Origin: an uncultured Planctomycetales bacterium | Lineage (GTDB): Bacteria > Omnitrophota > Gorgyraeia > Gygaellales > Profunditerraquicolaceae | Length of the DNA: 64,000 nucleotides | Reading direction: 5' to 3' | Assembly (NCBI GenBank): GCA_964487475.1 | Contig: CAZAPM010000006.1 | Coordinates: 21,702 to 85,701, forward strand | In this document: in pieces, positions 1 to 64,000 of the stretch | Numbering within the stretch: the first letter of the stretch is position 1 | Layout of the letters: every line of letters starts with the position of its first letter | The notes under the pieces: generated by a model | Told to the model about the DNA's origin: nothing | The model's database searches: none | Seen by the model: the letters and a program-made list of their open reading frames with translations, nothing else | Translations under genes and position numbers: made by a program

Positions 1-225
1 CGCTTCCTGGACCGCCGTCACGGCCGCATCCACCGCGACCTCCGGCTTAGGCTCGGGGGTCTTCATCTCACCGGCTGCAGGCGCGCCGTCGGTAGGCAGC
101 GTGCTCAACGCCGACATGGAAAGCGAATCCTGGGACAACTCGGAAGATTCCTTTTTTCCGCATCCCGCCATTGCCAATGATACCGAAACCGCCGCCACCG
201 CCGCTACTGCCACTGCCTTGTTCAT
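1..225 (-). CDS. Lipoprotein, N-terminal fragment; gene continues beyond window start
   Basis: Minus-strand ATG at 225-223 behind a GGGGAGG RBS. Translation MNKAVAVAAVAAVSVSLAMAGCGKKESS has a signal peptide and lipobox (LAMAGC). The ORF runs off the window edge. Confidence 0.4.
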   Translation of the reverse strand, partial: MNKAVAVAAVAAVSVSLAMAGCGKKESSELSQDSLSMSALSTLPTDGAPAAGEMKTPEPKPEVAVDAAVTAVQEA

Positions 226-244
226 TTCCCGCCTCCCCGGTTGA

Positions 245-724
245 CTACTTCCGATATGTGTGAAGAATCCTGATGATCTCTTTCTTATCCTTGGCCTGCT
301 TCAACAGCTCCACCACGAACTTATCCTTGACCACGCGGGAGATCTCCGCGAGTATCTTCAAATGCATCCCCACCTGCTCCTGGGGGGAAGCCAGCGCGAA
401 AAAGAGAAAGGTCTTCTCACCGTCCAGCGCCCCGAAATCGACCCCCTCTTTGCGCCGGCCGAACACCAGCACGAAATCCTTGGCCACCTTGGTCTTGGCA
501 TGGGGGATCGCCACCCCGTTGCCGATCCCCGTCGAGCCGAGCGCTTCGCGTTCCAGGATCGCCTTGAGAAAGGCTTTCTGGTTCGCCAGCTTGCTGGACT
601 GACCGGCGAGTTCGGAAAGCTCCGCGATCACCTGCGGCTTGGTCTGGCCCTCCAGAGAAAGGCTGATATATTTCTCCTTGAGCAGGGAGACCAGGGTAAC
701 GCTCTTCGCTTCCTTTGCACACAT
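245..724 (-). CDS. ptsN: PTS EIIA type-2 (PtsN/EIIA-Ntr-like) regulatory protein
   Basis: The track ORF 245..1021 carries a C-terminal about 150 aa PTS_EIIA_2 domain (GIGNGVAIPHAK). The upstream part overlaps the MFS gene, so the start was moved to the in-frame ATG at 724 (MCAKEAKSVTLV), giving 160 aa. Confidence 0.65.
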   Translation of the reverse strand: MCAKEAKSVTLVSLLKEKYISLSLEGQTKPQVIAELSELAGQSSKLANQKAFLKAILEREALGSTGIGNGVAIPHAKTKVAKDFVLVFGRRKEGVDFGALDGEKTFLFFALASPQEQVGMHLKILAEISRVVKDKFVVELLKQAKDKKEIIRILHTYRK

Positions 725-738
725 ACGCACTGCTCCTT

Positions 739-1935
739 CTATAGTTCCAGCATCTGCGGAAACCGCAGGGGGATCACCACAAAAAAGAACACGCAGATCA
801 GACCGCTTGCCGCCACTGCCGCCGACACCCCCCACTGGTGCGCCAGCCATCCGCCGAGCAGGTTGCCGAATGGCATCAGCCCGGCGAAGGTGAAAAGAAA
901 GGCGCTCATGATCCGGCCGCGGATATGATCCGGCACGGTCGCCTGCAATAACGTATTGATGAGGCTGGAGGTCGTGACCGCTCCCCACCCCACCAGCATC
1001 AGCAGCGCCAGGGAAAGCCATACCGTATGCGAACAGGCGAATGCCGTGAGCGCCGCGCCGAAGACCAGGGATGAGGCCGCCAGCAGCCTGCCTTTGCGGG
1101 GAAAGTCCCCGCGGCGAGCCAGCAGCAACGCCGCCAGAAGCGCCCCGCAGCCGGCAGCGGACATCAAGGCGCCCAGGCCGCGGATACCGGTATGCAGCAC
1201 GCGTTCGGCGAACAGGGGCATGAGGATGATATAAGAAAGACCGAAAAGGCTCATGATACCCATGATCACCAGAAGCAGCAATACCTGGCGGTGCGCGCGG
1301 ATATACCGCAGCGCATCCCGCACTTCGCTCACCCAGGAGCCGGTCTGCGGCTCACGGGGGATATGGCGGTTGCGGATGCTCAAAAGAGCGAAGATCACGG
1401 CGAGAAAACTCACGCCGTTAAGATAAAAACACCCGCTCATCCCGATCACGGCGACAAACACACCGCCGAGCGCCGGCCCGATGATCCGGGCGGAATTGAA
1501 CGCCGCGGAGTTAAGCGCGATCGCGTTCATCAGATGCTTCTTGCCCACCAGCTCCACGACCATCGCCTGCCGGCTGGGGGCGTCGAACGCCATCACTGCG
1601 CCGTTAAGAAGAGCGATTACCATTATATGCCAAGTCTGCACGATTTGCAACTGTGTTAACAGCCCCAGCGCAAAGGCCAGGACCATGAAGATGTTCTGGG
1701 TCACCAGCAGGATGGCGCGCTTGTTCACCCGGTCCGCGACCACCCCGGCGAACGCGGTAAGGAAGAACATGGGGATGGCGCTCAAGAACCCGACCAGGCC
1801 CAGCAGGAACGCGGAATTCGTCAGCTGGAATACCAGCCAGCTCTGGGAAACGCTCTGGATCCAGGTGCCGATCAGGGAGACCAGCATCCCCGCCCAGTAA
1901 ATGCGAAAATCCCTGATCTTAAGGGAAGAGAACAT
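739..1935 (-). CDS. MFS transporter (DHA3/EntS-like)
   Basis: 398 aa with 12 predicted TM segments and MFS motifs (GVVADRVNKR; GPALGG). Confidence 0.8.
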   Translation of the reverse strand: MFSSLKIRDFRIYWAGMLVSLIGTWIQSVSQSWLVFQLTNSAFLLGLVGFLSAIPMFFLTAFAGVVADRVNKRAILLVTQNIFMVLAFALGLLTQLQIVQTWHIMVIALLNGAVMAFDAPSRQAMVVELVGKKHLMNAIALNSAAFNSARIIGPALGGVFVAVIGMSGCFYLNGVSFLAVIFALLSIRNRHIPREPQTGSWVSEVRDALRYIRAHRQVLLLLVIMGIMSLFGLSYIILMPLFAERVLHTGIRGLGALMSAAGCGALLAALLLARRGDFPRKGRLLAASSLVFGAALTAFACSHTVWLSLALLMLVGWGAVTTSSLINTLLQATVPDHIRGRIMSAFLFTFAGLMPFGNLLGGWLAHQWGVSAAVAASGLICVFFFVVIPLRFPQMLEL

Positions 1936-1943
1936 GCGCGGCG

Positions 1944-2315
1944 TTACGGAGAGATATCCGCGAGATAACTGAGGAGCGTGCGGATAGGCCCGGGATCGGA
2001 GAATTCGAATTTCACGCCCGAATAATACCAGGATTCCTTATGCCGGCGGTAGGTCCGGGTGACCTTACCGAATACCCGCTGCATCACCGGGTTTCCCGGG
2101 AGATTGAAACGGAGCTCGATCCTGGTGCCGGGGAGTATCTTTTTCTCCGTGGTCATCAGGAAGACCCCTCCCTTGGAAATATTGATGATCTCGGGAGTGA
2201 CTTCCCTGACGCTTCCGTCGGGCGCCAGGTGCACCAGGGACACCGGCAGCGAAGCCTTGGGTTCATATCGAGGGTCCTTGCGCCGGTTGAAAGGCTTGAG
2301 CTTTCTCAAAAACAT
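1944..2315 (-). CDS. PilZ domain protein (putative c-di-GMP receptor)
   Basis: 123 aa with an RxxxR...D/NxSxGG-like pattern (RRKDPR ... NISKGGVF). Lies 31 bp downstream of hydF on the same strand. Confidence 0.55.
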   Translation of the reverse strand: MFLRKLKPFNRRKDPRYEPKASLPVSLVHLAPDGSVREVTPEIINISKGGVFLMTTEKKILPGTRIELRFNLPGNPVMQRVFGKVTRTYRRHKESWYYSGVKFEFSDPGPIRTLLSYLADISP

Positions 2316-2346
2316 GACAGTATTGTAACTCCGTTATCCCCGGTTT

Positions 2347-3600
2347 TCAATCCAAAACTTCGCCTTTCGCCTTCCGGTACGCCTCCAGGGCTGCCGGGAA
2401 CGGTTCCAGCACCCGGGAGACCACCCCCTGCAGGGCGCTGATGCACACCCCGTAGTTGGTCACCGCGACCCCTTCGGCGCGCGCCTTCTGGATGCGGGAG
2501 AGCATCTCCCGGCGGTTCATCATGCACCCGCCGCAGTGTACCACTAGCTTATACTCATGCAAAGTCTCGGGATAATCCCTCCCCGAGACCACATCCACCG
2601 CGATATCCGCGCCGATGTACTGGCGTATCCAGCGGGGGATCTTCACCCTGCCGATATCGTCCTCGATGGCGTGATGGCTGCACGACTCGGCGATGAGCAC
2701 CTTATCCCCGCGCGAAAGCCTCTCCAGCACCGCCGCCCCGCGGCTGGACTCGATAAGATCGCCTTTATACCGGGAAAACAGTGTGGAGAACGTAGTGCAG
2801 CGGATATCCCTGGGCGTATCGGCGACCACCTTAAGCACCACCTGCGAATCGCAGACCACGATATCGGGTTTGACGGAAAGGTTTTTTAACATCGCCCCGT
2901 ACTCCCGCTCCTTGACCACCAGGGCGGCTGCGTCGGAATCCAGCGCCTCGCGGATCACCTGCACCTGCGGCAGGATGAGCCTGCCCTTGGGCGCCTGCAG
3001 ATCGATGGGCACCACCATGACCGCGATCCCTCCGGGGGAAAGCAGGTCGGAGATCAGGGGAGGCGGATTGAGGAACTCATCCGGGCAGACCTCCAGAAGA
3101 AGGCGGGTAAGGGTACTCACGTAAAATTCCCGCTTCGCCGTATCGATGCTCGAGGAGACCATCATACGGGCCGATCCCGCCTTGACCGTCTCGAGGAACC
3201 CGGGGGAAGGATCCGCCGTATCGCATTTATTGACCACCGCGATCAGAGGCGCCTTGCGGCTGCGCGCTTCGGCGACCACCCCCTCCTCATACTCCCCCCA
3301 GATATTGGGCTCGCAGATAAGTAGGACCACTTCGCTGCGGGTGAAGACCTGTCTGGTTTTTTTGAGGCGCAGTGGCGAGAGCACCGAAGCATCGTCGAGC
3401 CCGGCGGTATCCAGGAACACCACCGGCCCCAAAGGCAGAAGCTCCATGACCTTCTCCACCACATCCGTGGTGGTGCCGGCGACCGGGGAAGTAATGGCCA
3501 CGTCCTGGCCTGCCACCAGGTTAAGGAAGCTCGATTTCCCGACGTTGGTGCGGCCGAATATGCCGATGTGCAGGCGAAGCGCCTTAGGCGTTTTTTCCAT
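2347..3600 (-). CDS. hydF: [FeFe]-hydrogenase maturase HydF (GTPase scaffold)
   Basis: N-terminal GTPase (GRTNVGKSS; DTAG; NKCD) and C-terminal CxH...HCxxC FeS motif (ESCSHH ... HCGGC). Start moved to the ATG at 3600 (MEKTPK). Confidence 0.85.
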   Translation of the reverse strand: MEKTPKALRLHIGIFGRTNVGKSSFLNLVAGQDVAITSPVAGTTTDVVEKVMELLPLGPVVFLDTAGLDDASVLSPLRLKKTRQVFTRSEVVLLICEPNIWGEYEEGVVAEARSRKAPLIAVVNKCDTADPSPGFLETVKAGSARMMVSSSIDTAKREFYVSTLTRLLLEVCPDEFLNPPPLISDLLSPGGIAVMVVPIDLQAPKGRLILPQVQVIREALDSDAAALVVKEREYGAMLKNLSVKPDIVVCDSQVVLKVVADTPRDIRCTTFSTLFSRYKGDLIESSRGAAVLERLSRGDKVLIAESCSHHAIEDDIGRVKIPRWIRQYIGADIAVDVVSGRDYPETLHEYKLVVHCGGCMMNRREMLSRIQKARAEGVAVTNYGVCISALQGVVSRVLEPFPAALEAYRKAKGEVLD

Positions 3601-4972
3601 GGTCGCGGAACCCCAGAGAGGTAAGGTTATGCGGATCGAGCACTCTGTCAACCAGTTCGGCGCCGAGCTTCTCGACGAGGAACGCACGCACCGAAAGCGC
3701 GCGCCCGCTTCGGCTGCGGTACTCCTGCGCCAGCGCAGTAGCTTTCTCGTATCCTATGTGCGGCAAAAACGCCGTGATCAGGGTGATGCTTTTATCAAAT
3801 GAGGCGCGGCAGGCATCGGGATCAGCGCTGATACCGGAAATATGTTCCGCGAATATCGGCGAGAGGGCAAGCAGAAGCTCCAGTGACTCGAGGATGCTCT
3901 GGGAAAGCAGCGGCATGAACTCGTTGATCTGGAATGTTGCCTTTGCGCAACAATCCGTGATAAGCGCGTCATTGGCAATCACTTTCATGCCTGTCTGTAT
4001 GGCGGCTTCCAGGATCACCGGGTTGACCTTGCCCGCCATGACGGATGAGCCGGCCTGCCTGGCGGGCAGCGCGATCTCGCCCAAAAGGGACATCATCCTG
4101 AGGTCGTTGCTGACCTTGATCAGGTTGACGGCATGGCTTTTCAGTATCCCGGAGACCTCGACAAAACAATCGGTGTTGGCGGTGGCATCCAGGGAATTCT
4201 CCCCGCGGGAAAGACCCATCCCGGTCCCTTCGCGCAGCTTCTCGATCACCAGGAAGATGTAACTGCGGGGCGCGGTCAATCCGGTGCCTACGGCCGTGCC
4301 TCCGATGTTGACCACGCGCAGCCGCTCCTCGCATTTGAAGGTGCGCCAGCGGTCGCGGGAGAAAGCCTCGGCAAAGGCGCCGAACTCGGCGCCCAGGGTG
4401 ATCGGCACCGCTTCCTGCATCTCCGTGCGCCCGATCTTGACCACCGCGGCGAACTCCTTCTCCTTTTTTTGGAACGCTCCCTGCACGGCAGCGATCTCCT
4501 GATTGAGCAGCCGGAACGCCTCGATACAGGCGATCTTTAACGCCGTCGGATACACATCATTGGTGGACTGATGCAGGTTGACGTCTTCCACGGGATGTAT
4601 CCCCGCATAATCGCCTTTGGCTTTACCGAGGATCTCCAGCGCGCGGTTGGCAAGCACCTCGTTGACGTTCATGTTGGTGGACGTGCCCGCCCCTCCCTGC
4701 AGGGCAGCGACGGGGAACTGGTCGGCATACGCTCCCTGCGCGACCTCGTCGCAGGCGCTGATGATCGCCCGGGACTTTACCGCATCGAGATACCCCAGCT
4801 CGGCGTTCGCCTGGGCGCAGGCTTTCTTGACATGCGCCAGCGCGCGGATAAGGCGCGGCTGCACTCCCGGGCCCGGGAAAGGGAAATTCTCCAAAGCCCG
4901 CTGCGTATGGATCCCCCAATACGCCTCCTGCGGCACCTGCTTCTCTCCCAGCATATCCTTCTCAACCCTCAT
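3584..4972 (-). CDS. aspA: Aspartate ammonia-lyase family protein (AspA-like) embedded in the hyd maturase operon
   Basis: Fumarase/aspartase signature GSSVMAGKVNP. N-terminus MRVEKDMLGEKQVPQEAYWGIHTQRALENF is aspartase-like. ATG at 4972 overlaps the hydE stop (ATGA). Confidence 0.8.
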   Translation of the reverse strand: MRVEKDMLGEKQVPQEAYWGIHTQRALENFPFPGPGVQPRLIRALAHVKKACAQANAELGYLDAVKSRAIISACDEVAQGAYADQFPVAALQGGAGTSTNMNVNEVLANRALEILGKAKGDYAGIHPVEDVNLHQSTNDVYPTALKIACIEAFRLLNQEIAAVQGAFQKKEKEFAAVVKIGRTEMQEAVPITLGAEFGAFAEAFSRDRWRTFKCEERLRVVNIGGTAVGTGLTAPRSYIFLVIEKLREGTGMGLSRGENSLDATANTDCFVEVSGILKSHAVNLIKVSNDLRMMSLLGEIALPARQAGSSVMAGKVNPVILEAAIQTGMKVIANDALITDCCAKATFQINEFMPLLSQSILESLELLLALSPIFAEHISGISADPDACRASFDKSITLITAFLPHIGYEKATALAQEYRSRSGRALSVRAFLVEKLGAELVDRVLDPHNLTSLGFRDHGKNA

Positions 4973-6075
4973 TTTAGGGACGCTCCTAAAGGGGACGCCC
5001 CTAAAGGGGACACCCCCGCAGAAGGCGGGGCACCGGCCGCTTCCTCTTGGGCCGGGTGCGCAGAAGGCGGGCGTTTTATCGCATCGCCTCTGGAATAGTC
5101 GATAAAGCGGCCGAGGCTCTTGGCCACCGCCTCCATACATCCGACACAGGCCCCCTCTTTCTCCTCGATACATTTCTTCCCGGGATAGATCTCGTATAAT
5201 TTCCGGTACTTGACCGGGGTAAAATTGGGCATGATCACGTTGGCGCCGGCTTTCAAACCTTCCAGGCGGTAATCCTTCTCCAGGCTCCCCAAAGCGGTAG
5301 TGGCCGGAAGATGCGGGGTTCTCACCGCGATACGGGTCACGGCAAGCGCCTTTAAGGTCAAGGCCACCTCCCCGTGCAGCTGTTCGGCCAAAGGCGTCTG
5401 GCGGTGAGGGATAAAAGGGCCGATGCCGATCATCTCGAAATCGAAACTCTTGTAGAAAAGGATATCCTCGGCGATGGTCTCTAAGGTCTGCCCTTTAAGG
5501 CCGATGATCCCGCCGGATCCGGTCTGGTATCCGAGCTTCTTGAGCGCGCGCAGGCACTGCACGCGGTGCTCGAAGCTCATCCCCGGATGCAGGGACTCGT
5601 AAAGCTTGCGGTTCGCGGTCTCGATCTTGAGCAGGTAACGGTCAGCGCCGGCATCCTTCCACAGCGCATACTCCGCTTCGGGACGCTCGCCCACGCAAAG
5701 GGTGACCGCCATATCCGCATGCCGGGACTTGATCTGCGCGACCAGCTCCGCCAGCCAGCGGGGATCGAGGGAATCCTCCTCCCCGGATTGCAGCACCACG
5801 GTCTTCATCCGGCACTCCGCGATCTTATCCACCGCGGCCAGGACCTCCTCGCTGCTCATACGGTAGCGCGGCAGCGCGGTATTATTCTTGTTGAGCCCGC
5901 AGTAATAGCAGGTGTTGCGGCAATGATTGGAGAATTCCACGATACCGCGCAGCAATATCCCCTCGCCCATGTACGTGCGGCGCACTTCGTCCGCATGCGA
6001 GAAGAGTTCCTGCAACGCGGCATCCTCCGTCCGCGAAAGCAATTCCACGATATCCCGGATATTAGACGTATTCAT
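4969..6075 (-). CDS. hydE: [FeFe]-hydrogenase maturase HydE (radical SAM)
   Basis: CRNTCYYCGL radical-SAM motif and BioB/HydE-like fold. The low-complexity C-terminal tail is encoded by the tandem repeat at 4976-5017. Confidence 0.85.
   Translation of the reverse strand: MNTSNIRDIVELLSRTEDAALQELFSHADEVRRTYMGEGILLRGIVEFSNHCRNTCYYCGLNKNNTALPRYRMSSEEVLAAVDKIAECRMKTVVLQSGEEDSLDPRWLAELVAQIKSRHADMAVTLCVGERPEAEYALWKDAGADRYLLKIETANRKLYESLHPGMSFEHRVQCLRALKKLGYQTGSGGIIGLKGQTLETIAEDILFYKSFDFEMIGIGPFIPHRQTPLAEQLHGEVALTLKALAVTRIAVRTPHLPATTALGSLEKDYRLEGLKAGANVIMPNFTPVKYRKLYEIYPGKKCIEEKEGACVGCMEAVAKSLGRFIDYSRGDAIKRPPSAHPAQEEAAGAPPSAGVSPLGASPLGASLK
4976..5017. repeat. Tandem 15-bp GC-rich repeat (GGGACGCTCCTAAAG x about 3), member of a short dispersed repeat family
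   Basis: Read directly. Encodes the hydE C-terminal tail (PLGASPLGASLK). Confidence 0.6.
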
Positions 6076-7447
6076 CGCGCGCCCCCTGAGCGATGTGCGC
6101 GAAGAACGCCTCCACGCACTGCTTATCCTCCGGCGGAAGTTTCGCCTTAAGCTCCTCGATCATCCGGTATCCGGCATCCCGGGTCTTCGGGGAGCCGAAA
6201 TCATCGAGGTACTCCCGCAGGGTGATCAGGGCATTCATGCTGCACTTACCCTTGATGGTGCCGGGCTTGGCCAGGTCCATGAACGCCTCTCCGGTGCGCT
6301 CCTTGCGGTAACAGGCGGCGCAAAAACTCGGGATGAACCCGCGCTCGATCAGGGAAGCCATCACCTCGTCGAGGGAACGGGTATCGCTTAAGGTGAACTG
6401 CTCGGCAGCGCCTTCGCGCTCGTCGTTGTACCCGCCGGGATTGGTACGGCTCTCCGCGCTGACCTGCGAGATGCCCAGGTTGAAAAGCTCGTCGCGCATA
6501 TCGGCGTTCTCGCGGGTGGAGAGGATGATGCCGGTGTAGGGGACCGCCAGGCGCAGCACCGCTACGATGCGCCGAAAATCCTCGTCGCGCACCTTATACT
6601 TCAGGTCCTTGACGAACTCCACCCCCTCCGCCGGCTCGATGCGAGGCACGGAGATAGTATGCGGGCCGACACGATGCTTCTTTTCCAGGGCCTCCACGTG
6701 CATGAGCATGGCCAGCGTATCGAATCTCCAGTCATACAGCCCGTAGAGTACGCCGATACCGATATCGTCGATCCCGGCGGCAAACGCCCGGTCGACCGCA
6801 TCGATGCGGTTATCCGGATCGGATTTCGGCCCCTTGGGGTGCACGTACCGGTACGTCTCTTCGTGATACGTCTCCTGGAATATCTGATAGGTGCCTATTC
6901 CCGCGGCTTTGAGCTTCCGGAATTCATCGACGGATAACGGCGCGGCGTTGACATTGACCCGCTTGATCTTATGCGGGCCGACGCTCACCTCGTAAATGGC
7001 TTTTACCGCATCCACATAATAATCGACAGGTGCGAGGCCTGGGATCCCCGCCTCGCCGCTGACCATCAGGATGCGCTTGTGGCCGCGCGTCAGGAGCCAG
7101 GAGACCTGCTCCTTGATCTCGGGGATGGAAAGCGCCCGGCGCCTGGTGGATGTATTGTCCGCCTTGAACGCACAGTAAAGGCAGGCATTGGCGCAAAGGT
7201 TGCTTATGTAAAGGGGCGCAAAAAGCACCACCCGCTTACCGTAGATGCGGTCCTTGACTTCGGCGGCAGCGGCAAATATCTCCCTGACCAACTCCGGGTC
7301 CCGGCAGCACAAAAGCGCGGCGGTTTCCTCGAGGGAAAGGCGGGTCAAGGTGCGACTCTTGGCCAGGATGGAGCGGATGCGCGCGGCAGTCGCCTGCGGC
7401 GCTTTGGAGATGATATCGAAGATCAACGCTTCGTCGATGTATCGCAT
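6062..7447 (-). CDS. hydG: [FeFe]-hydrogenase maturase HydG (radical SAM tyrosine lyase)
   Basis: CANACLYC radical-SAM motif, ThiH-like core, and C-terminal auxiliary-cluster motif CAACYRKERTGEAFMDLAKPGTIKGKC (CxxCx22C). Confidence 0.9.
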   Translation of the reverse strand: MRYIDEALIFDIISKAPQATAARIRSILAKSRTLTRLSLEETAALLCCRDPELVREIFAAAAEVKDRIYGKRVVLFAPLYISNLCANACLYCAFKADNTSTRRRALSIPEIKEQVSWLLTRGHKRILMVSGEAGIPGLAPVDYYVDAVKAIYEVSVGPHKIKRVNVNAAPLSVDEFRKLKAAGIGTYQIFQETYHEETYRYVHPKGPKSDPDNRIDAVDRAFAAGIDDIGIGVLYGLYDWRFDTLAMLMHVEALEKKHRVGPHTISVPRIEPAEGVEFVKDLKYKVRDEDFRRIVAVLRLAVPYTGIILSTRENADMRDELFNLGISQVSAESRTNPGGYNDEREGAAEQFTLSDTRSLDEVMASLIERGFIPSFCAACYRKERTGEAFMDLAKPGTIKGKCSMNALITLREYLDDFGSPKTRDAGYRMIEELKAKLPPEDKQCVEAFFAHIAQGARDEYV

Positions 7448-7459
7448 GTGAACCTTTCT

Positions 7460-7978
7460 TTACTCCCCGCACATCCAGGTACCGGAGGCGTCGCGGTGGC
7501 ACAGCTGCCACGCCGGAGCATCATACCAGAGCTGGAAGGTATCCTTCTGCGCATTGGGGATATAATGGAACCCGCTGTGCTGGAATGCAGGCGCGGGGAT
7601 GGATTTAAGATGGTCAGGGATCAGGTCCTGCAGGGTCTCGGGAAGCCGGCCCTTGGTGCTGCGGTACTCCTGAATGGCGGAGAACACCCTGTTCCCGTCT
7701 ATCTGGGAGAATTCATGCAGATGCTTCCTGCGCTCGAAGGCCATGCCCCGCACCATGAAGAACGCGCCCGCGGCCAGCGCCACCAGCAGTATCCCGGCGA
7801 TATTGCGCCGCACAAAGGAGGCGGCGATAAGCAGCAGAGAAATGATCCCGACACCCAGGAGAAAAAGCCCCATGAGCGCGGAGAAAATGAATCCGATCGC
7901 CATCACCGATGAGAAATAGAAAAATCCGACCGCGACCAGCACCAGCCCCAGGTACACCAGATACAGCCAATTGCCCAT
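7460..7978 (-). CDS. Uncharacterized membrane protein (3 TM helices plus soluble Cys-containing C-terminal domain) in the hyd maturase operon
   Basis: 172 aa ORF between the TM1266-like regulator gene and hydG, with short gaps on both sides. Hydrophobic N-terminal half. Confidence 0.5.
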   Translation of the reverse strand: MGNWLYLVYLGLVLVAVGFFYFSSVMAIGFIFSALMGLFLLGVGIISLLLIAASFVRRNIAGILLVALAAGAFFMVRGMAFERRKHLHEFSQIDGNRVFSAIQEYRSTKGRLPETLQDLIPDHLKSIPAPAFQHSGFHYIPNAQKDTFQLWYDAPAWQLCHRDASGTWMCGE

Positions 7979-7979
7979 C

Positions 7980-8231
7980 TTACCCTCCCTTGCTCAATGC
8001 CGACTTGACCGAAACCCCGGGCACCTTGCCGAGCTTGCCCGTCAACGCCCCCAACTCGTCGGTCGTGGCGTCCACGATCAGCGCGATGACGTTCATGTCC
8101 CGCTTGGCGTGCGGGATACCCATGCGACCGATGACCAGGCCGCCGAATTCGGTCAGTATCTCGTTGACCTTGGGCGCCGCGCCCTTCCTGTCCTCGATGA
8201 TCACACCCACGAACCCTAACCGCTTATCCAT
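7980..8231 (-). CDS. Putative iron-only hydrogenase system regulator (TM1266-like, NikR C-terminal/ACT-like)
   Basis: 83 aa (MDKRLGFVGVIIEDRKGA ... ), the size and pattern of the family found with hydEFG. AAGGAGG RBS. Confidence 0.6.
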   Translation of the reverse strand: MDKRLGFVGVIIEDRKGAAPKVNEILTEFGGLVIGRMGIPHAKRDMNVIALIVDATTDELGALTGKLGKVPGVSVKSALSKGG

Positions 8232-8247
8232 TCGACCTCCTTGAAGC

Positions 8248-8298
8248 AGGGACGGTTCTCCCTGGGGACACTTTTAACCGTAAATGAGAACCGTCCCT
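8248..8298 (-). promoter_or_regulatory. Stable 13-bp-stem hairpin in the leader 5 nt upstream of the RBS of the TM1266-like gene
   Basis: AGGGACGGTTCTC (8248-8260) pairs with GAGAACCGTCCCT (8286-8298). Its first arm resembles the GGGACGCTCCT repeat family. Confidence 0.4.
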
Positions 8299-8302
8299 AA
8301 CT

Positions 8303-8345
8303 AAACAAAAACGGTCTTACCGCAGCTGCCTGCAGTAAGACCGGG
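8303..8345 (-). terminator. Rho-independent terminator downstream of hydA (minus strand)
   Basis: Minus-strand reading CCGGTCTTACTGCAGGCAGCTGCGGTAAGACCG followed by TTTTTGTTT. Confidence 0.6.
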
Positions 8346-8437
8346 ATAAAATGAACCTATCTCGTTCTCCCTTGGGCTCAGAACGCGCACCTCGCGATTC
8401 CTTACCGCAGGCAATCGACACACACCGCACACCAGAA

Positions 8438-10186
8438 CTACTTCGCGTATACCGGACGGGCCTTATATTTCGTGTGCAGAAGCTTCTCGGATTTTTCTCC
8501 CAGAGGCTTGCCCAGGAATTCCTTGTACAGCTGCTGGATGTACGGATTCTCATGCGAACATCGCAGCTTGTGGTCCTTATCGTCCTGATAGATTCCCTTG
8601 GCCCGCAGGATGCGCAGCTCATCCGTCACACCGTACGGCTGGCCGCCTCCGCCTACACAGCCGCCCAGGCAGGCCATGACCTCCACGAAATGGAACGCCG
8701 GCTCCTTGCCCGCCTTCTCCGAATCGCGGATCATCTGCAGCACTTCCTCCACATGGCTTAACCCGTGGGCCACGGCAATGCGCAGCTTCTTGCCCGGGGC
8801 CACCTCGATCTCCGCGGTCTTGACGCCCTTTAAGCCCCGCACATCCTCCAGATCGATCCTGCCCAGATTCTTGCCGTTGACGAAATAGTACGCGGTACGG
8901 ACCGCCGCTTCCATGACGCCGCCCGTAGCCCCGAAAATGACGCCCGCTCCGGTGTAATCGCCGAGTATGGAATCCGGTTCCTCATCCGGCAAATTGACGA
9001 AGTCCACGCCCGCCTGCTTGATCATGCGCGCAAGTTCCCGGGTGGTCAGGGCTACGTCCACATCCTGCAGCCCGGAGGCATACATCTCTTCGGAACGGAT
9101 GATCTCGTTCTTCTTGGCGGTGCAGGGCATGATGGAGACCATGAAGATCTTCTTCGGGTCGATCCCCGTCTTTTGCGCATAATACGTCTTGGAAAGCACC
9201 CCCACCATCTCGTGCGGGGATTTGCAGGAGGAAAAATGATCGATCATATCCGGATGGAACTTCTCCATGAAATCCACCCACCCCGGACAGCAGGAAGTGA
9301 TCAGGGGGAGAGAACCCTTGCCGTGGGCATAGCGCTCCACGAACTCGCTGGCCTCCTCCATGATGGTCAGATCCGCGCCGAAGTTGGTATCGAACACCGC
9401 CTTGAAACCCAAACGCCGCAGCAACGCGTACAGCCGTTTGGTCATGTTGGTACCGATGGGAAGCCCGAACGCCTCGCCTATCGCCACACGGACCGCCGGA
9501 GCGATCTGCACCACGCAGTACTTCTCCGCATCCTGCAAGGATTCCCACACCTGCGCGGTCTGGTCCTGCTCGACGATCGCCCCCGTCGGGCAATGATTGG
9601 AACATTGGCCGCAGCGGATACAGGGCGAATCCGCAAGCTGGATGTCTCCGGCAGGCGAGATCCTGGTGCAGAAACCGCGCTCGAGGAATGAAAGCGCCCA
9701 GACGTTCTGCATCTCCTGACAGACCTTCACGCACCGGCCGCAGCGGATGCACTTCTGCGCATCCAGCACGATGGTGCGGGTGGAATCGTCCTTCGGCACA
9801 TCGGGAAGGAACTTATCGAAAGGCTCCTGCCGGATGGCGAAATCCGCCACCAGACGCTGCAGCTCGCAATCGTTATTGCGACCGCACTGCAGGCAATCGT
9901 TGGGATGATTGGAAAGGATGAGCTCGACCACGGTGCGGCGCACCGCCACGATCTCCGGGTCATGGGTGATGATATCCATCCCGTTCTCCAGCGGAGTCGA
10001 ACAGGCCCGCAGCATCTTCGGGGTGCCCTTGATCTTGACGATGCACAGCCCGCAGCCCGCTCCCGGAGGAAGGTCGGGATGCTTGCATAAAGTAGGGATA
10101 TTGATCTGCACCTTCTTGGCGGCGTCGAGGATCGTCGTTCCTTCCTTCACCTCGATGGGAAATCCGTTTATTTTCGCACTGATCAT
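8438..10186 (-). CDS. hydA: [FeFe]-hydrogenase catalytic subunit HydA (M3 type, without C-terminal thioredoxin-like domain)
   Basis: H-cluster motifs TSCCPGW, MPCTAKKNE and EVMACLGGCVGGGGQP. N-terminal 2Fe-2S and 4Fe-4S ferredoxin domains. Start at the ATG at 10186 with an AAGGAG RBS. Confidence 0.9.
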   Translation of the reverse strand: MISAKINGFPIEVKEGTTILDAAKKVQINIPTLCKHPDLPPGAGCGLCIVKIKGTPKMLRACSTPLENGMDIITHDPEIVAVRRTVVELILSNHPNDCLQCGRNNDCELQRLVADFAIRQEPFDKFLPDVPKDDSTRTIVLDAQKCIRCGRCVKVCQEMQNVWALSFLERGFCTRISPAGDIQLADSPCIRCGQCSNHCPTGAIVEQDQTAQVWESLQDAEKYCVVQIAPAVRVAIGEAFGLPIGTNMTKRLYALLRRLGFKAVFDTNFGADLTIMEEASEFVERYAHGKGSLPLITSCCPGWVDFMEKFHPDMIDHFSSCKSPHEMVGVLSKTYYAQKTGIDPKKIFMVSIMPCTAKKNEIIRSEEMYASGLQDVDVALTTRELARMIKQAGVDFVNLPDEEPDSILGDYTGAGVIFGATGGVMEAAVRTAYYFVNGKNLGRIDLEDVRGLKGVKTAEIEVAPGKKLRIAVAHGLSHVEEVLQMIRDSEKAGKEPAFHFVEVMACLGGCVGGGGQPYGVTDELRILRAKGIYQDDKDHKLRCSHENPYIQQLYKEFLGKPLGEKSEKLLHTKYKARPVYAK

Positions 10187-10188
10187 GG

Positions 10189-11931
10189 CTACTCCTTGGA
10201 GATGGCGCCGAATTTGCACACTTCAAAACACTTGCCGCATTTGACGCACTTATCCTGGTGCAGGGTAAAACCCTGCTCCTTGTCGCCGGTAATGGCGCCC
10301 ACGGGACAGTTGATCACGCAGACGCGGCAGCGCTTGCATTTATCCTGGATGATGTCGTAATTGATGAGATTCCGGCACTTATGCGAACGGCATTTCTTAT
10401 GCACGATATGGTCCATGAACTCCTGCTCGAAATACTTCAGGGTGGAGACCACCGGATTGGCGGCGGTCTGCCCGAGCGCGCACAGGGATGCTTTCTGCAT
10501 AGCCAGGGCGATCTGCTTCAGTTTGGCGATGTCTGAAAGCAGCCCTTTTCCCTCGCTGATCCGGTTCAGGATCCCCAGCATCTGGTAGCCGCCGATGCGG
10601 CAGGGCACGCACTTTCCGCAGGACTCGTCCACGCAGAACCCTAAATAGAATTTGGCGATATCCACCATGCAGTCGTCCTCGTCCATGACGATCATACCGC
10701 CGGATCCCATGATGGAGCCGAGTTTCGAGAGATTGTCGTAATCGATGGGCGTATCCAGGTACTCCTTGGGGATGACGCCACCGGAAGGCCCGCCGGTCTG
10801 CACCGCCTTGATGGCCTTGCCGGAATACATGCCGCCTCCGATATCGAAGACGATCTCGCGCAGGGTGGTGCCCATGGGCACTTCCACCAGCCCGGAGTTC
10901 TTGACCTTGCCCGTGAGCGCAAAGACCTTGGTGCCCTTGGATTTCTCGGTGCCGATGGCGCCGTACCAGGCCCCGCCCCGGACCATGATCTCGGGGATGT
11001 TGGCGAGCGTCTCCACGTTATTGATCGCGGTCGGTTTCTCCCAGAGTCCGGACACCGACGGATACGGAGGACGGGGACGCGGCGTGCCGCGTTTCCCCTC
11101 GATGGAAGCGATCAGCGCGGTTTCCTCTCCGCAGACGAACGCGCCCGCTCCCAGGCGGATATCCAGGTCGTAGCTGAAATCGCTCCCCAGGATATTCTTT
11201 CCCAGCAGCCCCAGCTCATAGGCCTGGGCAATGGCCTTTTCCACGCGCTTGACCGCCAGAGGATACTCCGCGCGGATATAGAAGAAACCCTTTGAGGCTC
11301 CGATGGTATAGCCGGCGATGATCATGCCTTCCAGCACCGAATGGGGGTCCCCTTCCAGCACTCCGCGGTCCATGTACGCCCCCGGGTCCCCCTCGTCGGC
11401 GTTACAGATCATGTATTTCTGATCTCCCTTGGATTCGCGGGTCAGCTTCCACTTCATCCAGGTCGGGAATCCCGCGCCGCCCCGGCCGCGCAGCCCGCTC
11501 TTTTTCATCTCCTCGATCACCGCTTCCGGTGTCATCTCCGTCAAAACCTTCTTCAGGCCCTGATACCCTCCCTGGCCGATATATTCCTCGATCGACTCCG
11601 GATCGACCTTGCCGCAGTTGCGCAGCACGATGCGCATCTGCTTGGGCTCCTGGGTGAACGCCAGGTCCGAAAGCACCTTGCCGTCCTTTAAGGTCTCGTC
11701 CACGATCCGGTTGATATCGGACTCGCGCACGTTGGTATAGACGATGCCGTCGGGCACGATCTTGATCACCACCCCCTGGCTGTAGATGCCGATATCCGCC
11801 ACCCGCACCACCTGCACGGACTCCTCGAGCTTATCCTCCCGGATGCGGTTGGAGAAAAGCGTGTAGAAATCGTGGGTGGAGTCCTGGGTCAGGCCTTCCG
11901 AATCCTTCAACAGTACGATCTTCTTATCCAT
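10189..11931 (-). CDS. hydB: NADH-binding subunit HydB (NuoF-like, C-terminal 2x[4Fe-4S])
   Basis: GGAGFPTW and NADH/FMN-site motifs, soluble-ligand-binding and NuoF 4Fe-4S region, C-terminal CxxCxxCxxxCP x2. The N-terminal about 100 aa contains no cysteines. Confidence 0.85.
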   Translation of the reverse strand: MDKKIVLLKDSEGLTQDSTHDFYTLFSNRIREDKLEESVQVVRVADIGIYSQGVVIKIVPDGIVYTNVRESDINRIVDETLKDGKVLSDLAFTQEPKQMRIVLRNCGKVDPESIEEYIGQGGYQGLKKVLTEMTPEAVIEEMKKSGLRGRGGAGFPTWMKWKLTRESKGDQKYMICNADEGDPGAYMDRGVLEGDPHSVLEGMIIAGYTIGASKGFFYIRAEYPLAVKRVEKAIAQAYELGLLGKNILGSDFSYDLDIRLGAGAFVCGEETALIASIEGKRGTPRPRPPYPSVSGLWEKPTAINNVETLANIPEIMVRGGAWYGAIGTEKSKGTKVFALTGKVKNSGLVEVPMGTTLREIVFDIGGGMYSGKAIKAVQTGGPSGGVIPKEYLDTPIDYDNLSKLGSIMGSGGMIVMDEDDCMVDIAKFYLGFCVDESCGKCVPCRIGGYQMLGILNRISEGKGLLSDIAKLKQIALAMQKASLCALGQTAANPVVSTLKYFEQEFMDHIVHKKCRSHKCRNLINYDIIQDKCKRCRVCVINCPVGAITGDKEQGFTLHQDKCVKCGKCFEVCKFGAISKE

Positions 11932-11949
11932 GCGGCTTCACCTTATCTA

Positions 11950-12300
11950 TTATTTGCTGCGCAGTTCGTAGATGCTATCCTTAACCAGGACGTTGGAGCA
12001 GACATGCTTCTCCATGATCTTGGCCGCGATCTCCTTGTTCACCTTCCCGTAGAGCACCGCCGGAAGGCCCTCGGTCTTGACCTCCACCATCGGCTCGGCA
12101 TAACACATCCCCTGGCAGCCGCAGCGCTTGATCTCGATGGCGCAATTGCGCTTCTTGGCTTCCTCCTGCAGGGTGGCGAACACCACATCCGCGCCCGCGG
12201 CGATCCCGCAGGTGCTCATCCCCACTTTGATCCACGCCGACGGTTCGGCGGAAAGGTCCTTGCGCATCGCTTCCAGGCCGTTCTTATCGAGCTTCGCCAT
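11950..12300 (-). CDS. Thioredoxin-like [2Fe-2S] ferredoxin (stand-alone NuoE-like domain)
   Basis: 116 aa with a CGIAAG ... CxxxC ... C cysteine pattern. Sits between hydC and hydB. Confidence 0.55.
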   Translation of the reverse strand: MAKLDKNGLEAMRKDLSAEPSAWIKVGMSTCGIAAGADVVFATLQEEAKKRNCAIEIKRCGCQGMCYAEPMVEVKTEGLPAVLYGKVNKEIAAKIMEKHVCSNVLVKDSIYELRSK

Positions 12301-12305
12301 ATCCC

Positions 12306-12788
12306 TTAACCCTCTTTCTTGCTGTTGCCGTACTGCGAAAGGATATCCATCACTTCGCTTTTCTTGACCTTGCCGTAGACCTTATCGTCGATCATGATGA
12401 CCGGAGAAAGTCCGCAGCATCCCAGGCAGCGCACCACGTCGAGCTGGAAAAGCTTGTCCTTGGTGCTCCCCCCCTCCTCCACGTTCAGGATGGTCTTGAT
12501 CTCGTTGAGGATGACCGGGGCTCCCTTGAGGTAGCAGGCGGTCCCCATGCACACCGCGATCTTATGCTTGCCCGGAGCCTCCAGCTTGAAAAAATTATAG
12601 AAGGTGATGACCTCGTAGATGCGCGCCAGCGGCACGCCGAGTATCTTGGAGAGCTCCAGCGCTGCCGGCCGGGGCACATACCCGTAATGATTCTGCAGCT
12701 CGTGCAGGATCATGATCAGGTTGCCCTGCTTGTCCTTCCACTTGCTGGCCAGTAAGGCGATCTCTTGCTTTACTTCCTGCGGATCCAT
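12306..12788 (-). CDS. hydC: NuoE-like 24 kDa subunit HydC
   Basis: Thioredoxin-like 2Fe-2S motifs (CMGTACYLKG ... CLGCCGLSP). Start moved to the internal ATG (MDPQEVKQ) behind an AGGAG RBS. The TTG-initiated extension in the track was rejected. Confidence 0.75.
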   Translation of the reverse strand: MDPQEVKQEIALLASKWKDKQGNLIMILHELQNHYGYVPRPAALELSKILGVPLARIYEVITFYNFFKLEAPGKHKIAVCMGTACYLKGAPVILNEIKTILNVEEGGSTKDKLFQLDVVRCLGCCGLSPVIMIDDKVYGKVKKSEVMDILSQYGNSKKEG

Positions 12789-12829
12789 AGGTTTCGCTCC
12801 TGTAAAAATTTCGGGGGACTTCGTTACTT

Positions 12830-12847
12830 TGTGAAAACTATCACAAA
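12830..12847 (-). promoter_or_regulatory. Rex operator (TTGTGAA-N4-ATCACAA) in the hydC-fdx-hydB-hydA leader
   Basis: TTGTGAAAACTATCACAA read directly, with one mismatch to TTGTGAAnnnnTTCACAA. Lies just downstream of the -10. Confidence 0.55.
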
Positions 12848-12877
12848 TCGGCGATAAAAAAAATAATAGTGCAGTTA

Positions 12878-12906
12878 TACTACCTTTCTTCCGGTTCCCT
12901 GTCAAG
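12878..12906 (-). promoter_or_regulatory. Sigma70-type promoter of the hydCBA operon
   Basis: Minus-strand TTGACA - 17 bp - TAGTAT. Confidence 0.5.
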
Positions 12907-12929
12907 GGAAATCTCCCCGGACCGGGGCT

Positions 12930-14186
12930 TCAAATCACCGTGCCGGAAGGGATTACCGTATCTTTGGGGATGATGATGATCCCGTGCCTCGCCACGCAGA
13001 ACTCGTTCTCGAACTCATCCAAGCCCTTCTTATTGGTGATCTTGACGTTATCCCCGATGCGGCAGTTCTTATCCACGATCACCTTGGAGAGATGGCAGTT
13101 GCGGCCGATACCCAACGGCGGCTGTTGGGCCGCGCCGTGCCTGGCCGCGTACGCCTCCGCCGGGTCATAATAATCGTTTCCCATGAGGATGGAGTCCTCG
13201 ACCACGGAATCCGCGCCGATACGCGCGCGCAAGCCGACGATGGAATGCGTGATGCGCGACTTGTCGATCATGGCACCCTCCGCGATGATGGAGCGCTCGA
13301 TGCGGCTCTCCGCGATCTTGGAAAGGGGCAGGAAGCGCGAACGGGTGAAGAACTGCCAGTTCTCGTCATAAAAATCCAGGGGCGGCTGCGCGTCCGTAAA
13401 CGCCAGGTTCTCCTCGTAGAAGGACTCGATCGACCCGATATCCTTCCAGTACCCCTCGTGCAGGAAGGCGAAGGTCTTGGCCCGGACTAAAGCGTCGGGA
13501 ATGATCTCCTTGCCGAAATCCACCTTATGCTGGTCTAAAAGCAGCTGGGCCAGAACGTCTTTGTTGAAAAGGTAAATGCCGGTAGAGGCCAGGAACTTCT
13601 CTTTACCCCCCACCTCGATCTCCATCCCTTCGATCTCCTCGCTCTTTTTGGGCTTCTCGATGAAGGTGCGGATACGGCTGGTCTTGTCGATCCCCATGAT
13701 CCCCAGTTCCGGAGTCTCCTTGCGGTCGACGGGATTGCAGGCGACCGTGATCTCCGACTTCTTCTCGATGTGGAAATTGAACAGGGCGCTGAAATCCATG
13801 CGGTAGAGCTGGTCGCCGGAGAGGATCAGCAGGTACTTGATGCGGGGGTCGCCCAAATGCCGGAAGCATTTGCGCACGGCATCCGCGGAACCCTGGAACC
13901 AGTCCGCATGCTCCATGGACTGGGACGCGGCCAGGATCTCGATGAACCCTTCGGAGAAGGAGTCGAGCTTGTACGCCCGGGTGATGTGCCGGTTCAGCGA
14001 TGCGGAGTTGAATTGCGTCAGGATGACGATCTTCTTGATGCCGGAGTTGATGCAGTTGCTGATAGGGACGTCGACCAGGCGGTACTTCCCGAAGATGGGG
14101 ACCGCGGGTTTGGCGCGGTACTTGGTGAGGGGATAAAGCCGGGTGCCCCGCCCTCCCCCTAAGATCACGCACAGGACGTCTTTCAT
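12930..14186 (-). CDS. glgC: Glucose-1-phosphate adenylyltransferase
   Basis: N-terminus MKDVLCVILGGGRGTRLYPLTKYRAKPAVPIFGKYRLVD and a left-handed beta-helix C-terminus. Confidence 0.9.
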   Translation of the reverse strand: MKDVLCVILGGGRGTRLYPLTKYRAKPAVPIFGKYRLVDVPISNCINSGIKKIVILTQFNSASLNRHITRAYKLDSFSEGFIEILAASQSMEHADWFQGSADAVRKCFRHLGDPRIKYLLILSGDQLYRMDFSALFNFHIEKKSEITVACNPVDRKETPELGIMGIDKTSRIRTFIEKPKKSEEIEGMEIEVGGKEKFLASTGIYLFNKDVLAQLLLDQHKVDFGKEIIPDALVRAKTFAFLHEGYWKDIGSIESFYEENLAFTDAQPPLDFYDENWQFFTRSRFLPLSKIAESRIERSIIAEGAMIDKSRITHSIVGLRARIGADSVVEDSILMGNDYYDPAEAYAARHGAAQQPPLGIGRNCHLSKVIVDKNCRIGDNVKITNKKGLDEFENEFCVARHGIIIIPKDTVIPSGTVI

Positions 14187-14190
14187 CTGC

Positions 14191-14643
14191 TTACGCGCCT
14201 CCGGAGAGCACCTGGCGCACCAGATCGCTGACGGTTTTCCCGTCGGCGCGGCCCTGCACCTTGGCGTTGACCTCTTTCATCACTTTCCCCATATCGCGCG
14301 GCCCGATGGCGCCGGTTGAGGCGACCGCCTCCTTGACCAGCGCGCGCAGCTCCTCCTCGCCCATCTCCGGAGGAAGATACGCCTTAAGCACCTCCAGCTC
14401 CCGGGCCTCCTTCTGCGCGAGCTCCGGGCGCTCCCCCTTGGTAAAGGCCTCGATGGAATCCTGGCGCTGCTTGATCTGCTTCTTGATCACCGGGATGACG
14501 TCGGCATCATCGAGCGCCTTGACGTTCTTGGCGGTAGATACGTATTTAAGCTCCGCGCGCAGAAAGCTCAGGACCGAGCTCTTCAGCGAATCCTTGGCCT
14601 TCATGGCCTCCATATAATCCTTGAGCACTTTCTCTTCCAGCAT
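14191..14643 (-). CDS. GatB/YqeY domain protein
   Basis: 150 aa with a YqeY-like pattern. Confidence 0.7.
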   Translation of the reverse strand: MLEEKVLKDYMEAMKAKDSLKSSVLSFLRAELKYVSTAKNVKALDDADVIPVIKKQIKQRQDSIEAFTKGERPELAQKEARELEVLKAYLPPEMGEEELRALVKEAVASTGAIGPRDMGKVMKEVNAKVQGRADGKTVSDLVRQVLSGGA

Positions 14644-14655
14644 GACAGCCTCCCT

Positions 14656-15555
14656 CTAGAACATAAAGCACTTTTTGTACTCCGCCAGCCGCTGCGTGAC
14701 CTGCCGCAGGGTAAGCTGACTGGTACGCTCCGTGCCGAACCCTTCGACGTTGAATGACGCGCACACCGTGCCGTAGGCCAGCGCCTTCTTGATCGACGAG
14801 GAACTGATGGTCCGCTGCGCCGCCAGATACCCCATGAACCCTCCGGCAAAGGTATCACCCGCGCCGGTAGGGTCGACCACCGAGCCGGTCGGATACGCCG
14901 GCAGGGCGAAGAAAAAATCCCCGAGGGAGAACATCACCCCGTGCTCCCCCTTCTTGATCAGCACCATTTTCGGCCCCTTGGCCGCCAGCGCCCTGGCCGC
15001 GCAGATCAGGTTGCTTTCCCCGGTCAGATCGCGGGCTTCCTGGTCATTGGCCACGAATATATCCACCTGCTTCAAAACCTTAAGCAGCGCCTTTTTCTTG
15101 GTATTGATCCAGTAATTCATGCTGTCCAGACCGACAAGCCTCGGCCGGCGCATCTCGTGCAAAAGCTTCTCCTGGATCTCCGGATCGACGTTGGCCAGGA
15201 ACAGATGCCTTATTCCGCGCTGCGTCGCCGCGATCCTGGGGCGGAAGGCCGCCAGCACGCCCAGTTCCGTACGCAGGGTACGCGCGCTGTTAAGGTCCCC
15301 GTGGTACTCCCCGGCCCAGGCAAAGGTCTTGCCCTCTCCCTTGATCAGGGAAGTAAGCCCCACCCCCCGGCTTTTCAGGAAATTGATGTGCTTCTGCGGA
15401 AAATCCTCGCCGATGATCGCCACCAGGTCCACGCCGGTAAAGAGCCGGGCGGACATGGAAAAATGCACTGCCGAGCCCCCGAGCATCTGCTCCCGTTTCC
15501 CGAAAGGGGTTTTCACCGAATCCAGCGCGACGGTCCCCAACACCACGATACCCAT
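14656..15555 (-). CDS. PfkB-family carbohydrate kinase
   Basis: Ribokinase-family motifs (DPTGAGDTFAGG). Start at the ATG at 15555 behind a GAGGTGA RBS. The upstream 150 aa of the track ORF is not coding-like. Confidence 0.75.
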   Translation of the reverse strand: MGIVVLGTVALDSVKTPFGKREQMLGGSAVHFSMSARLFTGVDLVAIIGEDFPQKHINFLKSRGVGLTSLIKGEGKTFAWAGEYHGDLNSARTLRTELGVLAAFRPRIAATQRGIRHLFLANVDPEIQEKLLHEMRRPRLVGLDSMNYWINTKKKALLKVLKQVDIFVANDQEARDLTGESNLICAARALAAKGPKMVLIKKGEHGVMFSLGDFFFALPAYPTGSVVDPTGAGDTFAGGFMGYLAAQRTISSSSIKKALAYGTVCASFNVEGFGTERTSQLTLRQVTQRLAEYKKCFMF

Positions 15556-15557
15556 AC

Positions 15558-16301
15558 TCACCTCACGAATAATAAGGTCGCCGCAGCCGCGGCCAGACAG
15601 TAATACCCGAAAAGATAGAACACCTTCCGCTGCATGATCCTCTTCAACAGGATCAGCGCGCACCACCCCGAAAAAAAGCTCGCCACGAAACCCGCGGCCA
15701 GCTGCCAGGGACTGGCGGAGATCGCCGCGCCGATATCTTTGGCGTCCAGCAGCGCCGCTCCCAGGATCGCAGGGATGGAGGCGATGAAAGAGAACGCAAA
15801 GGCGGCTTTCCTTTCCGCGCCGCGGAACAAAAGCGAAGCGATGGTAAACCCGGAACGGGAGATGCTGGGAACGACCGCCAGCCCCTGCGCAACGCCCATC
15901 ACCGCAGCGTCGGTACGGGTAAGTTTCTCCCTGGTGCCGGCCATATAGCCCCTGGTCAGAAGCAGCACGATCCCGGATACCGCCCAGCCGGCGGCCAGCC
16001 ACCATGCGCTGTCATAAATGCTGAGGAAGAATTTTTTACCGCCCACGCCGATCACGCCGGTGATCACCGTCACCAGGCCGATCAGCCCCCACATGCGCGC
16101 ATCCCGCAGCGCCTTCCTGATATCGGGAAAGAAATATATCCCCACTGCCAGCAGGGTGCCTAAGTGCAGCGTGACATCCAGCGCCACATCCATGCTGCTG
16201 ACCCCTAAAAGCTTCTGGAACACTTTCAGGTGGCCGTGGCTGCTTACGGGCAGGAATTCGGTGATCCCCTGCACGACCCCCAGAACGATGTACGCGACCA
16301 T
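15558..16301 (-). CDS. uppP: Undecaprenyl-diphosphatase
   Basis: BacA motifs (QGITEFLPVSSHGH; SRSG). Confidence 0.85.
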   Translation of the reverse strand: MVAYIVLGVVQGITEFLPVSSHGHLKVFQKLLGVSSMDVALDVTLHLGTLLAVGIYFFPDIRKALRDARMWGLIGLVTVITGVIGVGGKKFFLSIYDSAWWLAAGWAVSGIVLLLTRGYMAGTREKLTRTDAAVMGVAQGLAVVPSISRSGFTIASLLFRGAERKAAFAFSFIASIPAILGAALLDAKDIGAAISASPWQLAAGFVASFFSGWCALILLKRIMQRKVFYLFGYYCLAAAAATLLFVR

Positions 16302-16307
16302 GGCAGC

Positions 16308-16934
16308 TTACCGGTGCTCCTGGATGAAAGTTTCCATGTCCTTAGGCAGAGGCGCTTTTGCCGCGACCTCCCCGCCCGTCACAGGATGAGGGAAACTTAT
16401 TTTATATGCATGCAGCATAAGGGATTTCGTCTTGAACGTAAAGTCCCTGCGGAACGCGAACTTGGTGTCCCCCAGCACCGGATGCCCGATCTGGCGGAAA
16501 TGGATCCTGATCTGATTGGTCCTGCCGGTTTCCGGCATTATCTCTACGATATCAAAACCACCGCGTTTTTCAATAACTTTATAGTGGGTAACGGACTTGC
16601 GGCCTTCGATGGGACTGACGACCGTCCCCCGCCGCTCCTGAAGGTTCCCGCTGGTCAGCGCCCAATAGGTCTTCTTCACCAGGCGGGCATGGAAACGCTC
16701 CATCATCCTCTGCTGGGTAGCCTTGCCCTTGGCGAACACGATCGCGCCGGAAGTGTCCCGGTCCAGCCGGTGGCAGGGGTGCAGCCGGTACGTAACCCCC
16801 TTTTCCCTGGCATCGTCGTTAAGGATGCTTTCCAGGGTGCGGGATTCTTTAGCCGGGGTGGGGATGGTCAGCAGGCCGCGCGGCTTGTCGACTATGCAAA
16901 GATGCTCATCCTCGAAAAGCACGGGAATGTTCAT
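16308..16934 (-). CDS. RluA-family pseudouridine synthase
   Basis: HRLD catalytic motif and TSG. Confidence 0.8.
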   Translation of the reverse strand: MNIPVLFEDEHLCIVDKPRGLLTIPTPAKESRTLESILNDDAREKGVTYRLHPCHRLDRDTSGAIVFAKGKATQQRMMERFHARLVKKTYWALTSGNLQERRGTVVSPIEGRKSVTHYKVIEKRGGFDIVEIMPETGRTNQIRIHFRQIGHPVLGDTKFAFRRDFTFKTKSLMLHAYKISFPHPVTGGEVAAKAPLPKDMETFIQEHR

Positions 16935-17855
16935 TTATACGATCTCGAGCATCCGGTCAATGGCGCGCCTGGCCCTAAGGCGGATGTCGGCAGGGACCTT
17001 CACCTCCTCCTTCATCTCCTCCAGAGCCCAGAGCACCTTCTCCTGGGTGGTGCGCTTCATGTTCGGGCACACCGCCGCTTCGGAAGCCGGGTAAAACTCC
17101 TTATCGGGAAAATCCTTCTTCAGCCGGTAGATCAGCCCTGCCTCCGTGCCGATGATGAATTCTTTATCGCGGGAGTCCTTGGCGAACTGCCACATCCCGC
17201 TGGTGGAAAGCACCTCATCCGCCAGCGCCACCACTCCGGAAAGGCATTCGGGGTGCACCAGTACTTTCGCTTTGGGGTGAAAATGTTTCTCCCGGAGGAT
17301 GTCCTCGGGCAGGATCTTAACGTGCGTGGGGCAGAACCCCTTCCAGGTGATGAGCTTGCGGCCGCTTTTCCTGGAAGCATACTCCCCCAGGTATTTATCC
17401 GGCACGAAGATGATCTCCTTGGCGTCCTTCAGGTAATTGATGACCTTCACGGCATTGGTGGAGGTGCAGCAGTAATCCAGTTCGGCTTTGACCTCGGCGG
17501 AGGTATTAACGTATCCGACGGTGACCGCCTGGGGATGCCTGGCCTTAAGCTCGCGCAGGTCCTGCGGGGTGATCATATTGGCCATGGGACAGCCGGCGTG
17601 GATATCCGGGACGAGCACGGTCTTCTCCGGAGAGAGGATCTTGGCGGTCTCGGCCATGAAATGCACTCCGCAGAACACGATGACGTCGGCCTTGGTTTTG
17701 GCAGCGGCCCGGGAAAGCTCCAGGGAATCCCCGCGCAGATCGGCGATATCCTGCACTTCGGGAAGCTGGTAGTTATGCGCCAGGATCACCGCATTGCGCT
17801 GCTTCTTGAGCTCCTTGATCCTCTTGGGGATATCGTCTTTAATCAGGGGTCCCAT
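16935..17855 (-). CDS. nadA: Quinolinate synthase
   Basis: NadA pattern with the ILAHNYQ motif. Confidence 0.9.
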   Translation of the reverse strand: MGPLIKDDIPKRIKELKKQRNAVILAHNYQLPEVQDIADLRGDSLELSRAAAKTKADVIVFCGVHFMAETAKILSPEKTVLVPDIHAGCPMANMITPQDLRELKARHPQAVTVGYVNTSAEVKAELDYCCTSTNAVKVINYLKDAKEIIFVPDKYLGEYASRKSGRKLITWKGFCPTHVKILPEDILREKHFHPKAKVLVHPECLSGVVALADEVLSTSGMWQFAKDSRDKEFIIGTEAGLIYRLKKDFPDKEFYPASEAAVCPNMKRTTQEKVLWALEEMKEEVKVPADIRLRARRAIDRMLEIV

Positions 17856-17862
17856 ATCTTAC

Positions 17863-18930
17863 CTATATTACCTTTTCTATGATACCGCCCCCTACCACTA
17901 TGTCCTGGCGGTAGAAGACTGCGGATTGACCGGGAGTAACGGCAAACTGCGGGGTTTTGAATATGACCTTGAGCGAACCTTTCCCAGGGACAACCTCGGC
18001 AGGTGCTTGGGGGTGATTATACCGTATCTTGACATCCAGGGCAACCTTCTTTTTGAACGGCTCCCCGGAAAAATGCACCTGCGAGACCAGGCACTCCCTG
18101 GAACTCGCCTGCTCCCGCGTGCCGACGACCACCGTATGAGAGGCGGCATCCAGGGAAACCACGTATGCGGGTTTTCCCAGCGCCACTCCCAGGCCCTCAC
18201 GCTGGCCGATGGTATAAAAAGCCACCCCCTGGTGCCGGCCGACGATTCTGCCCTCCACCGTCCGGATCGGCCCGGGTGCCGCCTTGTACCCCCTGCGGCG
18301 GAGGAATGAGCGGTAGTCATTGTCCGGAAGGAAACATATCTCCTGGCTGTCGGGCTTCTCCGCCACCGGCAGATGCAGGCTTCTCGCCAGCTCCCGGATC
18401 CGGGATTTGGTGAATGCGCCGATAGGGAACATCAGCCGGGAAAGCTCCTTCTGGCCCGCCCGGTAGATAAAATAGGACTGGTCCTTGCGCGGGTCTTTTC
18501 CCCGGGCCAGGAAACGGTTTGTGGTGCGGCGCACGATGCGGGCGTAATGGCCGGTCGCCAGGTGCGTGGCGCCGATCGCCTGCGCCTTGGCCAGCAGGGC
18601 CTCGAACTTGACGAACTGGTTGCAGCGCACGCAGGGATTGGGAGTGCGGCCCAGGGAGTATTCGGAGAGGAAATCCGCGATCACCTTGTCGTTTAAGTGC
18701 CGCTGCATGTTCAGCACATAGTGCCTGATCCCCAGGGCGGAGGCGACCCGGCGCGCATCCTCGATCGCCTGCACTCCGCAGCAGCTCGGATGCGCCCCCT
18801 CTCCATCGGAAAGATTAAAGCACATGGTCAGTCCGACCACTTCGAATTTTTTTTGCACCAGGAGCGCCGCGGCCACGGAGGAATCCACCCCTCCGCTCAT
18901 GGCCACCGCCACTCGGCGGGGTCTTTTCAT
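17863..18930 (-). CDS. mnmA: tRNA-specific 2-thiouridylase
   Basis: SGGVDSS PP-loop, NPCVRCN, and catalytic QEICF. Confidence 0.85.
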   Translation of the reverse strand: MKRPRRVAVAMSGGVDSSVAAALLVQKKFEVVGLTMCFNLSDGEGAHPSCCGVQAIEDARRVASALGIRHYVLNMQRHLNDKVIADFLSEYSLGRTPNPCVRCNQFVKFEALLAKAQAIGATHLATGHYARIVRRTTNRFLARGKDPRKDQSYFIYRAGQKELSRLMFPIGAFTKSRIRELARSLHLPVAEKPDSQEICFLPDNDYRSFLRRRGYKAAPGPIRTVEGRIVGRHQGVAFYTIGQREGLGVALGKPAYVVSLDAASHTVVVGTREQASSRECLVSQVHFSGEPFKKKVALDVKIRYNHPQAPAEVVPGKGSLKVIFKTPQFAVTPGQSAVFYRQDIVVGGGIIEKVI

Positions 18931-18948
18931 GCGGGTATTATACCAGCC

Positions 18949-20112
18949 TTACAGGTAATTTACCACCACCAGCTTGCCGCACTTCCTGATCTTTTCCGCA
19001 AGCAAAGGCACCACATCGAGGCGCGGCAGGATACCCAGCTCCTTGAACAGGATGGATTCATTGGCCGGATTAGGGGCGCGCCCCACCCAGAAGACGATAT
19101 GGTCCGCTTCCCGGATCATCTCGCAGAACCGGCTGACCCCCGAATCCGGCTGGTAGTTGCGCGGGTCCTCGTCGAAGATGTTGCAGACGCGGTTCAAGGT
19201 AAAAGCCCCCTCGGTGACAAGATCCACGCCATTGATGTAATACCTCGGGGGCTCAAAATAGTTTCCCAGCTCCTCCTGCACCTGCATGGAGATACCCAGC
19301 GACCGCGAGACGATCTCGGCGGTAGTGGACCCGCAGATGATCTTCGGGCCCTCCAGGTCCATGAACTCCTGCACCACGGCGCGGTCATGGTGCGGGGAAA
19401 GGGGCGGCCCGCTCAGGATAGTGAGGGGCTTTCCCGGACGGCTGGTGATAAGGCAGGCCGTGGCATCGTCATGGAACACGCCCTGCGAATACTCGCCCGC
19501 CTGGGCCAGCACGTACTCCGGCACGTCCCGCATGGCGCGCGATTCGGCGATGCACTTGTTGACAAAATCCCTCACCCCTTCGCTCGTCCAGCCCAGGCGC
19601 AGGGTCTGGCCCATGCCCGCCTGGGATATCCCGTCGGAAAAAAGCAGCAGGTGCTGCTGATGGTGCAGTGTCAGGTGCGCCTGGCCCAGCACTTCCCCTC
19701 CCAGGGTGAAAAAATGCTGCGGCAGGATACAGGCGCGCGAATCCTGGATCGCCACCGGCGCGGGCATCTCATAGGTCAGGACCGAAGCGCTGCCGTCGTT
19801 CAGCACCCGGACCAGGCAGAACGCGGAAAAAGGGATATCCTCGGTGCGGGCCTGGTGCATGGTCTGCATCAGGCTTTCGCACGTCTTCATCAGGGATACG
19901 CCGCGGCGCATGAGCTCCATCATCCGGGAGGCGCATAAGGTCGCGGCGACATGCGCCTTGATCCCGCTGCCCAGCCCGTCGCAAAGGAGCACGGTGGTAG
20001 CCTCGGGGGTGCGCTCCGTGACCGCCAGGTCGCCGCACACGGAATGCTCCCCCTTAGCCGCCTGCGCCATGGCGACGTCAATATGGGTATAGCCTTTCTG
20101 CACGGAGTTCAT
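18949..20112 (-). CDS. PP2C/SpoIIE-type serine/threonine phosphatase with an uncharacterized C-terminal domain
   Basis: GDL ... DGLGSG ... FSDG PP2C motifs. ATG at 20112 overlaps the hydS stop (ATGA). Confidence 0.65.
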   Translation of the reverse strand: MNSVQKGYTHIDVAMAQAAKGEHSVCGDLAVTERTPEATTVLLCDGLGSGIKAHVAATLCASRMMELMRRGVSLMKTCESLMQTMHQARTEDIPFSAFCLVRVLNDGSASVLTYEMPAPVAIQDSRACILPQHFFTLGGEVLGQAHLTLHHQQHLLLFSDGISQAGMGQTLRLGWTSEGVRDFVNKCIAESRAMRDVPEYVLAQAGEYSQGVFHDDATACLITSRPGKPLTILSGPPLSPHHDRAVVQEFMDLEGPKIICGSTTAEIVSRSLGISMQVQEELGNYFEPPRYYINGVDLVTEGAFTLNRVCNIFDEDPRNYQPDSGVSRFCEMIREADHIVFWVGRAPNPANESILFKELGILPRLDVVPLLAEKIRKCGKLVVVNYL

Positions 20113-21857
20113 CACTGCTTCTCCTGCTGGCTGATGAGCTTGTTGATCAGCTCTTCGGAACGGGCGGTGCTCTCCCCCAGGAACTGCGCCAGTTTCTGCG
20201 CCATCCCGATCTGATGGCGCAGCAGGTCCTTGGCCTGCGCCTGGGTCTCCTCCTTCAGCTTCGCCAGCTGGGCCTGATTGTTCTGGTACTTCGTGACGTC
20301 GACGAAGATCCCCACGAAATGCCGGTCGTCGCGCATGGCGTACATCTGCTGGTGGCACACCAGATTATAGGACGCGTGGCGCACGGTTTCCTCCAGCTGG
20401 TCCACCGTGCCGGCAGCCAGCTTCTCGAAGGGCGCCGGGTCCATCAGACAGGAAACGTGCTTGCCGATCAGGGCATCGGAACAGACGAAGAACCTGCGGA
20501 ACGAAGGGTTCATGCTCATGATATGCAGCCCCTCGTCGAGGGTCACGATCCCGTTCGGGCTGGTCTCGATGATACGGTCGGTGCGCCGCTCCGCCAGCCG
20601 GCGCATGTACGGCATGCACATGGAAACCTCCGCCATGCCCCGCACCACGGCCTGAGCCTTTTCCCGGCAGGTCGCGTACCCGCACGCTCCGCAGTTAAGC
20701 TCGTCCTCTGCCGCATATTTGCCCGTGCGCGCGAGGACCTGCGCGATCTCCTCCGGAGCGACCTCGCGCAGCGCTTCGGGCGCGGCGGCATACTGCGCCC
20801 GCAGCTGCGGCATGGTCAGCGCGCCCTCCGTCACGGCAGGAGCCTCGGCGGCGGAAAAGCTGCGGGAGTGCACGTACTCCAGAAGCTTGCCCTTGCGCTC
20901 GAAGACGTTCGTCCCGGAAGGGACTCCCGGCCCGTTGATACACCCCTGGGAGCAGAACAGCGGCTCGACCAGCGAGAACGCCTCTCCGGAACCCCGGCGC
21001 GCGACCTCGTCCAGGGCCTCCTTGACCTCCTGCGGCCCGCTGACGTGCGTCAGCTCGCGATGCATTCCTCCGTGGTCAAGGTGCGCCGCCTTCAAAAGCC
21101 CTCCGGGAAGCGCAAAGAACCTCGCCTCCGCAAGGGCATCTCCGTCAAAACCGCTCTCCTCGCAATTGGCCAGCACCACACCCCGCCTCGCGAACCACTC
21201 CTCCAGCTCCTGGAAGGTCAGCACCACCTCGACCAATCCCTTATACTCCGGCCGCTGGGCCTCGATCTTCTTGGCCACGCAGGGGCCGATAAACACCACC
21301 CGCGCATGCTGCCCCAGCCTCGCCTTGAGATATTTCGCATGGGCGATCATGGGAGAGACCACCTGCACCAGGGTGCCGGCCAGCTCGGGACGGTACCGCT
21401 CGACGTAATGCACCACCGCCGGACAGGCAGTGCACACCTGCGCCCGCGCGCCGGATGCCTGCGCCGCCTGTATGGTCGCCGACGCCACCTCACCCGCACC
21501 CCGGGCGGTCTCATGCACTTCGGCGAACCCCAGCGCCCTAAGCGCCGACGCGAGTCTAGAGCGCTGCCAGGGAGTGTACACCGCGGCATACGAAGGCGCG
21601 ACCGAAGCCGCCACCGGGACCTTCAGCTCGAGCAGATCCTGCGCCAGGTCGATATCCATACGGTAGGTCTTGGCCCCCTGCGGGCACTCCCGGATGCAGG
21701 TGCCGCAGCCGAGGCACAGGCGCTCATCCACATATGCCTGGCCCTCGCGCATGCGTATGGCCTTGACCGGGCAGACCCGCAGGCACCGGTAACAGTCACG
21801 GCACCGGGCGCTTAAGGTAAAGACCACCTGCCTGGGGTGCTGCAGCATCTCAGCCAT
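20112..21857 (-). CDS. hydS: Sensory [FeFe]-hydrogenase (HydS-type)
   Basis: N-terminal 2x[4Fe-4S]. The H-domain has variant motifs CTACPAV (vs TSCCPxW), GPCVAKKIE (vs MPCxxKxxE, Met to Gly) and EPLFCSQGCINGPG (vs ExMxCxxGC). An extra CGACGYATC cluster and a C-terminal PAS domain follow. Confidence 0.75.
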   Translation of the reverse strand: MAEMLQHPRQVVFTLSARCRDCYRCLRVCPVKAIRMREGQAYVDERLCLGCGTCIRECPQGAKTYRMDIDLAQDLLELKVPVAASVAPSYAAVYTPWQRSRLASALRALGFAEVHETARGAGEVASATIQAAQASGARAQVCTACPAVVHYVERYRPELAGTLVQVVSPMIAHAKYLKARLGQHARVVFIGPCVAKKIEAQRPEYKGLVEVVLTFQELEEWFARRGVVLANCEESGFDGDALAEARFFALPGGLLKAAHLDHGGMHRELTHVSGPQEVKEALDEVARRGSGEAFSLVEPLFCSQGCINGPGVPSGTNVFERKGKLLEYVHSRSFSAAEAPAVTEGALTMPQLRAQYAAAPEALREVAPEEIAQVLARTGKYAAEDELNCGACGYATCREKAQAVVRGMAEVSMCMPYMRRLAERRTDRIIETSPNGIVTLDEGLHIMSMNPSFRRFFVCSDALIGKHVSCLMDPAPFEKLAAGTVDQLEETVRHASYNLVCHQQMYAMRDDRHFVGIFVDVTKYQNNQAQLAKLKEETQAQAKDLLRHQIGMAQKLAQFLGESTARSEELINKLISQQEKQ

Positions 21858-23853
21858 TGCCCATCTCCTGCGTAAGCACTGCCGTTGCCTTCTCCAGGGT
21901 GCATTTTTCCAATACCTGGGAGTTGATCCTCACCACCGGCCCGCGGTCGCACTTCTCGAAACAGAACGACGCTTTGACCTCGACCGCGTCCTTCCACCCC
22001 TTCTCCGCGATGTGCGCGATCAGGGATCTGAAAAGCTTCTGCGCGCCCTTGAGGAAACACCCCGTGCCGAAACACACTTCCACTTCCATCTTCTTCACCT
22101 GGGGCTGCGCCAGGGTCAGCGCCTTTTTCACCACCCGGCGCCGGCTTTTATACCCGGTGTGCAGCAGTTCGTGCACCCGGTGGCCGGCGTGCCCCTTGAA
22201 CACGTTCTTATAAAGCTCCTGGACATACGGGTTCTCCTGCGCCTTGTGCAGCTGCAGCATCTTGTCGTTCTCGTAAAGCCCGCGCGTACGCTTCTGCCGC
22301 ACCCCCGGGTCCTTGTACACCGGCTGGCCGGCCCCGCCGATACATCCGCCCGGACAGGCCATGACCTCGATAAGGTCGAAGGCATAGATCCCTTTACGCA
22401 CCCCCTCGAGCACTTTCTTCGCGTTGGCCAGGCCGTGCGCGATCCCCAAGGTATACTCGCGCCCGTTGACCGCGAGGGTCGCCTGCCTGATCCCCTGCTC
22501 CCCGCGGACCATGGCGAACTCGTACGTATCCCGCGTATCCGCGGCCAGCTTCTCCGACACGTAGCGCAGCACCGCCTCGCTCACCCCGCCGGTGTTGCCG
22601 AAGATCACTCCGGCGCCGGTCTTGAAGCCGAAGGGCAGGTCGAAGGACTCCGGCTCGAGCTCCTCGAAACGCAGCCCCGCCTCCTCGATCATGCGCGCCA
22701 GTTCCTGCGTGGTGATGACGTGGTCCACATCGTAAAGCCCGTCCCGGGAGAACTCCTCCCGCTTGGCCTCGAACTTTTTCGCGGTGCAGGGCATCAGGGA
22801 GACCACGACCAGGTCCTCCCGCTTCACCTTCAGCGCCTCGGGCAAAAGCTCCTTGGCGAGCGACCCGAACATCTGCTGCGGAGAACGGCAGGTGGACACG
22901 TGCGGCAGGAAATCGGGATAATACTGCTCAACGAACTTCACCCACGCCGGGCAGCAGGAGGTCAGCAAAGGCAGGGGCGCGCGCTCCTTGATGCGCCCGA
23001 TAAACTCGTTGCCCTCTTCGATCACGGTCAAGTCCGCGGTAAAGGAAGTATCGAACACCTTGTCGAAGCCCATCGCCCGCAGCGCCGCCACGATCTGCCC
23101 GGTCGCCGAAACCCCGGGGGCCAGGCCGAAGAGCTCGCCGATCGCGACGCGCACGGCAGGCGCGATCTGCACTACCACGGTCTTCCCGGGATCGTCCAGC
23201 GCTTTCCAGACCTCCTCCACTTCGGAACGGGGGGTCAGGGCTCCGGTGGGACAGACCCGCGCGCACTGGCCGCAGTTGACGCACTCCACTTTATCCAGGT
23301 TCTTGCCGAAGGACGGCACCACCATGGACTGTGACCCGCGGTGGGCGAAATCGATGGCGCCCACTCCCTGCACCTCCTCGCACATGCGCACGCAATCGCC
23401 GCAGAGCACGCACTTGTTCGGGTCGCGCACGAGAGAGCGGCTGGAGCAATCCACCGCACGCGCCGGGGCCTGGGACTTGAAGCGCACCTTCTTGACCCCC
23501 AGGCGGCGGGCCAGGTTCTGCAGCTGGCAGGTCGAGCTCTTGGCGCAGGTAGGGCACGCCTGCTCATGGGATGCCAGCAATAGCTCCACGATGATCCTGC
23601 GCATGCTGCGGATCTCCTCGGTATTGGTCCTCACCTTCATCCCCGCTTCGGCGATGGTGGAACACGACGGCACCAGCCCTTTGCCCTCGATATCCACCAT
23701 GCACAGACGGCAGGCGCCGTACACAGAGAGCTCCGAATGGTAGCAGAACGTCGGCAGCTCGATCTTCGCCTTGCGGATCACCTCCAGCAGATTGCGCTCC
23801 CCGTTCAGGGGAAGCTCTTTGTTATCTATGGTAATGTGCGCCGTGGTCTTCAT
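21850..23853 (-). CDS. hydA: [FeFe]-hydrogenase catalytic subunit HydA2 with fused C-terminal thioredoxin-like [2Fe-2S] domain
   Basis: TSCCPAW, MPCTAKKFE and EVMACPGGCIGGAGQP. C-terminal extension with CFGTGCFLKG ... CFEKC. Confidence 0.9.
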   Translation of the reverse strand: MKTTAHITIDNKELPLNGERNLLEVIRKAKIELPTFCYHSELSVYGACRLCMVDIEGKGLVPSCSTIAEAGMKVRTNTEEIRSMRRIIVELLLASHEQACPTCAKSSTCQLQNLARRLGVKKVRFKSQAPARAVDCSSRSLVRDPNKCVLCGDCVRMCEEVQGVGAIDFAHRGSQSMVVPSFGKNLDKVECVNCGQCARVCPTGALTPRSEVEEVWKALDDPGKTVVVQIAPAVRVAIGELFGLAPGVSATGQIVAALRAMGFDKVFDTSFTADLTVIEEGNEFIGRIKERAPLPLLTSCCPAWVKFVEQYYPDFLPHVSTCRSPQQMFGSLAKELLPEALKVKREDLVVVSLMPCTAKKFEAKREEFSRDGLYDVDHVITTQELARMIEEAGLRFEELEPESFDLPFGFKTGAGVIFGNTGGVSEAVLRYVSEKLAADTRDTYEFAMVRGEQGIRQATLAVNGREYTLGIAHGLANAKKVLEGVRKGIYAFDLIEVMACPGGCIGGAGQPVYKDPGVRQKRTRGLYENDKMLQLHKAQENPYVQELYKNVFKGHAGHRVHELLHTGYKSRRRVVKKALTLAQPQVKKMEVEVCFGTGCFLKGAQKLFRSLIAHIAEKGWKDAVEVKASFCFEKCDRGPVVRINSQVLEKCTLEKATAVLTQEMGNG

Positions 23854-25749
23854 CTATGCCCCCCTGGTGATCGCCTTGAATTTGCATGTAGTGACGCACG
23901 CGCCGCATTTGACGCAGGCGGCCGCATCGATGCGGTGCGGCTTTCCCTTCTCCCCGCTGATCGCGCCGGCAGGACAGGCGCGGCCGCATAACGTACATCC
24001 CTTGCACAACGCCTCCGCGATCGCATACTTCGCGAGGGCCTTGCACCTTCCGGCAGGGCAATGCTTATGCTCGACGTGCGCATCGTATTCTTCCCGGAAA
24101 TACTTGAGCGTCGCGAGCACGGGGTTGGGCGCGGTCTTTCCCAGCCCGCACAAGGACCCCTTCTGCACCGCCACCGCCAATGACCGCAGCACCTCGATCG
24201 TCTCCCTGGTCGCACGCCCTTCGATGATATCGTCCAGCAGCACCAGCATCTGCTTGGTGCCTTCCCGGCAGAGCACGCATTTTCCGCAGGACTCGTTCTG
24301 GGTGAACTGCATGAAAAACCGGGCGATACTGACCATACAGGTATCGCTGTTCATCACCACCAGCCCTCCCGACCCGACCATCGCCCCGGCTTTACGCAGA
24401 GAATCGAAATCCAGAGGAAGGTCAAGGTGGTCGGAGGTAAGACATCCTCCCGAAGGCCCTCCGATCTGCACCGCCTTGAAGGCTTTTTCGGCGATGGTCC
24501 CGTCGTCAGAGGTCACCCCTCCGGCGATCGAGAAGACCACCTCCCGCAGGGTCGTGCCGAAAGGCACTTCGATCAGCCCGGTATTGGCCACGTGGCCGGT
24601 AATGGCAAAGGTCTTGGTGCCGGGAGAATTGGCGGTCCCCTTCTTACGGAACTCCTCCACCCCTTCCCGCAGGATAAGGGGCACGGTAGCCAACGTCTCG
24701 ACGTTATTGATGACCGTGGGTTTGCCCCAAAGGCCGCTTTGCGCCGGGAACGGAGGCTTCGGCGAAGGCATGCCGCGCTTCCCCTCAACGGAGGCGATCA
24801 GCGCCGTTTCCTCGCCGCAGACGAACGCCCCTGCTCCCTCCATCACCTGCACGGAGAACGCCTGCTCCGTACCGAAGACATTCTTCCCCAGCACGCCCAT
24901 CTCCTGCGCATCCTTAACCGCCTTGCGCATGCGACGCACCGCCAAGGGATACTCGGTACGCACGTAGACCACGCCTTCGTCCGCGCCGATGGCCCGGGCG
25001 GCGATAAGCATCCCCTCGAGCACGCTGTGCGGATTGCCCTCCATGACGCTGCGGTCCATGAACGCGCCCGGATCCCCTTCATCCCCGTTGCAAATGACGT
25101 ATTTTTTTGTGCCCGGCTGCACCCGGGTGATATCCCATTTCTTCCCCGCGGGGAATCCGCCGCCTCCCCGCCCGCGCAGTCCGGACGCGCTGATCAGATC
25201 GCAGATATCCTTGGCCGACATCTCCCGGTACGCCTTCGCAGCCGCCGCATACCCGCCTTTGTGCACGTATTCGCGGATATCCTCGGGATCGATGAGCCCG
25301 CACTCCTTGAGCACATAACGGTGCTGCTTTTTATAAAAGGGTATTTCCTGCGGCCCGGCGCACGCCTGGCGGGTGGATGGCTCGAGATACAGCAGCCGCG
25401 TGACCAGCTCGCCTTTGACCAGGGTCGTGTCGATGATCTCATCCACATCCCCGGCTTTGACCTTGGTATACAGGATATTCTCGGGAAGGATGGTCACCAG
25501 CGGGCCCATCTGGCAGAACCCCTGACAGCCGCTCTTCGAAACGTACGCGCCCCGGGACTCCTCCTTCAGCTCGACGCAGAAAGGCAACCCCTTTTCCTTA
25601 AGCCTCCGGATAAGGGTGTCGTATACTTTCAGGGAGCCGCCGGCCACGCACCCCGTGCCGGCGCATACCACTACCCGGCGGGTGCAGGCATGCAGCGCGG
25701 CGTGCACCTCCCGGGCGATCCCGGGGATATCAAGCGACTCGGGCTTCAT
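23854..25749 (-). CDS. hydB: NADH-binding subunit HydB2 (NuoF-like with N-terminal Cys4 thioredoxin-like domain)
   Basis: N-terminal CAGTGC ... CQGFC. NuoF core (GGGGFPAG). C-terminal 2x[4Fe-4S]. Confidence 0.85.
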   Translation of the reverse strand: MKPESLDIPGIAREVHAALHACTRRVVVCAGTGCVAGGSLKVYDTLIRRLKEKGLPFCVELKEESRGAYVSKSGCQGFCQMGPLVTILPENILYTKVKAGDVDEIIDTTLVKGELVTRLLYLEPSTRQACAGPQEIPFYKKQHRYVLKECGLIDPEDIREYVHKGGYAAAAKAYREMSAKDICDLISASGLRGRGGGGFPAGKKWDITRVQPGTKKYVICNGDEGDPGAFMDRSVMEGNPHSVLEGMLIAARAIGADEGVVYVRTEYPLAVRRMRKAVKDAQEMGVLGKNVFGTEQAFSVQVMEGAGAFVCGEETALIASVEGKRGMPSPKPPFPAQSGLWGKPTVINNVETLATVPLILREGVEEFRKKGTANSPGTKTFAITGHVANTGLIEVPFGTTLREVVFSIAGGVTSDDGTIAEKAFKAVQIGGPSGGCLTSDHLDLPLDFDSLRKAGAMVGSGGLVVMNSDTCMVSIARFFMQFTQNESCGKCVLCREGTKQMLVLLDDIIEGRATRETIEVLRSLAVAVQKGSLCGLGKTAPNPVLATLKYFREEYDAHVEHKHCPAGRCKALAKYAIAEALCKGCTLCGRACPAGAISGEKGKPHRIDAAACVKCGACVTTCKFKAITRGA

Positions 25750-26236
25750 CTTCCTGCTCCTTCCTGATCACTTCGTCTATAAGCGCCGCGGCGAGCGCCG
25801 GGGTCATCTGCCCGTGGACCTCGTCGTTGAGCACCACTGCCGGGGCCAGGCCGCAGGCGCCCAGGCAGGAGACGGTCTCCAGGGTAAAAAGCATGTCCGG
25901 GGTCGTGGTCTGCCCGTCGGATAATCCCAGCTTGCGCTGCAGCGCGTCCAAAATGGCGGTGGACTTCTTCACATGGCAGGCCGTGCCGTCGCACACCCGG
26001 ATCACGTACTTGCCTTTGGGGGTCAGGGTGAAATGGGAGTAGAACGTGGCCACTCCGTAGACCTTCGCCGGAGAAAGCCCGAGGGAGGTCGCGATGAAAG
26101 TCAGGATCTCCTCCGGGAGATACCGGTACTCCTCCTGCACCGCCTGGAGGATGGGGATGAGCTTGGCCGGATCATGGTCATACCTGGCCAGGATCTCGCA
26201 GAGTTTATGGAATTTATGCAACGCGTCGTTTTTCAT
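25730..26236 (-). CDS. hydC: NuoE-like subunit HydC2
   Basis: CDGTAC ... CLGACGLAP motifs. 168 aa. Confidence 0.8.
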   Translation of the reverse strand: MKNDALHKFHKLCEILARYDHDPAKLIPILQAVQEEYRYLPEEILTFIATSLGLSPAKVYGVATFYSHFTLTPKGKYVIRVCDGTACHVKKSTAILDALQRKLGLSDGQTTTPDMLFTLETVSCLGACGLAPAVVLNDEVHGQMTPALAAALIDEVIRKEQEDEARVA

Positions 26237-26247
26237 CGGTATACCCC

Positions 26248-26919
26248 TTATTTCATCCCGGTCTTCAGCGCCGTGCTCAGGCGCTTCGAGAGCACTGCCA
26301 GGGAAGATGCCAGATTCTCGTGCTGTACGATCACCCCTTCCCGCACGCTGATGCGGTAAGGGGAAAAATTCCAGATCCCCTTGATCCCGGCGGCGATCAT
26401 GGTGTCCGCCACGGCCTGGGCCTGGGCGGAGGGGACGGTCAGGATGCCGATCTTCACTTTCATGCGGCGGGTGAGGTCTTCCAGTTTCGCCAGGTCGAAG
26501 ATCTTCTTCCCGTGGAACTCCCGGCCGATCTTTCTTTTATCCACGTCGAAGGCGGCCACGATGTTAAGGCCGTAATCCTTGAACCCCTGATATCCCAGGA
26601 GCGCCAATCCGAGGTTCCCGGCGCCGATCAGGAAGGCGTCGGCGGCGTTATCCCACCCCAGGAAATTCTCGATAGCCTTGATCAGGACGTCCGTCTGGTA
26701 CCCCACCTTGGGCTTGCCCGCCACGCCCGTGACCTCCAGGTCCTTGCGCACCTGGATGGGAGTAAGCCCCAGGGCTTCCGCGATCTGCGTGCAGGAGACG
26801 ACGTTCTTTTCCTCCGCCAGGATATTCTTGAGGTACTGGTTGTAGATCGGCAGCCGGCGCAGGCTCGGTTCCGGCACTCCCTTGAAAACCTCCTGGTTAT
26901 CCATCGCGCTTACCGTCAT
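26248..26919 (-). CDS. rex: Redox-sensing transcriptional repressor Rex
   Basis: N-terminal winged helix plus Rossmann GAGNLG. Lies 11 bp upstream of hydC2. Confidence 0.85.
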   Translation of the reverse strand: MTVSAMDNQEVFKGVPEPSLRRLPIYNQYLKNILAEEKNVVSCTQIAEALGLTPIQVRKDLEVTGVAGKPKVGYQTDVLIKAIENFLGWDNAADAFLIGAGNLGLALLGYQGFKDYGLNIVAAFDVDKRKIGREFHGKKIFDLAKLEDLTRRMKVKIGILTVPSAQAQAVADTMIAAGIKGIWNFSPYRISVREGVIVQHENLASSLAVLSKRLSTALKTGMK

Positions 26920-26970
26920 CCCCGCCTCCTTGTAAAGAGAACTCGCAATCGGTATATTTTTATCAATAAA

Positions 26971-26999
26971 AGTATATCGATATAATTTTATCTTGTCAA
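26971..26999 (-). promoter_or_regulatory. Promoter of the rex-hydC2B2A2-hydS operon
   Basis: Minus-strand TTGACA - 17 bp - TATACT, overlapped by the 12-bp palindrome TATATCGATATA (26973-26984). Confidence 0.45.
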
Positions 27000-27010
27000 G
27001 GCAAAATTTT

Positions 27011-28819
27011 TTAGAAGTCGATGCGCACTCCCGCGCGCAGCCAGCGGCCGGGCTGCACCACCCCGCCCGCCTCCCGGTAATGGGCGTTATTGAGGTTGGT
27101 GCCGGAGATGAAGGGGGTGACCGTACAGGAAGGGTAGGCCATCTGGCGGGAGAGGCCGAGGTCGAGGAGGAAATACTCCTCTCCCAGGCGGCGGGATACG
27201 TACGTTCCCGCCCAGGAGAAGTCCAGTCCGCACACCCGGTGGGTCAGGGTGCCTGCGGCCTTATGCCGCACGATATCCAGCGCGTATTTAGAAAGAAGAT
27301 CCCCGGGATCGTTGCGGGGCTCCATATAGATATAGGAAAAGGCGGCTTCCGAGATGCGCACCCCCCGCCCTTTCTGGCGCGGCTTCCAGGTGACCCCGGC
27401 CTCCACCCCCCGCACCTCGACCCTCCCGATATTCGCGGCATCCCAGGGATCGGTGGAACGGGCGCGGGTCCAGTCGATCAGGTCCCGGCTTTGGCGCAGG
27501 AAGGGCTCCAGGAGGATATGCACCTGCGGCAGCGCACAGGTTGCGTTGAGCGCGAAGGTATCGGCGCGCTCCGTGCCCAGCCCGGGGTTTCCCCTGTTCG
27601 CCGCATCCCGGTAATACAATTCCGTGAATGTCGGTAGCCGGTAACTGCGGGCGTAAGAAGCGGAAAACGAGAGCGTATCCTCGATCGCGTCCCAGCCCAG
27701 GAGGACGTCCCCGGCATACCGCATCCGCTGCTGCGAAAAGTACGCCGGCGCCGCACCGGCTTCGAGACGCAGTCCGGCCCCGGGCCTAACCCTCGCCCGC
27801 GCGCCGGTGCCTGCGCTCCACCGGGAATGACGGCCGAGGTTGCTGGAGGTGATGCGCTCCTCCTTCAGCATCCCCGAGAGATCGATCTGCGCCGTATCGA
27901 AAGGAATGGTGCGCTCGGAGACTATGCCGTACATATGCGTGGTATGGATGTTCTGACGGGAAGGGAACTCCTTCTGCAGGATGAACGTATCGCCGTGCCG
28001 GCGCCAGAGCGCCGTGTGTTTCCAGGGGCCCTCCTCCTCCAGGGAAGCGGCGGAGAGCCGGACGAGCAAGGTGTCGGTACGCTCCTCCTCCCGGGGGAAA
28101 AGATTCGAGTAAAAATTGGCTGCCCCGAACTCCTTCTCCTGATACCCGAAGAACGCCTCATAACGCCGCTTTCCGGATTCATACGCCGCATGCGCGGTGC
28201 CGGTACCGGAATCGAACTCCGTATCCGGGCGGGCGGCTTTCGCCTGCGCATGCTCAAAGGATATTCTGGCCCCGAGCCCCCGGCGGAACCGGGAAAAAGA
28301 TGCCCCCTCGCCAAAAAGCCCGTGCTGGCCGAAGTATCCCATGGCCCGGGATCCGTTATGCAACGGGTCCTTAAGCCGCACCCCCACGCCCCCGGCAAGG
28401 CCGGAGAAGGCGGCGGTTCCCGGAGGCAACTGGTCCAGGCGGGCGACGTCAAACAAAGTAAAGGGAAGGTCGAAGGAATGGTGCCCGGTCTGGGGATCGG
28501 CGAGGGGAACCCCTTCGAGATACACCCCGGACTGGTCGAAGGTAGCGCCGCGCAGCGACACATCCTGTTGGATCCCGAACGCCCCGCGGCTGCGCACGTC
28601 AAAGGACGCGGCGCGGTCAAGCACGCGGGAGAGCGTATCCGCCTCGGCGGCAGAAAACTCCGCGGCGCCCGCGATCCTGCGGGATGATTCATCCGCCACG
28701 CGGGATAAAGAAACCACCGTGATCGGATCGAGCTCGGAGGATACCTCGGCGCCGGCCCGCCCGGCGCATAGGGACACTACCGCGGCCAGGGACAAAAAAA
28801 TCCTTTCTCTGCGGCACAT
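27011..28819 (-). CDS. TonB-dependent outer-membrane receptor
   Basis: Signal peptide at the internal ATG at 28819, a plug domain, beta-barrel character, and a C-terminal Phe. Confidence 0.7.
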   Translation of the reverse strand: MCRRERIFLSLAAVVSLCAGRAGAEVSSELDPITVVSLSRVADESSRRIAGAAEFSAAEADTLSRVLDRAASFDVRSRGAFGIQQDVSLRGATFDQSGVYLEGVPLADPQTGHHSFDLPFTLFDVARLDQLPPGTAAFSGLAGGVGVRLKDPLHNGSRAMGYFGQHGLFGEGASFSRFRRGLGARISFEHAQAKAARPDTEFDSGTGTAHAAYESGKRRYEAFFGYQEKEFGAANFYSNLFPREEERTDTLLVRLSAASLEEEGPWKHTALWRRHGDTFILQKEFPSRQNIHTTHMYGIVSERTIPFDTAQIDLSGMLKEERITSSNLGRHSRWSAGTGARARVRPGAGLRLEAGAAPAYFSQQRMRYAGDVLLGWDAIEDTLSFSASYARSYRLPTFTELYYRDAANRGNPGLGTERADTFALNATCALPQVHILLEPFLRQSRDLIDWTRARSTDPWDAANIGRVEVRGVEAGVTWKPRQKGRGVRISEAAFSYIYMEPRNDPGDLLSKYALDIVRHKAAGTLTHRVCGLDFSWAGTYVSRRLGEEYFLLDLGLSRQMAYPSCTVTPFISGTNLNNAHYREAGGVVQPGRWLRAGVRIDF

Positions 28820-28880
28820 GCGGACAGTATACCGTAGAAAAAGGATAAACGTCAACCGATATTTAACGACTGGTTTACAA

Positions 28881-29837
28881 TTACCGGCAGTGCACCACGT
28901 CCCCTGCGGTGACCCGGCGCACCAGCCCGGCATCGTCCCGCACCAGCAGCGCCCCGTCCGCGTCCAGGTCCACGGCCTCCCCTTCGAGCGCGGCATGCGG
29001 GGCATGCACCTTGACCCGGCGCCCTAAGGTCACGGCATGGCTTTTCCACGCCTCGATCACCGGCGCCGGCCCCTCCTTCTGGAAACGCAGGTACCACGCC
29101 TCCATCCGGCGCAGGAACTCCTGGAGAAGCATAATACGGGAACAAGGAGCGCCCGTCACCTCGCGCAGGGAAACCGCCTGGCCGGGGAGATCCGCCGCAC
29201 GGGCGTTCACGTTCAATCCCAGCCCGATCACCACGAAACGCACCGCGTCCGTTTCCGCTTCCAGCTCCGTGAGTATCCCCCCGAGCTTCTTTCCCTGCAC
29301 CAGGATATCATTGGGCCACTTGATGGAAGCCGCCACCCCCGCGGTTTCCAGGCAGGCTTCGCACGCCGCCACGGCGGTCAACAGGGTCAGCACCGGAGCC
29401 TGGGCCGGCGCGATCTCCGGCCTCAAGATCAGGGATAGATAGAGGCCTTTATATTTCGGGGAAGCCCATTCCCTGCCCATCCTTCCCCGCCCCTTCTGCT
29501 GTGATTCCGCCAGGACCAAGGTCCCTTCCGGCGCCTTCTGCAGCCCCAGGGATACCGCCACCTCCATGGTGGAGGAAACCGCGTCGAAATAGTAGATCTT
29601 TCTGGCCATGGTCCTGGCCTGCAGTCCGGAGGAGATCTCGGGGGGGAAAAGGCGGTCGGGGGAAGAGACCAGCTGGTAACCGATGTGCGGCACGGCGGCG
29701 ATATCGTACCCGTCATCCTTGAGCTGCTGGATATGTTTCCACAACCCCTGACGGGTGATCTTCAGGCGCTCGCTTATCTCCTCGCCGGACACATACCCCT
29801 GGGCTTTCTTAAGGATGGAAAGGATCTTATCCTGCAT
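28881..29837 (-). CDS. birA: Bifunctional biotin-protein ligase/biotin operon repressor
   Basis: N-terminal HTH followed by a BPL catalytic domain (GRGRMGREW). Confidence 0.85.
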   Translation of the reverse strand: MQDKILSILKKAQGYVSGEEISERLKITRQGLWKHIQQLKDDGYDIAAVPHIGYQLVSSPDRLFPPEISSGLQARTMARKIYYFDAVSSTMEVAVSLGLQKAPEGTLVLAESQQKGRGRMGREWASPKYKGLYLSLILRPEIAPAQAPVLTLLTAVAACEACLETAGVAASIKWPNDILVQGKKLGGILTELEAETDAVRFVVIGLGLNVNARAADLPGQAVSLREVTGAPCSRIMLLQEFLRRMEAWYLRFQKEGPAPVIEAWKSHAVTLGRRVKVHAPHAALEGEAVDLDADGALLVRDDAGLVRRVTAGDVVHCR

Positions 29838-30873
29838 GTGCTTTTTTCAGGTACTCCTCGAAACGCTGCCAGAAAGGATCGACACCGGGATGAGAAAGCG
29901 GGCGCACCTGCCCGTCCCTCCTGACCGTGATCCCCTGCGCCAGAGGCACCACTTCTCCCGCGATCGCTGCCTCGATCCCGGCGCGCTTCAAGGCCGAGAT
30001 GATGGCGGGAGCGCGGGAAGCCCTGGCCGTCGCCAGAAGCGTACCCTCGCTGATGGAGATGAACGGATCGAGGGAGAAGCATTCGCAGGCCCGGCGCACT
30101 GCCTCCGGCATGGGGATCGCGTCCGCGTCGATGGCCATACCTACCCGGCTGTGCGTGGCGATCTCATAAAGGCCTCCCAGCACCCCGCACTCGGTCGCAT
30201 CATGCATGGCGGTCACTCCCCCCACCGCCGCGGCGATACCCGCGTCCTTGACCACGGACATCTGATAGTACACGTCCTGCGACTCCTTGCGCGCGGCAGC
30301 CCCGTAACGCTTTTCCAGGTACTGAGGGAAATACGCGGCCATCAGCCCCGTCGCCTCGATCGCCGGCCCCTTGGTCACGATCACGGCGTCCCCGGCCTCC
30401 GCCTTGGGGATGATGAGCTTTTCGCGCGGCCCGATGCCGAAGACCGTAGCACCCCCCACCATGGGGTAGGAGCATCCGGCATACCGCGCCGTGTGACCCG
30501 TCACCACGGAGATACCCAGGGCGCGGCACTCCTGATGCACCGCCTCCCACATCTCCTCGAGCTCCTTATCCGTGATCTCCGGAGGAAGGTTCAAATCCAC
30601 CGCCATATGCGTCGGCGCGATGCCGCTGACCGCCACGTCGCTGGCGAGAATATGCACGGCGAACCAGGCGGCGCGCGCCATCCCCAGCTCCCTGGCGATG
30701 TAAAAAGGATCGGTGGAAAGCGCCATCACCTGTTCCCCCAGGTCGATCACGCCGAAATCCACCCCGTTGTTGGGCCTGACGATGACCCGGGGATCCTCCG
30801 CGCCCAAACGCGGCTTGATCACCCGGTCAAAAAACGACCCCTCTATCTTTCCCAGCTTGCCTTGCGTAGACAT
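29827..30873 (-). CDS. AIR synthase-related (PurM/HypE-like) protein
   Basis: PurM-like N- and C-domain pattern. The specific function is not assignable. Confidence 0.5.
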   Translation of the reverse strand: MSTQGKLGKIEGSFFDRVIKPRLGAEDPRVIVRPNNGVDFGVIDLGEQVMALSTDPFYIARELGMARAAWFAVHILASDVAVSGIAPTHMAVDLNLPPEITDKELEEMWEAVHQECRALGISVVTGHTARYAGCSYPMVGGATVFGIGPREKLIIPKAEAGDAVIVTKGPAIEATGLMAAYFPQYLEKRYGAAARKESQDVYYQMSVVKDAGIAAAVGGVTAMHDATECGVLGGLYEIATHSRVGMAIDADAIPMPEAVRRACECFSLDPFISISEGTLLATARASRAPAIISALKRAGIEAAIAGEVVPLAQGITVRRDGQVRPLSHPGVDPFWQRFEEYLKKAHAG

Positions 30874-30881
30874 AGGTAAGG

Positions 30882-32054
30882 TTATGGTTTCTGTTCGTAA
30901 AGCGGGGACATCTGCCGCAGGGTATGCACGATCTTGGGCAGCGTCTTGACCACGGCTTCCGCATCCTCCCGCGTGCTCCAGCGCCCGAGGGAAAAACGCA
31001 GGGAACCGTGGGCCACTTCGTGCGAAAGACCGATCGCCAGCAGCACATGGGACGGCTCCAGGGAGCTCGAGGTACAGGCAGAACCGGTGGAAGCCGCGAT
31101 ACCCAGCATATCGAGGTTCAGCAGCATCGCTTCGCCTTCGATGTATTTGATGGAGATGTTGACGTTATTGGGCAGCCTCAACGCAGGGTGTCCGTTCAGG
31201 ATGCTCTCCGGGATCAGGGAGGTCAGCTCCTTGATCATCCAGTCCCGCAGTCCGCTTTGCGCGATCGCCTCCTGCTCCATCTTCTCCCGGCAAAGCTCCG
31301 CGGCTTTCCCTAAGCCGACGATACCGGGGGTATTGTAGGTGGATGCCCGGCGCCCCTGCTCCTGGTCGCCGCCGTGCAGGAAACGGTCGATACGCGTGCC
31401 CTTTTTCACGTACAGCGCGCCGACCCCCTTGGGGCCGTAGAACTTGTGCGCCGAAAGGGAGAGCATGTCGACATTGAGATCCGCCACGTCGATCGGGATA
31501 TGCCCGACGGTCTGCACCGCGTCGGTGTGCATGCACACCCCTTTTTCCCTGGCGATGGCGCCGATCTCGCGGATCGGCTGGATCGTGCCGATCTCGTTGT
31601 TGGCGTGCATCACGGAGATCAGCACCGTCTTGTCGGTGATGGCCTTCTTTATGTCGGCAGGATCGACCAGTCCGTACTTATCCACCCCCACCGTCGTCAC
31701 CTTGAAACCGCGTGACGCCAGGTGCGCTGCCGGCTCGCTCACCGCATGGTGCTCCACCGCGCTGACGATGATATGGTTACCCTTTTTCTGCCTTTCGAAG
31801 GCATGGGCCGCGCCGATGATCGCCGTATTGTTGGACTCCGTCCCGCCGGAAGTGAACACGATCTCCTGCGGCAGGGCGCCGATCAGCCCGGCTAAGGCGA
31901 TACGCGCCTGCTCGATCCCCTTCTTCGCCTGCTGCCCGTAGGAATGTATGCTGGAGGCGTTACCGAACTCCTCCAGAAAATAAGGCTCCATCGCCTTGAG
32001 CACCAGCGGATCGCAAGGCGTGGTCGCGGCATAATCCAGATATATTCTCTTCAT
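30882..32054 (-). CDS. nifS: Cysteine desulfurase (NifS/IscS)
   Basis: Class-V aminotransferase fold with PLP lysine context SAHKFYGPKG and active-site SGSAC. Confidence 0.9.
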   Translation of the reverse strand: MKRIYLDYAATTPCDPLVLKAMEPYFLEEFGNASSIHSYGQQAKKGIEQARIALAGLIGALPQEIVFTSGGTESNNTAIIGAAHAFERQKKGNHIIVSAVEHHAVSEPAAHLASRGFKVTTVGVDKYGLVDPADIKKAITDKTVLISVMHANNEIGTIQPIREIGAIAREKGVCMHTDAVQTVGHIPIDVADLNVDMLSLSAHKFYGPKGVGALYVKKGTRIDRFLHGGDQEQGRRASTYNTPGIVGLGKAAELCREKMEQEAIAQSGLRDWMIKELTSLIPESILNGHPALRLPNNVNISIKYIEGEAMLLNLDMLGIAASTGSACTSSSLEPSHVLLAIGLSHEVAHGSLRFSLGRWSTREDAEAVVKTLPKIVHTLRQMSPLYEQKP

Positions 32055-32845
32055 CGTTCCCTCACTTCGTTCATGCTTCCCACCCTGTACCCCTCCAGAT
32101 CGAGGGTTATATAATTATAACCCAACCGCTTGAGGCGAGCCACTAAAAAAGCGCGGCGGGCGGCCGCACGCGGCACACGCGCCGGCTCCACCTCGATCCT
32201 GCAGGAAAGGCCGTAATCCCTCACCCGCACCTGGGAGAAACCCTGGCGCCGCAGGTACTCCTCTGCGGAGTTGACCCGGCGCAGCGCTTCTGCGGAAAGA
32301 GGGGTGCCGTACGGGATACGGGAAGCCAGGCAGGCTAGGCTCGGCTTATCCCACGTAGGCAATCCCCAGGAACGGCTTATCCGGCGCACCTCCTCCTTGG
32401 TCAGTCCCGCCTCCAGAAGCGGGGAACGTACGCGCGCCTGCTCCTTCGCCCGGGTGCCGGGGCGGAAATCGGAAAGATCGGTGCGCGTGCTGGCCTCGGC
32501 CACCGCGCGCAGCCCCTTTTTCCGCGCCAAGACCTTAAGCCTCCGGAAAAGCTCCCCCTTGCAGTAATAGCACCTCTGGGGGGAGTTGGCGCGAAACCGC
32601 CGGTCTTCCATCTCGCGCGTGCGGATCACCATGTGCGGCGCGCACAGCCCTGCCGCGATCCTGCGGGCAGCGCGAAGCTCCTGCGCGGGGTAGGTCTGCG
32701 ACGCGGCGGTCACCGCAAGCACCTTGCCCGGCAGCGCGTGCTGCGCGGCTGCCAGCAAAAACGTACTGTCCGCACCCCCGGAGAAGGCCACCAGGCACGA
32801 TCCCATCTCCTCGAGGATGCGGCACAGCCGTACTACCTTGTCCAT
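32051..32845 (-). CDS. PP-loop ATPase, LarE-like sulfur transferase family
   Basis: SGGADS PP-loop and CYYCK. Start at the ATG at 32845. Confidence 0.6.
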   Translation of the reverse strand: MDKVVRLCRILEEMGSCLVAFSGGADSTFLLAAAQHALPGKVLAVTAASQTYPAQELRAARRIAAGLCAPHMVIRTREMEDRRFRANSPQRCYYCKGELFRRLKVLARKKGLRAVAEASTRTDLSDFRPGTRAKEQARVRSPLLEAGLTKEEVRRISRSWGLPTWDKPSLACLASRIPYGTPLSAEALRRVNSAEEYLRRQGFSQVRVRDYGLSCRIEVEPARVPRAAARRAFLVARLKRLGYNYITLDLEGYRVGSMNEVRER

Positions 32846-32853
32846 GCCGGTGC

Positions 32854-33075
32854 TCAGACCGCCATCACTTCCTTGATCTCGGGGACTTCCTTCTTGAGGA
32901 TACGTTCGATCCCCATCTTCAGGGTCATCTGGCTCATCGGGCAGCAACCGCAGGCACCGGTGAGCTTGAGCTTTACCACGCCGTCTGCCGTCACGTCCAC
33001 CAGCTCCACGTTGCCTCCGTCGGCCTGCAGCATGGGCCTGACCTGTTCTAACGCCTTCAGCACTTTTTCTTTCAT
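32854..33075 (-). CDS. NifU-like (Nfu) Fe-S assembly domain protein
   Basis: 73 aa with CGCCPMS. Start at the internal ATG at 33075. Confidence 0.7.
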
Positions 33076-33091
33076 TGCGCTCTCCTTGTAG

Positions 33092-33895
33092 TTACTGCAA
33101 CGGTACGTATCGGTTGATCCGGGAATGCAGGTATATCCGCTTCCAGTCCTGCCGGCGCAGACCCCCGTAATAGAACACGGTGGCCGGCTTATGCAACGCG
33201 GCGGAAAGGGTCGCTCCGCCGCTGGCAAAACAATAATACTTTTTACAGGAATAAAGCAGGTCGGCGAAGTGCCTAAGGTCCGGGAGGGTAAGCCACTGGC
33301 CGGCCCCGGCAACCTCCACATGCTTTCTCCGCAGCGCCATCTGCAGATCTATCCGCGCGCCCTCCCGGAGGAAGAACGCGCGCACCATCTCGCCGGTGAT
33401 CCCCTCTCCCGCGTTGGTCCAGTAGTTCGGGTCGTACACGACCTTGCCGGCGTATTCCGGCCGCACGGAAGGGGTGAAATACACTTCCGGCTCATGGAAC
33501 CTCTTGCCGTCGTCAAGCCCGTAGAACCTCATGAACTCGTCCATGAGGTTATGGCCTGCGCGCACGCGCGTGAACTCGGCGTAATACGAAAGGATGCCGA
33601 TCGTCGTGTGCGCTCCGGGCTCGTCCACGAACCCGTCGATGTACGGATTGGTCTCCCATAGCAGGGAACGGATATCCGGATAACGGAACTCCGAACGGGT
33701 GGAGATATACACCTTGTCGTACTTCCTCAGCTGCTTGGCGAGCCGGGGGAGATGGGAATAAAACAGATGATCCCCCAGCCCTCCGTAGCGGATCTCCAGG
33801 ACCAGGATACGGCGGCGGGAAACTTCCCGCATATACTCCCGGCCGCGGCGACGGTGCGCATACAAAGAGGAAAGATACCGCAGCGTATTGCTCAT
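33092..33895 (-). CDS. Hypothetical protein (weak glycosyltransferase-9-like N-terminus)
   Basis: 267 aa ORF with coding-like composition. The [15 protein letters not shown] segment weakly resembles GT9. Confidence 0.35.
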
Positions 33896-33907
33896 GGCAG
33901 ATGTATG

Positions 33908-34450
33908 TCAGACCCTCAGCACGTTCCACAAGAACGAGACCCTCTCCGGGCCCTGGTTCTTCTGGTATGAGAATGCGGGGTTGACCAGATATATGCTGTC
34001 CCCCGCCTCCAAAGTGAAAGATTTTCCGTTGACGCCTATCTCGATGCGCCCCGTTATCGCGACACCCAGCATCTCCTCGCCCTGCGGGGAACGGTCGGCA
34101 GGCAGCTCCTCCCCCGGATCGAGGGTCAAAAGCATGGGCAGGATACGGATATCCATGACCCCGGATGCCAGGAGCTCATAATTTCCGATAGGATCCTTTG
34201 GCCGCGCCTGCTGCTGCGGTGATCTGCGCAGGAACACGAACTCGGAGGCCCTCTCCTCCTGGAAAAGATCGCCCACCCCTACCTCCAGCGCTTTGGCGAT
34301 CCTGCGCAAGGAATCCACGGAAGGCGCGGTCATCCCGTTCTCCAGCTGGGAAAGGAAACTCGAAGTGAGCCCGGTCCTGGCCGCGACCTCCTTCAGAGGG
34401 AGCTTTTTCTGCGATCTCAGCTGTTTGATACGCTGCCCGATATCGTTCAT
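33908..34450 (-). CDS. XRE-family HTH plus cupin-domain transcriptional regulator
   Basis: N-terminal HTH_XRE (QLRSQKKLPLKEVAARTGLTSSFLSQLENG) and C-terminal cupin. Confidence 0.75.
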   Translation of the reverse strand: MNDIGQRIKQLRSQKKLPLKEVAARTGLTSSFLSQLENGMTAPSVDSLRRIAKALEVGVGDLFQEERASEFVFLRRSPQQQARPKDPIGNYELLASGVMDIRILPMLLTLDPGEELPADRSPQGEEMLGVAITGRIEIGVNGKSFTLEAGDSIYLVNPAFSYQKNQGPERVSFLWNVLRV

Positions 34451-34758
34451 GAGGAAAGCTTAAGTCGAACCGCCAGGTCAAAGAGCGTCCGCACCAGGAA
34501 TTCCTTAAGGAAAAGTATCAGTAAAAACGCGATAATGGGGGAGATATCGACACCCAGCCTGAAACGGTAAGGCAGCATCCCGCGCAGAGGCGCGAGGAGC
34601 CATTCCGTGCTCGCGTGAAGGAACTGCACCAGGGGATTGAAAGGGTCCGGGTTCACCCAGCTGATCAGCGCCCGCACCAGGATCAGCCAATAGAGACCCG
34701 TCAGCACCACATTCAGGATGGAAGCTGCGGAAACGAGGAAATTACTTACGATGAACAT
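34447..34758 (-). CDS. YggT-family membrane protein
   Basis: 103 aa with the YggT pattern. Confidence 0.65.
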   Translation of the reverse strand: MFIVSNFLVSAASILNVVLTGLYWLILVRALISWVNPDPFNPLVQFLHASTEWLLAPLRGMLPYRFRLGVDISPIIAFLLILFLKEFLVRTLFDLAVRLKLSS

Positions 34759-34811
34759 AGCTGGTTTAACCCCACTAACGCGGAGAGATACCGGAATGAT
34801 TTTTGTATCGG

Positions 34812-34840
34812 TTCCGCATTGATTATATGCGCTATTAATT
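34812..34840 (-). promoter_or_regulatory. Consensus sigma70 promoter
   Basis: Minus-strand TTGACA - 17 bp - TATAAT, upstream of yggT. Confidence 0.5.
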
Positions 34841-34906
34841 TCATTGTCAACACGTTGCCTGCCAGCATAACTCCGTTAAGAAAATTCAGTGTGGATGAAC
34901 TCCCGA

Positions 34907-35830
34907 TCACTGCGGATGCTGCAGAAGGTACTTGAACGCGCTTAAGCAGGCTTTTGCCCCTTCGCCGGCAGCTACGATGATCTGCTTTTCCGGCACATCG
35001 GTGACATCCCCGGCCGCAAAGATCCCCGGCACATTGGTCTCATTCGCGGCATTGACCAGTATCTCCCCGTAAGGATTCCGCGCGACCGCTTCGGCAAAGG
35101 AGCTGTTAGGGATTAGGCCGATCTCGACGAATACTCCCTCCACCGCAAGCTTCTTCTCTTTGCCTTCGTGCAGGAAGGTGATCCCCTGCACGAAACGCTC
35201 CCCCTGGATCCCGGTGATCCGGGCAGTGCGGTACACCGTGACCAGCGGGTTGGAGAAAAGCTGTTCCTGCATCACGGCATCCCCGCTTAAGGAATCCGCG
35301 TTGGTGAGCACCGAAACCGAAGTGCATATCTTCACCAGCTGCAACGCGGCATCGAGCGCCGAATTCCCCCCGCCGACCACGGCCACGGCCTTGCGGGAGA
35401 ACAGCGGCCCGTCGCACGTCGCGCAGTACGCCACGCCCCGGTTCTTGAACTCCTTTTCCCCGGGCACTCCCAGCTCCCGGGAACGCTTGCCCGAAGCGAT
35501 GATCACGGTGCGGCTTTCATACGCGGCCTTGTCCGTCTCCACCCTGATCGCTCCGTCAGGGAGGACCTTGAGCCCCCGGCACACCTCGCGCTCATGCACC
35601 GCGATCCCGTAGTTACGCATGTGCTCCTCGAACTTCGCCGCCAGCTCGGGCCCGGTGACGAACTGGTAGCCGGTGTAATTCTCGATATCCCCGCTCCAGA
35701 TTGTCTGGCCTCCGATATCGTCGGTAAGCATCAGGAAGCGCATGCGCTTGCGGGCGGCATACACCCCTGCGGTGATCCCCGCGGGTCCGGCGCCGATGAT
35801 GATCAGTTCGTACCTCTCCGGTGCGGCCAT
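34907..35830 (-). CDS. trxB: Thioredoxin reductase
   Basis: GAGPAG FAD motif, CATC redox-active disulfide, and NADPH GGGNSA. Confidence 0.85.
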   Translation of the reverse strand: MAAPERYELIIIGAGPAGITAGVYAARKRMRFLMLTDDIGGQTIWSGDIENYTGYQFVTGPELAAKFEEHMRNYGIAVHEREVCRGLKVLPDGAIRVETDKAAYESRTVIIASGKRSRELGVPGEKEFKNRGVAYCATCDGPLFSRKAVAVVGGGNSALDAALQLVKICTSVSVLTNADSLSGDAVMQEQLFSNPLVTVYRTARITGIQGERFVQGITFLHEGKEKKLAVEGVFVEIGLIPNSSFAEAVARNPYGEILVNAANETNVPGIFAAGDVTDVPEKQIIVAAGEGAKACLSAFKYLLQHPQ

Positions 35831-35839
35831 GCGCGTACC

Positions 35840-36076
35840 TTAGATCCCCAGCGCCTGCTGGATGCGCGGCTTATCGAACCCGACGATGATCTCCCCTTCG
35901 ATATCCAGCACCGGTACCCCCATCTGTCCCGATTTCTTGATCATCTCCTCCCCTGCCGTTTCGTCGGCGGAGACATCGATATCCCGGAAGGCGATACCGC
36001 TGTCCTTGAGATACTGTTTCGCCCGGATGCAATACGGGCAGGTGGGAGTGCTGTACACCAATACGTTCTTTGCCAT
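35840..36076 (-). CDS. Glutaredoxin-like protein (CPYC)
   Basis: 78 aa with the TCPYC motif. GGAGG RBS. Start at the ATG at 36076. Confidence 0.7.
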   Translation of the reverse strand: MAKNVLVYSTPTCPYCIRAKQYLKDSGIAFRDIDVSADETAGEEMIKKSGQMGVPVLDIEGEIIVGFDKPRIQQALGI

Positions 36077-36089
36077 GCCTGCTCCTCCG

Positions 36090-36563
36090 TTATTCCGCCG
36101 CCCGGTTCTGGTAATGCGCCAAATCCACCACCTCGTCGATCGCGACACCGATGAGGAACTTCGGGGTAGGCAGCAGCAGTTCGGGATGCCGGGGATGCCC
36201 CTTTTCCCCGCCGATGTTCTTCAATAACCGGCTGGTGATACGGGAGGTGATACGCGCCTCCCAGGCCTTCACCAGCTCGGTGCCGATATCCTCCTGGGTG
36301 ATGGAGACAGCCTTACCCTTAAGGCAGTACCCCTTGAAGTGATGCTCGTCGACCGCGGTCAGCGAGATATTGGGGGTCCGCTTCAGATTGGCCAGGGTCT
36401 TGCCGTGATACAGGTCAAAAAGGTAGACCCGCCCCGCAGGGCTGACGTGCACGATATCCTTGCAGGAATTGTGCACCGCCCCGTTCTCATCCACGGTCGA
36501 GACGATCACGAAATTCTGCTCCCGCAGGAATTGCAGCGCGTCTTCCACCGGTGATTGCGCCAT
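36090..36563 (-). CDS. Pyridoxamine 5'-phosphate oxidase-like FMN-binding split-barrel protein
   Basis: 157 aa with a PNPOx-like fold pattern. Confidence 0.55.
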   Translation of the reverse strand: MAQSPVEDALQFLREQNFVIVSTVDENGAVHNSCKDIVHVSPAGRVYLFDLYHGKTLANLKRTPNISLTAVDEHHFKGYCLKGKAVSITQEDIGTELVKAWEARITSRITSRLLKNIGGEKGHPRHPELLLPTPKFLIGVAIDEVVDLAHYQNRAAE

Positions 36564-36564
36564 C

Positions 36565-36723
36565 TTACACCTTTTCGAACATATCCTTGCCTACCCCGCA
36601 TTCGGGGCAGACCCAGTCCGCCGGCAGGCTTTCGAACGCCGTGCCCGGCTTGACGCCGTTCTCCGGATCCCCCTTCGCCGGATCATAGATATACCCGCAC
36701 ACCGTACATTTGTATTTATCCAT
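36565..36723 (-). CDS. rd: Rubredoxin
   Basis: Not in the ORF track. 52 aa [52 protein letters not shown] with the canonical CxxCG ... CPxCG pattern. Confidence 0.8.
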
Positions 36724-36914
36724 CAGATGATACCCCCCTGTTCGGTCAGCTCATTGATCTTTCTTTCGATGAGCTCCTTGTGTTTGTACTCCTCGGAGAC
36801 CAGGAACTCGAATATCTCCCGCACTCCGGGGAAATCCTCCGCATACCTCTGATACGCCTCCATTGCCTCCTGCTCCTTAAGCAATGCCAATCGCAACGCG
36901 TCTACCGGGGTCAT
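36723..36914 (-). CDS. Small ferritin-like/rubrerythrin-like helical protein (tentative)
   Basis: ExxH-type half-site (EEYKHKEL). The stop overlaps the rubredoxin ATG (ATGA). Start placed at the internal ATG. Confidence 0.35.
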
Positions 36915-36992
36915 TCTCCCTCCCACTGGATCGACGAACGCGCAGGGGCCGGATATCAGGCCGGCCCCCGCGCACATCGTTTCACGGGACAA

Positions 36993-37076
36993 TTACTTCT
37001 TTTTCTTCTTGGCAACCTTCTTCTTGGCAACCTTCTTCACTGCTTTCTTCTTCGGTTTGCAGCTTCCACACGCCAT
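36993..37076 (-). CDS. Tiny Lys-rich ORF with N-terminal CxxC (27 aa), tentative
   Basis: MACGSCKPKKKAVKKVAKKKVAKKKKK, preceded by a GGAGGTGA RBS at 6 nt. Confidence 0.3.
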   Translation of the reverse strand: MACGSCKPKKKAVKKVAKKKVAKKKKK

Positions 37077-37093
37077 GAGACTTCACCTCCCTT

Positions 37094-37954
37094 CTATACG
37101 AACTCTTTGAAGAGCGGCGCGATATCCACCGCGGAAATATCCTGTCGCACCAAAGGACCGGGCCTCAACGCGGCGACCTCGTCCTCATAGGTCGGACGCG
37201 ATTCCTGATAGAACACTCCTATGGGGATGCGGTCTTCCTGAGCCAGGGCCTTCGCCAGCGCCGCCGGCTTGTTCCCGCGGTCATACCCCGCCTCCTCCTC
37301 CAGCGTATACACCCGCTTCTGGAACCACTCATAGGTATTGACGCTGTTGAAGGTGACGCACGGCTGGAAGATATCCACCACGGCGAACCCCTTGTGCGCC
37401 AGGGCCTGCGTCATCACCGTCTTGATATGGTCGAAGGAGCCGACAAAGGTACGCGCCACGAACGTGGCTCCGCTGGCGATGGCCAGGGCCACGGGGTTGA
37501 CCGGCACTTCAATCACTCCCGAAGGAGTGGACTTGGTCACGAACCCTTTAAGGCTGGTGGGCGAGGTCTGCCCGGTGGTCAATCCGTACACCTGATTGTT
37601 GTGCACGAAGTAGGTGATGCCGATATTACGGCGGCAGGCGTGCAGGAAATGGTTCCCTCCGATGCCGTAGGCATCCCCGTCCCCCGAACACCCGATCACC
37701 GTAAGGGCGTGGTTGGCCAGCTTGATGCCGGTGGCCACCGGAAGGACTCGGCCGTGGAGCCCCTCGAACCCGTAGGTGGAGATGAAGTGCGAATCCTTGC
37801 CCGAGCATCCGATGCCCGAGACCACCACCGTCGATTCCGGCACGATATTGGATTTGGACAAAGACTGCAGCAGGCTGTTGAGCAGCCCGTAATTGCCGCA
37901 CCCCGGGCACCAGGAGGGTGTATACTTTGATTTCAACTGCTGCGGCGTCGTCAT
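37094..37954 (-). CDS. korB: 2-oxoacid:ferredoxin oxidoreductase beta subunit (TPP-binding)
   Basis: CPGCG and the TPP motif GDG ... N. Confidence 0.85.
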   Translation of the reverse strand: MTTPQQLKSKYTPSWCPGCGNYGLLNSLLQSLSKSNIVPESTVVVSGIGCSGKDSHFISTYGFEGLHGRVLPVATGIKLANHALTVIGCSGDGDAYGIGGNHFLHACRRNIGITYFVHNNQVYGLTTGQTSPTSLKGFVTKSTPSGVIEVPVNPVALAIASGATFVARTFVGSFDHIKTVMTQALAHKGFAVVDIFQPCVTFNSVNTYEWFQKRVYTLEEEAGYDRGNKPAALAKALAQEDRIPIGVFYQESRPTYEDEVAALRPGPLVRQDISAVDIAPLFKEFV

Positions 37955-39690
37955 GCGGAAAACCCCTTTTGCACTTCCTGAAATATCGCGTCGGGATAAA
38001 AAGGCTGGCCGTCGTATTTGAGGATGCGGGAGCCGAAGACATACCCCGTTTCCCTCGCGATCAGCTGCCCGAGCTGCCCGGTCTGATTGAGCTCCACCAG
38101 GATCGTCCGCGCACAGGAACGCAGCAGCGCACCTGCCTTATCCGACGGAAAAGGCCAAAGATGCGTGAAATGGAGATAATTGGCTTTGATCCCCGAGGCC
38201 GCGAGCATCTCCAGGGCTTCCAGGATAGGCCCTTTGTTCGATCCCCAGCTGACCAGGGTCACCTGCGCCTGGTCGGCGGGCACGCCCAGGAGCACGGGAG
38301 GCGGCACTTCCCGCTGCATCGCGCTCATCTTGGCGGTGCGCTTGTCGAACATCTTCTTTACCAACGCCTGGTCCTCGGCGTAATACCCGTATTCGTCATG
38401 CTCATAGCTGGTGGCCAGGTGTATCGCGCCCGCGGTGCCGGGAAACGCCCGCGGAGAGACCCCGTGCTCCGTCAGCCGGTACCGGGCATACTCCCCCTGC
38501 GGCGGCGATACGACAACCTCGCCCCGGTCGATCCCGACGGACCGGAGATCGAAGGGGTCCGCCGTCACATAACTTTCCCCCAGATACTTATCGGTCAGCA
38601 CGATCACCGGCACCTGGAAACGCTCCGCCAGATTGAACGCTTCCTGCGCCGCAAAGAACGCTTCCTGCGCGTCTCCGGAAGCAAGGATGAACCTGGGGAA
38701 CTCCCCCTGCGAAGCATGCAGGGCAAAAAGCAGGTCTCCCTGGGCGGTATGCGTCGGCTGTCCGGTGGCAGGACCGGGCCTCTGGCCGAGCACAAAAACC
38801 ACCGGGACTTCCGCCTGCGCCGCCAGGCCTAACGCTTCGGTCATCAGGCAGAACCCTCCTCCCGAAGTGCAGGTCATGGCGCGCACGCCGGCATACGCGG
38901 CGCCGATCGCCATATTCGCGGCGGCGATCTCGTCCTCCGTATGCTTGACCACCAGGTTATATTCCTTTTCCTTGGAGGCGAGGTAATGCAGGATGGGAGA
39001 TGCGGGGGTCATGGGATAGGCGCTTAAGAATTTCAGGCCCGCCTTAAGCGCGCCCGCGGAGAACGCTTCGTTACCGTTAAGGAACATACGCGGATGCGGA
39101 TCGCCGATCTCGATGGCCTCCCGGCACGGATAGGTATAGACCTGCCGCACGTAATGATACCCCTCCTCCAGCGCGGAAAGATTGAGCGCCACCGTCTCCT
39201 CTCCCTTTCGCGCGAACTGTTCCTCGATCAGTGTTTTCAGCGCATCGAGAGGATAACAAAGCAGGCCCAGCAGCGCGCCCAACGCAATGGTGTTGCGCAT
39301 CACCGGGGGGACCTTGAGCTTGGCGGTCAGCTGCTCCAGGGGAACGCCGTAATAATACACCCCGGGCCGCTTATCCGCCTCGGAAAGGGGGATCATCTCG
39401 GAATCAAAAAGCACCATGGCCCCGGGCAGGAGCTCCGTCTGGCGCTTTGCTACCGCATCCTTGGAAAGGGCCACCAGCACATCCACCCGGGCCGACTGAC
39501 AGGCGACCGGTACGGAACTGATACGCACGCTGCACCAGGCATGCTCGAGCTTGATGGAATTGGGATTGTCGGTAAGGAGGTGGACCCAGGCGCCCTGCCG
39601 GGTGAACGCGCGCGCCAGGGACAATGCCGAAACATTGATCCCCTGCCCTGCTTCCCCGGCGATCTTGATGCAAAGGTCGCGGTACGCCAT
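37951..39690 (-). CDS. korA: 2-oxoacid:ferredoxin oxidoreductase gamma-alpha fusion subunit
   Basis: N-terminal gamma domain (IAGEAGQGI) fused to an alpha domain. Start at the ATG at 39690. Confidence 0.85.
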   Translation of the reverse strand: MAYRDLCIKIAGEAGQGINVSALSLARAFTRQGAWVHLLTDNPNSIKLEHAWCSVRISSVPVACQSARVDVLVALSKDAVAKRQTELLPGAMVLFDSEMIPLSEADKRPGVYYYGVPLEQLTAKLKVPPVMRNTIALGALLGLLCYPLDALKTLIEEQFARKGEETVALNLSALEEGYHYVRQVYTYPCREAIEIGDPHPRMFLNGNEAFSAGALKAGLKFLSAYPMTPASPILHYLASKEKEYNLVVKHTEDEIAAANMAIGAAYAGVRAMTCTSGGGFCLMTEALGLAAQAEVPVVFVLGQRPGPATGQPTHTAQGDLLFALHASQGEFPRFILASGDAQEAFFAAQEAFNLAERFQVPVIVLTDKYLGESYVTADPFDLRSVGIDRGEVVVSPPQGEYARYRLTEHGVSPRAFPGTAGAIHLATSYEHDEYGYYAEDQALVKKMFDKRTAKMSAMQREVPPPVLLGVPADQAQVTLVSWGSNKGPILEALEMLAASGIKANYLHFTHLWPFPSDKAGALLRSCARTILVELNQTGQLGQLIARETGYVFGSRILKYDGQPFYPDAIFQEVQKGFSA

Positions 39691-39706
39691 AAAGGATTTG
39701 CGGAAA

Positions 39707-40897
39707 CTACGCGCGAAGCTGCTGCGCGAACTTCTGACCCCAGGCATAGCACTGCGCAAGCTGCGCCTGGTCCGGAACGTACTGAACGCTCATCGACTCC
39801 TGAGGCAGAGCGACACCGGTCTCGGCAAGCAATTTCTCGATCTCCTTGACCGCGCCTCCGGCCCACCCATAGGAGCCGAACACCCCGGCGAGACGGCCCT
39901 TAGGCTTCAAGCCTTTGAAATACTCCAGGAAACCGGCGATGATGATAAGCATATCGTTATCATGGGTGGAAGAACCGAAGACGAACCCCTTGGCATCCAG
40001 CATCTCGGTGATGATCTCGGTGGAATTGGATACCGCGATATCGTAGAGCTGCACGCGTACCCCCGCATCGGCGATGCCCTGAGCGATTGCCCTGGCCATC
40101 ATGGCGGTCGAGCCCCACATGGTCTCGTAGACCACTACCGCCTTAGGGACCGTGGTATTGCCCGCCCAGCGCACGTATGCTTCGACGATCCCCGCCGGGT
40201 CCTTGCGCCAGATCACCCCGTGCGAAGGCGCGATCATATCGATGGGAAGCGCCATTTTCTGGAGGTCCTGCAGTTTCTTCAGGATTATGCCGCTCAAGGG
40301 CCAGAGGATATTGGCGTAATATTTCTTCGCCTCGTCCATCAGCACCGCCTGATCGACCTCGTCATCGAAACGCTCGGCCGTGGCCAGATGCTGTCCGAAG
40401 GCGTCATTGGGGAAGAGCACCTTTTCTTCGGGGCAATAGGTGAACATGGAATCCGGCCAGTGGATCATGGGCGCTTCGATGAAGGAAAGGGTACGAGAAC
40501 CTAAGGAGACCGTATCCCCGGTCTTGACCACCCGGAAATCGAACTTCCGGTGATAGACCTTCTCCAGCCCTTCCTGGCATTTCGCCGTACCCAGGAATTT
40601 CGCCCGGGGACAGAGCTCTGCCAGCTGGGGCAAACCCCCGGAATGGTCCGTTTCCACATGGTTGGCCACGATATAATCGATGCGCTCCAAAGGCACGATC
40701 TCCCTGATCCGATCGAGATGCTCTTTGACGAAAGGCCCGAAGACGCTGTCGATAAGCGCGATCTTCTCATCCACCACCAGATAGGAATTATACGTCGATC
40801 CCCGGCGGGTGGTATACGTGTTGCCGTGAAAGGTGCGAATATTCCAGTCCACCACTCCGACCCAGTATATGCCTTTTTTGATCTCTACCGGCTTCAT
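39707..40897 (-). CDS. fprA: Flavodiiron protein (rubredoxin:oxygen/NO oxidoreductase)
   Basis: Metallo-beta-lactamase diiron site (HVETDHSGG) followed by a flavodoxin domain. Confidence 0.85.
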   Translation of the reverse strand: MKPVEIKKGIYWVGVVDWNIRTFHGNTYTTRRGSTYNSYLVVDEKIALIDSVFGPFVKEHLDRIREIVPLERIDYIVANHVETDHSGGLPQLAELCPRAKFLGTAKCQEGLEKVYHRKFDFRVVKTGDTVSLGSRTLSFIEAPMIHWPDSMFTYCPEEKVLFPNDAFGQHLATAERFDDEVDQAVLMDEAKKYYANILWPLSGIILKKLQDLQKMALPIDMIAPSHGVIWRKDPAGIVEAYVRWAGNTTVPKAVVVYETMWGSTAMMARAIAQGIADAGVRVQLYDIAVSNSTEIITEMLDAKGFVFGSSTHDNDMLIIIAGFLEYFKGLKPKGRLAGVFGSYGWAGGAVKEIEKLLAETGVALPQESMSVQYVPDQAQLAQCYAWGQKFAQQLRA

Positions 40898-40919
40898 ACC
40901 TTCCCCCTTGCGCCCGAAA

Positions 40920-41771
40920 CTACTGCGCCAACCCGTCGATGATGCTCGCCATGATGAAATCGTTCATGCTCAGCCCCTTGGCCGCATGCGTCGTCAGGGT
41001 GACCTTGACCTTGTTCCAGGAGATCGTCAGCGTGGGATGATGCCCCTGTTCCTGCGCCGCCAGGGCGATCATATCCAGCAGGACCTTCGCGTCCGCGAAA
41101 TCGGAGCGGACGAACTCTTTGACCAGCTTTTTGCCTTCGACCAGCTCCCATCCCGGAGCGGCGGCTGCCAGCTCCCCGGCCTTCTGCGGGTCCAGCGCCT
41201 GAGCCGGGCCTTCGCACGCCACGCATTTGAGCACGGCTTCACGGTTGGAGGCTTTCCCCGGATCAGCCTGCACCTTCTGCAGGAACTCCAGCGCGGCATC
41301 ATAATCGGGCGCGTGAGTCACTTCCTCCACCACCTGCAGGTAACGGACGATATCCGCCCGGTCCACGATAAGCACTGCCCGGGCGAGAAGCCCCAGCTCC
41401 CGGATCAGCAGCCCGTAGTGCAACCCGAAGGAACGCGTGGCATAATCGGAGACCACCGTCACGGCACGGATGTCATGCTCGGAGCAGAAACGCTTCTGGG
41501 CGAAAGGCAGGTCCATGCTGATACCCACGATCGCCACATCCTGCCCCAGGGACGCCGCGCGCCTGTTGAACTCCTTGACCTGCAGGTCGCACACCGGCGT
41601 ATCCAGGGAAGGAAACGTGGTAAGCACCTTGATCTTTCCGGAGAAAGAATCCAAAGTCACGGAGGAAAGGTCCTGCGCGGTCACGGTGAAACGCGGCGCC
41701 AGCCCCCCCACCCGCACCTTGTGCCCGGCCAGGGTCAAGGGCGATCCCTTGAACGTAACGGTCTCGGCCAT
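40920..41771 (-). CDS. tpx: Thiol peroxidase (Tpx) fused to a pterin-4a-carbinolamine dehydratase (PCD/DCoH)-like domain
   Basis: N-terminal Tpx (TFPSLDTPVCDLQ ... peroxidatic Cys; resolving Cys). C-terminal about 100 aa is PCD-like (EGHHPTLTISWNKVKVTLTTHAAKGLSMNDFIMASIID). Confidence 0.7.
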   Translation of the reverse strand: MAETVTFKGSPLTLAGHKVRVGGLAPRFTVTAQDLSSVTLDSFSGKIKVLTTFPSLDTPVCDLQVKEFNRRAASLGQDVAIVGISMDLPFAQKRFCSEHDIRAVTVVSDYATRSFGLHYGLLIRELGLLARAVLIVDRADIVRYLQVVEEVTHAPDYDAALEFLQKVQADPGKASNREAVLKCVACEGPAQALDPQKAGELAAAAPGWELVEGKKLVKEFVRSDFADAKVLLDMIALAAQEQGHHPTLTISWNKVKVTLTTHAAKGLSMNDFIMASIIDGLAQ

Positions 41772-41781
41772 GCCGGCCTCC

Positions 41782-42273
41782 TTAGGCTCCCCTTCTGGCT
41801 AACTCGCGGTCCAGCATGATCAATGCCGGGCCTTCGGCTTTGAACATCTTCATGGTATCGATCACGTAGGTCGCGTTCTTCTCCTCTTCGACCTGCTCGG
41901 TGATGAACCACTGCAGGAACACCTGGGATGCGGTGTCCTTCGTCTCCAGCGCCAGCTTATAGAGGTCGTTGATCCACGCGGTCACTTTGCGTTCGTGCCC
42001 GAGGGCGGCCTGAAACACCGCCAGCGGAGAGGCGAATTCCGCCTCCGGCTCTCCCAAGGCCTGCAAATTCACCCTCACCCCGCGGTCGACGAGGAATTCG
42101 AACATCTTCATGGCATGGCCCTGCTCTTCCTTGGTCTGCACCTTCATCCAGTGGGCGAATCCCGGAAGGTTCACGGACTCGAAATACGCCGCCATGGAAA
42201 GGTAAAGATACGCCGAATAAAGCTCGTTCTTGATCTGGTCATTGAATGCCTTCTGAAGTTTCTTATCCATCAT
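41782..42273 (-). CDS. ftn: Ferritin (non-haem)
   Basis: ELYSAYLY ... EEQGHAMKMFEF ferroxidase residues. Start at the internal MMDKK. Confidence 0.85.
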   Translation of the reverse strand: MMDKKLQKAFNDQIKNELYSAYLYLSMAAYFESVNLPGFAHWMKVQTKEEQGHAMKMFEFLVDRGVRVNLQALGEPEAEFASPLAVFQAALGHERKVTAWINDLYKLALETKDTASQVFLQWFITEQVEEEKNATYVIDTMKMFKAEGPALIMLDRELARRGA

Positions 42274-42299
42274 GATCTCCTTGTTATGCGTATCGCGTA

Positions 42300-42695
42300 T
42301 TATTCGACTGAAACCTGCTTGCTGCTTTCCCAAAGGCCGTGGATATTGCAGTAGGACACGGCGATAAGCGTACCGGGCTTTTCGGTCTTGAAGGAGCAGA
42401 CCGCTGCCGGCACGGTGTATACGGTGCTGGTATTCGGCCCCTGCGCGGAAGCCCCGTGCGCGGCAAACTCATACCGCCCCAGCTGATAGGAGAATTTCTC
42501 ACCCTGGGGAAGGAAATAAAGGCTCGCCCAGGCGATGTGATGTTCCGTGGTATTGGGATGCGCGATCTCCCTGCCCACCGATACGGACACCTGGAGCGCT
42601 TCCCCTTTTTTGACCTTATCCGGAGCTTCTATGACCGGAACGTGCTTCTCGGTCTTCCAATCCGCGGACTGAACGATATCCTTTGCCGATGCCAT
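42300..42695 (-). CDS. sor: Superoxide reductase (desulfoferrodoxin/neelaredoxin family)
   Basis: KHVPVIE ... HPNTTEHHIAW ... C and H ligands for centre II. Confidence 0.8.
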   Translation of the reverse strand: MASAKDIVQSADWKTEKHVPVIEAPDKVKKGEALQVSVSVGREIAHPNTTEHHIAWASLYFLPQGEKFSYQLGRYEFAAHGASAQGPNTSTVYTVPAAVCSFKTEKPGTLIAVSYCNIHGLWESSKQVSVE

Positions 42696-42754
42696 AATGC
42701 CCTCCTTGAGTATCTTTTAAGTATACTGCGGAAGCGAATGCAAGTAAACCACTT

Positions 42755-43360
42755 TCACTCCAGCTTATCGCCGACCTTACCCACCAGGTCCTTGCCCGGA
42801 GTAAGGGTCTTATTCCCGGATTTCCACTTTGCCGGACACACCTGCGCAGGGTTGCCGCGCACATATTTGAACGCCTTGAGCTTGCGCATCAGCTCCTCCG
42901 CGTTGCGGCCGACAGGGAAATAATTGACCTCGGAGGCCATGAGGGTCCCGTCCGGATCGATCAGGAAGGTGCCCCGCAGCGCCAGGCCGCTGGCCTCATC
43001 ATACACCCCGAACGCCTTGGAAAGACTGTGCGTCGGGTCCGCCGCCATGGGGAAGGCGATGTGCGAAAGCATCTTTTCCGACCCGTGCCAGGCGTAATGC
43101 ACATAGTGCGTATCCGTGCTTACCGATACCAGCTCGGCGCCTTCCTTGACGATCTCCTCATACTTTTCCCCCACGTCCGCGAGTTCCGTCGGACAGACAA
43201 AGGTATAATCCGCAGGGTAGAAGAACAGCACCAGCCATCTGCCCTTTCCCGTGATCTCGGATACCTTCAACGACCCGAAATCCTTCTTCGCGGGCAGATA
43301 CACGTTCATCGCGAAATCAGGGACCTTATCCCCTATCTTCAACACGCAACTCTCATCCAT
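42755..43360 (-). CDS. ahpC: Peroxiredoxin (2-Cys AhpC/Prx1)
   Basis: FYPADYTFVCPTEL peroxidatic Cys and C-terminal resolving VCPAKW. Start at the ATG at 43360 behind an AAGGAGAGGG RBS. Confidence 0.85.
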   Translation of the reverse strand: MDESCVLKIGDKVPDFAMNVYLPAKKDFGSLKVSEITGKGRWLVLFFYPADYTFVCPTELADVGEKYEEIVKEGAELVSVSTDTHYVHYAWHGSEKMLSHIAFPMAADPTHSLSKAFGVYDEASGLALRGTFLIDPDGTLMASEVNYFPVGRNAEELMRKLKAFKYVRGNPAQVCPAKWKSGNKTLTPGKDLVGKVGDKLE

Positions 43361-43757
43361 GACCCTCTCCTTTTTTTGGGGCAGCGCATGCATGGCAGCG
43401 CCCGTACAGATCCACTCTCTGATAGGCGACCGAAAACTTGAACTTCCGGCGCGCCAGCTTGGCGAACTCCCCGCAGTGCGGCTCCTCGATATCCAGCACC
43501 CGCCCGCAGGAAAGGCACACCAGGTGGGAATGGTCCTGCACCGTGGCATCATACCGGCTGGGTTTCTTCCCGAACCCCAGCTCCACGATACTGCCCTCCT
43601 CCTGCAGCAGGCGGAGATTCCGGTAGATGGTCCCGAAGCTTACCGCGGGAATACGCTTGCGCACCATCCGGTAGAGGGTTTCCGCCGTAGGGTGCGTCTT
43701 GACCTTACGAAGCTCCTCCAGGATCATGCTGCGCTGCCGGCTCACCCTGCGTTGCAT
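43353..43757 (-). CDS. perR: Fur-family peroxide-responsive regulator (PerR-like)
   Basis: Fur fold with HxH, CxxC ... CxxC. Its end overlaps the ahpC start by 8 bp. Confidence 0.8.
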   Translation of the reverse strand: MQRRVSRQRSMILEELRKVKTHPTAETLYRMVRKRIPAVSFGTIYRNLRLLQEEGSIVELGFGKKPSRYDATVQDHSHLVCLSCGRVLDIEEPHCGEFAKLARRKFKFSVAYQRVDLYGRCHACAAPKKGEGHG

Positions 43758-43769
43758 CCGCCCTCCTCC

Positions 43770-43830
43770 TATTAACAGTAATGATTCTTATTATCAATAT
43801 ACTATACGAAAAAGGCCCCGGAGTCAATGA
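43770..43830 (-). promoter_or_regulatory. perR-ahpC promoter region with AT-rich Fur/PerR-box-like element
   Basis: Minus-strand TTGACT ... TATAGT, then ATTGATAATAAGAATCATTA before the GGAGGAGGG RBS. The operator assignment is tentative. Confidence 0.3.
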
Positions 43831-43846
43831 TTATTTTCCGGAGCCG

Positions 43847-44563
43847 TCAATACCCGACGAAATTCTCCGTTTTTACCGCCTGCGGATCGCAGCCTAAGGA
43901 GACGCACAGCGACTGCATCGCCTGCACCATGCGCGGAGGGCCGTAGATGAAGAAGGTCCGCTGCGCGATATCGCAGATATACCGCCTGACCGCCTGCTCG
44001 TCGATGACCCCGAAGACGCAGACATTATCCTTCGGCGGGCACTCGGAAACCAGATAAGACACGCGCATCCGCGGATTTCCCGCGGCCCATCCGTCGAGCT
44101 CCCTGCGGAAGGCGATATCCTCGTCGGTACGGTTGGAGTAGAGCAGGCAGATATCCGTGGGCAATCCCCGGGAGGCCACGTGCTCGACGATCGAGATCAC
44201 CGGCGTGATGCCGATCCCTCCGATGAGGAATCCGATCTTGCGCATCCCCTCTTCGAACACGCAGGTGCCCAGGGGCGCCTTGACCGAAAGCTCGTCCCCC
44301 GGCGAAAGCGCCTGCAGCTGCCGGGAAAAATCGCTCTGGCTCAAACGTTTGGTGAATTCGATGTAGCCCTTGCCCGGGGCGCAGGAAAAGGAAAGATATT
44401 TGTTCAAGAGCTTGTCCCCCGGGACGGCGGGATTGAACATCACCTGCAAGAACTGCCCGGGCAGGAAATCTATCTTTTCTTTGGAGACCGGCTCGCAGCG
44501 GAAGCTCTCCACTCCCGGCGCACGCACGATCCTCTCCCGCAGCCGCACCCGGTGCTCCTTCAT
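43847..44563 (-). CDS. FAD/NAD(P)-binding ferredoxin-reductase-like oxidoreductase
   Basis: FNR-like fold with RxYS FAD motif and GGIGITP NAD motif. Confidence 0.65.
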   Translation of the reverse strand: MKEHRVRLRERIVRAPGVESFRCEPVSKEKIDFLPGQFLQVMFNPAVPGDKLLNKYLSFSCAPGKGYIEFTKRLSQSDFSRQLQALSPGDELSVKAPLGTCVFEEGMRKIGFLIGGIGITPVISIVEHVASRGLPTDICLLYSNRTDEDIAFRRELDGWAAGNPRMRVSYLVSECPPKDNVCVFGVIDEQAVRRYICDIAQRTFFIYGPPRMVQAMQSLCVSLGCDPQAVKTENFVGY

Positions 44564-45501
44564 ATCCCGGCCTCCTGTATGACCACGCGCAGCTTCTGCG
44601 CGGAAACCTTGAACAGCTCCTGCTCGTGGTCATCCAGCGCCAGCGGCAGCACCTCCCGCACTCCCCGGCGGCCCACCACCGCCGGAATGCTCATGTAAAG
44701 CCCCTCGGCTCCGTACATCCCCTGCACCAGGCTGGAAACCGGGAGGATGGAATGCTCGTCCTTGACCAGCGCTTCGGTGATGCGCACCAGCGCCAGGCCG
44801 ATCCCATAGGAAGTCTCCCCCTTGCGCTCGATGACCTTGTACGCGAAATCCCGCACGTCCTCGAAGATCTCCTGGAGCTTGCTGCCGTGATCGCAGCGCC
44901 GGCACGACTTCCCGTACTCGTCCAGCGGGGTCGTCCCCAGCATGGCCTTGCTCCACACCGGGAATTCGCTGTCGCCGTGCTCACCCAGGATATAGGCGTG
45001 GATGTTGCGGGAATCCAGCCCGCAATGTTCGGAGAGCAGGTAACGCAGCCGGGCGCTGTCCAGCACCGTCCCGGATCCCAACACCTCCTGCCAGGGCTTT
45101 CCCGATATCCTGAACGCCGCATAGGAGAGAACGTCCACGGGATTGCTTACCACCAGCTGAATCGCTTCGGGCGCATGCCGCATGATGCGGGGAATGATCT
45201 CCTTGAACAACGCCACGTTATCCCGCACCAGGTCGAGCCTGGTCTGTCCGGGTTTTTGCCTGCGGCCCGCCGTGATCACCACCACATCGCTTCCCGCGAT
45301 ATCGGCATAATCTCCCGCCATGATCCTGACCGGGGACACATACGGCATACCGCTTCCCAAGTCGAGGACCTCCCCTTCGGTACGGTTGCGGTCCACATCC
45401 ACCAGCACGATCTCGCGGGCCAGGCCGCTGATCATCAATCCGTAGGCATACCGCACTCCCACGTTGCCCGCCCCGATAACGCTAATTTTTGGAGTATTCA
45501 T
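44560..45501 (-). CDS. ldh: L-lactate/malate dehydrogenase family
   Basis: GAGNVG Rossmann motif and catalytic GEHGDS. Start at the internal ATG (MNTPKISVIG). Confidence 0.85.
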   Translation of the reverse strand: MNTPKISVIGAGNVGVRYAYGLMISGLAREIVLVDVDRNRTEGEVLDLGSGMPYVSPVRIMAGDYADIAGSDVVVITAGRRQKPGQTRLDLVRDNVALFKEIIPRIMRHAPEAIQLVVSNPVDVLSYAAFRISGKPWQEVLGSGTVLDSARLRYLLSEHCGLDSRNIHAYILGEHGDSEFPVWSKAMLGTTPLDEYGKSCRRCDHGSKLQEIFEDVRDFAYKVIERKGETSYGIGLALVRITEALVKDEHSILPVSSLVQGMYGAEGLYMSIPAVVGRRGVREVLPLALDDHEQELFKVSAQKLRVVIQEAGI

Positions 45502-46726
45502 CTTTCCCCTCCTTGCGCAGCAGCATCGCCGCCATCGCCTCCGCTGCCGCCTCATGCGCCCGGGCGTCGTAATGGTTATCCCACTGCGACGTCCTGAAGC
45601 GCGTCCCGTCCTTAAGCGTAGCCTTGAACGCCGGATACAGGTCCCACACTTCGAATCCCCTATCATTCGCCAGTGCCGCCAGCCGCGCGTGCACTTCGGC
45701 GAAATAATACTCCGTATAATCCTCCGTCACCGGCAGTATGACGAAGACGGGCGGCGCATCCGATAGCCTCCGGGAAAGGGCCGCACACTCGTCCAGGGCA
45801 TTTCCCAGCTGCTTCCAGCGCAGCGCGTAAGTGCGCTCCCGGGGGTCATACTGCGCAAAGAGCTGCCGGTGGTACTGCCCGACGTCCTGCATGCGCCCCC
45901 GGGCCAGCGCGTCGCTTACCAGTCCCAGCAAAGGAGATGTCCTTGAACGCAAAGCCCCGAACCCTGCCTTGAATCTCTCCTGCACCCCCCCGGCCGGGAT
46001 CATGTCATTATGATAATACGCCAGTATCACCCGCCCTGCCCGCGCGCCCCGAGGGACCCGGCGAAGGATCCGCGCATACCCTCCGACATTCTCGCCCGCC
46101 AGCCCCAGGCTGAACACCCTGCCCGTTTTTTGGGCAGCGCGCAGTTTCTCCTCGAGCTTATCCCCCATCCGCTGCGAAACCTCAACCCCCACGCCCCAGA
46201 CAAAAGAATCACCGATGAGCAGGATATCCCGCGGGCCTGCGGTGCGCAGGTCGTAGCCCACCCGCAACTGCGCTCCGAGAGGCCCCTCGCTGGCAGGACG
46301 CGTCATCTGCCATATCCCCAGTCCGGCATCCGCGGCCGATGCCGCGATGAAACACGTTCCCAGCGCCAGCAACCAGGCCTTTGACGCGGCCAGGCGGAAA
46401 GCCCCCCATACCAGCCCCGCGCCGCAAAGGAACCGCACCCCGATCAGCGCTGCGGGCATACCCCAGGCGTCCTGCACCGCATTACTGCCGATCACCGCCA
46501 GTGACGCGAACCCGAAATACGCCACCACGGCACAAAGCCACGATTCCCGTCTCGTGCGCCACGCCCACACCCCAGCCGCATATCCGAGTACGTGCGCGAG
46601 GATCATCCCCGCCGCCTCCCAGGAGTAACGGCCGAAGACGACTCCCACCGAAGACCGGCCCAGGGCCTGGACTACGGCCGGATACAGATACAGGGCCATC
46701 ACCGCCAATGCCAGCGCACGCAACAT
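45482..46726 (-). CDS. Membrane-anchored SGNH/GDSL-like hydrolase family protein
   Basis: N-terminal TM helices and LLIGDSFVWG. Confidence 0.45.
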   Translation of the reverse strand: MLRALALAVMALYLYPAVVQALGRSSVGVVFGRYSWEAAGMILAHVLGYAAGVWAWRTRRESWLCAVVAYFGFASLAVIGSNAVQDAWGMPAALIGVRFLCGAGLVWGAFRLAASKAWLLALGTCFIAASAADAGLGIWQMTRPASEGPLGAQLRVGYDLRTAGPRDILLIGDSFVWGVGVEVSQRMGDKLEEKLRAAQKTGRVFSLGLAGENVGGYARILRRVPRGARAGRVILAYYHNDMIPAGGVQERFKAGFGALRSRTSPLLGLVSDALARGRMQDVGQYHRQLFAQYDPRERTYALRWKQLGNALDECAALSRRLSDAPPVFVILPVTEDYTEYYFAEVHARLAALANDRGFEVWDLYPAFKATLKDGTRFRTSQWDNHYDARAHEAAAEAMAAMLLRKEGKDEYSKN

Positions 46727-46736
46727 TCCCGCTCCC

Positions 46737-46775
46737 CTAAAAAAACACCGGATGCCGCATGAGCGGCACCCGGCG
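46737..46775 (-). terminator. Rho-independent terminator after hcp
   Basis: Minus-strand CCGGGTGCCGCTCATGCGGCATCCGG followed by TGTTTTTTT. Confidence 0.55.
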
Positions 46776-46801
46776 TAATGCTCCTGCGTGCGTTTATTAT
46801 A

Positions 46802-48094
46802 CTACTTCTTCCCCAGAATATCAGCCAAATCCTTATCCGGAGTGGTGATCAGTTTCAGATCGAAGGCATCCTGCAGCACCTTGAACACCCCCGGAGAGAT
46901 GAATGCGGGAGGTGTCGGGCCGACGCGGATACCCTTGACGCCCAGAGAGAAAAGGGTCAACAGGATCGCCACGGCCTTCTGCTCGAACCAGGAGAGTACA
47001 AAAGAAAGCGGAAGGTCGTTGACCCCGCAGTTGAACACTTTTGCCAGGGCGAGCGCCACCTGGATCCCGGAGTACGCGTTATTGCACTGCCCCAGGTCGA
47101 TCAATCGCGGGATACCGTCGATCTCGCCGAAGTCGAGCTTGTTGAACCGGTACTTGCCGCAGGCGACCGTCAGGATCACGCAATCCTGCGGGACCTTTTC
47201 GGCCAGCTCGGTGTAATAATTACGGCCCGGTTTCGCGCCGTCGCAGCCGCCGATCAGGAAGAACCTCCGGATCTTGCCGGCCTTGACCGCGGCCACGATC
47301 TTATCCGCCAGCCCCAGGATCGCGGTATGATGGAACCCGGTCATGATCTTCTTTCCCGGTGCCTCCGGCAGCGCCGGAAGGGATTTGGCCTTCGCGATCA
47401 CCTCGCTGAAATCACGGCCCTTCAGATGTTTTGCGCCGGGCACTCCGGTGATACCGATGGTATAAAGCCGGTCCAGGTACGTCCCGTCCGGCGGGATCAA
47501 TACGCAGTTGGTGGTGGCGATGAGCGCGCCGGAGAACGCGGCGAACTCCTTCTTCTGCTCCTGCCAGGCTCCCCCGTAATTGCCGGCCAGATGCTTGAAC
47601 TTGCGCAGCTCGGGATATGCGTGCGCCGGAAGCATCTCGCTGTGGGTATAGACATTGATCCCCGTGCCTTCGGTCTGCTTAAGCAGCTCATAGAGGTCCA
47701 GCAGGTCATGCCCGGTTACCAGTATCCCCGGCCCCTTGCGCGTCCCCGTATCCACTGCCACCGGAGAAGGAGCGCCGAAACGAGCCACGTGCGCGGCATC
47801 CAGCATCTCCATGGTCTTCAGGTTCATCTCCCCGCATTTAAGCACCGTCGCCACATGGTCGTTGAGATCGAAGCTCACGTTGGTGATGGTCTTGAAAAGC
47901 GCTTCGTGCATGAAGGCATCCACTTCCTCATTGCGCGCGCCAAGCTCACGGGCATGGAATGCATACGCCGCCATACCTTTGAGGCCGTAGAGCAACGTAT
48001 CCTGCAGGCTCTGAATATCCTCGTTCTTGCCGCACACCCCTACCTTGGTGCACCCCGTTCCCATCGCCGTCTGTTCGCACTGATAGCAAAACAT
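46802..48094 (-). CDS. hcp: Hybrid cluster protein / hydroxylamine reductase (short class)
   Basis: N-terminal MFCYQCEQT ... C cubane motif and a hybrid-cluster domain. 430 aa. Confidence 0.85.
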   Translation of the reverse strand: MFCYQCEQTAMGTGCTKVGVCGKNEDIQSLQDTLLYGLKGMAAYAFHARELGARNEEVDAFMHEALFKTITNVSFDLNDHVATVLKCGEMNLKTMEMLDAAHVARFGAPSPVAVDTGTRKGPGILVTGHDLLDLYELLKQTEGTGINVYTHSEMLPAHAYPELRKFKHLAGNYGGAWQEQKKEFAAFSGALIATTNCVLIPPDGTYLDRLYTIGITGVPGAKHLKGRDFSEVIAKAKSLPALPEAPGKKIMTGFHHTAILGLADKIVAAVKAGKIRRFFLIGGCDGAKPGRNYYTELAEKVPQDCVILTVACGKYRFNKLDFGEIDGIPRLIDLGQCNNAYSGIQVALALAKVFNCGVNDLPLSFVLSWFEQKAVAILLTLFSLGVKGIRVGPTPPAFISPGVFKVLQDAFDLKLITTPDKDLADILGKK

Positions 48095-48098
48095 GATT

Positions 48099-48323
48099 TC
48101 AACCTCCGTTTGGTTTTTTTACCGCGTCTTCGCCGATACATTCCTTCGCCGCCTTGCACCACTGGGTGCAGGAAGGCAATGCTTCCTTCATCACCCGCGC
48201 GCCGCACTCCGGGCAGCGCACGCTTACTTCATCCGAGAACACTTCCACGGCATACCCGCACCCTGAGCACGGCACCGTGGCCGCTTTCAACTTCCGGCGG
48301 TCCTGTCCCGGACATTTACCCAT
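48099..48323 (-). CDS. Small zinc-ribbon protein
   Basis: 74 aa with CSGCG ... CPECG. Confidence 0.4.
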   Translation of the reverse strand: MGKCPGQDRRKLKAATVPCSGCGYAVEVFSDEVSVRCPECGARVMKEALPSCTQWCKAAKECIGEDAVKKPNGG

Positions 48324-49203
48324 CGATCAGCTCCCCCTGGATGGAAACCGTCACCTGCGAGAAGGGGATCTCTTTCCCCGATGCGGCCAGCGCCTCCTCG
48401 ATCACCGGGATCAGCCCGAAACAACAGGGCACTTCCATATGGGCATAAGTGACCGAGCGGATATTGCGATGCGTGAATATCTGGGTAAGCTTCTCCCGGT
48501 ACGCCTGGGTGTTATCGAGCTTGGGGCAGCCCACCACCAGGACCTTGCCTGCCAGCAGACCGCGGTGGAAATCCGGATACGCGAAAGGCACGCAATCCGC
48601 GGCGATCAGGAGGTCCGCGTCCTCCAGGAACGAGGCCATGGGAGACACCAGGTTCAGCTGCACCGGCCAGTGCGTCAACTCCGCGCTCATGGGTGTCCCC
48701 TTCAGGAGCGTCCCTTTTAGGGACGCTCCTGCGGGAGCCACCCCTTTGCGCGCCGCAGCCGGGATCTTCCTCTCCGCGCTTCCCGGACATCCTCCTCCGT
48801 GGCATCCCGCCCCTTCCCCCAGCACTTCCTGAGGGCTTACCTTAATATTACGCTCCTGGAGCACCTCCATCGCTTCGCGCAAATACCCCATCTCATTATG
48901 CTCCTTCAAATGCCTCAAATGCGCGATAATGGTGCCTCGCCCCTGCTTGACAATATTCTCCATGACCTTTCGCTCACTGTAGGGCTCGGCCTCCCGCTCC
49001 TCGATCGTGATCGCACCCTCCGGGCAATGCCCCAGGCACGCTCCCAGGCCGTCGCAGAACAGGTCGCTGACCAGCCTCGCCTTGCCTTCGATCAGCTGAA
49101 TCGCGCCCTCCGGACAGTTCGGGATACACTGCCCGCATCCGTTGCACTTCTCATCGTCAATGCGAATAATCTTGCGCTTTGCCATGGTTATCCTTCCTTG
49201 CAC
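48316..49203 (-). CDS. 4Fe-4S ferredoxin-domain protein with Cys-rich C-terminal domain (hcp-associated)
   Basis: N-terminal CNGCGQCIPNCP and CDGLGACLGHCP. C-terminal CVPF ... GCPKL ... VPCCFG. The interdomain linker is encoded by the palindromic repeat at 48692-48730. Confidence 0.6.
   Translation of the reverse strand: MQGRITMAKRKIIRIDDEKCNGCGQCIPNCPEGAIQLIEGKARLVSDLFCDGLGACLGHCPEGAITIEEREAEPYSERKVMENIVKQGRGTIIAHLRHLKEHNEMGYLREAMEVLQERNIKVSPQEVLGEGAGCHGGGCPGSAERKIPAAARKGVAPAGASLKGTLLKGTPMSAELTHWPVQLNLVSPMASFLEDADLLIAADCVPFAYPDFHRGLLAGKVLVVGCPKLDNTQAYREKLTQIFTHRNIRSVTYAHMEVPCCFGLIPVIEEALAASGKEIPFSQVTVSIQGELIDG
48692..48730. repeat. Second copy of the repeat family, with perfect palindrome AGGAGCGTCCC-TTTT-AGGGACGCTCCT
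   Basis: Shares GGGACGCTCCT(R)AAGGGGACACCC with the copy at 4976. Lies in-frame inside the ferredoxin-like gene. Confidence 0.6.
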
Positions 49204-49592
49204 AATTCCGCCAGCGTCACCTCTTCCAGCTGCCGGCGCACCTGTTCTTCTATCACCGATATTTTCGACCGCAACACGCAGGTCTTCCGGTCAGGGCACA
49301 AATGCTTCTTGAATGCGCACTCGTTGAGCTTAAGCGGCCCCTGGAAGATCCGCATAATATCGGTCAAATGCACCTTCCCGGGGTCTGCCTTGAGCCCGAA
49401 CCCTCCGGACTTGCCCTTATAGGAAAAAAGGATATTCTCCTTCTGCAGCATCTGAAGTATCTTGCGCAGGAAAGGCCTCGGCATAGCCAAAGACTGCACC
49501 AGCTCCGCAGCCGTCACCAGCCCGTCCTTCTTTCGGCCGATATAACAAAGCGCCTTCAGCGCGTAATCCGTATCCCGTGTGATTAATTTCAT
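49188..49592 (-). CDS. Rrf2-family transcriptional regulator (NsrR/IscR-like, 3-Cys)
   Basis: MKLITRDTDYALKAL HTH and CAFKKHLCPDRKTC cluster ligands. Start at the ATG at 49592. Confidence 0.8.
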   Translation of the reverse strand: MKLITRDTDYALKALCYIGRKKDGLVTAAELVQSLAMPRPFLRKILQMLQKENILFSYKGKSGGFGLKADPGKVHLTDIMRIFQGPLKLNECAFKKHLCPDRKTCVLRSKISVIEEQVRRQLEEVTLAELCKEG

Positions 49593-49719
49593 AGTAGTAG
49601 GACGAAGGGGCCTTTTAACGTCGTGCCCAGGACATGCGACTGCAACCTTCCTTACATCGGGCAACAGGCCGCAGCATGAAATCAACTGTGATATCCATGT
49701 CTGCCTCCTTTCATCATAA

Positions 49720-49738
49720 TGATACCATTATTGTATCA
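49720..49738. promoter_or_regulatory. Palindrome TGATAC-N7-GTATCA in the Rrf2-hcp operon upstream region
   Basis: TGATACCATTATTGTATCA read directly. Confidence 0.35.
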
Positions 49739-49771
49739 TTTGTCAAGGATTATTACAAAGTATTTTTTCCT

Positions 49772-52084
49772 TTAATATGCGCCGGGACGGATACGGCGGC
49801 CGAAGACGGTACGGCCGTGCAGCGGGTTGCGGAACTGAGGGGTGTGCGCGTTTCCGTCGGAGTCCCCGCTTCCCGGCCCGGGCTTGGGGACACGGGTGCG
49901 CAGGGCTAATGAATTGAGCACCACGGAAAGGGAGCTCAACGACATGGCGGCTCCGGCCAGGGCCGGATGCAGCAGAAAACCGGTAGCGCGGTAAAGCACG
50001 CCGGCCGCCAGGGGAAGACTGATGACATTGTACAGGAACGCCCAGAAGAGGTTCATCCGGATGGTGCGCATGGTGAGCGCGGAAACCTCGAGCGCCCGCG
50101 GCACCTGCAGCAGCTCGTCGCGGATGAGCACGATATCGGCGGCATCCAGCGCGACATCGATCCCCGAACCCAACGCCACCCCCAGATCCGCCTGGGTCAG
50201 CGCCGGCGCATCATTGATCCCGTCCCCCACGAACGCCACTTTATGCTTCTGCTTCTGAAGGGTGCGGATAGCCTCGATCTTGTCCTGAGGCATGACATTC
50301 GCCAGCACGGTATAGATCCCCAGCTCCTTTGCCACCGCCTTGGCGGTACGCTCGTTATCCCCGGTGACCATCAATACTTCCTTTCCCATCGCCTTGAGGC
50401 GCTTGATGGTCTCGAAAGCGGCGGGATGTATCCTCGCCTGCGCCGAGATCACTCCCAGCAGGGTCGCATCCTTGGCCACGCACACCACTGCCCGGCCCAG
50501 TTCCTCGAACGTCTCGATATCCGCCTTGGCTTTTCCGATGGGGACACCGGATTCCTCCATGAAACGCTCGCTGCCGATCAATACCGTGCCAGTGCCGATC
50601 ACTCCGCGCGCGCCCCTGCCGGGGACTGCGGTAAACCCCTCCACCTCCGAGAGCGATATCTTCCGGGACTTCGCGTACGTCGCGATCGCCTCGGAAAGCG
50701 GATGCTCCGACTTGCTGGCCAGGGACGCCGCCAACCGCAGCAGCTCGCTTTCGCTGTATTGATAAGAGCGCACGTGCACGCTTCCCGGCAGCCGCTCCGT
50801 CAGCGTGCCGGTCTTGTCGAAAAGCACCATGTCGATATCCCGGGCCGCCTCGAGGCTCTGGGCGTTCTTGATGATGATCCCTTCCTTGGCCGCCACTCCC
50901 GTGCCCACCATGACCGCCAAGGGGGTCGCCAGCCCCAACGCACAAGGGCACGCCACCATCAGCATGGAGATCGCCACTTTAACCCCGAACCCGAAAGATT
51001 CACCCGCGCCGGCCACCCACCACCATCCCACGGCACAGGAAAGAAGGAACACTACCGGCACGAAATACGCCGCGACCCGGTCCGCGAACTTCTGCACCGC
51101 AGCCTTGGAGCGCTGCGCCTCTGCGACCAGCTCGATGATCCGGGAAAGCGCGGTCTCCCGGCCGACCCGGGTAGCCTTGAAAGTGAACGCGCCATGGCCG
51201 TTGACCGTGCCCCCGATCACCACGTCATGCTGGTTCTTCTCCACCGGAAGGCTTTCTCCGGTGACCATCGATTCGTCGATCGCGGAAGTGCCGCTGACCA
51301 CGACCCCGTCCACCGGAACCCGTCCTCCCGGCTTGACCGCCACGATATCCCCGACCACCACTTCCTCCACCGGGATCTCGATCTCCTGCCCCTGCCGGAT
51401 AACGAGCGCGGTTTCCGGGCGCAGCGCCAGAAGGTCCTCCATGGCCGCACGGGTACGCTGCAGCGTCCTGGCCTCCAGATATTTCCCCAGAAGGATGAAT
51501 GCGATAAGGAACGCCGCGGTCTCGTAATATAACGGCTGGTGCTTTGCGCCATACACCCCCTGCCACACCTGCACGCTTACCCCCAGGCTATACACCAGCG
51601 CGCTTCCCACGCCCAGCACGATCAGCGTATCCATGGTCGCCCGCCGGAATCTGACCACCGACAACACGCCCTTGACGAAGAAATCCCATCCGCAGGCCAC
51701 TACCGCCAGGGAAAGCACGAACTGCAGGAACACCGAAACATCGGAGTGCGGCGCCAGATGCAGCAAAAGCAGCACCCCGGCCCCGGAAAGCGCGGCAACC
51801 GTCTTTATGCGCACCCCGCGCATCTCCTGCGCCCGGGATTCTCCGACATCCGCGCCCTCCGTCACCGCCTTATACCCCGCCCTGCTCACCGCGCCCTGGA
51901 TACTTTCCGGGGACACGGCATCCGCGTCATACGTCACGGTCAAAGTATGCGCCACGGGATCCACCCGGGCCTGCTGCACGCCGGAGAGTCCCCGCACCGC
52001 CTGTTCGATCACGCCGGCACACGCCACGCAATGCATCCCGGTAACCGCGAACCTGCTTTCGACCTGTCTCATCGCGCCCCCCAT
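49772..52084 (-). CDS. copA: Copper-translocating P1B-type ATPase
   Basis: N-terminal HMA (GMHCVACAG), CPC, DKTGTLT, and GDGINDAP. Confidence 0.9.
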
Positions 52085-53349
52085 ATTCCCCAGACAAACG
52101 CTCCCGCCGCTGCCACTGCCACCAGGGTGAACGGCACCCCGATGCGCATGAACTGCGGAAAGGTGACCGGATGCCCGTGTTTTTTAAGCAAGCCGCACGC
52201 CACGATATTCGCCGATGCGCCGATGGGCGTGATATTACCCCCCAGAGAAGCGCCGATCAGCAACCCGAAAAGCAGCACCGGCGCAGGCACTCCCAGCTTC
52301 TCCGCCAGGGAAAGCGCCACCGGCAGCATCGCCGCCAGGAACGGCACGTTATCGATGAACGCGGATAACAGCACCGCTAAAAACACCAGCAGCGCATACG
52401 CCGCCAGAAGGTTGGTCCCCACCACCTGGGCCAGGGATGCCGCAATGACTTCGATCCACCCGGTCTCGGCAATGCTCCCCACGAGAACGAAAACTCCGAT
52501 CAGGAAAAAAGAAGTGTCCCAATCCATTTTCTGTACGCCCTGGCGTATCGACCGCTGGTTCGACCCGCGGTCCCAGGCCAGCGCAACAAACCCGCAGATC
52601 ATGCAGATGATGCCGGCCAGATAGGAAAAACCCTTATCCAGGAAGGAAGAAACCGCCAGGGCCACCACCATTCCCACCAGCAGCACCGTAGGGAACCAGG
52701 AACGCACCTTTTCAGTCGGCACCACTACCGGTTTTTCCCGGTGCTGCCTGAAAAACCAGTACAGCACGAACGCGGAAGCCAGCGCTCCGATCTCAACGGC
52801 GAAGAAGATCCCCGGCTTTCCCTGATAGATAAAAAAATCCCAGAAGGTCATCTTGGCAAACCCGCCTAAAAGCATGCTCGGAGGGTCCCCGATCAGCGTC
52901 GCAGCACCCTGCAAATTGCTGGAAACCGCAATAGAGATCATCAACTGGGAAGGATTGATCTTGAGCTTGCTTGCCATGGCAAACGCGATCGGCGCGACGA
53001 TCAGCACGGTCGCCACATTCTCCACGAACGCGGAGATGAACCCGGTGAGCCCGCACAACGCCAGCATGGCCCACGCCGTGCTGGGCACGCGGTTAACGAT
53101 ACGTTCGGCCATGTACGCCGGCACCCTGCTCTCCATGAAGATATCCGCCACCGCCAGAGTGCCGACGAATATCCCCATCACGTTCCAGTTGATCGCAAGG
53201 AACGTCTCCTGCGGAGTGAGTATCCCGGCCGCGACCAGCAGCGCGCTGCCGGAAAGCGCCACAAGGGTGCGCTTCGCCGGGAACACCACGAACAACACAT
53301 ATGCCAGCACGAATATCGCCATCGCGGCAGCCTGATGCCAATCACCCAT
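52069..53349 (-). CDS. ArsB/NhaD-superfamily anion permease
   Basis: 426 aa polytopic membrane protein with the ArsB/NhaD permease pattern. Confidence 0.7.
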
Positions 53350-53361
53350 CCCGATCCCTCC

Positions 53362-53943
53362 CTACCAGGTTATCACTCCGAACGCCTCCAGGAACATCAA
53401 CACCCCGAAAAGCACGAATATGCATGCGCAGACTGTCTTGATGGTCCTCTCCGGCAGATGCTTTCCCGCCAGCACTCCCGCGCCGATCGCCACGGCATCG
53501 GCGAGGATCATCCCCGCACTTGCGCCAAGCCACACCCCCAGCAGCGAACGGTACTTCGCTGCCAACGACATGGTGGCCAGCTGGGTCTTATCCCCGAGCT
53601 CCGCCAGAAAAAAGGTCATGGCCACGGTCAGCACCGGAGAAATTCCTCCCTTCGCCGGGCAGCACTTCCCGTCTTCCTTCTGCTTCTCCAGCAACGTCCA
53701 CACCCCGAAGCCGACGAATACCGTCGCGATGATCAGCTTGAGCACCTGCTCCGGGATAAGCAGGCTCAACCGCTCTCCGATCAGCACCGCCAGCAGATTG
53801 ACCGCCGCGATCCCCAGTATCACTCCGGTGACCGCATGCCTGGGCCGGTACGCCGCGGCGCAGGAAAGCGCCAGCAGCTGGGTCTTATCCCCCAGCTCGG
53901 CGAGCAGGACCAGCAAGAACGAAGGCAGGAAACCCGTCATCAC
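53362..53943 (-). CDS. GDT1/TMEM165 (UPF0016) family cation transporter
   Basis: Two E-x-G-D-K-T motifs (ELGDKTQL, twice). Confidence 0.75.
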   Translation of the reverse strand: MMTGFLPSFLLVLLAELGDKTQLLALSCAAAYRPRHAVTGVILGIAAVNLLAVLIGERLSLLIPEQVLKLIIATVFVGFGVWTLLEKQKEDGKCCPAKGGISPVLTVAMTFFLAELGDKTQLATMSLAAKYRSLLGVWLGASAGMILADAVAIGAGVLAGKHLPERTIKTVCACIFVLFGVLMFLEAFGVITW

Positions 53944-54533
53944 CTCACCCCTTTACTTCGGATAAGCCGGGACGCGGTGACAAATACAACCCCGCGGCTT
54001 TTCATCAATGTCATCGCCTTCCGGGAATCCCCGGGTTTCACCTCCACGCCCCGGATCGCATCCCCCAGCACCCTGACCTTCAGCCCGGAGGATACCGCAT
54101 CGAGCGCGGTGAATTTGACGCAATAGTCGGTTGCCAGTCCTGCGATCAGAAGCTCATCGACCCCCAGCACCTTAAGCAATATGGCAAAGGGGATGCCGTC
54201 CTCATCCTGCGCCTGGAACACCGAATAGCTGTCTTTTTTCGGGTCCATCCCTTTGTACAGTTGTATATGCCGGGCCGGGATACGCAGGCGCGGATGGAAT
54301 CGGGCGCCTTTCGTATCCATCACGCAGTGCACCGGCCACGCCCCGCCGTACTTCGAAAAATGCGAGGTCTTTCGCGGATGCCAGTCCCGGCTCAAAAAAA
54401 CCGGCCACCCTTTGGCCTCGGCATACTTTAAGTACCGGTTCAGCACCGGGATGATCTCGTCCCCCCGGGGCACGGACAATGCTCCGCCCGGGCAGAAATC
54501 GTTCTGCACATCCACCGCCAGCAGCGCTTTCAT
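53940..54533 (-). CDS. pncA: Nicotinamidase/isochorismatase-family hydrolase
   Basis: MKALLAVDVQNDF ... catalytic Cys (DYCV). Start at the ATG at 54533. Confidence 0.75.
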   Translation of the reverse strand: MKALLAVDVQNDFCPGGALSVPRGDEIIPVLNRYLKYAEAKGWPVFLSRDWHPRKTSHFSKYGGAWPVHCVMDTKGARFHPRLRIPARHIQLYKGMDPKKDSYSVFQAQDEDGIPFAILLKVLGVDELLIAGLATDYCVKFTALDAVSSGLKVRVLGDAIRGVEVKPGDSRKAMTLMKSRGVVFVTASRLIRSKGVR

Positions 54534-55540
54534 GCGAATACCCCCGGGACCTTCGCCCCGCACCCCGGGCACTTCCCCTCTTTAAGCGTGTTCTTCTCCA
54601 GAGCTATCCCTGCCCTGGTGATCAGGGGAACTCCGCAGGAAGGACAATTCGTGTCATTACCCCAGCCTATGATGTTCCCGGCATACACATAGGCCAGCCC
54701 CGCGTGCCTTCCGATCACCTGCGCACGCTCCAGGGTCTTCTCCGCGGTCGGCTCCCCCTCTTCGAACTTATAATCGGGATGGTAGCGGGAAACGTGCCAG
54801 GGGATATTGGGGCTGATCCCGGCGATGGTGCCGGCGATCTTCTCTAAGGCCTTCGGCTGATCGTTCTCCCCGGGGATGACCAGCGTGGTCACTTCAACCC
54901 ACACTCCGGCCCGGTGCATCCTGCCGATCGAATCCACTACCGGCGAAAACTTACCCCCGCAGTGCTTCAGATACTGCTCGTCATCGCTGAATTTAAGGTC
55001 CACGTTGGCGGCATCCATGAACGGCAGCGCCTCTTCCAGCGCCTCCGGGGTCATATACCCGTTCGTGACAAATACGTTCTTTATCCCCGCTTCCTTCGCC
55101 TGAGCCGCCACGTCCAGCGCATACTCGAGATATATGGTCGGCTCGGTATAGGTATAGGCGATACTGGCGCACCCGCTTTCCCTGGCAGCGCGCACCACCT
55201 CGGGAACAGGGACCTCCTCGTTCTCCAGGGGGCCTTCCCGCGCCGAAACCTGGGAGATCTCCCAATTCTGGCAGAATCCGCAGCGGAAGTTACACCCGAT
55301 GGTCGCGATGGAAAAACTCCGGCTCCCCGGCAGAAAATGATACAGCGGCTTCTTCTCGATCGGGTCGATGTTGGCGGCGATGAGCTTGCCGTAGGTGTGC
55401 GTATAAAGCCTGCCTGCCCGTGCCTGCCTGACCCCGCAGAACCCGAACTGCTGATCGAGGATCCGGCAGCGATGACAGCACAAATGACAGGAAATTTCGC
55501 CGGATCCACCTGCCGGCGTAAAGAACCGGGCCTCTTTCAT
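54530..55540 (-). CDS. AmmeMemoRadiSam-system radical SAM enzyme (PflA-like)
   Basis: N-terminal Cys cluster CHLCCHRC and radical SAM CNFRCGFC. 336 aa. No AMMECR1 or Memo partner lies adjacent. Confidence 0.65.
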   Translation of the reverse strand: MKEARFFTPAGGSGEISCHLCCHRCRILDQQFGFCGVRQARAGRLYTHTYGKLIAANIDPIEKKPLYHFLPGSRSFSIATIGCNFRCGFCQNWEISQVSAREGPLENEEVPVPEVVRAARESGCASIAYTYTEPTIYLEYALDVAAQAKEAGIKNVFVTNGYMTPEALEEALPFMDAANVDLKFSDDEQYLKHCGGKFSPVVDSIGRMHRAGVWVEVTTLVIPGENDQPKALEKIAGTIAGISPNIPWHVSRYHPDYKFEEGEPTAEKTLERAQVIGRHAGLAYVYAGNIIGWGNDTNCPSCGVPLITRAGIALEKNTLKEGKCPGCGAKVPGVFA

Positions 55541-55558
55541 CGGACACGCCTCTGCATA

Positions 55559-56527
55559 CTATATCCTCTGCCGCTCCACCACATCTTCGGACACTTTCTG
55601 CGCTTCGAGCCGCATCTCCTCCGAAGGCAGATGACGGCAGACGATCTCTATCCGCGCTCCGGCGCGCTCGTCGCAATAGGAGCGCACGATACCGGCGGCC
55701 AGCGCGATCTCCTCTTCGCCGAAGCTCCCCCGGCCCAACGCCGATGGCCCGGCGGTTTCCGCGTCGGGAAGGAACAGCCAGTCCCCGGGCAAGGCCTGCG
55801 CCTCCAGGGCCAGACTTTCCTTTTCGTTACGCCCCACCACCAGCTTCGCCTGGGCGCTGACCCTGAAATGACGGCCGGTCTTCAGCAGCCGCGCATTCTC
55901 CAGCGTAAGGGCGTTCCTCTCCCGCAAGTCTTTGATACGCCGGGCGAAGGACGGATCGGTCAGCAGGCAGCCGCCCGCGGGCTGCGCATACTGCGTCAAT
56001 CCCAGCTCCTCGGCCAGGGCAAATTGCGGCTTGCGGGATCGGCCGTTAAAAGACAATAATTTATCCCGGGATATCCATCCCTGCGTTTCCGCGAGGGTCG
56101 CCGGAAGGAGCTTTCCCGAAAGAGGCCGCAGGAGCAGCCCTTCCACCCCGGCGCGCCTGGCGATCAGATCCAATGACTGGCGCTGTTGAGACATCGGCCG
56201 CTGGCCGAGCACTTCCCCCGTCACCAGGAAATGCGCCCCCCACGGCTCCAGCAGCGCCTTGGCCTTGGAGAGCATCAATATCTTGCAGTCGATGCACGGA
56301 TTCATGTTCGAGCCGAACCCGTACCGGGGGTTTCCCATCATCACGAGGAACTCCGCGCTGATATCGGCATAACGCACTTCGATGCCGATATCCGGCAGGG
56401 GCTTGGCCGACCGGATGTAGAAAGGCATGTCGAACTTGACGCCGATGACCTCGCAGCCGGCGCGCTGCACCACTTTCGCCGCGAGGATGCTGTCCAGTCC
56501 GCCGGATAACAACGCCAGTGCGCGCAT
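55559..56527 (-). CDS. PP-loop ATPase, divergent MnmA/TrmU-like tRNA thiolation family
   Basis: LLSGGLDS, NPCIDCK, and a GGCLLTD putative catalytic Cys. Confidence 0.5.
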   Translation of the reverse strand: MRALALLSGGLDSILAAKVVQRAGCEVIGVKFDMPFYIRSAKPLPDIGIEVRYADISAEFLVMMGNPRYGFGSNMNPCIDCKILMLSKAKALLEPWGAHFLVTGEVLGQRPMSQQRQSLDLIARRAGVEGLLLRPLSGKLLPATLAETQGWISRDKLLSFNGRSRKPQFALAEELGLTQYAQPAGGCLLTDPSFARRIKDLRERNALTLENARLLKTGRHFRVSAQAKLVVGRNEKESLALEAQALPGDWLFLPDAETAGPSALGRGSFGEEEIALAAGIVRSYCDERAGARIEIVCRHLPSEEMRLEAQKVSEDVVERQRI

Positions 56528-56532
56528 AAGGC

Positions 56533-58263
56533 TTATCCGCGCAGCAGGAGGTTAAGTATTCCGCCCACGACCGTGCCGGTCACGATCATGATCAGCGTGG
56601 CCTTGACCAGCGCCTTCCACCCCAGCTCCTTGAGCATCACGGCAAACGTGGCGATGCAGGGGAAGGAGATCGCCAGCAGGGTCGCGGCGATGAACATCTG
56701 TTTGACCGTCAGCCCCAAAGGCACCAGCATGCCCGCGGCCACGTCCTTGCGCACAAAGCCGACCAGCAGCGCGATCACCGTTTCCTGCGGGAGCCCGAAA
56801 ACCCCCTTTACCAGGGGGGAGAAGATCGCGGAAAATAATCCCAGCAGGTTCGAATACAATAAAAGGTTAACCGCCAGCACGCCGGCGAGCACCACCGGCA
56901 CCGCTTCGATCACGAACCCTTTGATGCGCAGGAACATCTTCTTCGCCAGCATCCCCAGCGGAGGGAAACGGTAGGGCGGGATCTCCAGCAGAAGCTCCGG
57001 GCTCGGCCCTTTGACCGTACGGTTGAGGATCATCCCCAATACCAGCCATATCACGAACAGCACCAGATAGACCCCGGCCACGTACCATCCGGAATACCCC
57101 CCCAGCAGGGCGATGATCATCGCCTGCAGCGCCACGCAGGGCACGCCGATCGAGATCAGCGTCGAGGCGATGAACCTCTCCCGCGCCGATTCCAAAGACC
57201 GGGTCGCCAGGATCCCGGGGACGTTGCACCCGAAACCAAGCAGCACGGGGATGATAGCGAATCCGTGCAGGCCCAGCCGGTGCAGAAAACTGTCCAGCAC
57301 CAGCGCCAGGCGGGGCAGATAACCGATATCCTCCAGCAGGCTCAGGATCAGGTAAAAGGCGAACACATACGGGAGCACCATGGCGAATTCGATGTAGGGC
57401 GCGGTAGTCAACACTCCCATGGCCTGCTTGAAATCGATGGTTCCGTCGATAAGGTCCCCGATGAACACATGGTGCAGGAAACTCTCCGGCCCCAGGATAA
57501 GGCTGATGCGTTCGACAAATGGGCGGTAGAGATGCTCGAACACCGGATCGGCCACGTACTGGATCAGCCCCTCTCCGATCAGGCGCACCAGGGAGAACGC
57601 TGCGGAGATCACCACCGCACCCATCAGCAGCCCGCTAAAAGGCTTCACCGATGCATCCTCGATGATCTCGCGCAGGGTGTGATGGCGATGAGAAAGGACC
57701 TGCACCTGCTCGATGATCTCGCCGATCTGGCTCCAGCGCTCAACGTGCGTGGCCGGAGGCCGCGCCACGGCTACCGCGTCAGGCAGACGCTGCAAAAGGA
57801 ACTTGACCCCCGCGCCGGTCACCGCGCAGGTAGGGATCACCGGCACGCCTAAAAGCTGCTCCAGCTTCTTCTCGTCGATCTTAATGCCCCGGTGGATGGT
57901 GTCATCGCACATGTTCAGGCACACCAGCACCCGCACCCCCCGCTCCAGCAGCTGCAGCGTCAGATAGAGATTGCGCTCCAGGTTGGTGGCGTCGACGATG
58001 TCGATCACCAGGGACTCTTCCCGGGCCTGTTCGGTCAGGAGGGAAACCGCCACCTCCTCTGCCGCGGACGCGGCATCAAGGGAATAGGTGCCCGGCAGAT
58101 CGATCACCTCCACCGCACCGGCTGCGGATTCCAGGAAACCCTTGGCGATCTCCACGGTCGTGCCGGGATAATTGGAAGAGATCACCTGCACGCCGGTAAG
58201 GCGTGAAAAGACCACGCTTTTTCCGACATTGGGATTGCCTAACAGGAAGATCTTCTTAATCAT
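56533..58263 (-). CDS. feoB: Ferrous iron transporter B
   Basis: N-terminal G-domain GNPNVGKS followed by a polytopic permease. Start at the ATG at 58263. Confidence 0.9.
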   Translation of the reverse strand: MIKKIFLLGNPNVGKSVVFSRLTGVQVISSNYPGTTVEIAKGFLESAAGAVEVIDLPGTYSLDAASAAEEVAVSLLTEQAREESLVIDIVDATNLERNLYLTLQLLERGVRVLVCLNMCDDTIHRGIKIDEKKLEQLLGVPVIPTCAVTGAGVKFLLQRLPDAVAVARPPATHVERWSQIGEIIEQVQVLSHRHHTLREIIEDASVKPFSGLLMGAVVISAAFSLVRLIGEGLIQYVADPVFEHLYRPFVERISLILGPESFLHHVFIGDLIDGTIDFKQAMGVLTTAPYIEFAMVLPYVFAFYLILSLLEDIGYLPRLALVLDSFLHRLGLHGFAIIPVLLGFGCNVPGILATRSLESARERFIASTLISIGVPCVALQAMIIALLGGYSGWYVAGVYLVLFVIWLVLGMILNRTVKGPSPELLLEIPPYRFPPLGMLAKKMFLRIKGFVIEAVPVVLAGVLAVNLLLYSNLLGLFSAIFSPLVKGVFGLPQETVIALLVGFVRKDVAAGMLVPLGLTVKQMFIAATLLAISFPCIATFAVMLKELGWKALVKATLIMIVTGTVVGGILNLLLRG

Positions 58264-58492
58264 GCGGCTCAATGAATATCTTTTCCGCCATCTGGTGGCC
58301 GAGCGCGACGGTGGCCCGGGCAACCCGTATCGTCACCGGCCCCTGCATCGCGAACTGGCCGACTTTGGTCACTTCCCGGCCGATATGGATACCCATCCCC
58401 ATCAGCCGCTGCGTCAAGGCGCTTCCGCCGGAGATCTCGACGATCCGGCCGCGCCGGCCGGCCTTCAGATGCGCCAAGGACTGTTTTCTCAT
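58256..58492 (-). CDS. feoA: FeoA
   Basis: 78 aa SH3-like LAHLKAGRRGRIVEI. Overlaps feoB by 8 bp. Confidence 0.8.
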   Translation of the reverse strand: MRKQSLAHLKAGRRGRIVEISGGSALTQRLMGMGIHIGREVTKVGQFAMQGPVTIRVARATVALGHQMAEKIFIEPHD

Positions 58493-58526
58493 CGAATGTC
58501 CCGCTCCCCCCTGACGCACCATACCG

Positions 58527-58922
58527 TTATCCCTTTCCCCACACGCAGAACTTTCCCGGACCGGCAAGCGCCAGCGCCAGGCAGACCGCCGCGATCACGA
58601 ACACATACTCAAAACCGCCATTCTGCAGAAAAAACCCCTTGGAGACGTGCACCTTGAACCCGGCGATCACGATCAGCACAAAAAGCAGCGCCGAGGCAGT
58701 GCGCGTGCCCGCCCCCAGAAGCACCAGCAATCCTGCCAGCAGCTCGATGTACGCCGCCAGATACGCCCAGGCCCAGGCCGGAGAGAATCCCAGGGAAGCA
58801 CAGAACTGCGTAAATCCCTGCATCCCCGGTCCGCCGAAGGCGCCGAAGGCCTTCTGCATCCCGTGCGCCATGAACATCACCCCTAACCCCACCCTCAGGA
58901 CCAGCAGCGCCCAATCCGTCAT
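58527..58922 (-). CDS. DoxX-family membrane protein
   Basis: 131 aa with 4 TM segments and a DoxX pattern. Confidence 0.65.
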   Translation of the reverse strand: MTDWALLVLRVGLGVMFMAHGMQKAFGAFGGPGMQGFTQFCASLGFSPAWAWAYLAAYIELLAGLLVLLGAGTRTASALLFVLIVIAGFKVHVSKGFFLQNGGFEYVFVIAAVCLALALAGPGKFCVWGKG

Positions 58923-60046
58923 CTTCCACCTCCTGTACAAAGATCCCGTATCACTCTCCATCTATGCTTCAGACCGGCGGAACGAAAGATGCTCACGGCA
59001 TAATGCAACCCGAGGGGCAGCCATCCCCGCAGAGAAACACCCAGCACAATGCCGCAGGCGGTATTATCGGCGAGCGGAACGATGTACCCGGCGTCAAAAG
59101 GCACGTAGGGCGTAAGGCCCAACCCCTGTTGCAGCCGGGCACTGGAGCGGCCGGCAGACTCCCCCTGAGAAACCGCGAACTGTACCGCCATGCGCAAGGG
59201 CTCCCCCTTCCACATGGAGACGCCGGCATCACCCACGACGAAACAGCGCTCGTCGACCCGCAGCGTCCCGTCCACCTTGACCCGGCCCTGAGGATTCTTC
59301 CCGAAAGGCAACGATTGCACGCACTCGCCGGTCCTGACACCCGCAGCCCAGACCACCAGCGCGCGGGGGAACATCTTCCCGCTGGAAAGGAACGCCGTAT
59401 CTTCCTCCAGCTTCTCCAAAGACGCATTGGCCTCTACGGAGATGCGCCATCTGCGCAAGCGGCCGGCGACGTACTCCTTCATCCACTCCGGAAGCGGACC
59501 TAAGATCGACGGCTGACGTTCCACTACCGTAACCGGCATGTTGCGGCGGCTGCGGATCAATGCCCGCCTGATATTGGTCGCGATCTCGATACCGGTATAC
59601 CCGCCTCCCACCACCAGATAATGCTCATGACGGCCGGAGGAGACCGCCTCGGATAAGGCCGCGGCATCCGCGGCGCAATCCACCCTGAACGCCCGCTTGG
59701 CCACGGCATCATTACCGTAGAAATTGGTCTCGGTCCCCGTGGCCACCACCAGATAATCATAGGAGAATGCCTCGGCCCCGGCAAAGACCCGGCGCGCTGC
59801 CGTATCGATAGAGGTAACGCGGCGCCGCAGAAAAGCCGCGCCGCAGCGGCGGCACAAGCCGGAGATATCCGCGCTGACCGCACCCGAGGTCATCCCGCGG
59901 CCGACCATGTCGGGCAAAAGCGGCAGGAAATCCTGGGAAGGACGCTGATCAAGCACCGTGACCCGGCATTGCTTCGCCTCCCGGCGCAGCGCAGCGGCGC
60001 AGGCGATCCCCGCGAACCCTCCTCCGACCACAAGTACTTGTGTCAT
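58919..60046 (-). CDS. ndh: FAD-dependent pyridine nucleotide-disulfide oxidoreductase (NDH-2-like)
   Basis: VVGGGFAG and a second GGGYTG Rossmann motif. Confidence 0.7.
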   Translation of the reverse strand: MTQVLVVGGGFAGIACAAALRREAKQCRVTVLDQRPSQDFLPLLPDMVGRGMTSGAVSADISGLCRRCGAAFLRRRVTSIDTAARRVFAGAEAFSYDYLVVATGTETNFYGNDAVAKRAFRVDCAADAAALSEAVSSGRHEHYLVVGGGYTGIEIATNIRRALIRSRRNMPVTVVERQPSILGPLPEWMKEYVAGRLRRWRISVEANASLEKLEEDTAFLSSGKMFPRALVVWAAGVRTGECVQSLPFGKNPQGRVKVDGTLRVDERCFVVGDAGVSMWKGEPLRMAVQFAVSQGESAGRSSARLQQGLGLTPYVPFDAGYIVPLADNTACGIVLGVSLRGWLPLGLHYAVSIFRSAGLKHRWRVIRDLCTGGGR

Positions 60047-60093
60047 CTGTATTTTTGTTTGCGTTACAACTCACCCTATGGTAGCATAAACTC

Positions 60094-61134
60094 ATGTTGA
60101 AAGAAATAAAAAAGAGGCTGGAAAAAGAGCTCGTCCGCTACGTCTCCGAGATAGACGAACATTTCGGACTGCGCAACATCTCCCCCCTGCTTTTTTCCCG
60201 GATCCGCGAATTCGTGCTGCGCGAAGGCAAGCGTGTACGCCCCACCCTCTTTATAATCGGCTACCTGGGGTACTGCCGGCGCCCGGCCAAGGGCCTCTAC
60301 GCCAGCGCGCTTTCCCTGGAGCTCCTGCACGATTTCATGCTCGTGCATGACGATATCATCGACAAATCTGACCTGCGCCGGGGAAAACCCTCCCTGCACA
60401 AGCTTTTTGAAACCGCGCTCAAGCCCCATCCGGAAGCCAAATTCAACGGCCAGGACCTGGCGATCGTGGCCGGGGATGTGATGTACGCCATGGCGCTGCA
60501 CACCTTCCTGCGCATCGAGGAGCCTGCCGCCCGCAAAGAAGCCGCCTTCAAGAAACTCATCGAAGCGGCGATGTACACGGGCAGCGGGGAATTCATCGAA
60601 TTGATGTACGGGGTCCGCTCCCTGGAGCAGCTCAGTCTCGAGGATATCTACCGGGTCTACGATTATAAGACCGCGTATTATACCTTCGCCTATCCGCTGA
60701 CCATGGGAGCCACCTTAGGGGGCGCCTCTCCCAAAGAGATCGGGCGGCTGTTCAAATACGGGGTCTATCTGGGCCGGGCGTTCCAGATCAAGGATGATAT
60801 CATCGGGCTCTTCTCCGATGAGAAGGAGATCGGAAAGTCGAACCTGACCGATCTGCAGGAAGCGAAGAACACCGCGCTGGTATGGCACGCGCATGCCGGC
60901 GGGACTGCCCGTCAAAGAAAGCAGCTTAAGGATATCCTGCGCAAAGCGCATGCGGACCGCAAAGACCTGGAGCTGATGCAGGAACTTATCCGCGCGACCG
61001 GCTCCCTGGAGGCGAACAAGAAGGAGATCGCGCTCCTTATCGAGAAAGCGCAGACGATCGCCGACCGCCTCACCCTCTCCCCGCGGACAAAAGCGTTCCT
61101 CCGCGACTATCCCCGCGAGATCCTCTCCGTCTAG
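60094..61134 (+). CDS. crtE: Polyprenyl (geranylgeranyl) diphosphate synthase
   Basis: First DDxxD (LVHDDIID) and a second Asp-rich motif (KDDIIG). Confidence 0.8.
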   Translation: MLKEIKKRLEKELVRYVSEIDEHFGLRNISPLLFSRIREFVLREGKRVRPTLFIIGYLGYCRRPAKGLYASALSLELLHDFMLVHDDIIDKSDLRRGKPSLHKLFETALKPHPEAKFNGQDLAIVAGDVMYAMALHTFLRIEEPAARKEAAFKKLIEAAMYTGSGEFIELMYGVRSLEQLSLEDIYRVYDYKTAYYTFAYPLTMGATLGGASPKEIGRLFKYGVYLGRAFQIKDDIIGLFSDEKEIGKSNLTDLQEAKNTALVWHAHAGGTARQRKQLKDILRKAHADRKDLELMQELIRATGSLEANKKEIALLIEKAQTIADRLTLSPRTKAFLRDYPREILSV

Positions 61135-62012
61135 GGACAGATGAACCGGCAGGTGCCGGTAGAGACATCCCTGGCCAGTTCGTTCTTGGGGTCTAACGCC
61201 AGCGCTTTTTCCATGCTCTTCGTTGCCCCGGCCGCATTACCCTTCTTCTTATACGCCTGAGAAAGCCGCACATACGCATCGGCGAAAAGAGGGTCCGCGG
61301 CCACCGCCTTTTCCAGATACTCGATCGCGTGATCAAGGTCCCCGCCGCCGAACTTAGGCGCCAGCAGGTAGAAGGATCCCAGGCCGAAGAGCACCGCGGG
61401 AGCCTCCGGCTGCAAACGCTGCGCCTTCTTCAGGGTAGAAAGCACCACCGAGCCGTTGGTCACTTTCGCCATCGGACCCCCGTAGTGCGCGAGCATCCCC
61501 TTGGCGCCGGAATACATGGAACAGGCCCGGACATAATTGGAAGTATCCACCTCTCCTTCCGGCCTGAACATCACCGCCCCGGCATGCTTCGCCGTAGCGG
61601 AAAAATCCCCCTGCATGAACGCGATGTAACCGCGGCTTAAGTGCGCCGGGTAGAACACCGGGTCCTTTGCCAGGATCTCGTCGAGCATCATACGGCTCTC
61701 CTCGAGCTCATGGGCGCGGCGCAGCACCTCGGCCTGCCCCCAGCGCGCCGCCGGCATATCGGGAGCCGCCCGGCTCACCCGCTCGAACACAGCCCGGGCG
61801 TCGTCGATACGGTACAGATACAGGAACGCCACCCCCGCCACATACGCCTCCTGCCAGGAGATCGCAGGATCACGCGCCGCCTGCCGGGCCTCCTCCAGGC
61901 TCATGCGCTCCGCCCGCTCATGCAGGGATTTCCATGACACGGGATCCGCCGCAAAAACCGGAACCGCCCACCACACCGCCAGTAACAAACCCGCGCACAA
62001 TCGGCGCATCAT
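61131..62012 (-). CDS. Secreted TPR-repeat protein
   Basis: Signal peptide (LLLAVWWAVPVFA) and TPR-like helices. Confidence 0.55.
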   Translation of the reverse strand: MMRRLCAGLLLAVWWAVPVFAADPVSWKSLHERAERMSLEEARQAARDPAISWQEAYVAGVAFLYLYRIDDARAVFERVSRAAPDMPAARWGQAEVLRRAHELEESRMMLDEILAKDPVFYPAHLSRGYIAFMQGDFSATAKHAGAVMFRPEGEVDTSNYVRACSMYSGAKGMLAHYGGPMAKVTNGSVVLSTLKKAQRLQPEAPAVLFGLGSFYLLAPKFGGGDLDHAIEYLEKAVAADPLFADAYVRLSQAYKKKGNAAGATKSMEKALALDPKNELARDVSTGTCRFICP

Positions 62013-62320
62013 CGTCCACCCCTTCCCGCGCTACGGCGCAATTTGGACTCCCAGAGCACGATCGTAGCCGTAACCATGGAAAATCCGAACACGAAATCCT
62101 CCAGCGGGATCGTTCCCGCGCGGACCCCCATATAGAACGCAGGGTCATACCTGACCACCTGCGCGCCGGTAAGATACCCGTTGACCAGCAGCTTGATCAT
62201 GCCCATCGCCGCCAGGAACCAGTAGAATTCCTTCCGGCGAAAGACCCCGGTACGGCAGCGGATCTCCAGCCACCATACCGCCAGCACGGAACACAACGCC
62301 AGCAGCGTATACTCCTTCAT
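62009..62320 (-). CDS. Lycopene cyclase domain protein (CrtYd-like half)
   Basis: 103 aa with a TM pattern. Start at the ATG at 62320, overlapping the upstream stop (ATGA). Confidence 0.6.
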   Translation of the reverse strand: MKEYTLLALCSVLAVWWLEIRCRTGVFRRKEFYWFLAAMGMIKLLVNGYLTGAQVVRYDPAFYMGVRAGTIPLEDFVFGFSMVTATIVLWESKLRRSAGRGGR

Positions 62321-62625
62321 CGCAACCTCCGGCGCAGATATACGATAACCTCCCAGCTGAAAATGCAGCAAAAAGGTATCACCAGGAAAAACAGCACCTC
62401 CTCCAGGGGGAGGTTGAACAGGCGCAGAGGCAGGACCATCCGGGGATCGAAACTCCAGTGCCCCCGCCAGGTCGCATACACGTCCCACGCCGTAAAGACC
62501 ACGGCCACCTGGGCCAGCGTCGCCGCTAATTCCCGGTAGTGCCTCCAGAATTTAAGGGACGGCCAGAAACTGAATGCCAGAGGGACCAGGACGCAATACA
62601 GCAAGACTCCCAGATATGCGCTCAT
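62317..62625 (-). CDS. Lycopene cyclase domain protein (CrtYc-like half)
   Basis: 102 aa. Start at the ATG at 62625. Confidence 0.6.
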   Translation of the reverse strand: MSAYLGVLLYCVLVPLAFSFWPSLKFWRHYRELAATLAQVAVVFTAWDVYATWRGHWSFDPRMVLPLRLFNLPLEEVLFFLVIPFCCIFSWEVIVYLRRRLR

Positions 62626-62654
62626 GGCCGTATTATAGCGCATAAAGTTTAACT

Positions 62655-62683
62655 TGTCAGCGCTAATGCTCCCGAGGTACAAT
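62655..62683 (+). promoter_or_regulatory. Sigma70 promoter of crtB-ispH
   Basis: TTGTCA - 17 bp - TACAAT. The ATG at 62690 is only 7 bp downstream, so the transcript is probably leaderless. Confidence 0.45.
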
Positions 62684-62689
62684 ATCGGC

Positions 62690-63562
62690 ATGCGTGAATA
62701 CGGATCCCCCCTCCTGCGAAGCGGTTTTGCCCAGGCCGAGGCCATCACCCGGCGGTACGCGCACACCTTCTACCTCTCTTCCCTCTTTTTGCCTGCGCCG
62801 GTCAGACGGGGAGCCTATGCCGTCTATGCGGTATGCCGGATCAGCGATGAAAGCGTCGACACCGGTTCAGAAGAGACACGACACCGGGCGCTGGATTCGA
62901 TCGGCAAAAATATCCAAGCCTGTTACGGGACGGGCGAGGTGCCCCCGCTTTTCGCGGCCTTCCGCGCCACGGTCAACGCGTACGGCATCCCGAAAGCGCT
63001 CTTCGATGAGCTCCTCGCCGGGATGGAGATGGACCTGCGCGTGACCCGCTACGAGACCTTTGCTCAACTGCAGCGGTACTGCTATCTGGTCGCGGGAACG
63101 GTCGGACTGATCATGCTGCGCCTCTTCCAGGTCGATGACGCGGCCGCGCAGGAGCCGGCCAAAGCGCTGGGAGAAGCCATGCAGCTGACGAATATCCTGC
63201 GGGACGTGCGGGAGGATCATCTGCGGGACAGGATCTACCTCCCCCGTGAAGACCTCCTCCGCTTCGGGGTCACGGAAGAGGATATCGCGCAGGGGCGATA
63301 CGATACCGACCGCTGGCGCGCATTGATGCGCGCCCTGATCGGCCGCGCCAGGGAACGCTACGCCCTGGCAGATACGGGACTCTCCCTCATCCGCGATCCG
63401 GACTGCCGCCGCGTGGTGCTCCTGATGCGCACGCTTTACGCCGCCATCCTGGAGGTGATCGAAGCGCGGCAGGGGGATGTCTTCACCCGCAGGGCAGTGG
63501 TATCGCTGCCCCGCAAACTCCGTCTTACCGCGCGTATCCTATTGAAAAGGAGCCTTCCATGA
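62690..63562 (+). CDS. crtB: Phytoene/squalene synthase
   Basis: YAVCRISDE (DxxxD-like) and a second Asp-rich motif (MQLTNILRDVREDHLRDR). Confidence 0.8.
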   Translation: MREYGSPLLRSGFAQAEAITRRYAHTFYLSSLFLPAPVRRGAYAVYAVCRISDESVDTGSEETRHRALDSIGKNIQACYGTGEVPPLFAAFRATVNAYGIPKALFDELLAGMEMDLRVTRYETFAQLQRYCYLVAGTVGLIMLRLFQVDDAAAQEPAKALGEAMQLTNILRDVREDHLRDRIYLPREDLLRFGVTEEDIAQGRYDTDRWRALMRALIGRARERYALADTGLSLIRDPDCRRVVLLMRTLYAAILEVIEARQGDVFTRRAVVSLPRKLRLTARILLKRSLP

Positions 63563-64000
63563 AGATCAACGTTGCCCGCTCCGCGGGTTTTTGTTTCGGC
63601 GTCAAACGGGCGATCAACATCGCGCTGGAGAACGCCCGCTCTACCCCCGGCCTGGAAATGCTGGGCGATATCGTGCACAACGAAGAAGTAGTGGCGCAGG
63701 TCGCCAAAGCCGGCATACGAAAGATATCCTCGCTGCGCCGCAGAGGCGACGGAAAGACCCTGCTCATCCGGGCGCACGGGGCTTCGCAGGCCACGGTCTC
63801 CAGAGCCAAAGCGCTGGGATACCGCATCATCGATGCCACCTGCCCCATGGTGCAGGAGATACACCGTACCGTCACCCGGCTGGAAGGTCAGGGGTACCGC
63901 ATCATCGTCATCGGGGATAAAAAACATGACGAAGTGATCGGGATCGTCGGCCAGCTGAAACATAAAGCCGTGGTCATCGATTCGAAAGAGGCGTTCAAGC
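63559..64000 (+). CDS. ispH: 4-hydroxy-3-methylbut-2-enyl diphosphate reductase (IspH/LytB), 5' partial
   Basis: MKINVARSAGFCFGVKRAI ... N-terminus. ATG overlaps the crtB stop (ATGA). AAAAGGAG RBS. The gene runs off the window. Confidence 0.85.
   Translation, partial: MKINVARSAGFCFGVKRAINIALENARSTPGLEMLGDIVHNEEVVAQVAKAGIRKISSLRRRGDGKTLLIRAHGASQATVSRAKALGYRIIDATCPMVQEIHRTVTRLEGQGYRIIVIGDKKHDEVIGIVGQLKHKAVVIDSKEAFK

What the first reader, a model, noticed from the sequence alone, without database searches (positions are those of the whole stretch)
40920..41771. Thiol peroxidase fused to a pterin-4a-carbinolamine dehydratase (DCoH)-like domain
The N-terminal 170 aa is a canonical Tpx with both Cys. 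The C-terminal 100 aa matches the PCD/DCoH signature (EGHHP ... SWNKV ... THAAKGLS ... D). This fusion is not a standard architecture. The DCoH domain could be a dimerisation or regulatory appendage, or it could recycle an oxidised pterin.
Basis: seen in the sequence. Interest (0 to 1): 0.55.

Follow-up and report, generated by a model that had tools for sequence, protein, structure and literature searches.

The report
Thiol peroxidase fused to pterin dehydratase
A real, widely conserved but unstudied gene in oxygen-defence operons of anaerobic Omnitrophota-type bacteria joins a peroxide-destroying thiol peroxidase to an apparently active pterin-4a-carbinolamine dehydratase, hinting that these anaerobes repair oxidised pterin cofactors as part of their oxygen-stress response.

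Summary
Window 40920-41771 (minus strand) is one uninterrupted 283-aa ORF. It has a full Tpx-type peroxiredoxin domain (aa 1-165) and a full bacterial PCD/DCoH domain (aa 181-283), each matching its profile at about E 1e-25.

It is not a frameshift artefact. More than 120 protein clusters and at least 80 species-level genomes carry the same ~283-aa architecture. Most are Candidatus Omnitrophota, and a few are anammox Brocadiales or other anaerobe MAGs. Both domains are equally conserved (about 63% and 62% mean pairwise identity), and the catalytic residues of both are essentially invariant. The linker varies in sequence but is fixed in length.

The gene sits in an oxygen/ROS-defence operon: Fur/PerR-like regulator, Prx, superoxide reductase, ferritin, Tpx-PCD, flavodiiron protein, then rubredoxin, Grx-like and TrxR-like genes. 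This context recurs in 33 of 43 well-flanked loci. No hydroxylase, Moco or folate gene was seen nearby.

Best reading: a bifunctional oxidative-stress enzyme combining a thiol-dependent peroxidase with an active pterin carbinolamine dehydratase. What the dehydratase does physiologically is inferred, not shown.

Databases name the protein only "thiol peroxidase", and I found no paper on the fusion. I class it as a new variant of known kinds, of moderate interest.

The parts
40920..41771 (-). Tpx-PCD fusion gene, 283 aa plus TAG stop at 40920-40922
   Evidence: Single ORF. Pfam Redoxin plus Pterin_4a. An exact-sequence copy, P0001, is in NCBI on a 122.5-kb contig. 54-63% identical full-length homologues occur in >=120 clusters.
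41277..41771 (-). Tpx (atypical 2-Cys peroxiredoxin) domain, aa 1-165. Thr58/Cys61 (peroxidatic; Cys61 codon 41589-41591), Cys96 (resolving; codon 41484-41486), Arg131
   Evidence: NCBIfam NF001808 thiol peroxidase, 189 bits against cutoff 123. Foldseek finds solved Tpx structures at TMt 0.74-0.91 and 40-43% identity. C61, C96 and R131 are present in 78/78 sequences and T58 in 77/78.
41232..41276 (-). Inter-domain linker, aa 166-180: variable in sequence, fixed in length
   Evidence: Mean pairwise identity is 29.8%, against about 62-64% in the domains. The Y157-to-C183 distance is 24-26 residues in 76/78 sequences. AF2 pLDDT is about 61 here.
40923..41231 (-). PCD/DCoH domain, aa 181-283. N-terminal CxxC (C183/C186; 41214-41225), His244-His245-Pro246 (41034-41042), His262 (40986-40988), Asp271 (40959-40961)
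   Evidence: Pfam PF01329, 88 bits against cutoff 26. Sequence hits to solved PCD/DCoH structures at E 5e-11 with HHP and TH aligned. 34-45% identical to stand-alone ~110-aa PCDs that share the KCxPCEGG start. H244, H245, P246, D271, C183 and C186 are present in 78/78 and H262 in 75/78.
41777..41783 (-). Shine-Dalgarno AAGGAGG, 5 nt upstream of the ATG, overlapping the ferritin stop codon (translationally packed operon)
   Evidence: Sequence read.
43353..43757 (-). Fur-family (PerR-like) regulator, first gene of the cluster. A Fur-box-like site and a promoter-like site lie at about 43777-43827
   Evidence: Pfam FUR, E 2e-27. TTGACT-17-TAGTAT promoter-like site. GATAATAAGAATCATTACT read.
42755..43357 (-). 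AhpC/TSA-type peroxiredoxin
   Evidence: Pfam AhpC-TSA, E 5.6e-35.
42300..42695 (-). Superoxide reductase (desulfoferrodoxin/neelaredoxin domain)
   Evidence: Pfam Desulfoferrodox, E 3.6e-33. The same neighbour is present in 15/43 related loci.
41782..42270 (-). Ferritin, immediately upstream of the fusion gene
   Evidence: Pfam Ferritin, E 3.6e-42.
39707..40897 (-). Flavodiiron protein (O2/NO reductase), starting 22 nt downstream of the fusion gene
   Evidence: Pfam ODP/Lactamase_B plus Flavodoxin_1. Neighbour in 23/43 related loci.
37094..39690 (-). Two-subunit 2-oxoacid:ferredoxin oxidoreductase (alpha/gamma 37951-39690, beta 37094-37954)
   Evidence: Pfam POR, POR_N, TPP_enzyme_C and PFO_beta_C. 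Neighbour in 15-17/43 loci.
36565..36723 (-). Rubredoxin
   Evidence: Translation [15 protein letters not shown]...CPECG. Neighbour in 25/43 loci.
36090..36563 (-). PNPOx-like FMN-binding protein
   Evidence: Pfam PNPOx_N. Neighbour in 22/43 loci.
35840..36073 (-). Glutaredoxin/NrdH-like small thiol protein (CPYC), candidate reductant of the Tpx domain
   Evidence: Translation. Neighbour in 22/43 loci. Annotated PF00462 Glutaredoxin in L002 and L004.
34907..35830 (-). Low-Mr thioredoxin-reductase-like flavoprotein (CATC active site, no HRRxxxR NADPH motif)
   Evidence: Pfam Pyr_redox_2. Motif check. Neighbour in 21/43 loci.

Best explanation
The gene encodes a genuine bifunctional protein of the anaerobe oxygen/ROS-defence regulon.

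N-terminal domain. This is an atypical 2-Cys thiol peroxidase (Tpx). Cys61 attacks H2O2 or an organic hydroperoxide and forms a sulfenic acid. Cys96 resolves it to an intramolecular disulfide. A small thiol protein then re-reduces the disulfide. The likely source is the Grx/NrdH-like protein and TrxR-like flavoprotein encoded in the same cluster.

C-terminal domain. This is a complete, catalytically competent bacterial pterin-4a-carbinolamine dehydratase. It would convert 4a-hydroxy-tetrahydropterins to quinonoid dihydropterins.

Proposed role of the dehydratase. These organisms are hydrogen-metabolising anaerobes, and no pterin-dependent hydroxylase was found in the DNA examined here. I therefore propose that the carbinolamine arises non-enzymatically, when reduced pterins (tetrahydrofolate-type or molybdo/tungstopterin-type cofactors) meet O2 or peroxide. 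Dehydration would return the damaged cofactor to a re-reducible form before it rearranges irreversibly. Fusion to Tpx ensures one-to-one co-expression and co-localisation with peroxide removal.

Shown:
- the architecture
- conservation of both active sites
- purifying selection on both domains
- the ROS-operon context

Inferred:
- both enzyme activities
- the reductant
- the identity and origin of the pterin substrate
For: Architecture and family:
- Pfam and NCBIfam confirm both domains.
- Foldseek matches the N-domain to solved Tpx structures. PDB sequence hits match the C-domain to PCD/DCoH with HHP and TH aligned.
- >=120 clusters and 80 species genomes carry the same ~283-aa fusion.

Conservation:
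- Mean pairwise identity is 63.6% for Tpx and 62.0% for PCD, against 29.8% for the linker.
- T58, C61, C96, R131, H244, H245, P246 and D271 are present in 77-78 of 78 sequences, and H262 in 75/78.
- dN/dS is about 0.2 for Tpx and 0.3 for PCD.
- The PCD motif is met strictly in 104/120 sequences and in relaxed form in 118/120.
- Linker length is fixed.
- AF2 with 120 sequences gives pLDDT 89.8 and pTM 0.85, which suggests a defined two-domain arrangement.

Context:
- The window operon runs PerR-like, Prx, SOR, ferritin, Tpx-PCD, FDP ... rubredoxin, PNPOx, Grx-like, TrxR-like.
- 33/43 well-flanked loci have ROS-defence neighbours (examples).
- Triple fusions Rubrerythrin-Tpx-PCD and Rhodanese-Tpx-PCD exist.

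Literature:
- PCD family proteins occur widely in organisms without aromatic-amino-acid hydroxylases and have been assigned 'a role in Moco metabolism' (table in PMC3223725, citing Naponelli 2008).
Against: - No pterin, folate, Moco or hydroxylase gene was seen in the window (51 ORFs scanned) or in any annotated neighbourhood.
- The PCD domain scores below every NCBIfam PCD equivalog cutoff: 63-68 bits against 80-146.
- The window protein has Gln240 where most family members (63/78) and human PCD have Glu.
- The neighbourhoods of three stand-alone PCD relatives showed neither tpx nor ROS genes, so no unfused tpx-pcd pair supports a functional link.
- Non-enzymatic formation of free 4a-hydroxypterins in vivo is an assumption from my own knowledge of pterin chemistry. 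It was not documented in the papers I could read.
- No biochemical data exist for any member of the family.
Confidence: 0.5

Rival explanations
1. Only the Tpx domain is an enzyme. The PCD/DCoH fold serves as a structural module, for oligomerisation (PCD/DCoH proteins are dimers or tetramers) or for docking to a partner protein. This would parallel DCoH binding HNF1 or acRAF/Raf2 assisting RuBisCO assembly.
For: - The DCoH fold has documented non-enzymatic roles, and acRAF is a detectable though weak relative (E 1e-3).
- No pterin-related gene is present in any neighbourhood.
- AF2 pTM 0.85 suggests the domain packs against Tpx.
- PCD domains are fused to many unrelated partners: LOG, SRPBCC, Maf, RF-1 and TPR.
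Against: - The catalytic His-His-Pro...His...Asp residues are invariant or nearly so in 78 species-level sequences at about 62% identity.
- The motif is kept in 104-118 of 120 members. From my own knowledge, the known non-catalytic PCD-like proteins have lost it.
- The domain is 34-45% identical to ordinary stand-alone PCDs along its whole length.
Confidence: 0.22
2. The two domains act consecutively on one molecule. O2 adds to a tetrahydropterin to give a 4a-hydroperoxide. Tpx, which prefers organic hydroperoxides, reduces it to the 4a-carbinolamine. The PCD domain dehydrates that to quinonoid dihydropterin. A variant of this idea: tetrahydropterin itself reduces the Cys61 sulfenate through a C4a adduct, making a pterin-dependent peroxidase whose product is recycled by the PCD domain.
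For: - The order of the domains matches the order of the proposed reactions.
- Linker length is fixed and AF2 predicts a compact arrangement.
- Both active sites are co-conserved.
- The context is an O2-stress operon.
- FNR-like and PNPOx-like flavoproteins that could re-reduce a quinonoid pterin are neighbours in 22/43 loci.
Against: - This is entirely inferential.
- Free pterin 4a-hydroperoxides are very short-lived (own knowledge).
- Conserved resolving Cys96, together with adjacent Grx-like and TrxR-like genes, points to ordinary thiol recycling.
- The inter-domain covariation signal was not above expectation.
- Model coordinates could not be inspected to see whether the two pockets face each other.
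Confidence: 0.17
3. The invariant CxxC at the start of the PCD domain acts as a built-in redox relay (or metal site) that re-reduces or senses the Tpx disulfide, analogous to the fused glutaredoxin in Prx-Grx hybrid peroxiredoxins.
For: - C183 and C186 are present in 78/78 sequences.
- The motif lies in the flexible segment between the two domains.
- Natural peroxiredoxins with a fused reductant domain exist (own knowledge).
Against: - The same KCxPCEGG motif is present in 59/80 of the nearest stand-alone PCD representatives and in 118/119 P0132-like stand-alone PCDs. It therefore predates the fusion and is not specific to it.
- The segment is not a thioredoxin fold.
- Separate Grx-like and TrxR-like genes are encoded nearby.
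Confidence: 0.07
4. Artefact: two adjacent genes (tpx and a PCD gene) merged by a sequencing or assembly frameshift or a missed stop codon.
For: None found.
Against: - The reading frame is continuous, with a strong SD and ATG.
- An identical protein is in NCBI.
- The same-length fusion occurs in >=120 clusters and 80 genomes from independent assemblies.
- No second tpx or PCD copy is present in the window.
Confidence: 0.01

Closest known systems
Tpx (thiol peroxidase, 'p20 scavengase'; E. coli Tpx and relatives), the Tpx subfamily of atypical 2-Cys peroxiredoxins
   Same: - The N-terminal 165 aa pass the NCBIfam Tpx equivalog model.
- They keep Thr-x-x-Cys61, Cys96 and Arg131 at the E. coli positions.
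- They superpose on solved Tpx structures at 40-43% identity.
   Different: - All solved and characterised Tpx proteins are single-domain proteins of about 165 aa. Here a 118-aa linker plus PCD domain is appended.
- No PDB chain covers both domains (TMq <= 0.50).
Bacterial pterin-4a-carbinolamine dehydratase (PhhB / COG2154 / Pfam Pterin_4a), CxxC-bearing subclass
   Same: - The C-terminal 103 aa align end to end with stand-alone ~110-aa PCDs at 34-45% identity.
- The alignment includes the N-terminal KCxPCEGG motif and the HHP...TH...ND catalytic residues.
   Different: - It is fused rather than free.
- It has no phhA-type hydroxylase partner.
- It is encoded in an ROS-defence operon of an anaerobe.
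- It scores below the NCBIfam PCD equivalog cutoffs.
- It has Gln240 instead of Glu in the window protein.
Hybrid peroxiredoxins with a fused partner domain (for example Prx-Grx fusions of Haemophilus/Vibrio type; recalled from own knowledge)
   Same: A peroxiredoxin carries a second, independently folding domain on the same chain, expressed for oxidative-stress defence.
   Different: In those hybrids the added domain is the thiol reductant and has a thioredoxin fold. Here the added domain is a dehydratase fold with no known redox role.
Non-catalytic PCD-like proteins (DCoH as HNF1 cofactor; acRAF/Raf2 RuBisCO assembly factors)
   Same: Same alpha/beta fold. These proteins show that the fold can serve as a protein-binding module.
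   Different: - acRAF matches only at E 1e-3.
- The fusion family keeps the catalytic motif.
- It has no RuBisCO or carboxysome context.

Membership tests
Tpx subfamily of peroxiredoxins | Sequence match to the curated Tpx family model above its trusted cutoff | tested here: met
   NCBIfam NF001808 'thiol peroxidase' equivalog: 189 bits against cutoff 123, aa 3-165. Pfam Redoxin and AhpC-TSA are also matched.
Tpx subfamily of peroxiredoxins | Peroxidatic Cys in a T-x-x-C motif plus the conserved active-site Arg | tested here: met
   T58-P-V-C61 and R131. C61 and R131 are present in 78/78 sequences and T58 in 77/78.
Tpx subfamily of peroxiredoxins | Resolving Cys about 34-35 residues after the peroxidatic Cys (E. 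coli C61/C95), giving the atypical 2-Cys mechanism | tested here: met
   C96 in RFC is present in 78/78 sequences. The DTPVC...RFC spacing motif is found in 118/120.
Tpx subfamily of peroxiredoxins | Tpx three-dimensional fold | tested here: met
   The AF2 model against the PDB gives Tpx entries as top hits: 1psq, 3p7x, 2xpd, 3hvv and others, TMt 0.74-0.91.
Tpx subfamily of peroxiredoxins | Thioredoxin-dependent hydroperoxide reductase activity | not testable with these tools
   Needs an enzyme assay. Only supportive context is available: Grx-like and TrxR-like genes lie in the cluster.
PCD/DCoH (Pfam Pterin_4a, COG2154) | Match to the Pfam family model above the gathering score | tested here: met
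   PF01329: 88.2 bits against 26, aa 193-280 covering profile positions 3-90 of 91.
PCD/DCoH (Pfam Pterin_4a, COG2154) | Match to NCBIfam 4a-hydroxytetrahydrobiopterin dehydratase equivalog models above their cutoffs | tested here: not met
   Five PRK00823 models score 55.8-68.4 bits against cutoffs of 80-146. This is domain-level membership only.
PCD/DCoH (Pfam Pterin_4a, COG2154) | Catalytic motif [EDKH]-x3-H-[HN]-[PCS]-x5,6-[YWF]-x9-[HW]-x8,15-D (recalled from Naponelli et al. 2008; paper not readable here) | tested here: inconclusive
   The window protein is QEQGHHPTLTISWNKVKVTLTTHAAKGLSMND. Every position is met except the first, where it has Q240. The family meets the strict motif in 104/120 and the relaxed form in 118/120. 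H244, H245, P246 and D271 are present in 78/78.
PCD/DCoH (Pfam Pterin_4a, COG2154) | beta-beta-alpha-beta-beta-alpha fold related to solved PCD structures | tested here: met
   Predicted elements are E209-211, E215-221, H225-242, E247-251, E254-259 and H269-282, at pLDDT 85-97. Sequence hits to 3hxa, 1dch, 2v6u and 1uso at E 5e-11 to 3e-10.
PCD/DCoH (Pfam Pterin_4a, COG2154) | Genomic association with a pterin-dependent aromatic amino-acid hydroxylase (phhA-phhB type operon) | tested here: not met
   No Biopterin_H-type gene was found among the 51 window ORFs scanned or in the annotated related loci. Whole genomes could not be scanned.
PCD/DCoH (Pfam Pterin_4a, COG2154) | 4a-hydroxytetrahydropterin dehydratase activity | not testable with these tools
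   Needs an enzyme assay or complementation test.
Prx hybrids with a fused reductant domain (Prx-Grx type) | The fused domain is a thioredoxin-fold CxxC protein that reduces the Prx | tested here: not met
   The fused domain is Pterin_4a. Its CxxC is shared with stand-alone PCDs.
Non-catalytic PCD-like assembly factors (acRAF/Raf2) | Loss of the catalytic His motif and a RuBisCO/carboxysome gene context | tested here: not met
   The motif is retained. acRAF matches only at E 1e-3. No RuBisCO genes are present in the window or the loci.

The most novel reading that the evidence does not exclude
The fusion is a dedicated pterin-cofactor damage-repair enzyme. Tpx reduces an O2-derived pterin 4a-hydroperoxide, or uses tetrahydropterin as its reductant. 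The attached PCD domain then dehydrates the resulting 4a-carbinolamine to a re-reducible quinonoid dihydropterin. This would give the first physiological role for PCD-family proteins in hydroxylase-free anaerobes. It would also reveal a previously unrecognised branch of oxidative-stress defence that protects folate- or molybdo/tungstopterin-type cofactors.
Probability: 0.17. Interest if true: 0.8.

Novelty: new variant of a known kind. Interest (0 to 1): 0.5.

Why it matters
PCD (COG2154) genes are widespread in organisms that have no pterin-dependent hydroxylase, and what they do there is still open. The only proposal I could find is a loosely defined role in Moco metabolism (PMC3223725, citing Naponelli 2008).

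A PCD domain that is covalently and conservatively tied to a thiol peroxidase, inside O2/ROS-defence operons of strict anaerobes, gives a concrete and directly testable hypothesis: PCD handles pterin oxidation products generated non-enzymatically under oxygen stress.

It also points to two practical issues. Hundreds of database entries are under-annotated as plain 'thiol peroxidase'. And there is an uncharacterised component of oxygen tolerance in Omnitrophota and some anammox bacteria, groups with few or no pure cultures.

If the PCD domain proved to be only structural, the finding would be a minor architectural curiosity.

Tried and rejected
1. Frameshift or gene-merge artefact: rejected.
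2. CxxC as a fusion-specific redox relay: weakened, because the motif is a hallmark of a large subclass of stand-alone PCDs.
3. Unfused tpx-pcd gene pairs or informative contexts for stand-alone PCD relatives. Two look-ups landed on contigs under 2 kb. Three longer contexts showed no tpx, ROS or pterin genes. This was uninformative.
4. Pterin-dependent hydroxylases, Moco genes or folate genes in the window. 51 ORFs were scanned with Pfam and none was found.
5. Inter-domain covariation (APC-corrected mutual information on 193 sequences). 9 of the top 60 pairs are Tpx-PCD pairs, below the ~43% random expectation, so there is no usable interface signal.
6. Structure. The first AF2 run with 30 sequences gave pTM 0.62, and the run with 120 sequences gave 0.85. 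The afdb50 fold library was unavailable.
Taxonomy was instead inferred from GlgC homologues.
8. Literature. Nine full-text searches found no paper on a Tpx/peroxiredoxin-PCD fusion. Naponelli 2008 is not held. Papers on tetrahydrobiopterin autoxidation did not mention a 4a-hydroperoxide.
9. Promoter and terminator scans were not above shuffled expectation. There are no tRNA or Rfam hits in the window.
Full report
**Observation**

The minus strand of window 40920-41771 carries one uninterrupted ORF of 283 codons, from the ATG at 41771 to the TAG at 40920-40922. An AAGGAGG Shine-Dalgarno sequence lies 5 nt upstream of the ATG and overlaps the stop codon of the preceding ferritin gene. The next gene, a flavodiiron protein, starts 22 nt after the stop.

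Pfam finds Redoxin at aa 21-161 (E 1.4e-24) and Pterin_4a at aa 193-280 (E 3.9e-25, 88 bits against a gathering score of 26). NCBIfam places aa 3-165 in the thiol peroxidase (Tpx) equivalog family at 189 bits against a cutoff of 123. The C-terminal part scores 56-68 bits against five 4a-hydroxytetrahydrobiopterin dehydratase models whose equivalog cutoffs are 80-146, so none is reached.

**Not an artefact, but a family**

A search of about 5.8 billion proteins returned an identical NCBI protein on a 122.5-kb contig. It also returned at least 120 further clusters at 54-63% identity. All are 281-292 aa long and all carry Redoxin plus Pterin_4a. Where a source names them, they are called only 'thiol peroxidase', 'lipid hydroperoxide peroxidase' or 'thioredoxin-dependent peroxiredoxin'.

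The 80 best loci all encode the full-length fusion:
- Most are Candidatus Omnitrophota MAGs.
- Two are anammox bacteria: Ca. Jettenia ecosi and Ca. Loosdrechtia aerotolerans.
- Several are labelled Planctomycetales or Planctomycetia.
- A few are labelled Chlamydiota, Margulisiibacteriota, Ratteibacteria, Spirochaetota, Patescibacteria, Deltaproteobacteria or Gammaproteobacteria.

The window's own GlgC has its best named relatives (63-70% identity) almost exclusively in Ca. Omnitrophota. The gene order around the fusion also matches Omnitrophota loci. The window therefore most likely comes from a divergent, 60%-GC Omnitrophota-like anaerobe.

**Anatomy and conservation**

I analysed 78 species-level coding sequences.
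- Mean pairwise identity is 63.6% for the Tpx domain, 62.0% for the PCD domain and 29.8% for the linker (aa 166-180).
- The linker keeps its length: 24-26 residues between Y157 and C183 in 76 of 78.
- Tpx residues C61, C96 and R131 are present in 78/78, and T58 in 77/78.
- PCD residues H244, H245, P246 and D271 are present in 78/78, and H262 in 75/78.

A rough Nei-Gojobori estimate on 11 pairs that passed the dS filter (dS about 1.2, close to saturation) gives dN/dS of about 0.2 for Tpx and 0.3 for PCD.

The PCD catalytic motif, as I recall it from Naponelli et al. 2008, is met strictly by 104/120 members. It is met by 118/120 if the first position is left free. The window protein fails only at that first position, where it has Gln240. 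Most members (63/78) and human PCD have Glu there.

The C-terminal domain aligns end to end with ordinary stand-alone PCDs of about 110 aa at 34-45% identity. That alignment includes a KCxPCEGG motif at its start. This CxxC (C183/C186, 78/78) is therefore not an invention of the fusion. It occurs in 59/80 of the nearest stand-alone representatives and in 118/119 relatives of P0132. None of the solved PCD structures that match includes it.

**Structure**

AlphaFold2 with a 30-sequence alignment gave pLDDT 77.5 and pTM 0.62. With 120 sequences it gave pLDDT 89.8 and pTM 0.85, and only the segment around residues 170-190 stayed at about pLDDT 61. A pTM that high for a 165 + 103-residue protein suggests a defined packing of the two domains. 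I could not access coordinates or PAE, so the relative position of the active sites is unknown.

Foldseek against the PDB finds solved Tpx structures for the N-terminal domain (TMt 0.74-0.91, 40-43% identity). No chain covers both domains.

**Context**

All on the minus strand, the window encodes:
- an FNR-like flavoprotein (43847-44563)
- a Fur-family (PerR-like) regulator (43353-43757)
- an AhpC/TSA peroxiredoxin (42755-43357)
- superoxide reductase (42300-42695)
- ferritin (41782-42270)
- the Tpx-PCD fusion (40920-41771)
- a flavodiiron protein (39707-40897)
- a two-subunit 2-oxoacid:ferredoxin oxidoreductase (37094-39690)
- a small ferritin-like ORF (36723-36992)
- rubredoxin (36565-36723)
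- a PNPOx-like protein (36090-36563)
- a CPYC glutaredoxin/NrdH-like protein (35840-36073)
- a TrxR-like flavoprotein (34907-35830)

The same neighbours recur in related loci. Of 43 species-level loci with at least 4 kb on both sides, 33 have at least one of these families within 6 kb, and about half have six or more (examples):

| Neighbour family | Loci (of 43) |
|---|---|
| rubredoxin | 25 |
| FDP | 23 |
| Grx-like | 22 |
| PNPOx | 22 |
| FNR-like | 22 |
| TrxR-like | 21 |
| rubrerythrin | 19 |
| SOR | 15 |
| hybrid cluster protein | 13 |
| DJ-1/PfpI | 13 |

Rarer relatives extend the module further, as Rubrerythrin-Tpx-PCD and Rhodanese-Tpx-PCD.

The rest of the window fits a fermentative, H2-metabolising strict anaerobe: two HydABC-type [FeFe]-hydrogenase sets, a HydG-like maturase, Rex and FeoB. 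No pterin-dependent hydroxylase, Moco gene or folate gene appears among the 51 window ORFs scanned or in the annotated neighbourhoods.

**How it most likely works**

Three things are shown: a conserved two-domain protein with both catalytic sites intact, purifying selection on both halves, and a position in an O2/ROS-defence operon.

The rest is inferred from the established chemistry of the two families.
- The Tpx half reduces H2O2 or organic hydroperoxides through Cys61-SOH and a Cys61-Cys96 disulfide. It is recycled by a small thiol protein, plausibly the cluster's Grx-like protein with the TrxR-like flavoprotein.
- The PCD half dehydrates 4a-hydroxy-tetrahydropterins to quinonoid dihydropterins.
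- No hydroxylase was found in the DNA examined, so the carbinolamine would have to come from non-enzymatic oxidation of reduced pterins (folate-type or molybdo/tungstopterin-type) when the anaerobe meets oxygen.

This fits the earlier proposal that PCD proteins in hydroxylase-free organisms serve Moco metabolism (table in PMC3223725). I put this explanation at about 0.5.

The more specific and more novel version is that the two halves act consecutively: pterin 4a-hydroperoxide to carbinolamine to quinonoid dihydropterin, or a pterin-dependent peroxidase. It fits the domain order, the fixed linker length and the compact model, but it has no direct support (about 0.17).

A purely structural or docking role for the PCD fold (about 0.22) is disfavoured by the invariance of the catalytic residues. 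It is not excluded, given the complete absence of pterin genes nearby.

A CxxC redox-relay role (about 0.07) is weakened because stand-alone PCDs share the motif.

**Comparison with what is known**

The N-terminal half is a member of the Tpx subfamily by every sequence and fold criterion I could test.

The C-terminal half is a member of the Pterin_4a/COG2154 family at domain level. It falls below the NCBIfam equivalog cutoffs and lacks the classical phhA partner.

The combination differs from the known peroxiredoxin hybrids, in which the added domain is the reductant. It also differs from the non-catalytic PCD-like proteins, in which the motif is lost and acRAF matches only at E 1e-3.

Nine full-text searches found no paper on this fusion. 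The library does not hold most subscription journals, so absence from it is not proof of absence.

**Verdict**

This is a new variant built from two known kinds of enzyme: common in Omnitrophota, under-annotated and uncharacterised.

Interest is moderate (0.5). It would not overturn anything. It does turn an old open question into a simple set of experiments: what do PCD proteins do where there is no pterin-dependent hydroxylase?

Noticed in passing
window 34907-36073 (-) and 37094-39690 (-): The TrxR-like flavoprotein has the CATC redox-active disulfide but lacks the HRRxxxR NADPH-binding motif. It sits next to a CPYC Grx/NrdH-like protein and, a few genes away, a two-subunit 2-oxoacid:ferredoxin oxidoreductase. 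This suggests a ferredoxin-driven rather than NADPH-driven thiol-reducing chain feeding the peroxidases. The same trio recurs in 15-22 of 43 related loci.
   Followed up: partly
window ~43777-43827 (-): Upstream of the Fur-family (PerR-like) gene lies a promoter-like TTGACT-17-TAGTAT site. It is followed by GATAATAAGAATCATTACT, which matches 15 of 19 positions of the classical Fur box as I recall it. This suggests autoregulation of the cluster. Significance was not tested.
   Followed up: partly
P0135, P0189, P0170 (from; Pfam): Triple fusions exist that extend the same module: Rhodanese-Tpx-PCD (398 and 402 aa) and Rubrerythrin-Tpx-PCD (439 aa).
   Followed up: partly
P0121 (554 aa) and P0131 (4799 aa): P0121 matches the PCD query in four separate stretches. 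The giant 4799-aa P0131 matches in twelve. These multi-copy PCD-match proteins are of unknown function and neither was examined further.
   Followed up: no
P0175/P0137, P0197, P0166, P0264, P0211: PCD domains are also fused to LOG/'lysine decarboxylase'-like, SRPBCC (polyketide cyclase), Maf, RF-1/ArfB-like and TPR domains. PCD is a promiscuous fusion partner, which weakens any single Rosetta-stone inference.
   Followed up: no
aa 183-186 of the fusion (window 41214-41225); alignment A2: A KCxPCEGG (CxxC) motif precedes the PCD fold in the fusion and in a large subclass of stand-alone bacterial and archaeal PCDs (59/80 and 118/119 in two samples). None of the matching solved PCD structures contains it, and AF2 models it with low confidence. 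Its role (metal site, redox switch) appears unknown.
   Followed up: partly
L004, L006, L054, L064, L061, L065 (gene just downstream of the fusion): A DJ-1/PfpI family gene immediately follows the fusion gene in 13 of 43 loci, including both anammox genomes. The window instead has the flavodiiron gene at that position.
   Followed up: partly
window 6062-12905 and 20112-26919 (-): Two separate HydABC-type (electron-bifurcating-like) [FeFe]-hydrogenase gene sets are present. Each has a Nuo51-like and a 2Fe-2S thioredoxin-like subunit. A third HydA-like protein with a PF04060 FeS domain, a HydG-like radical-SAM maturase and a Rex-type redox regulator are also present. This marks the host as an H2-metabolising strict anaerobe.
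   Followed up: no
window 60094-63562: An isoprenoid gene group sits in this otherwise fermentative anaerobe: polyprenyl synthetase, a lycopene-cyclase-domain protein and a squalene/phytoene synthase, possibly for carotenoid or hopanoid-type lipids.
   Followed up: no
window 46778-48448 (+), 53335-56059 (+): Long plus-strand ORFs of 556, 263 and 381 aa have no Pfam match and lower third-position GC (0.60-0.64, against about 0.75-0.85 for neighbouring genes). The true genes here may lie on the other strand or be novel. In 16000-20100 the longest plus-strand ORFs proved spurious. From reading the translations (no profile search was run), the minus-strand ORFs there look like UppP, RluA-like, NadA and MnmA.
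   Followed up: partly
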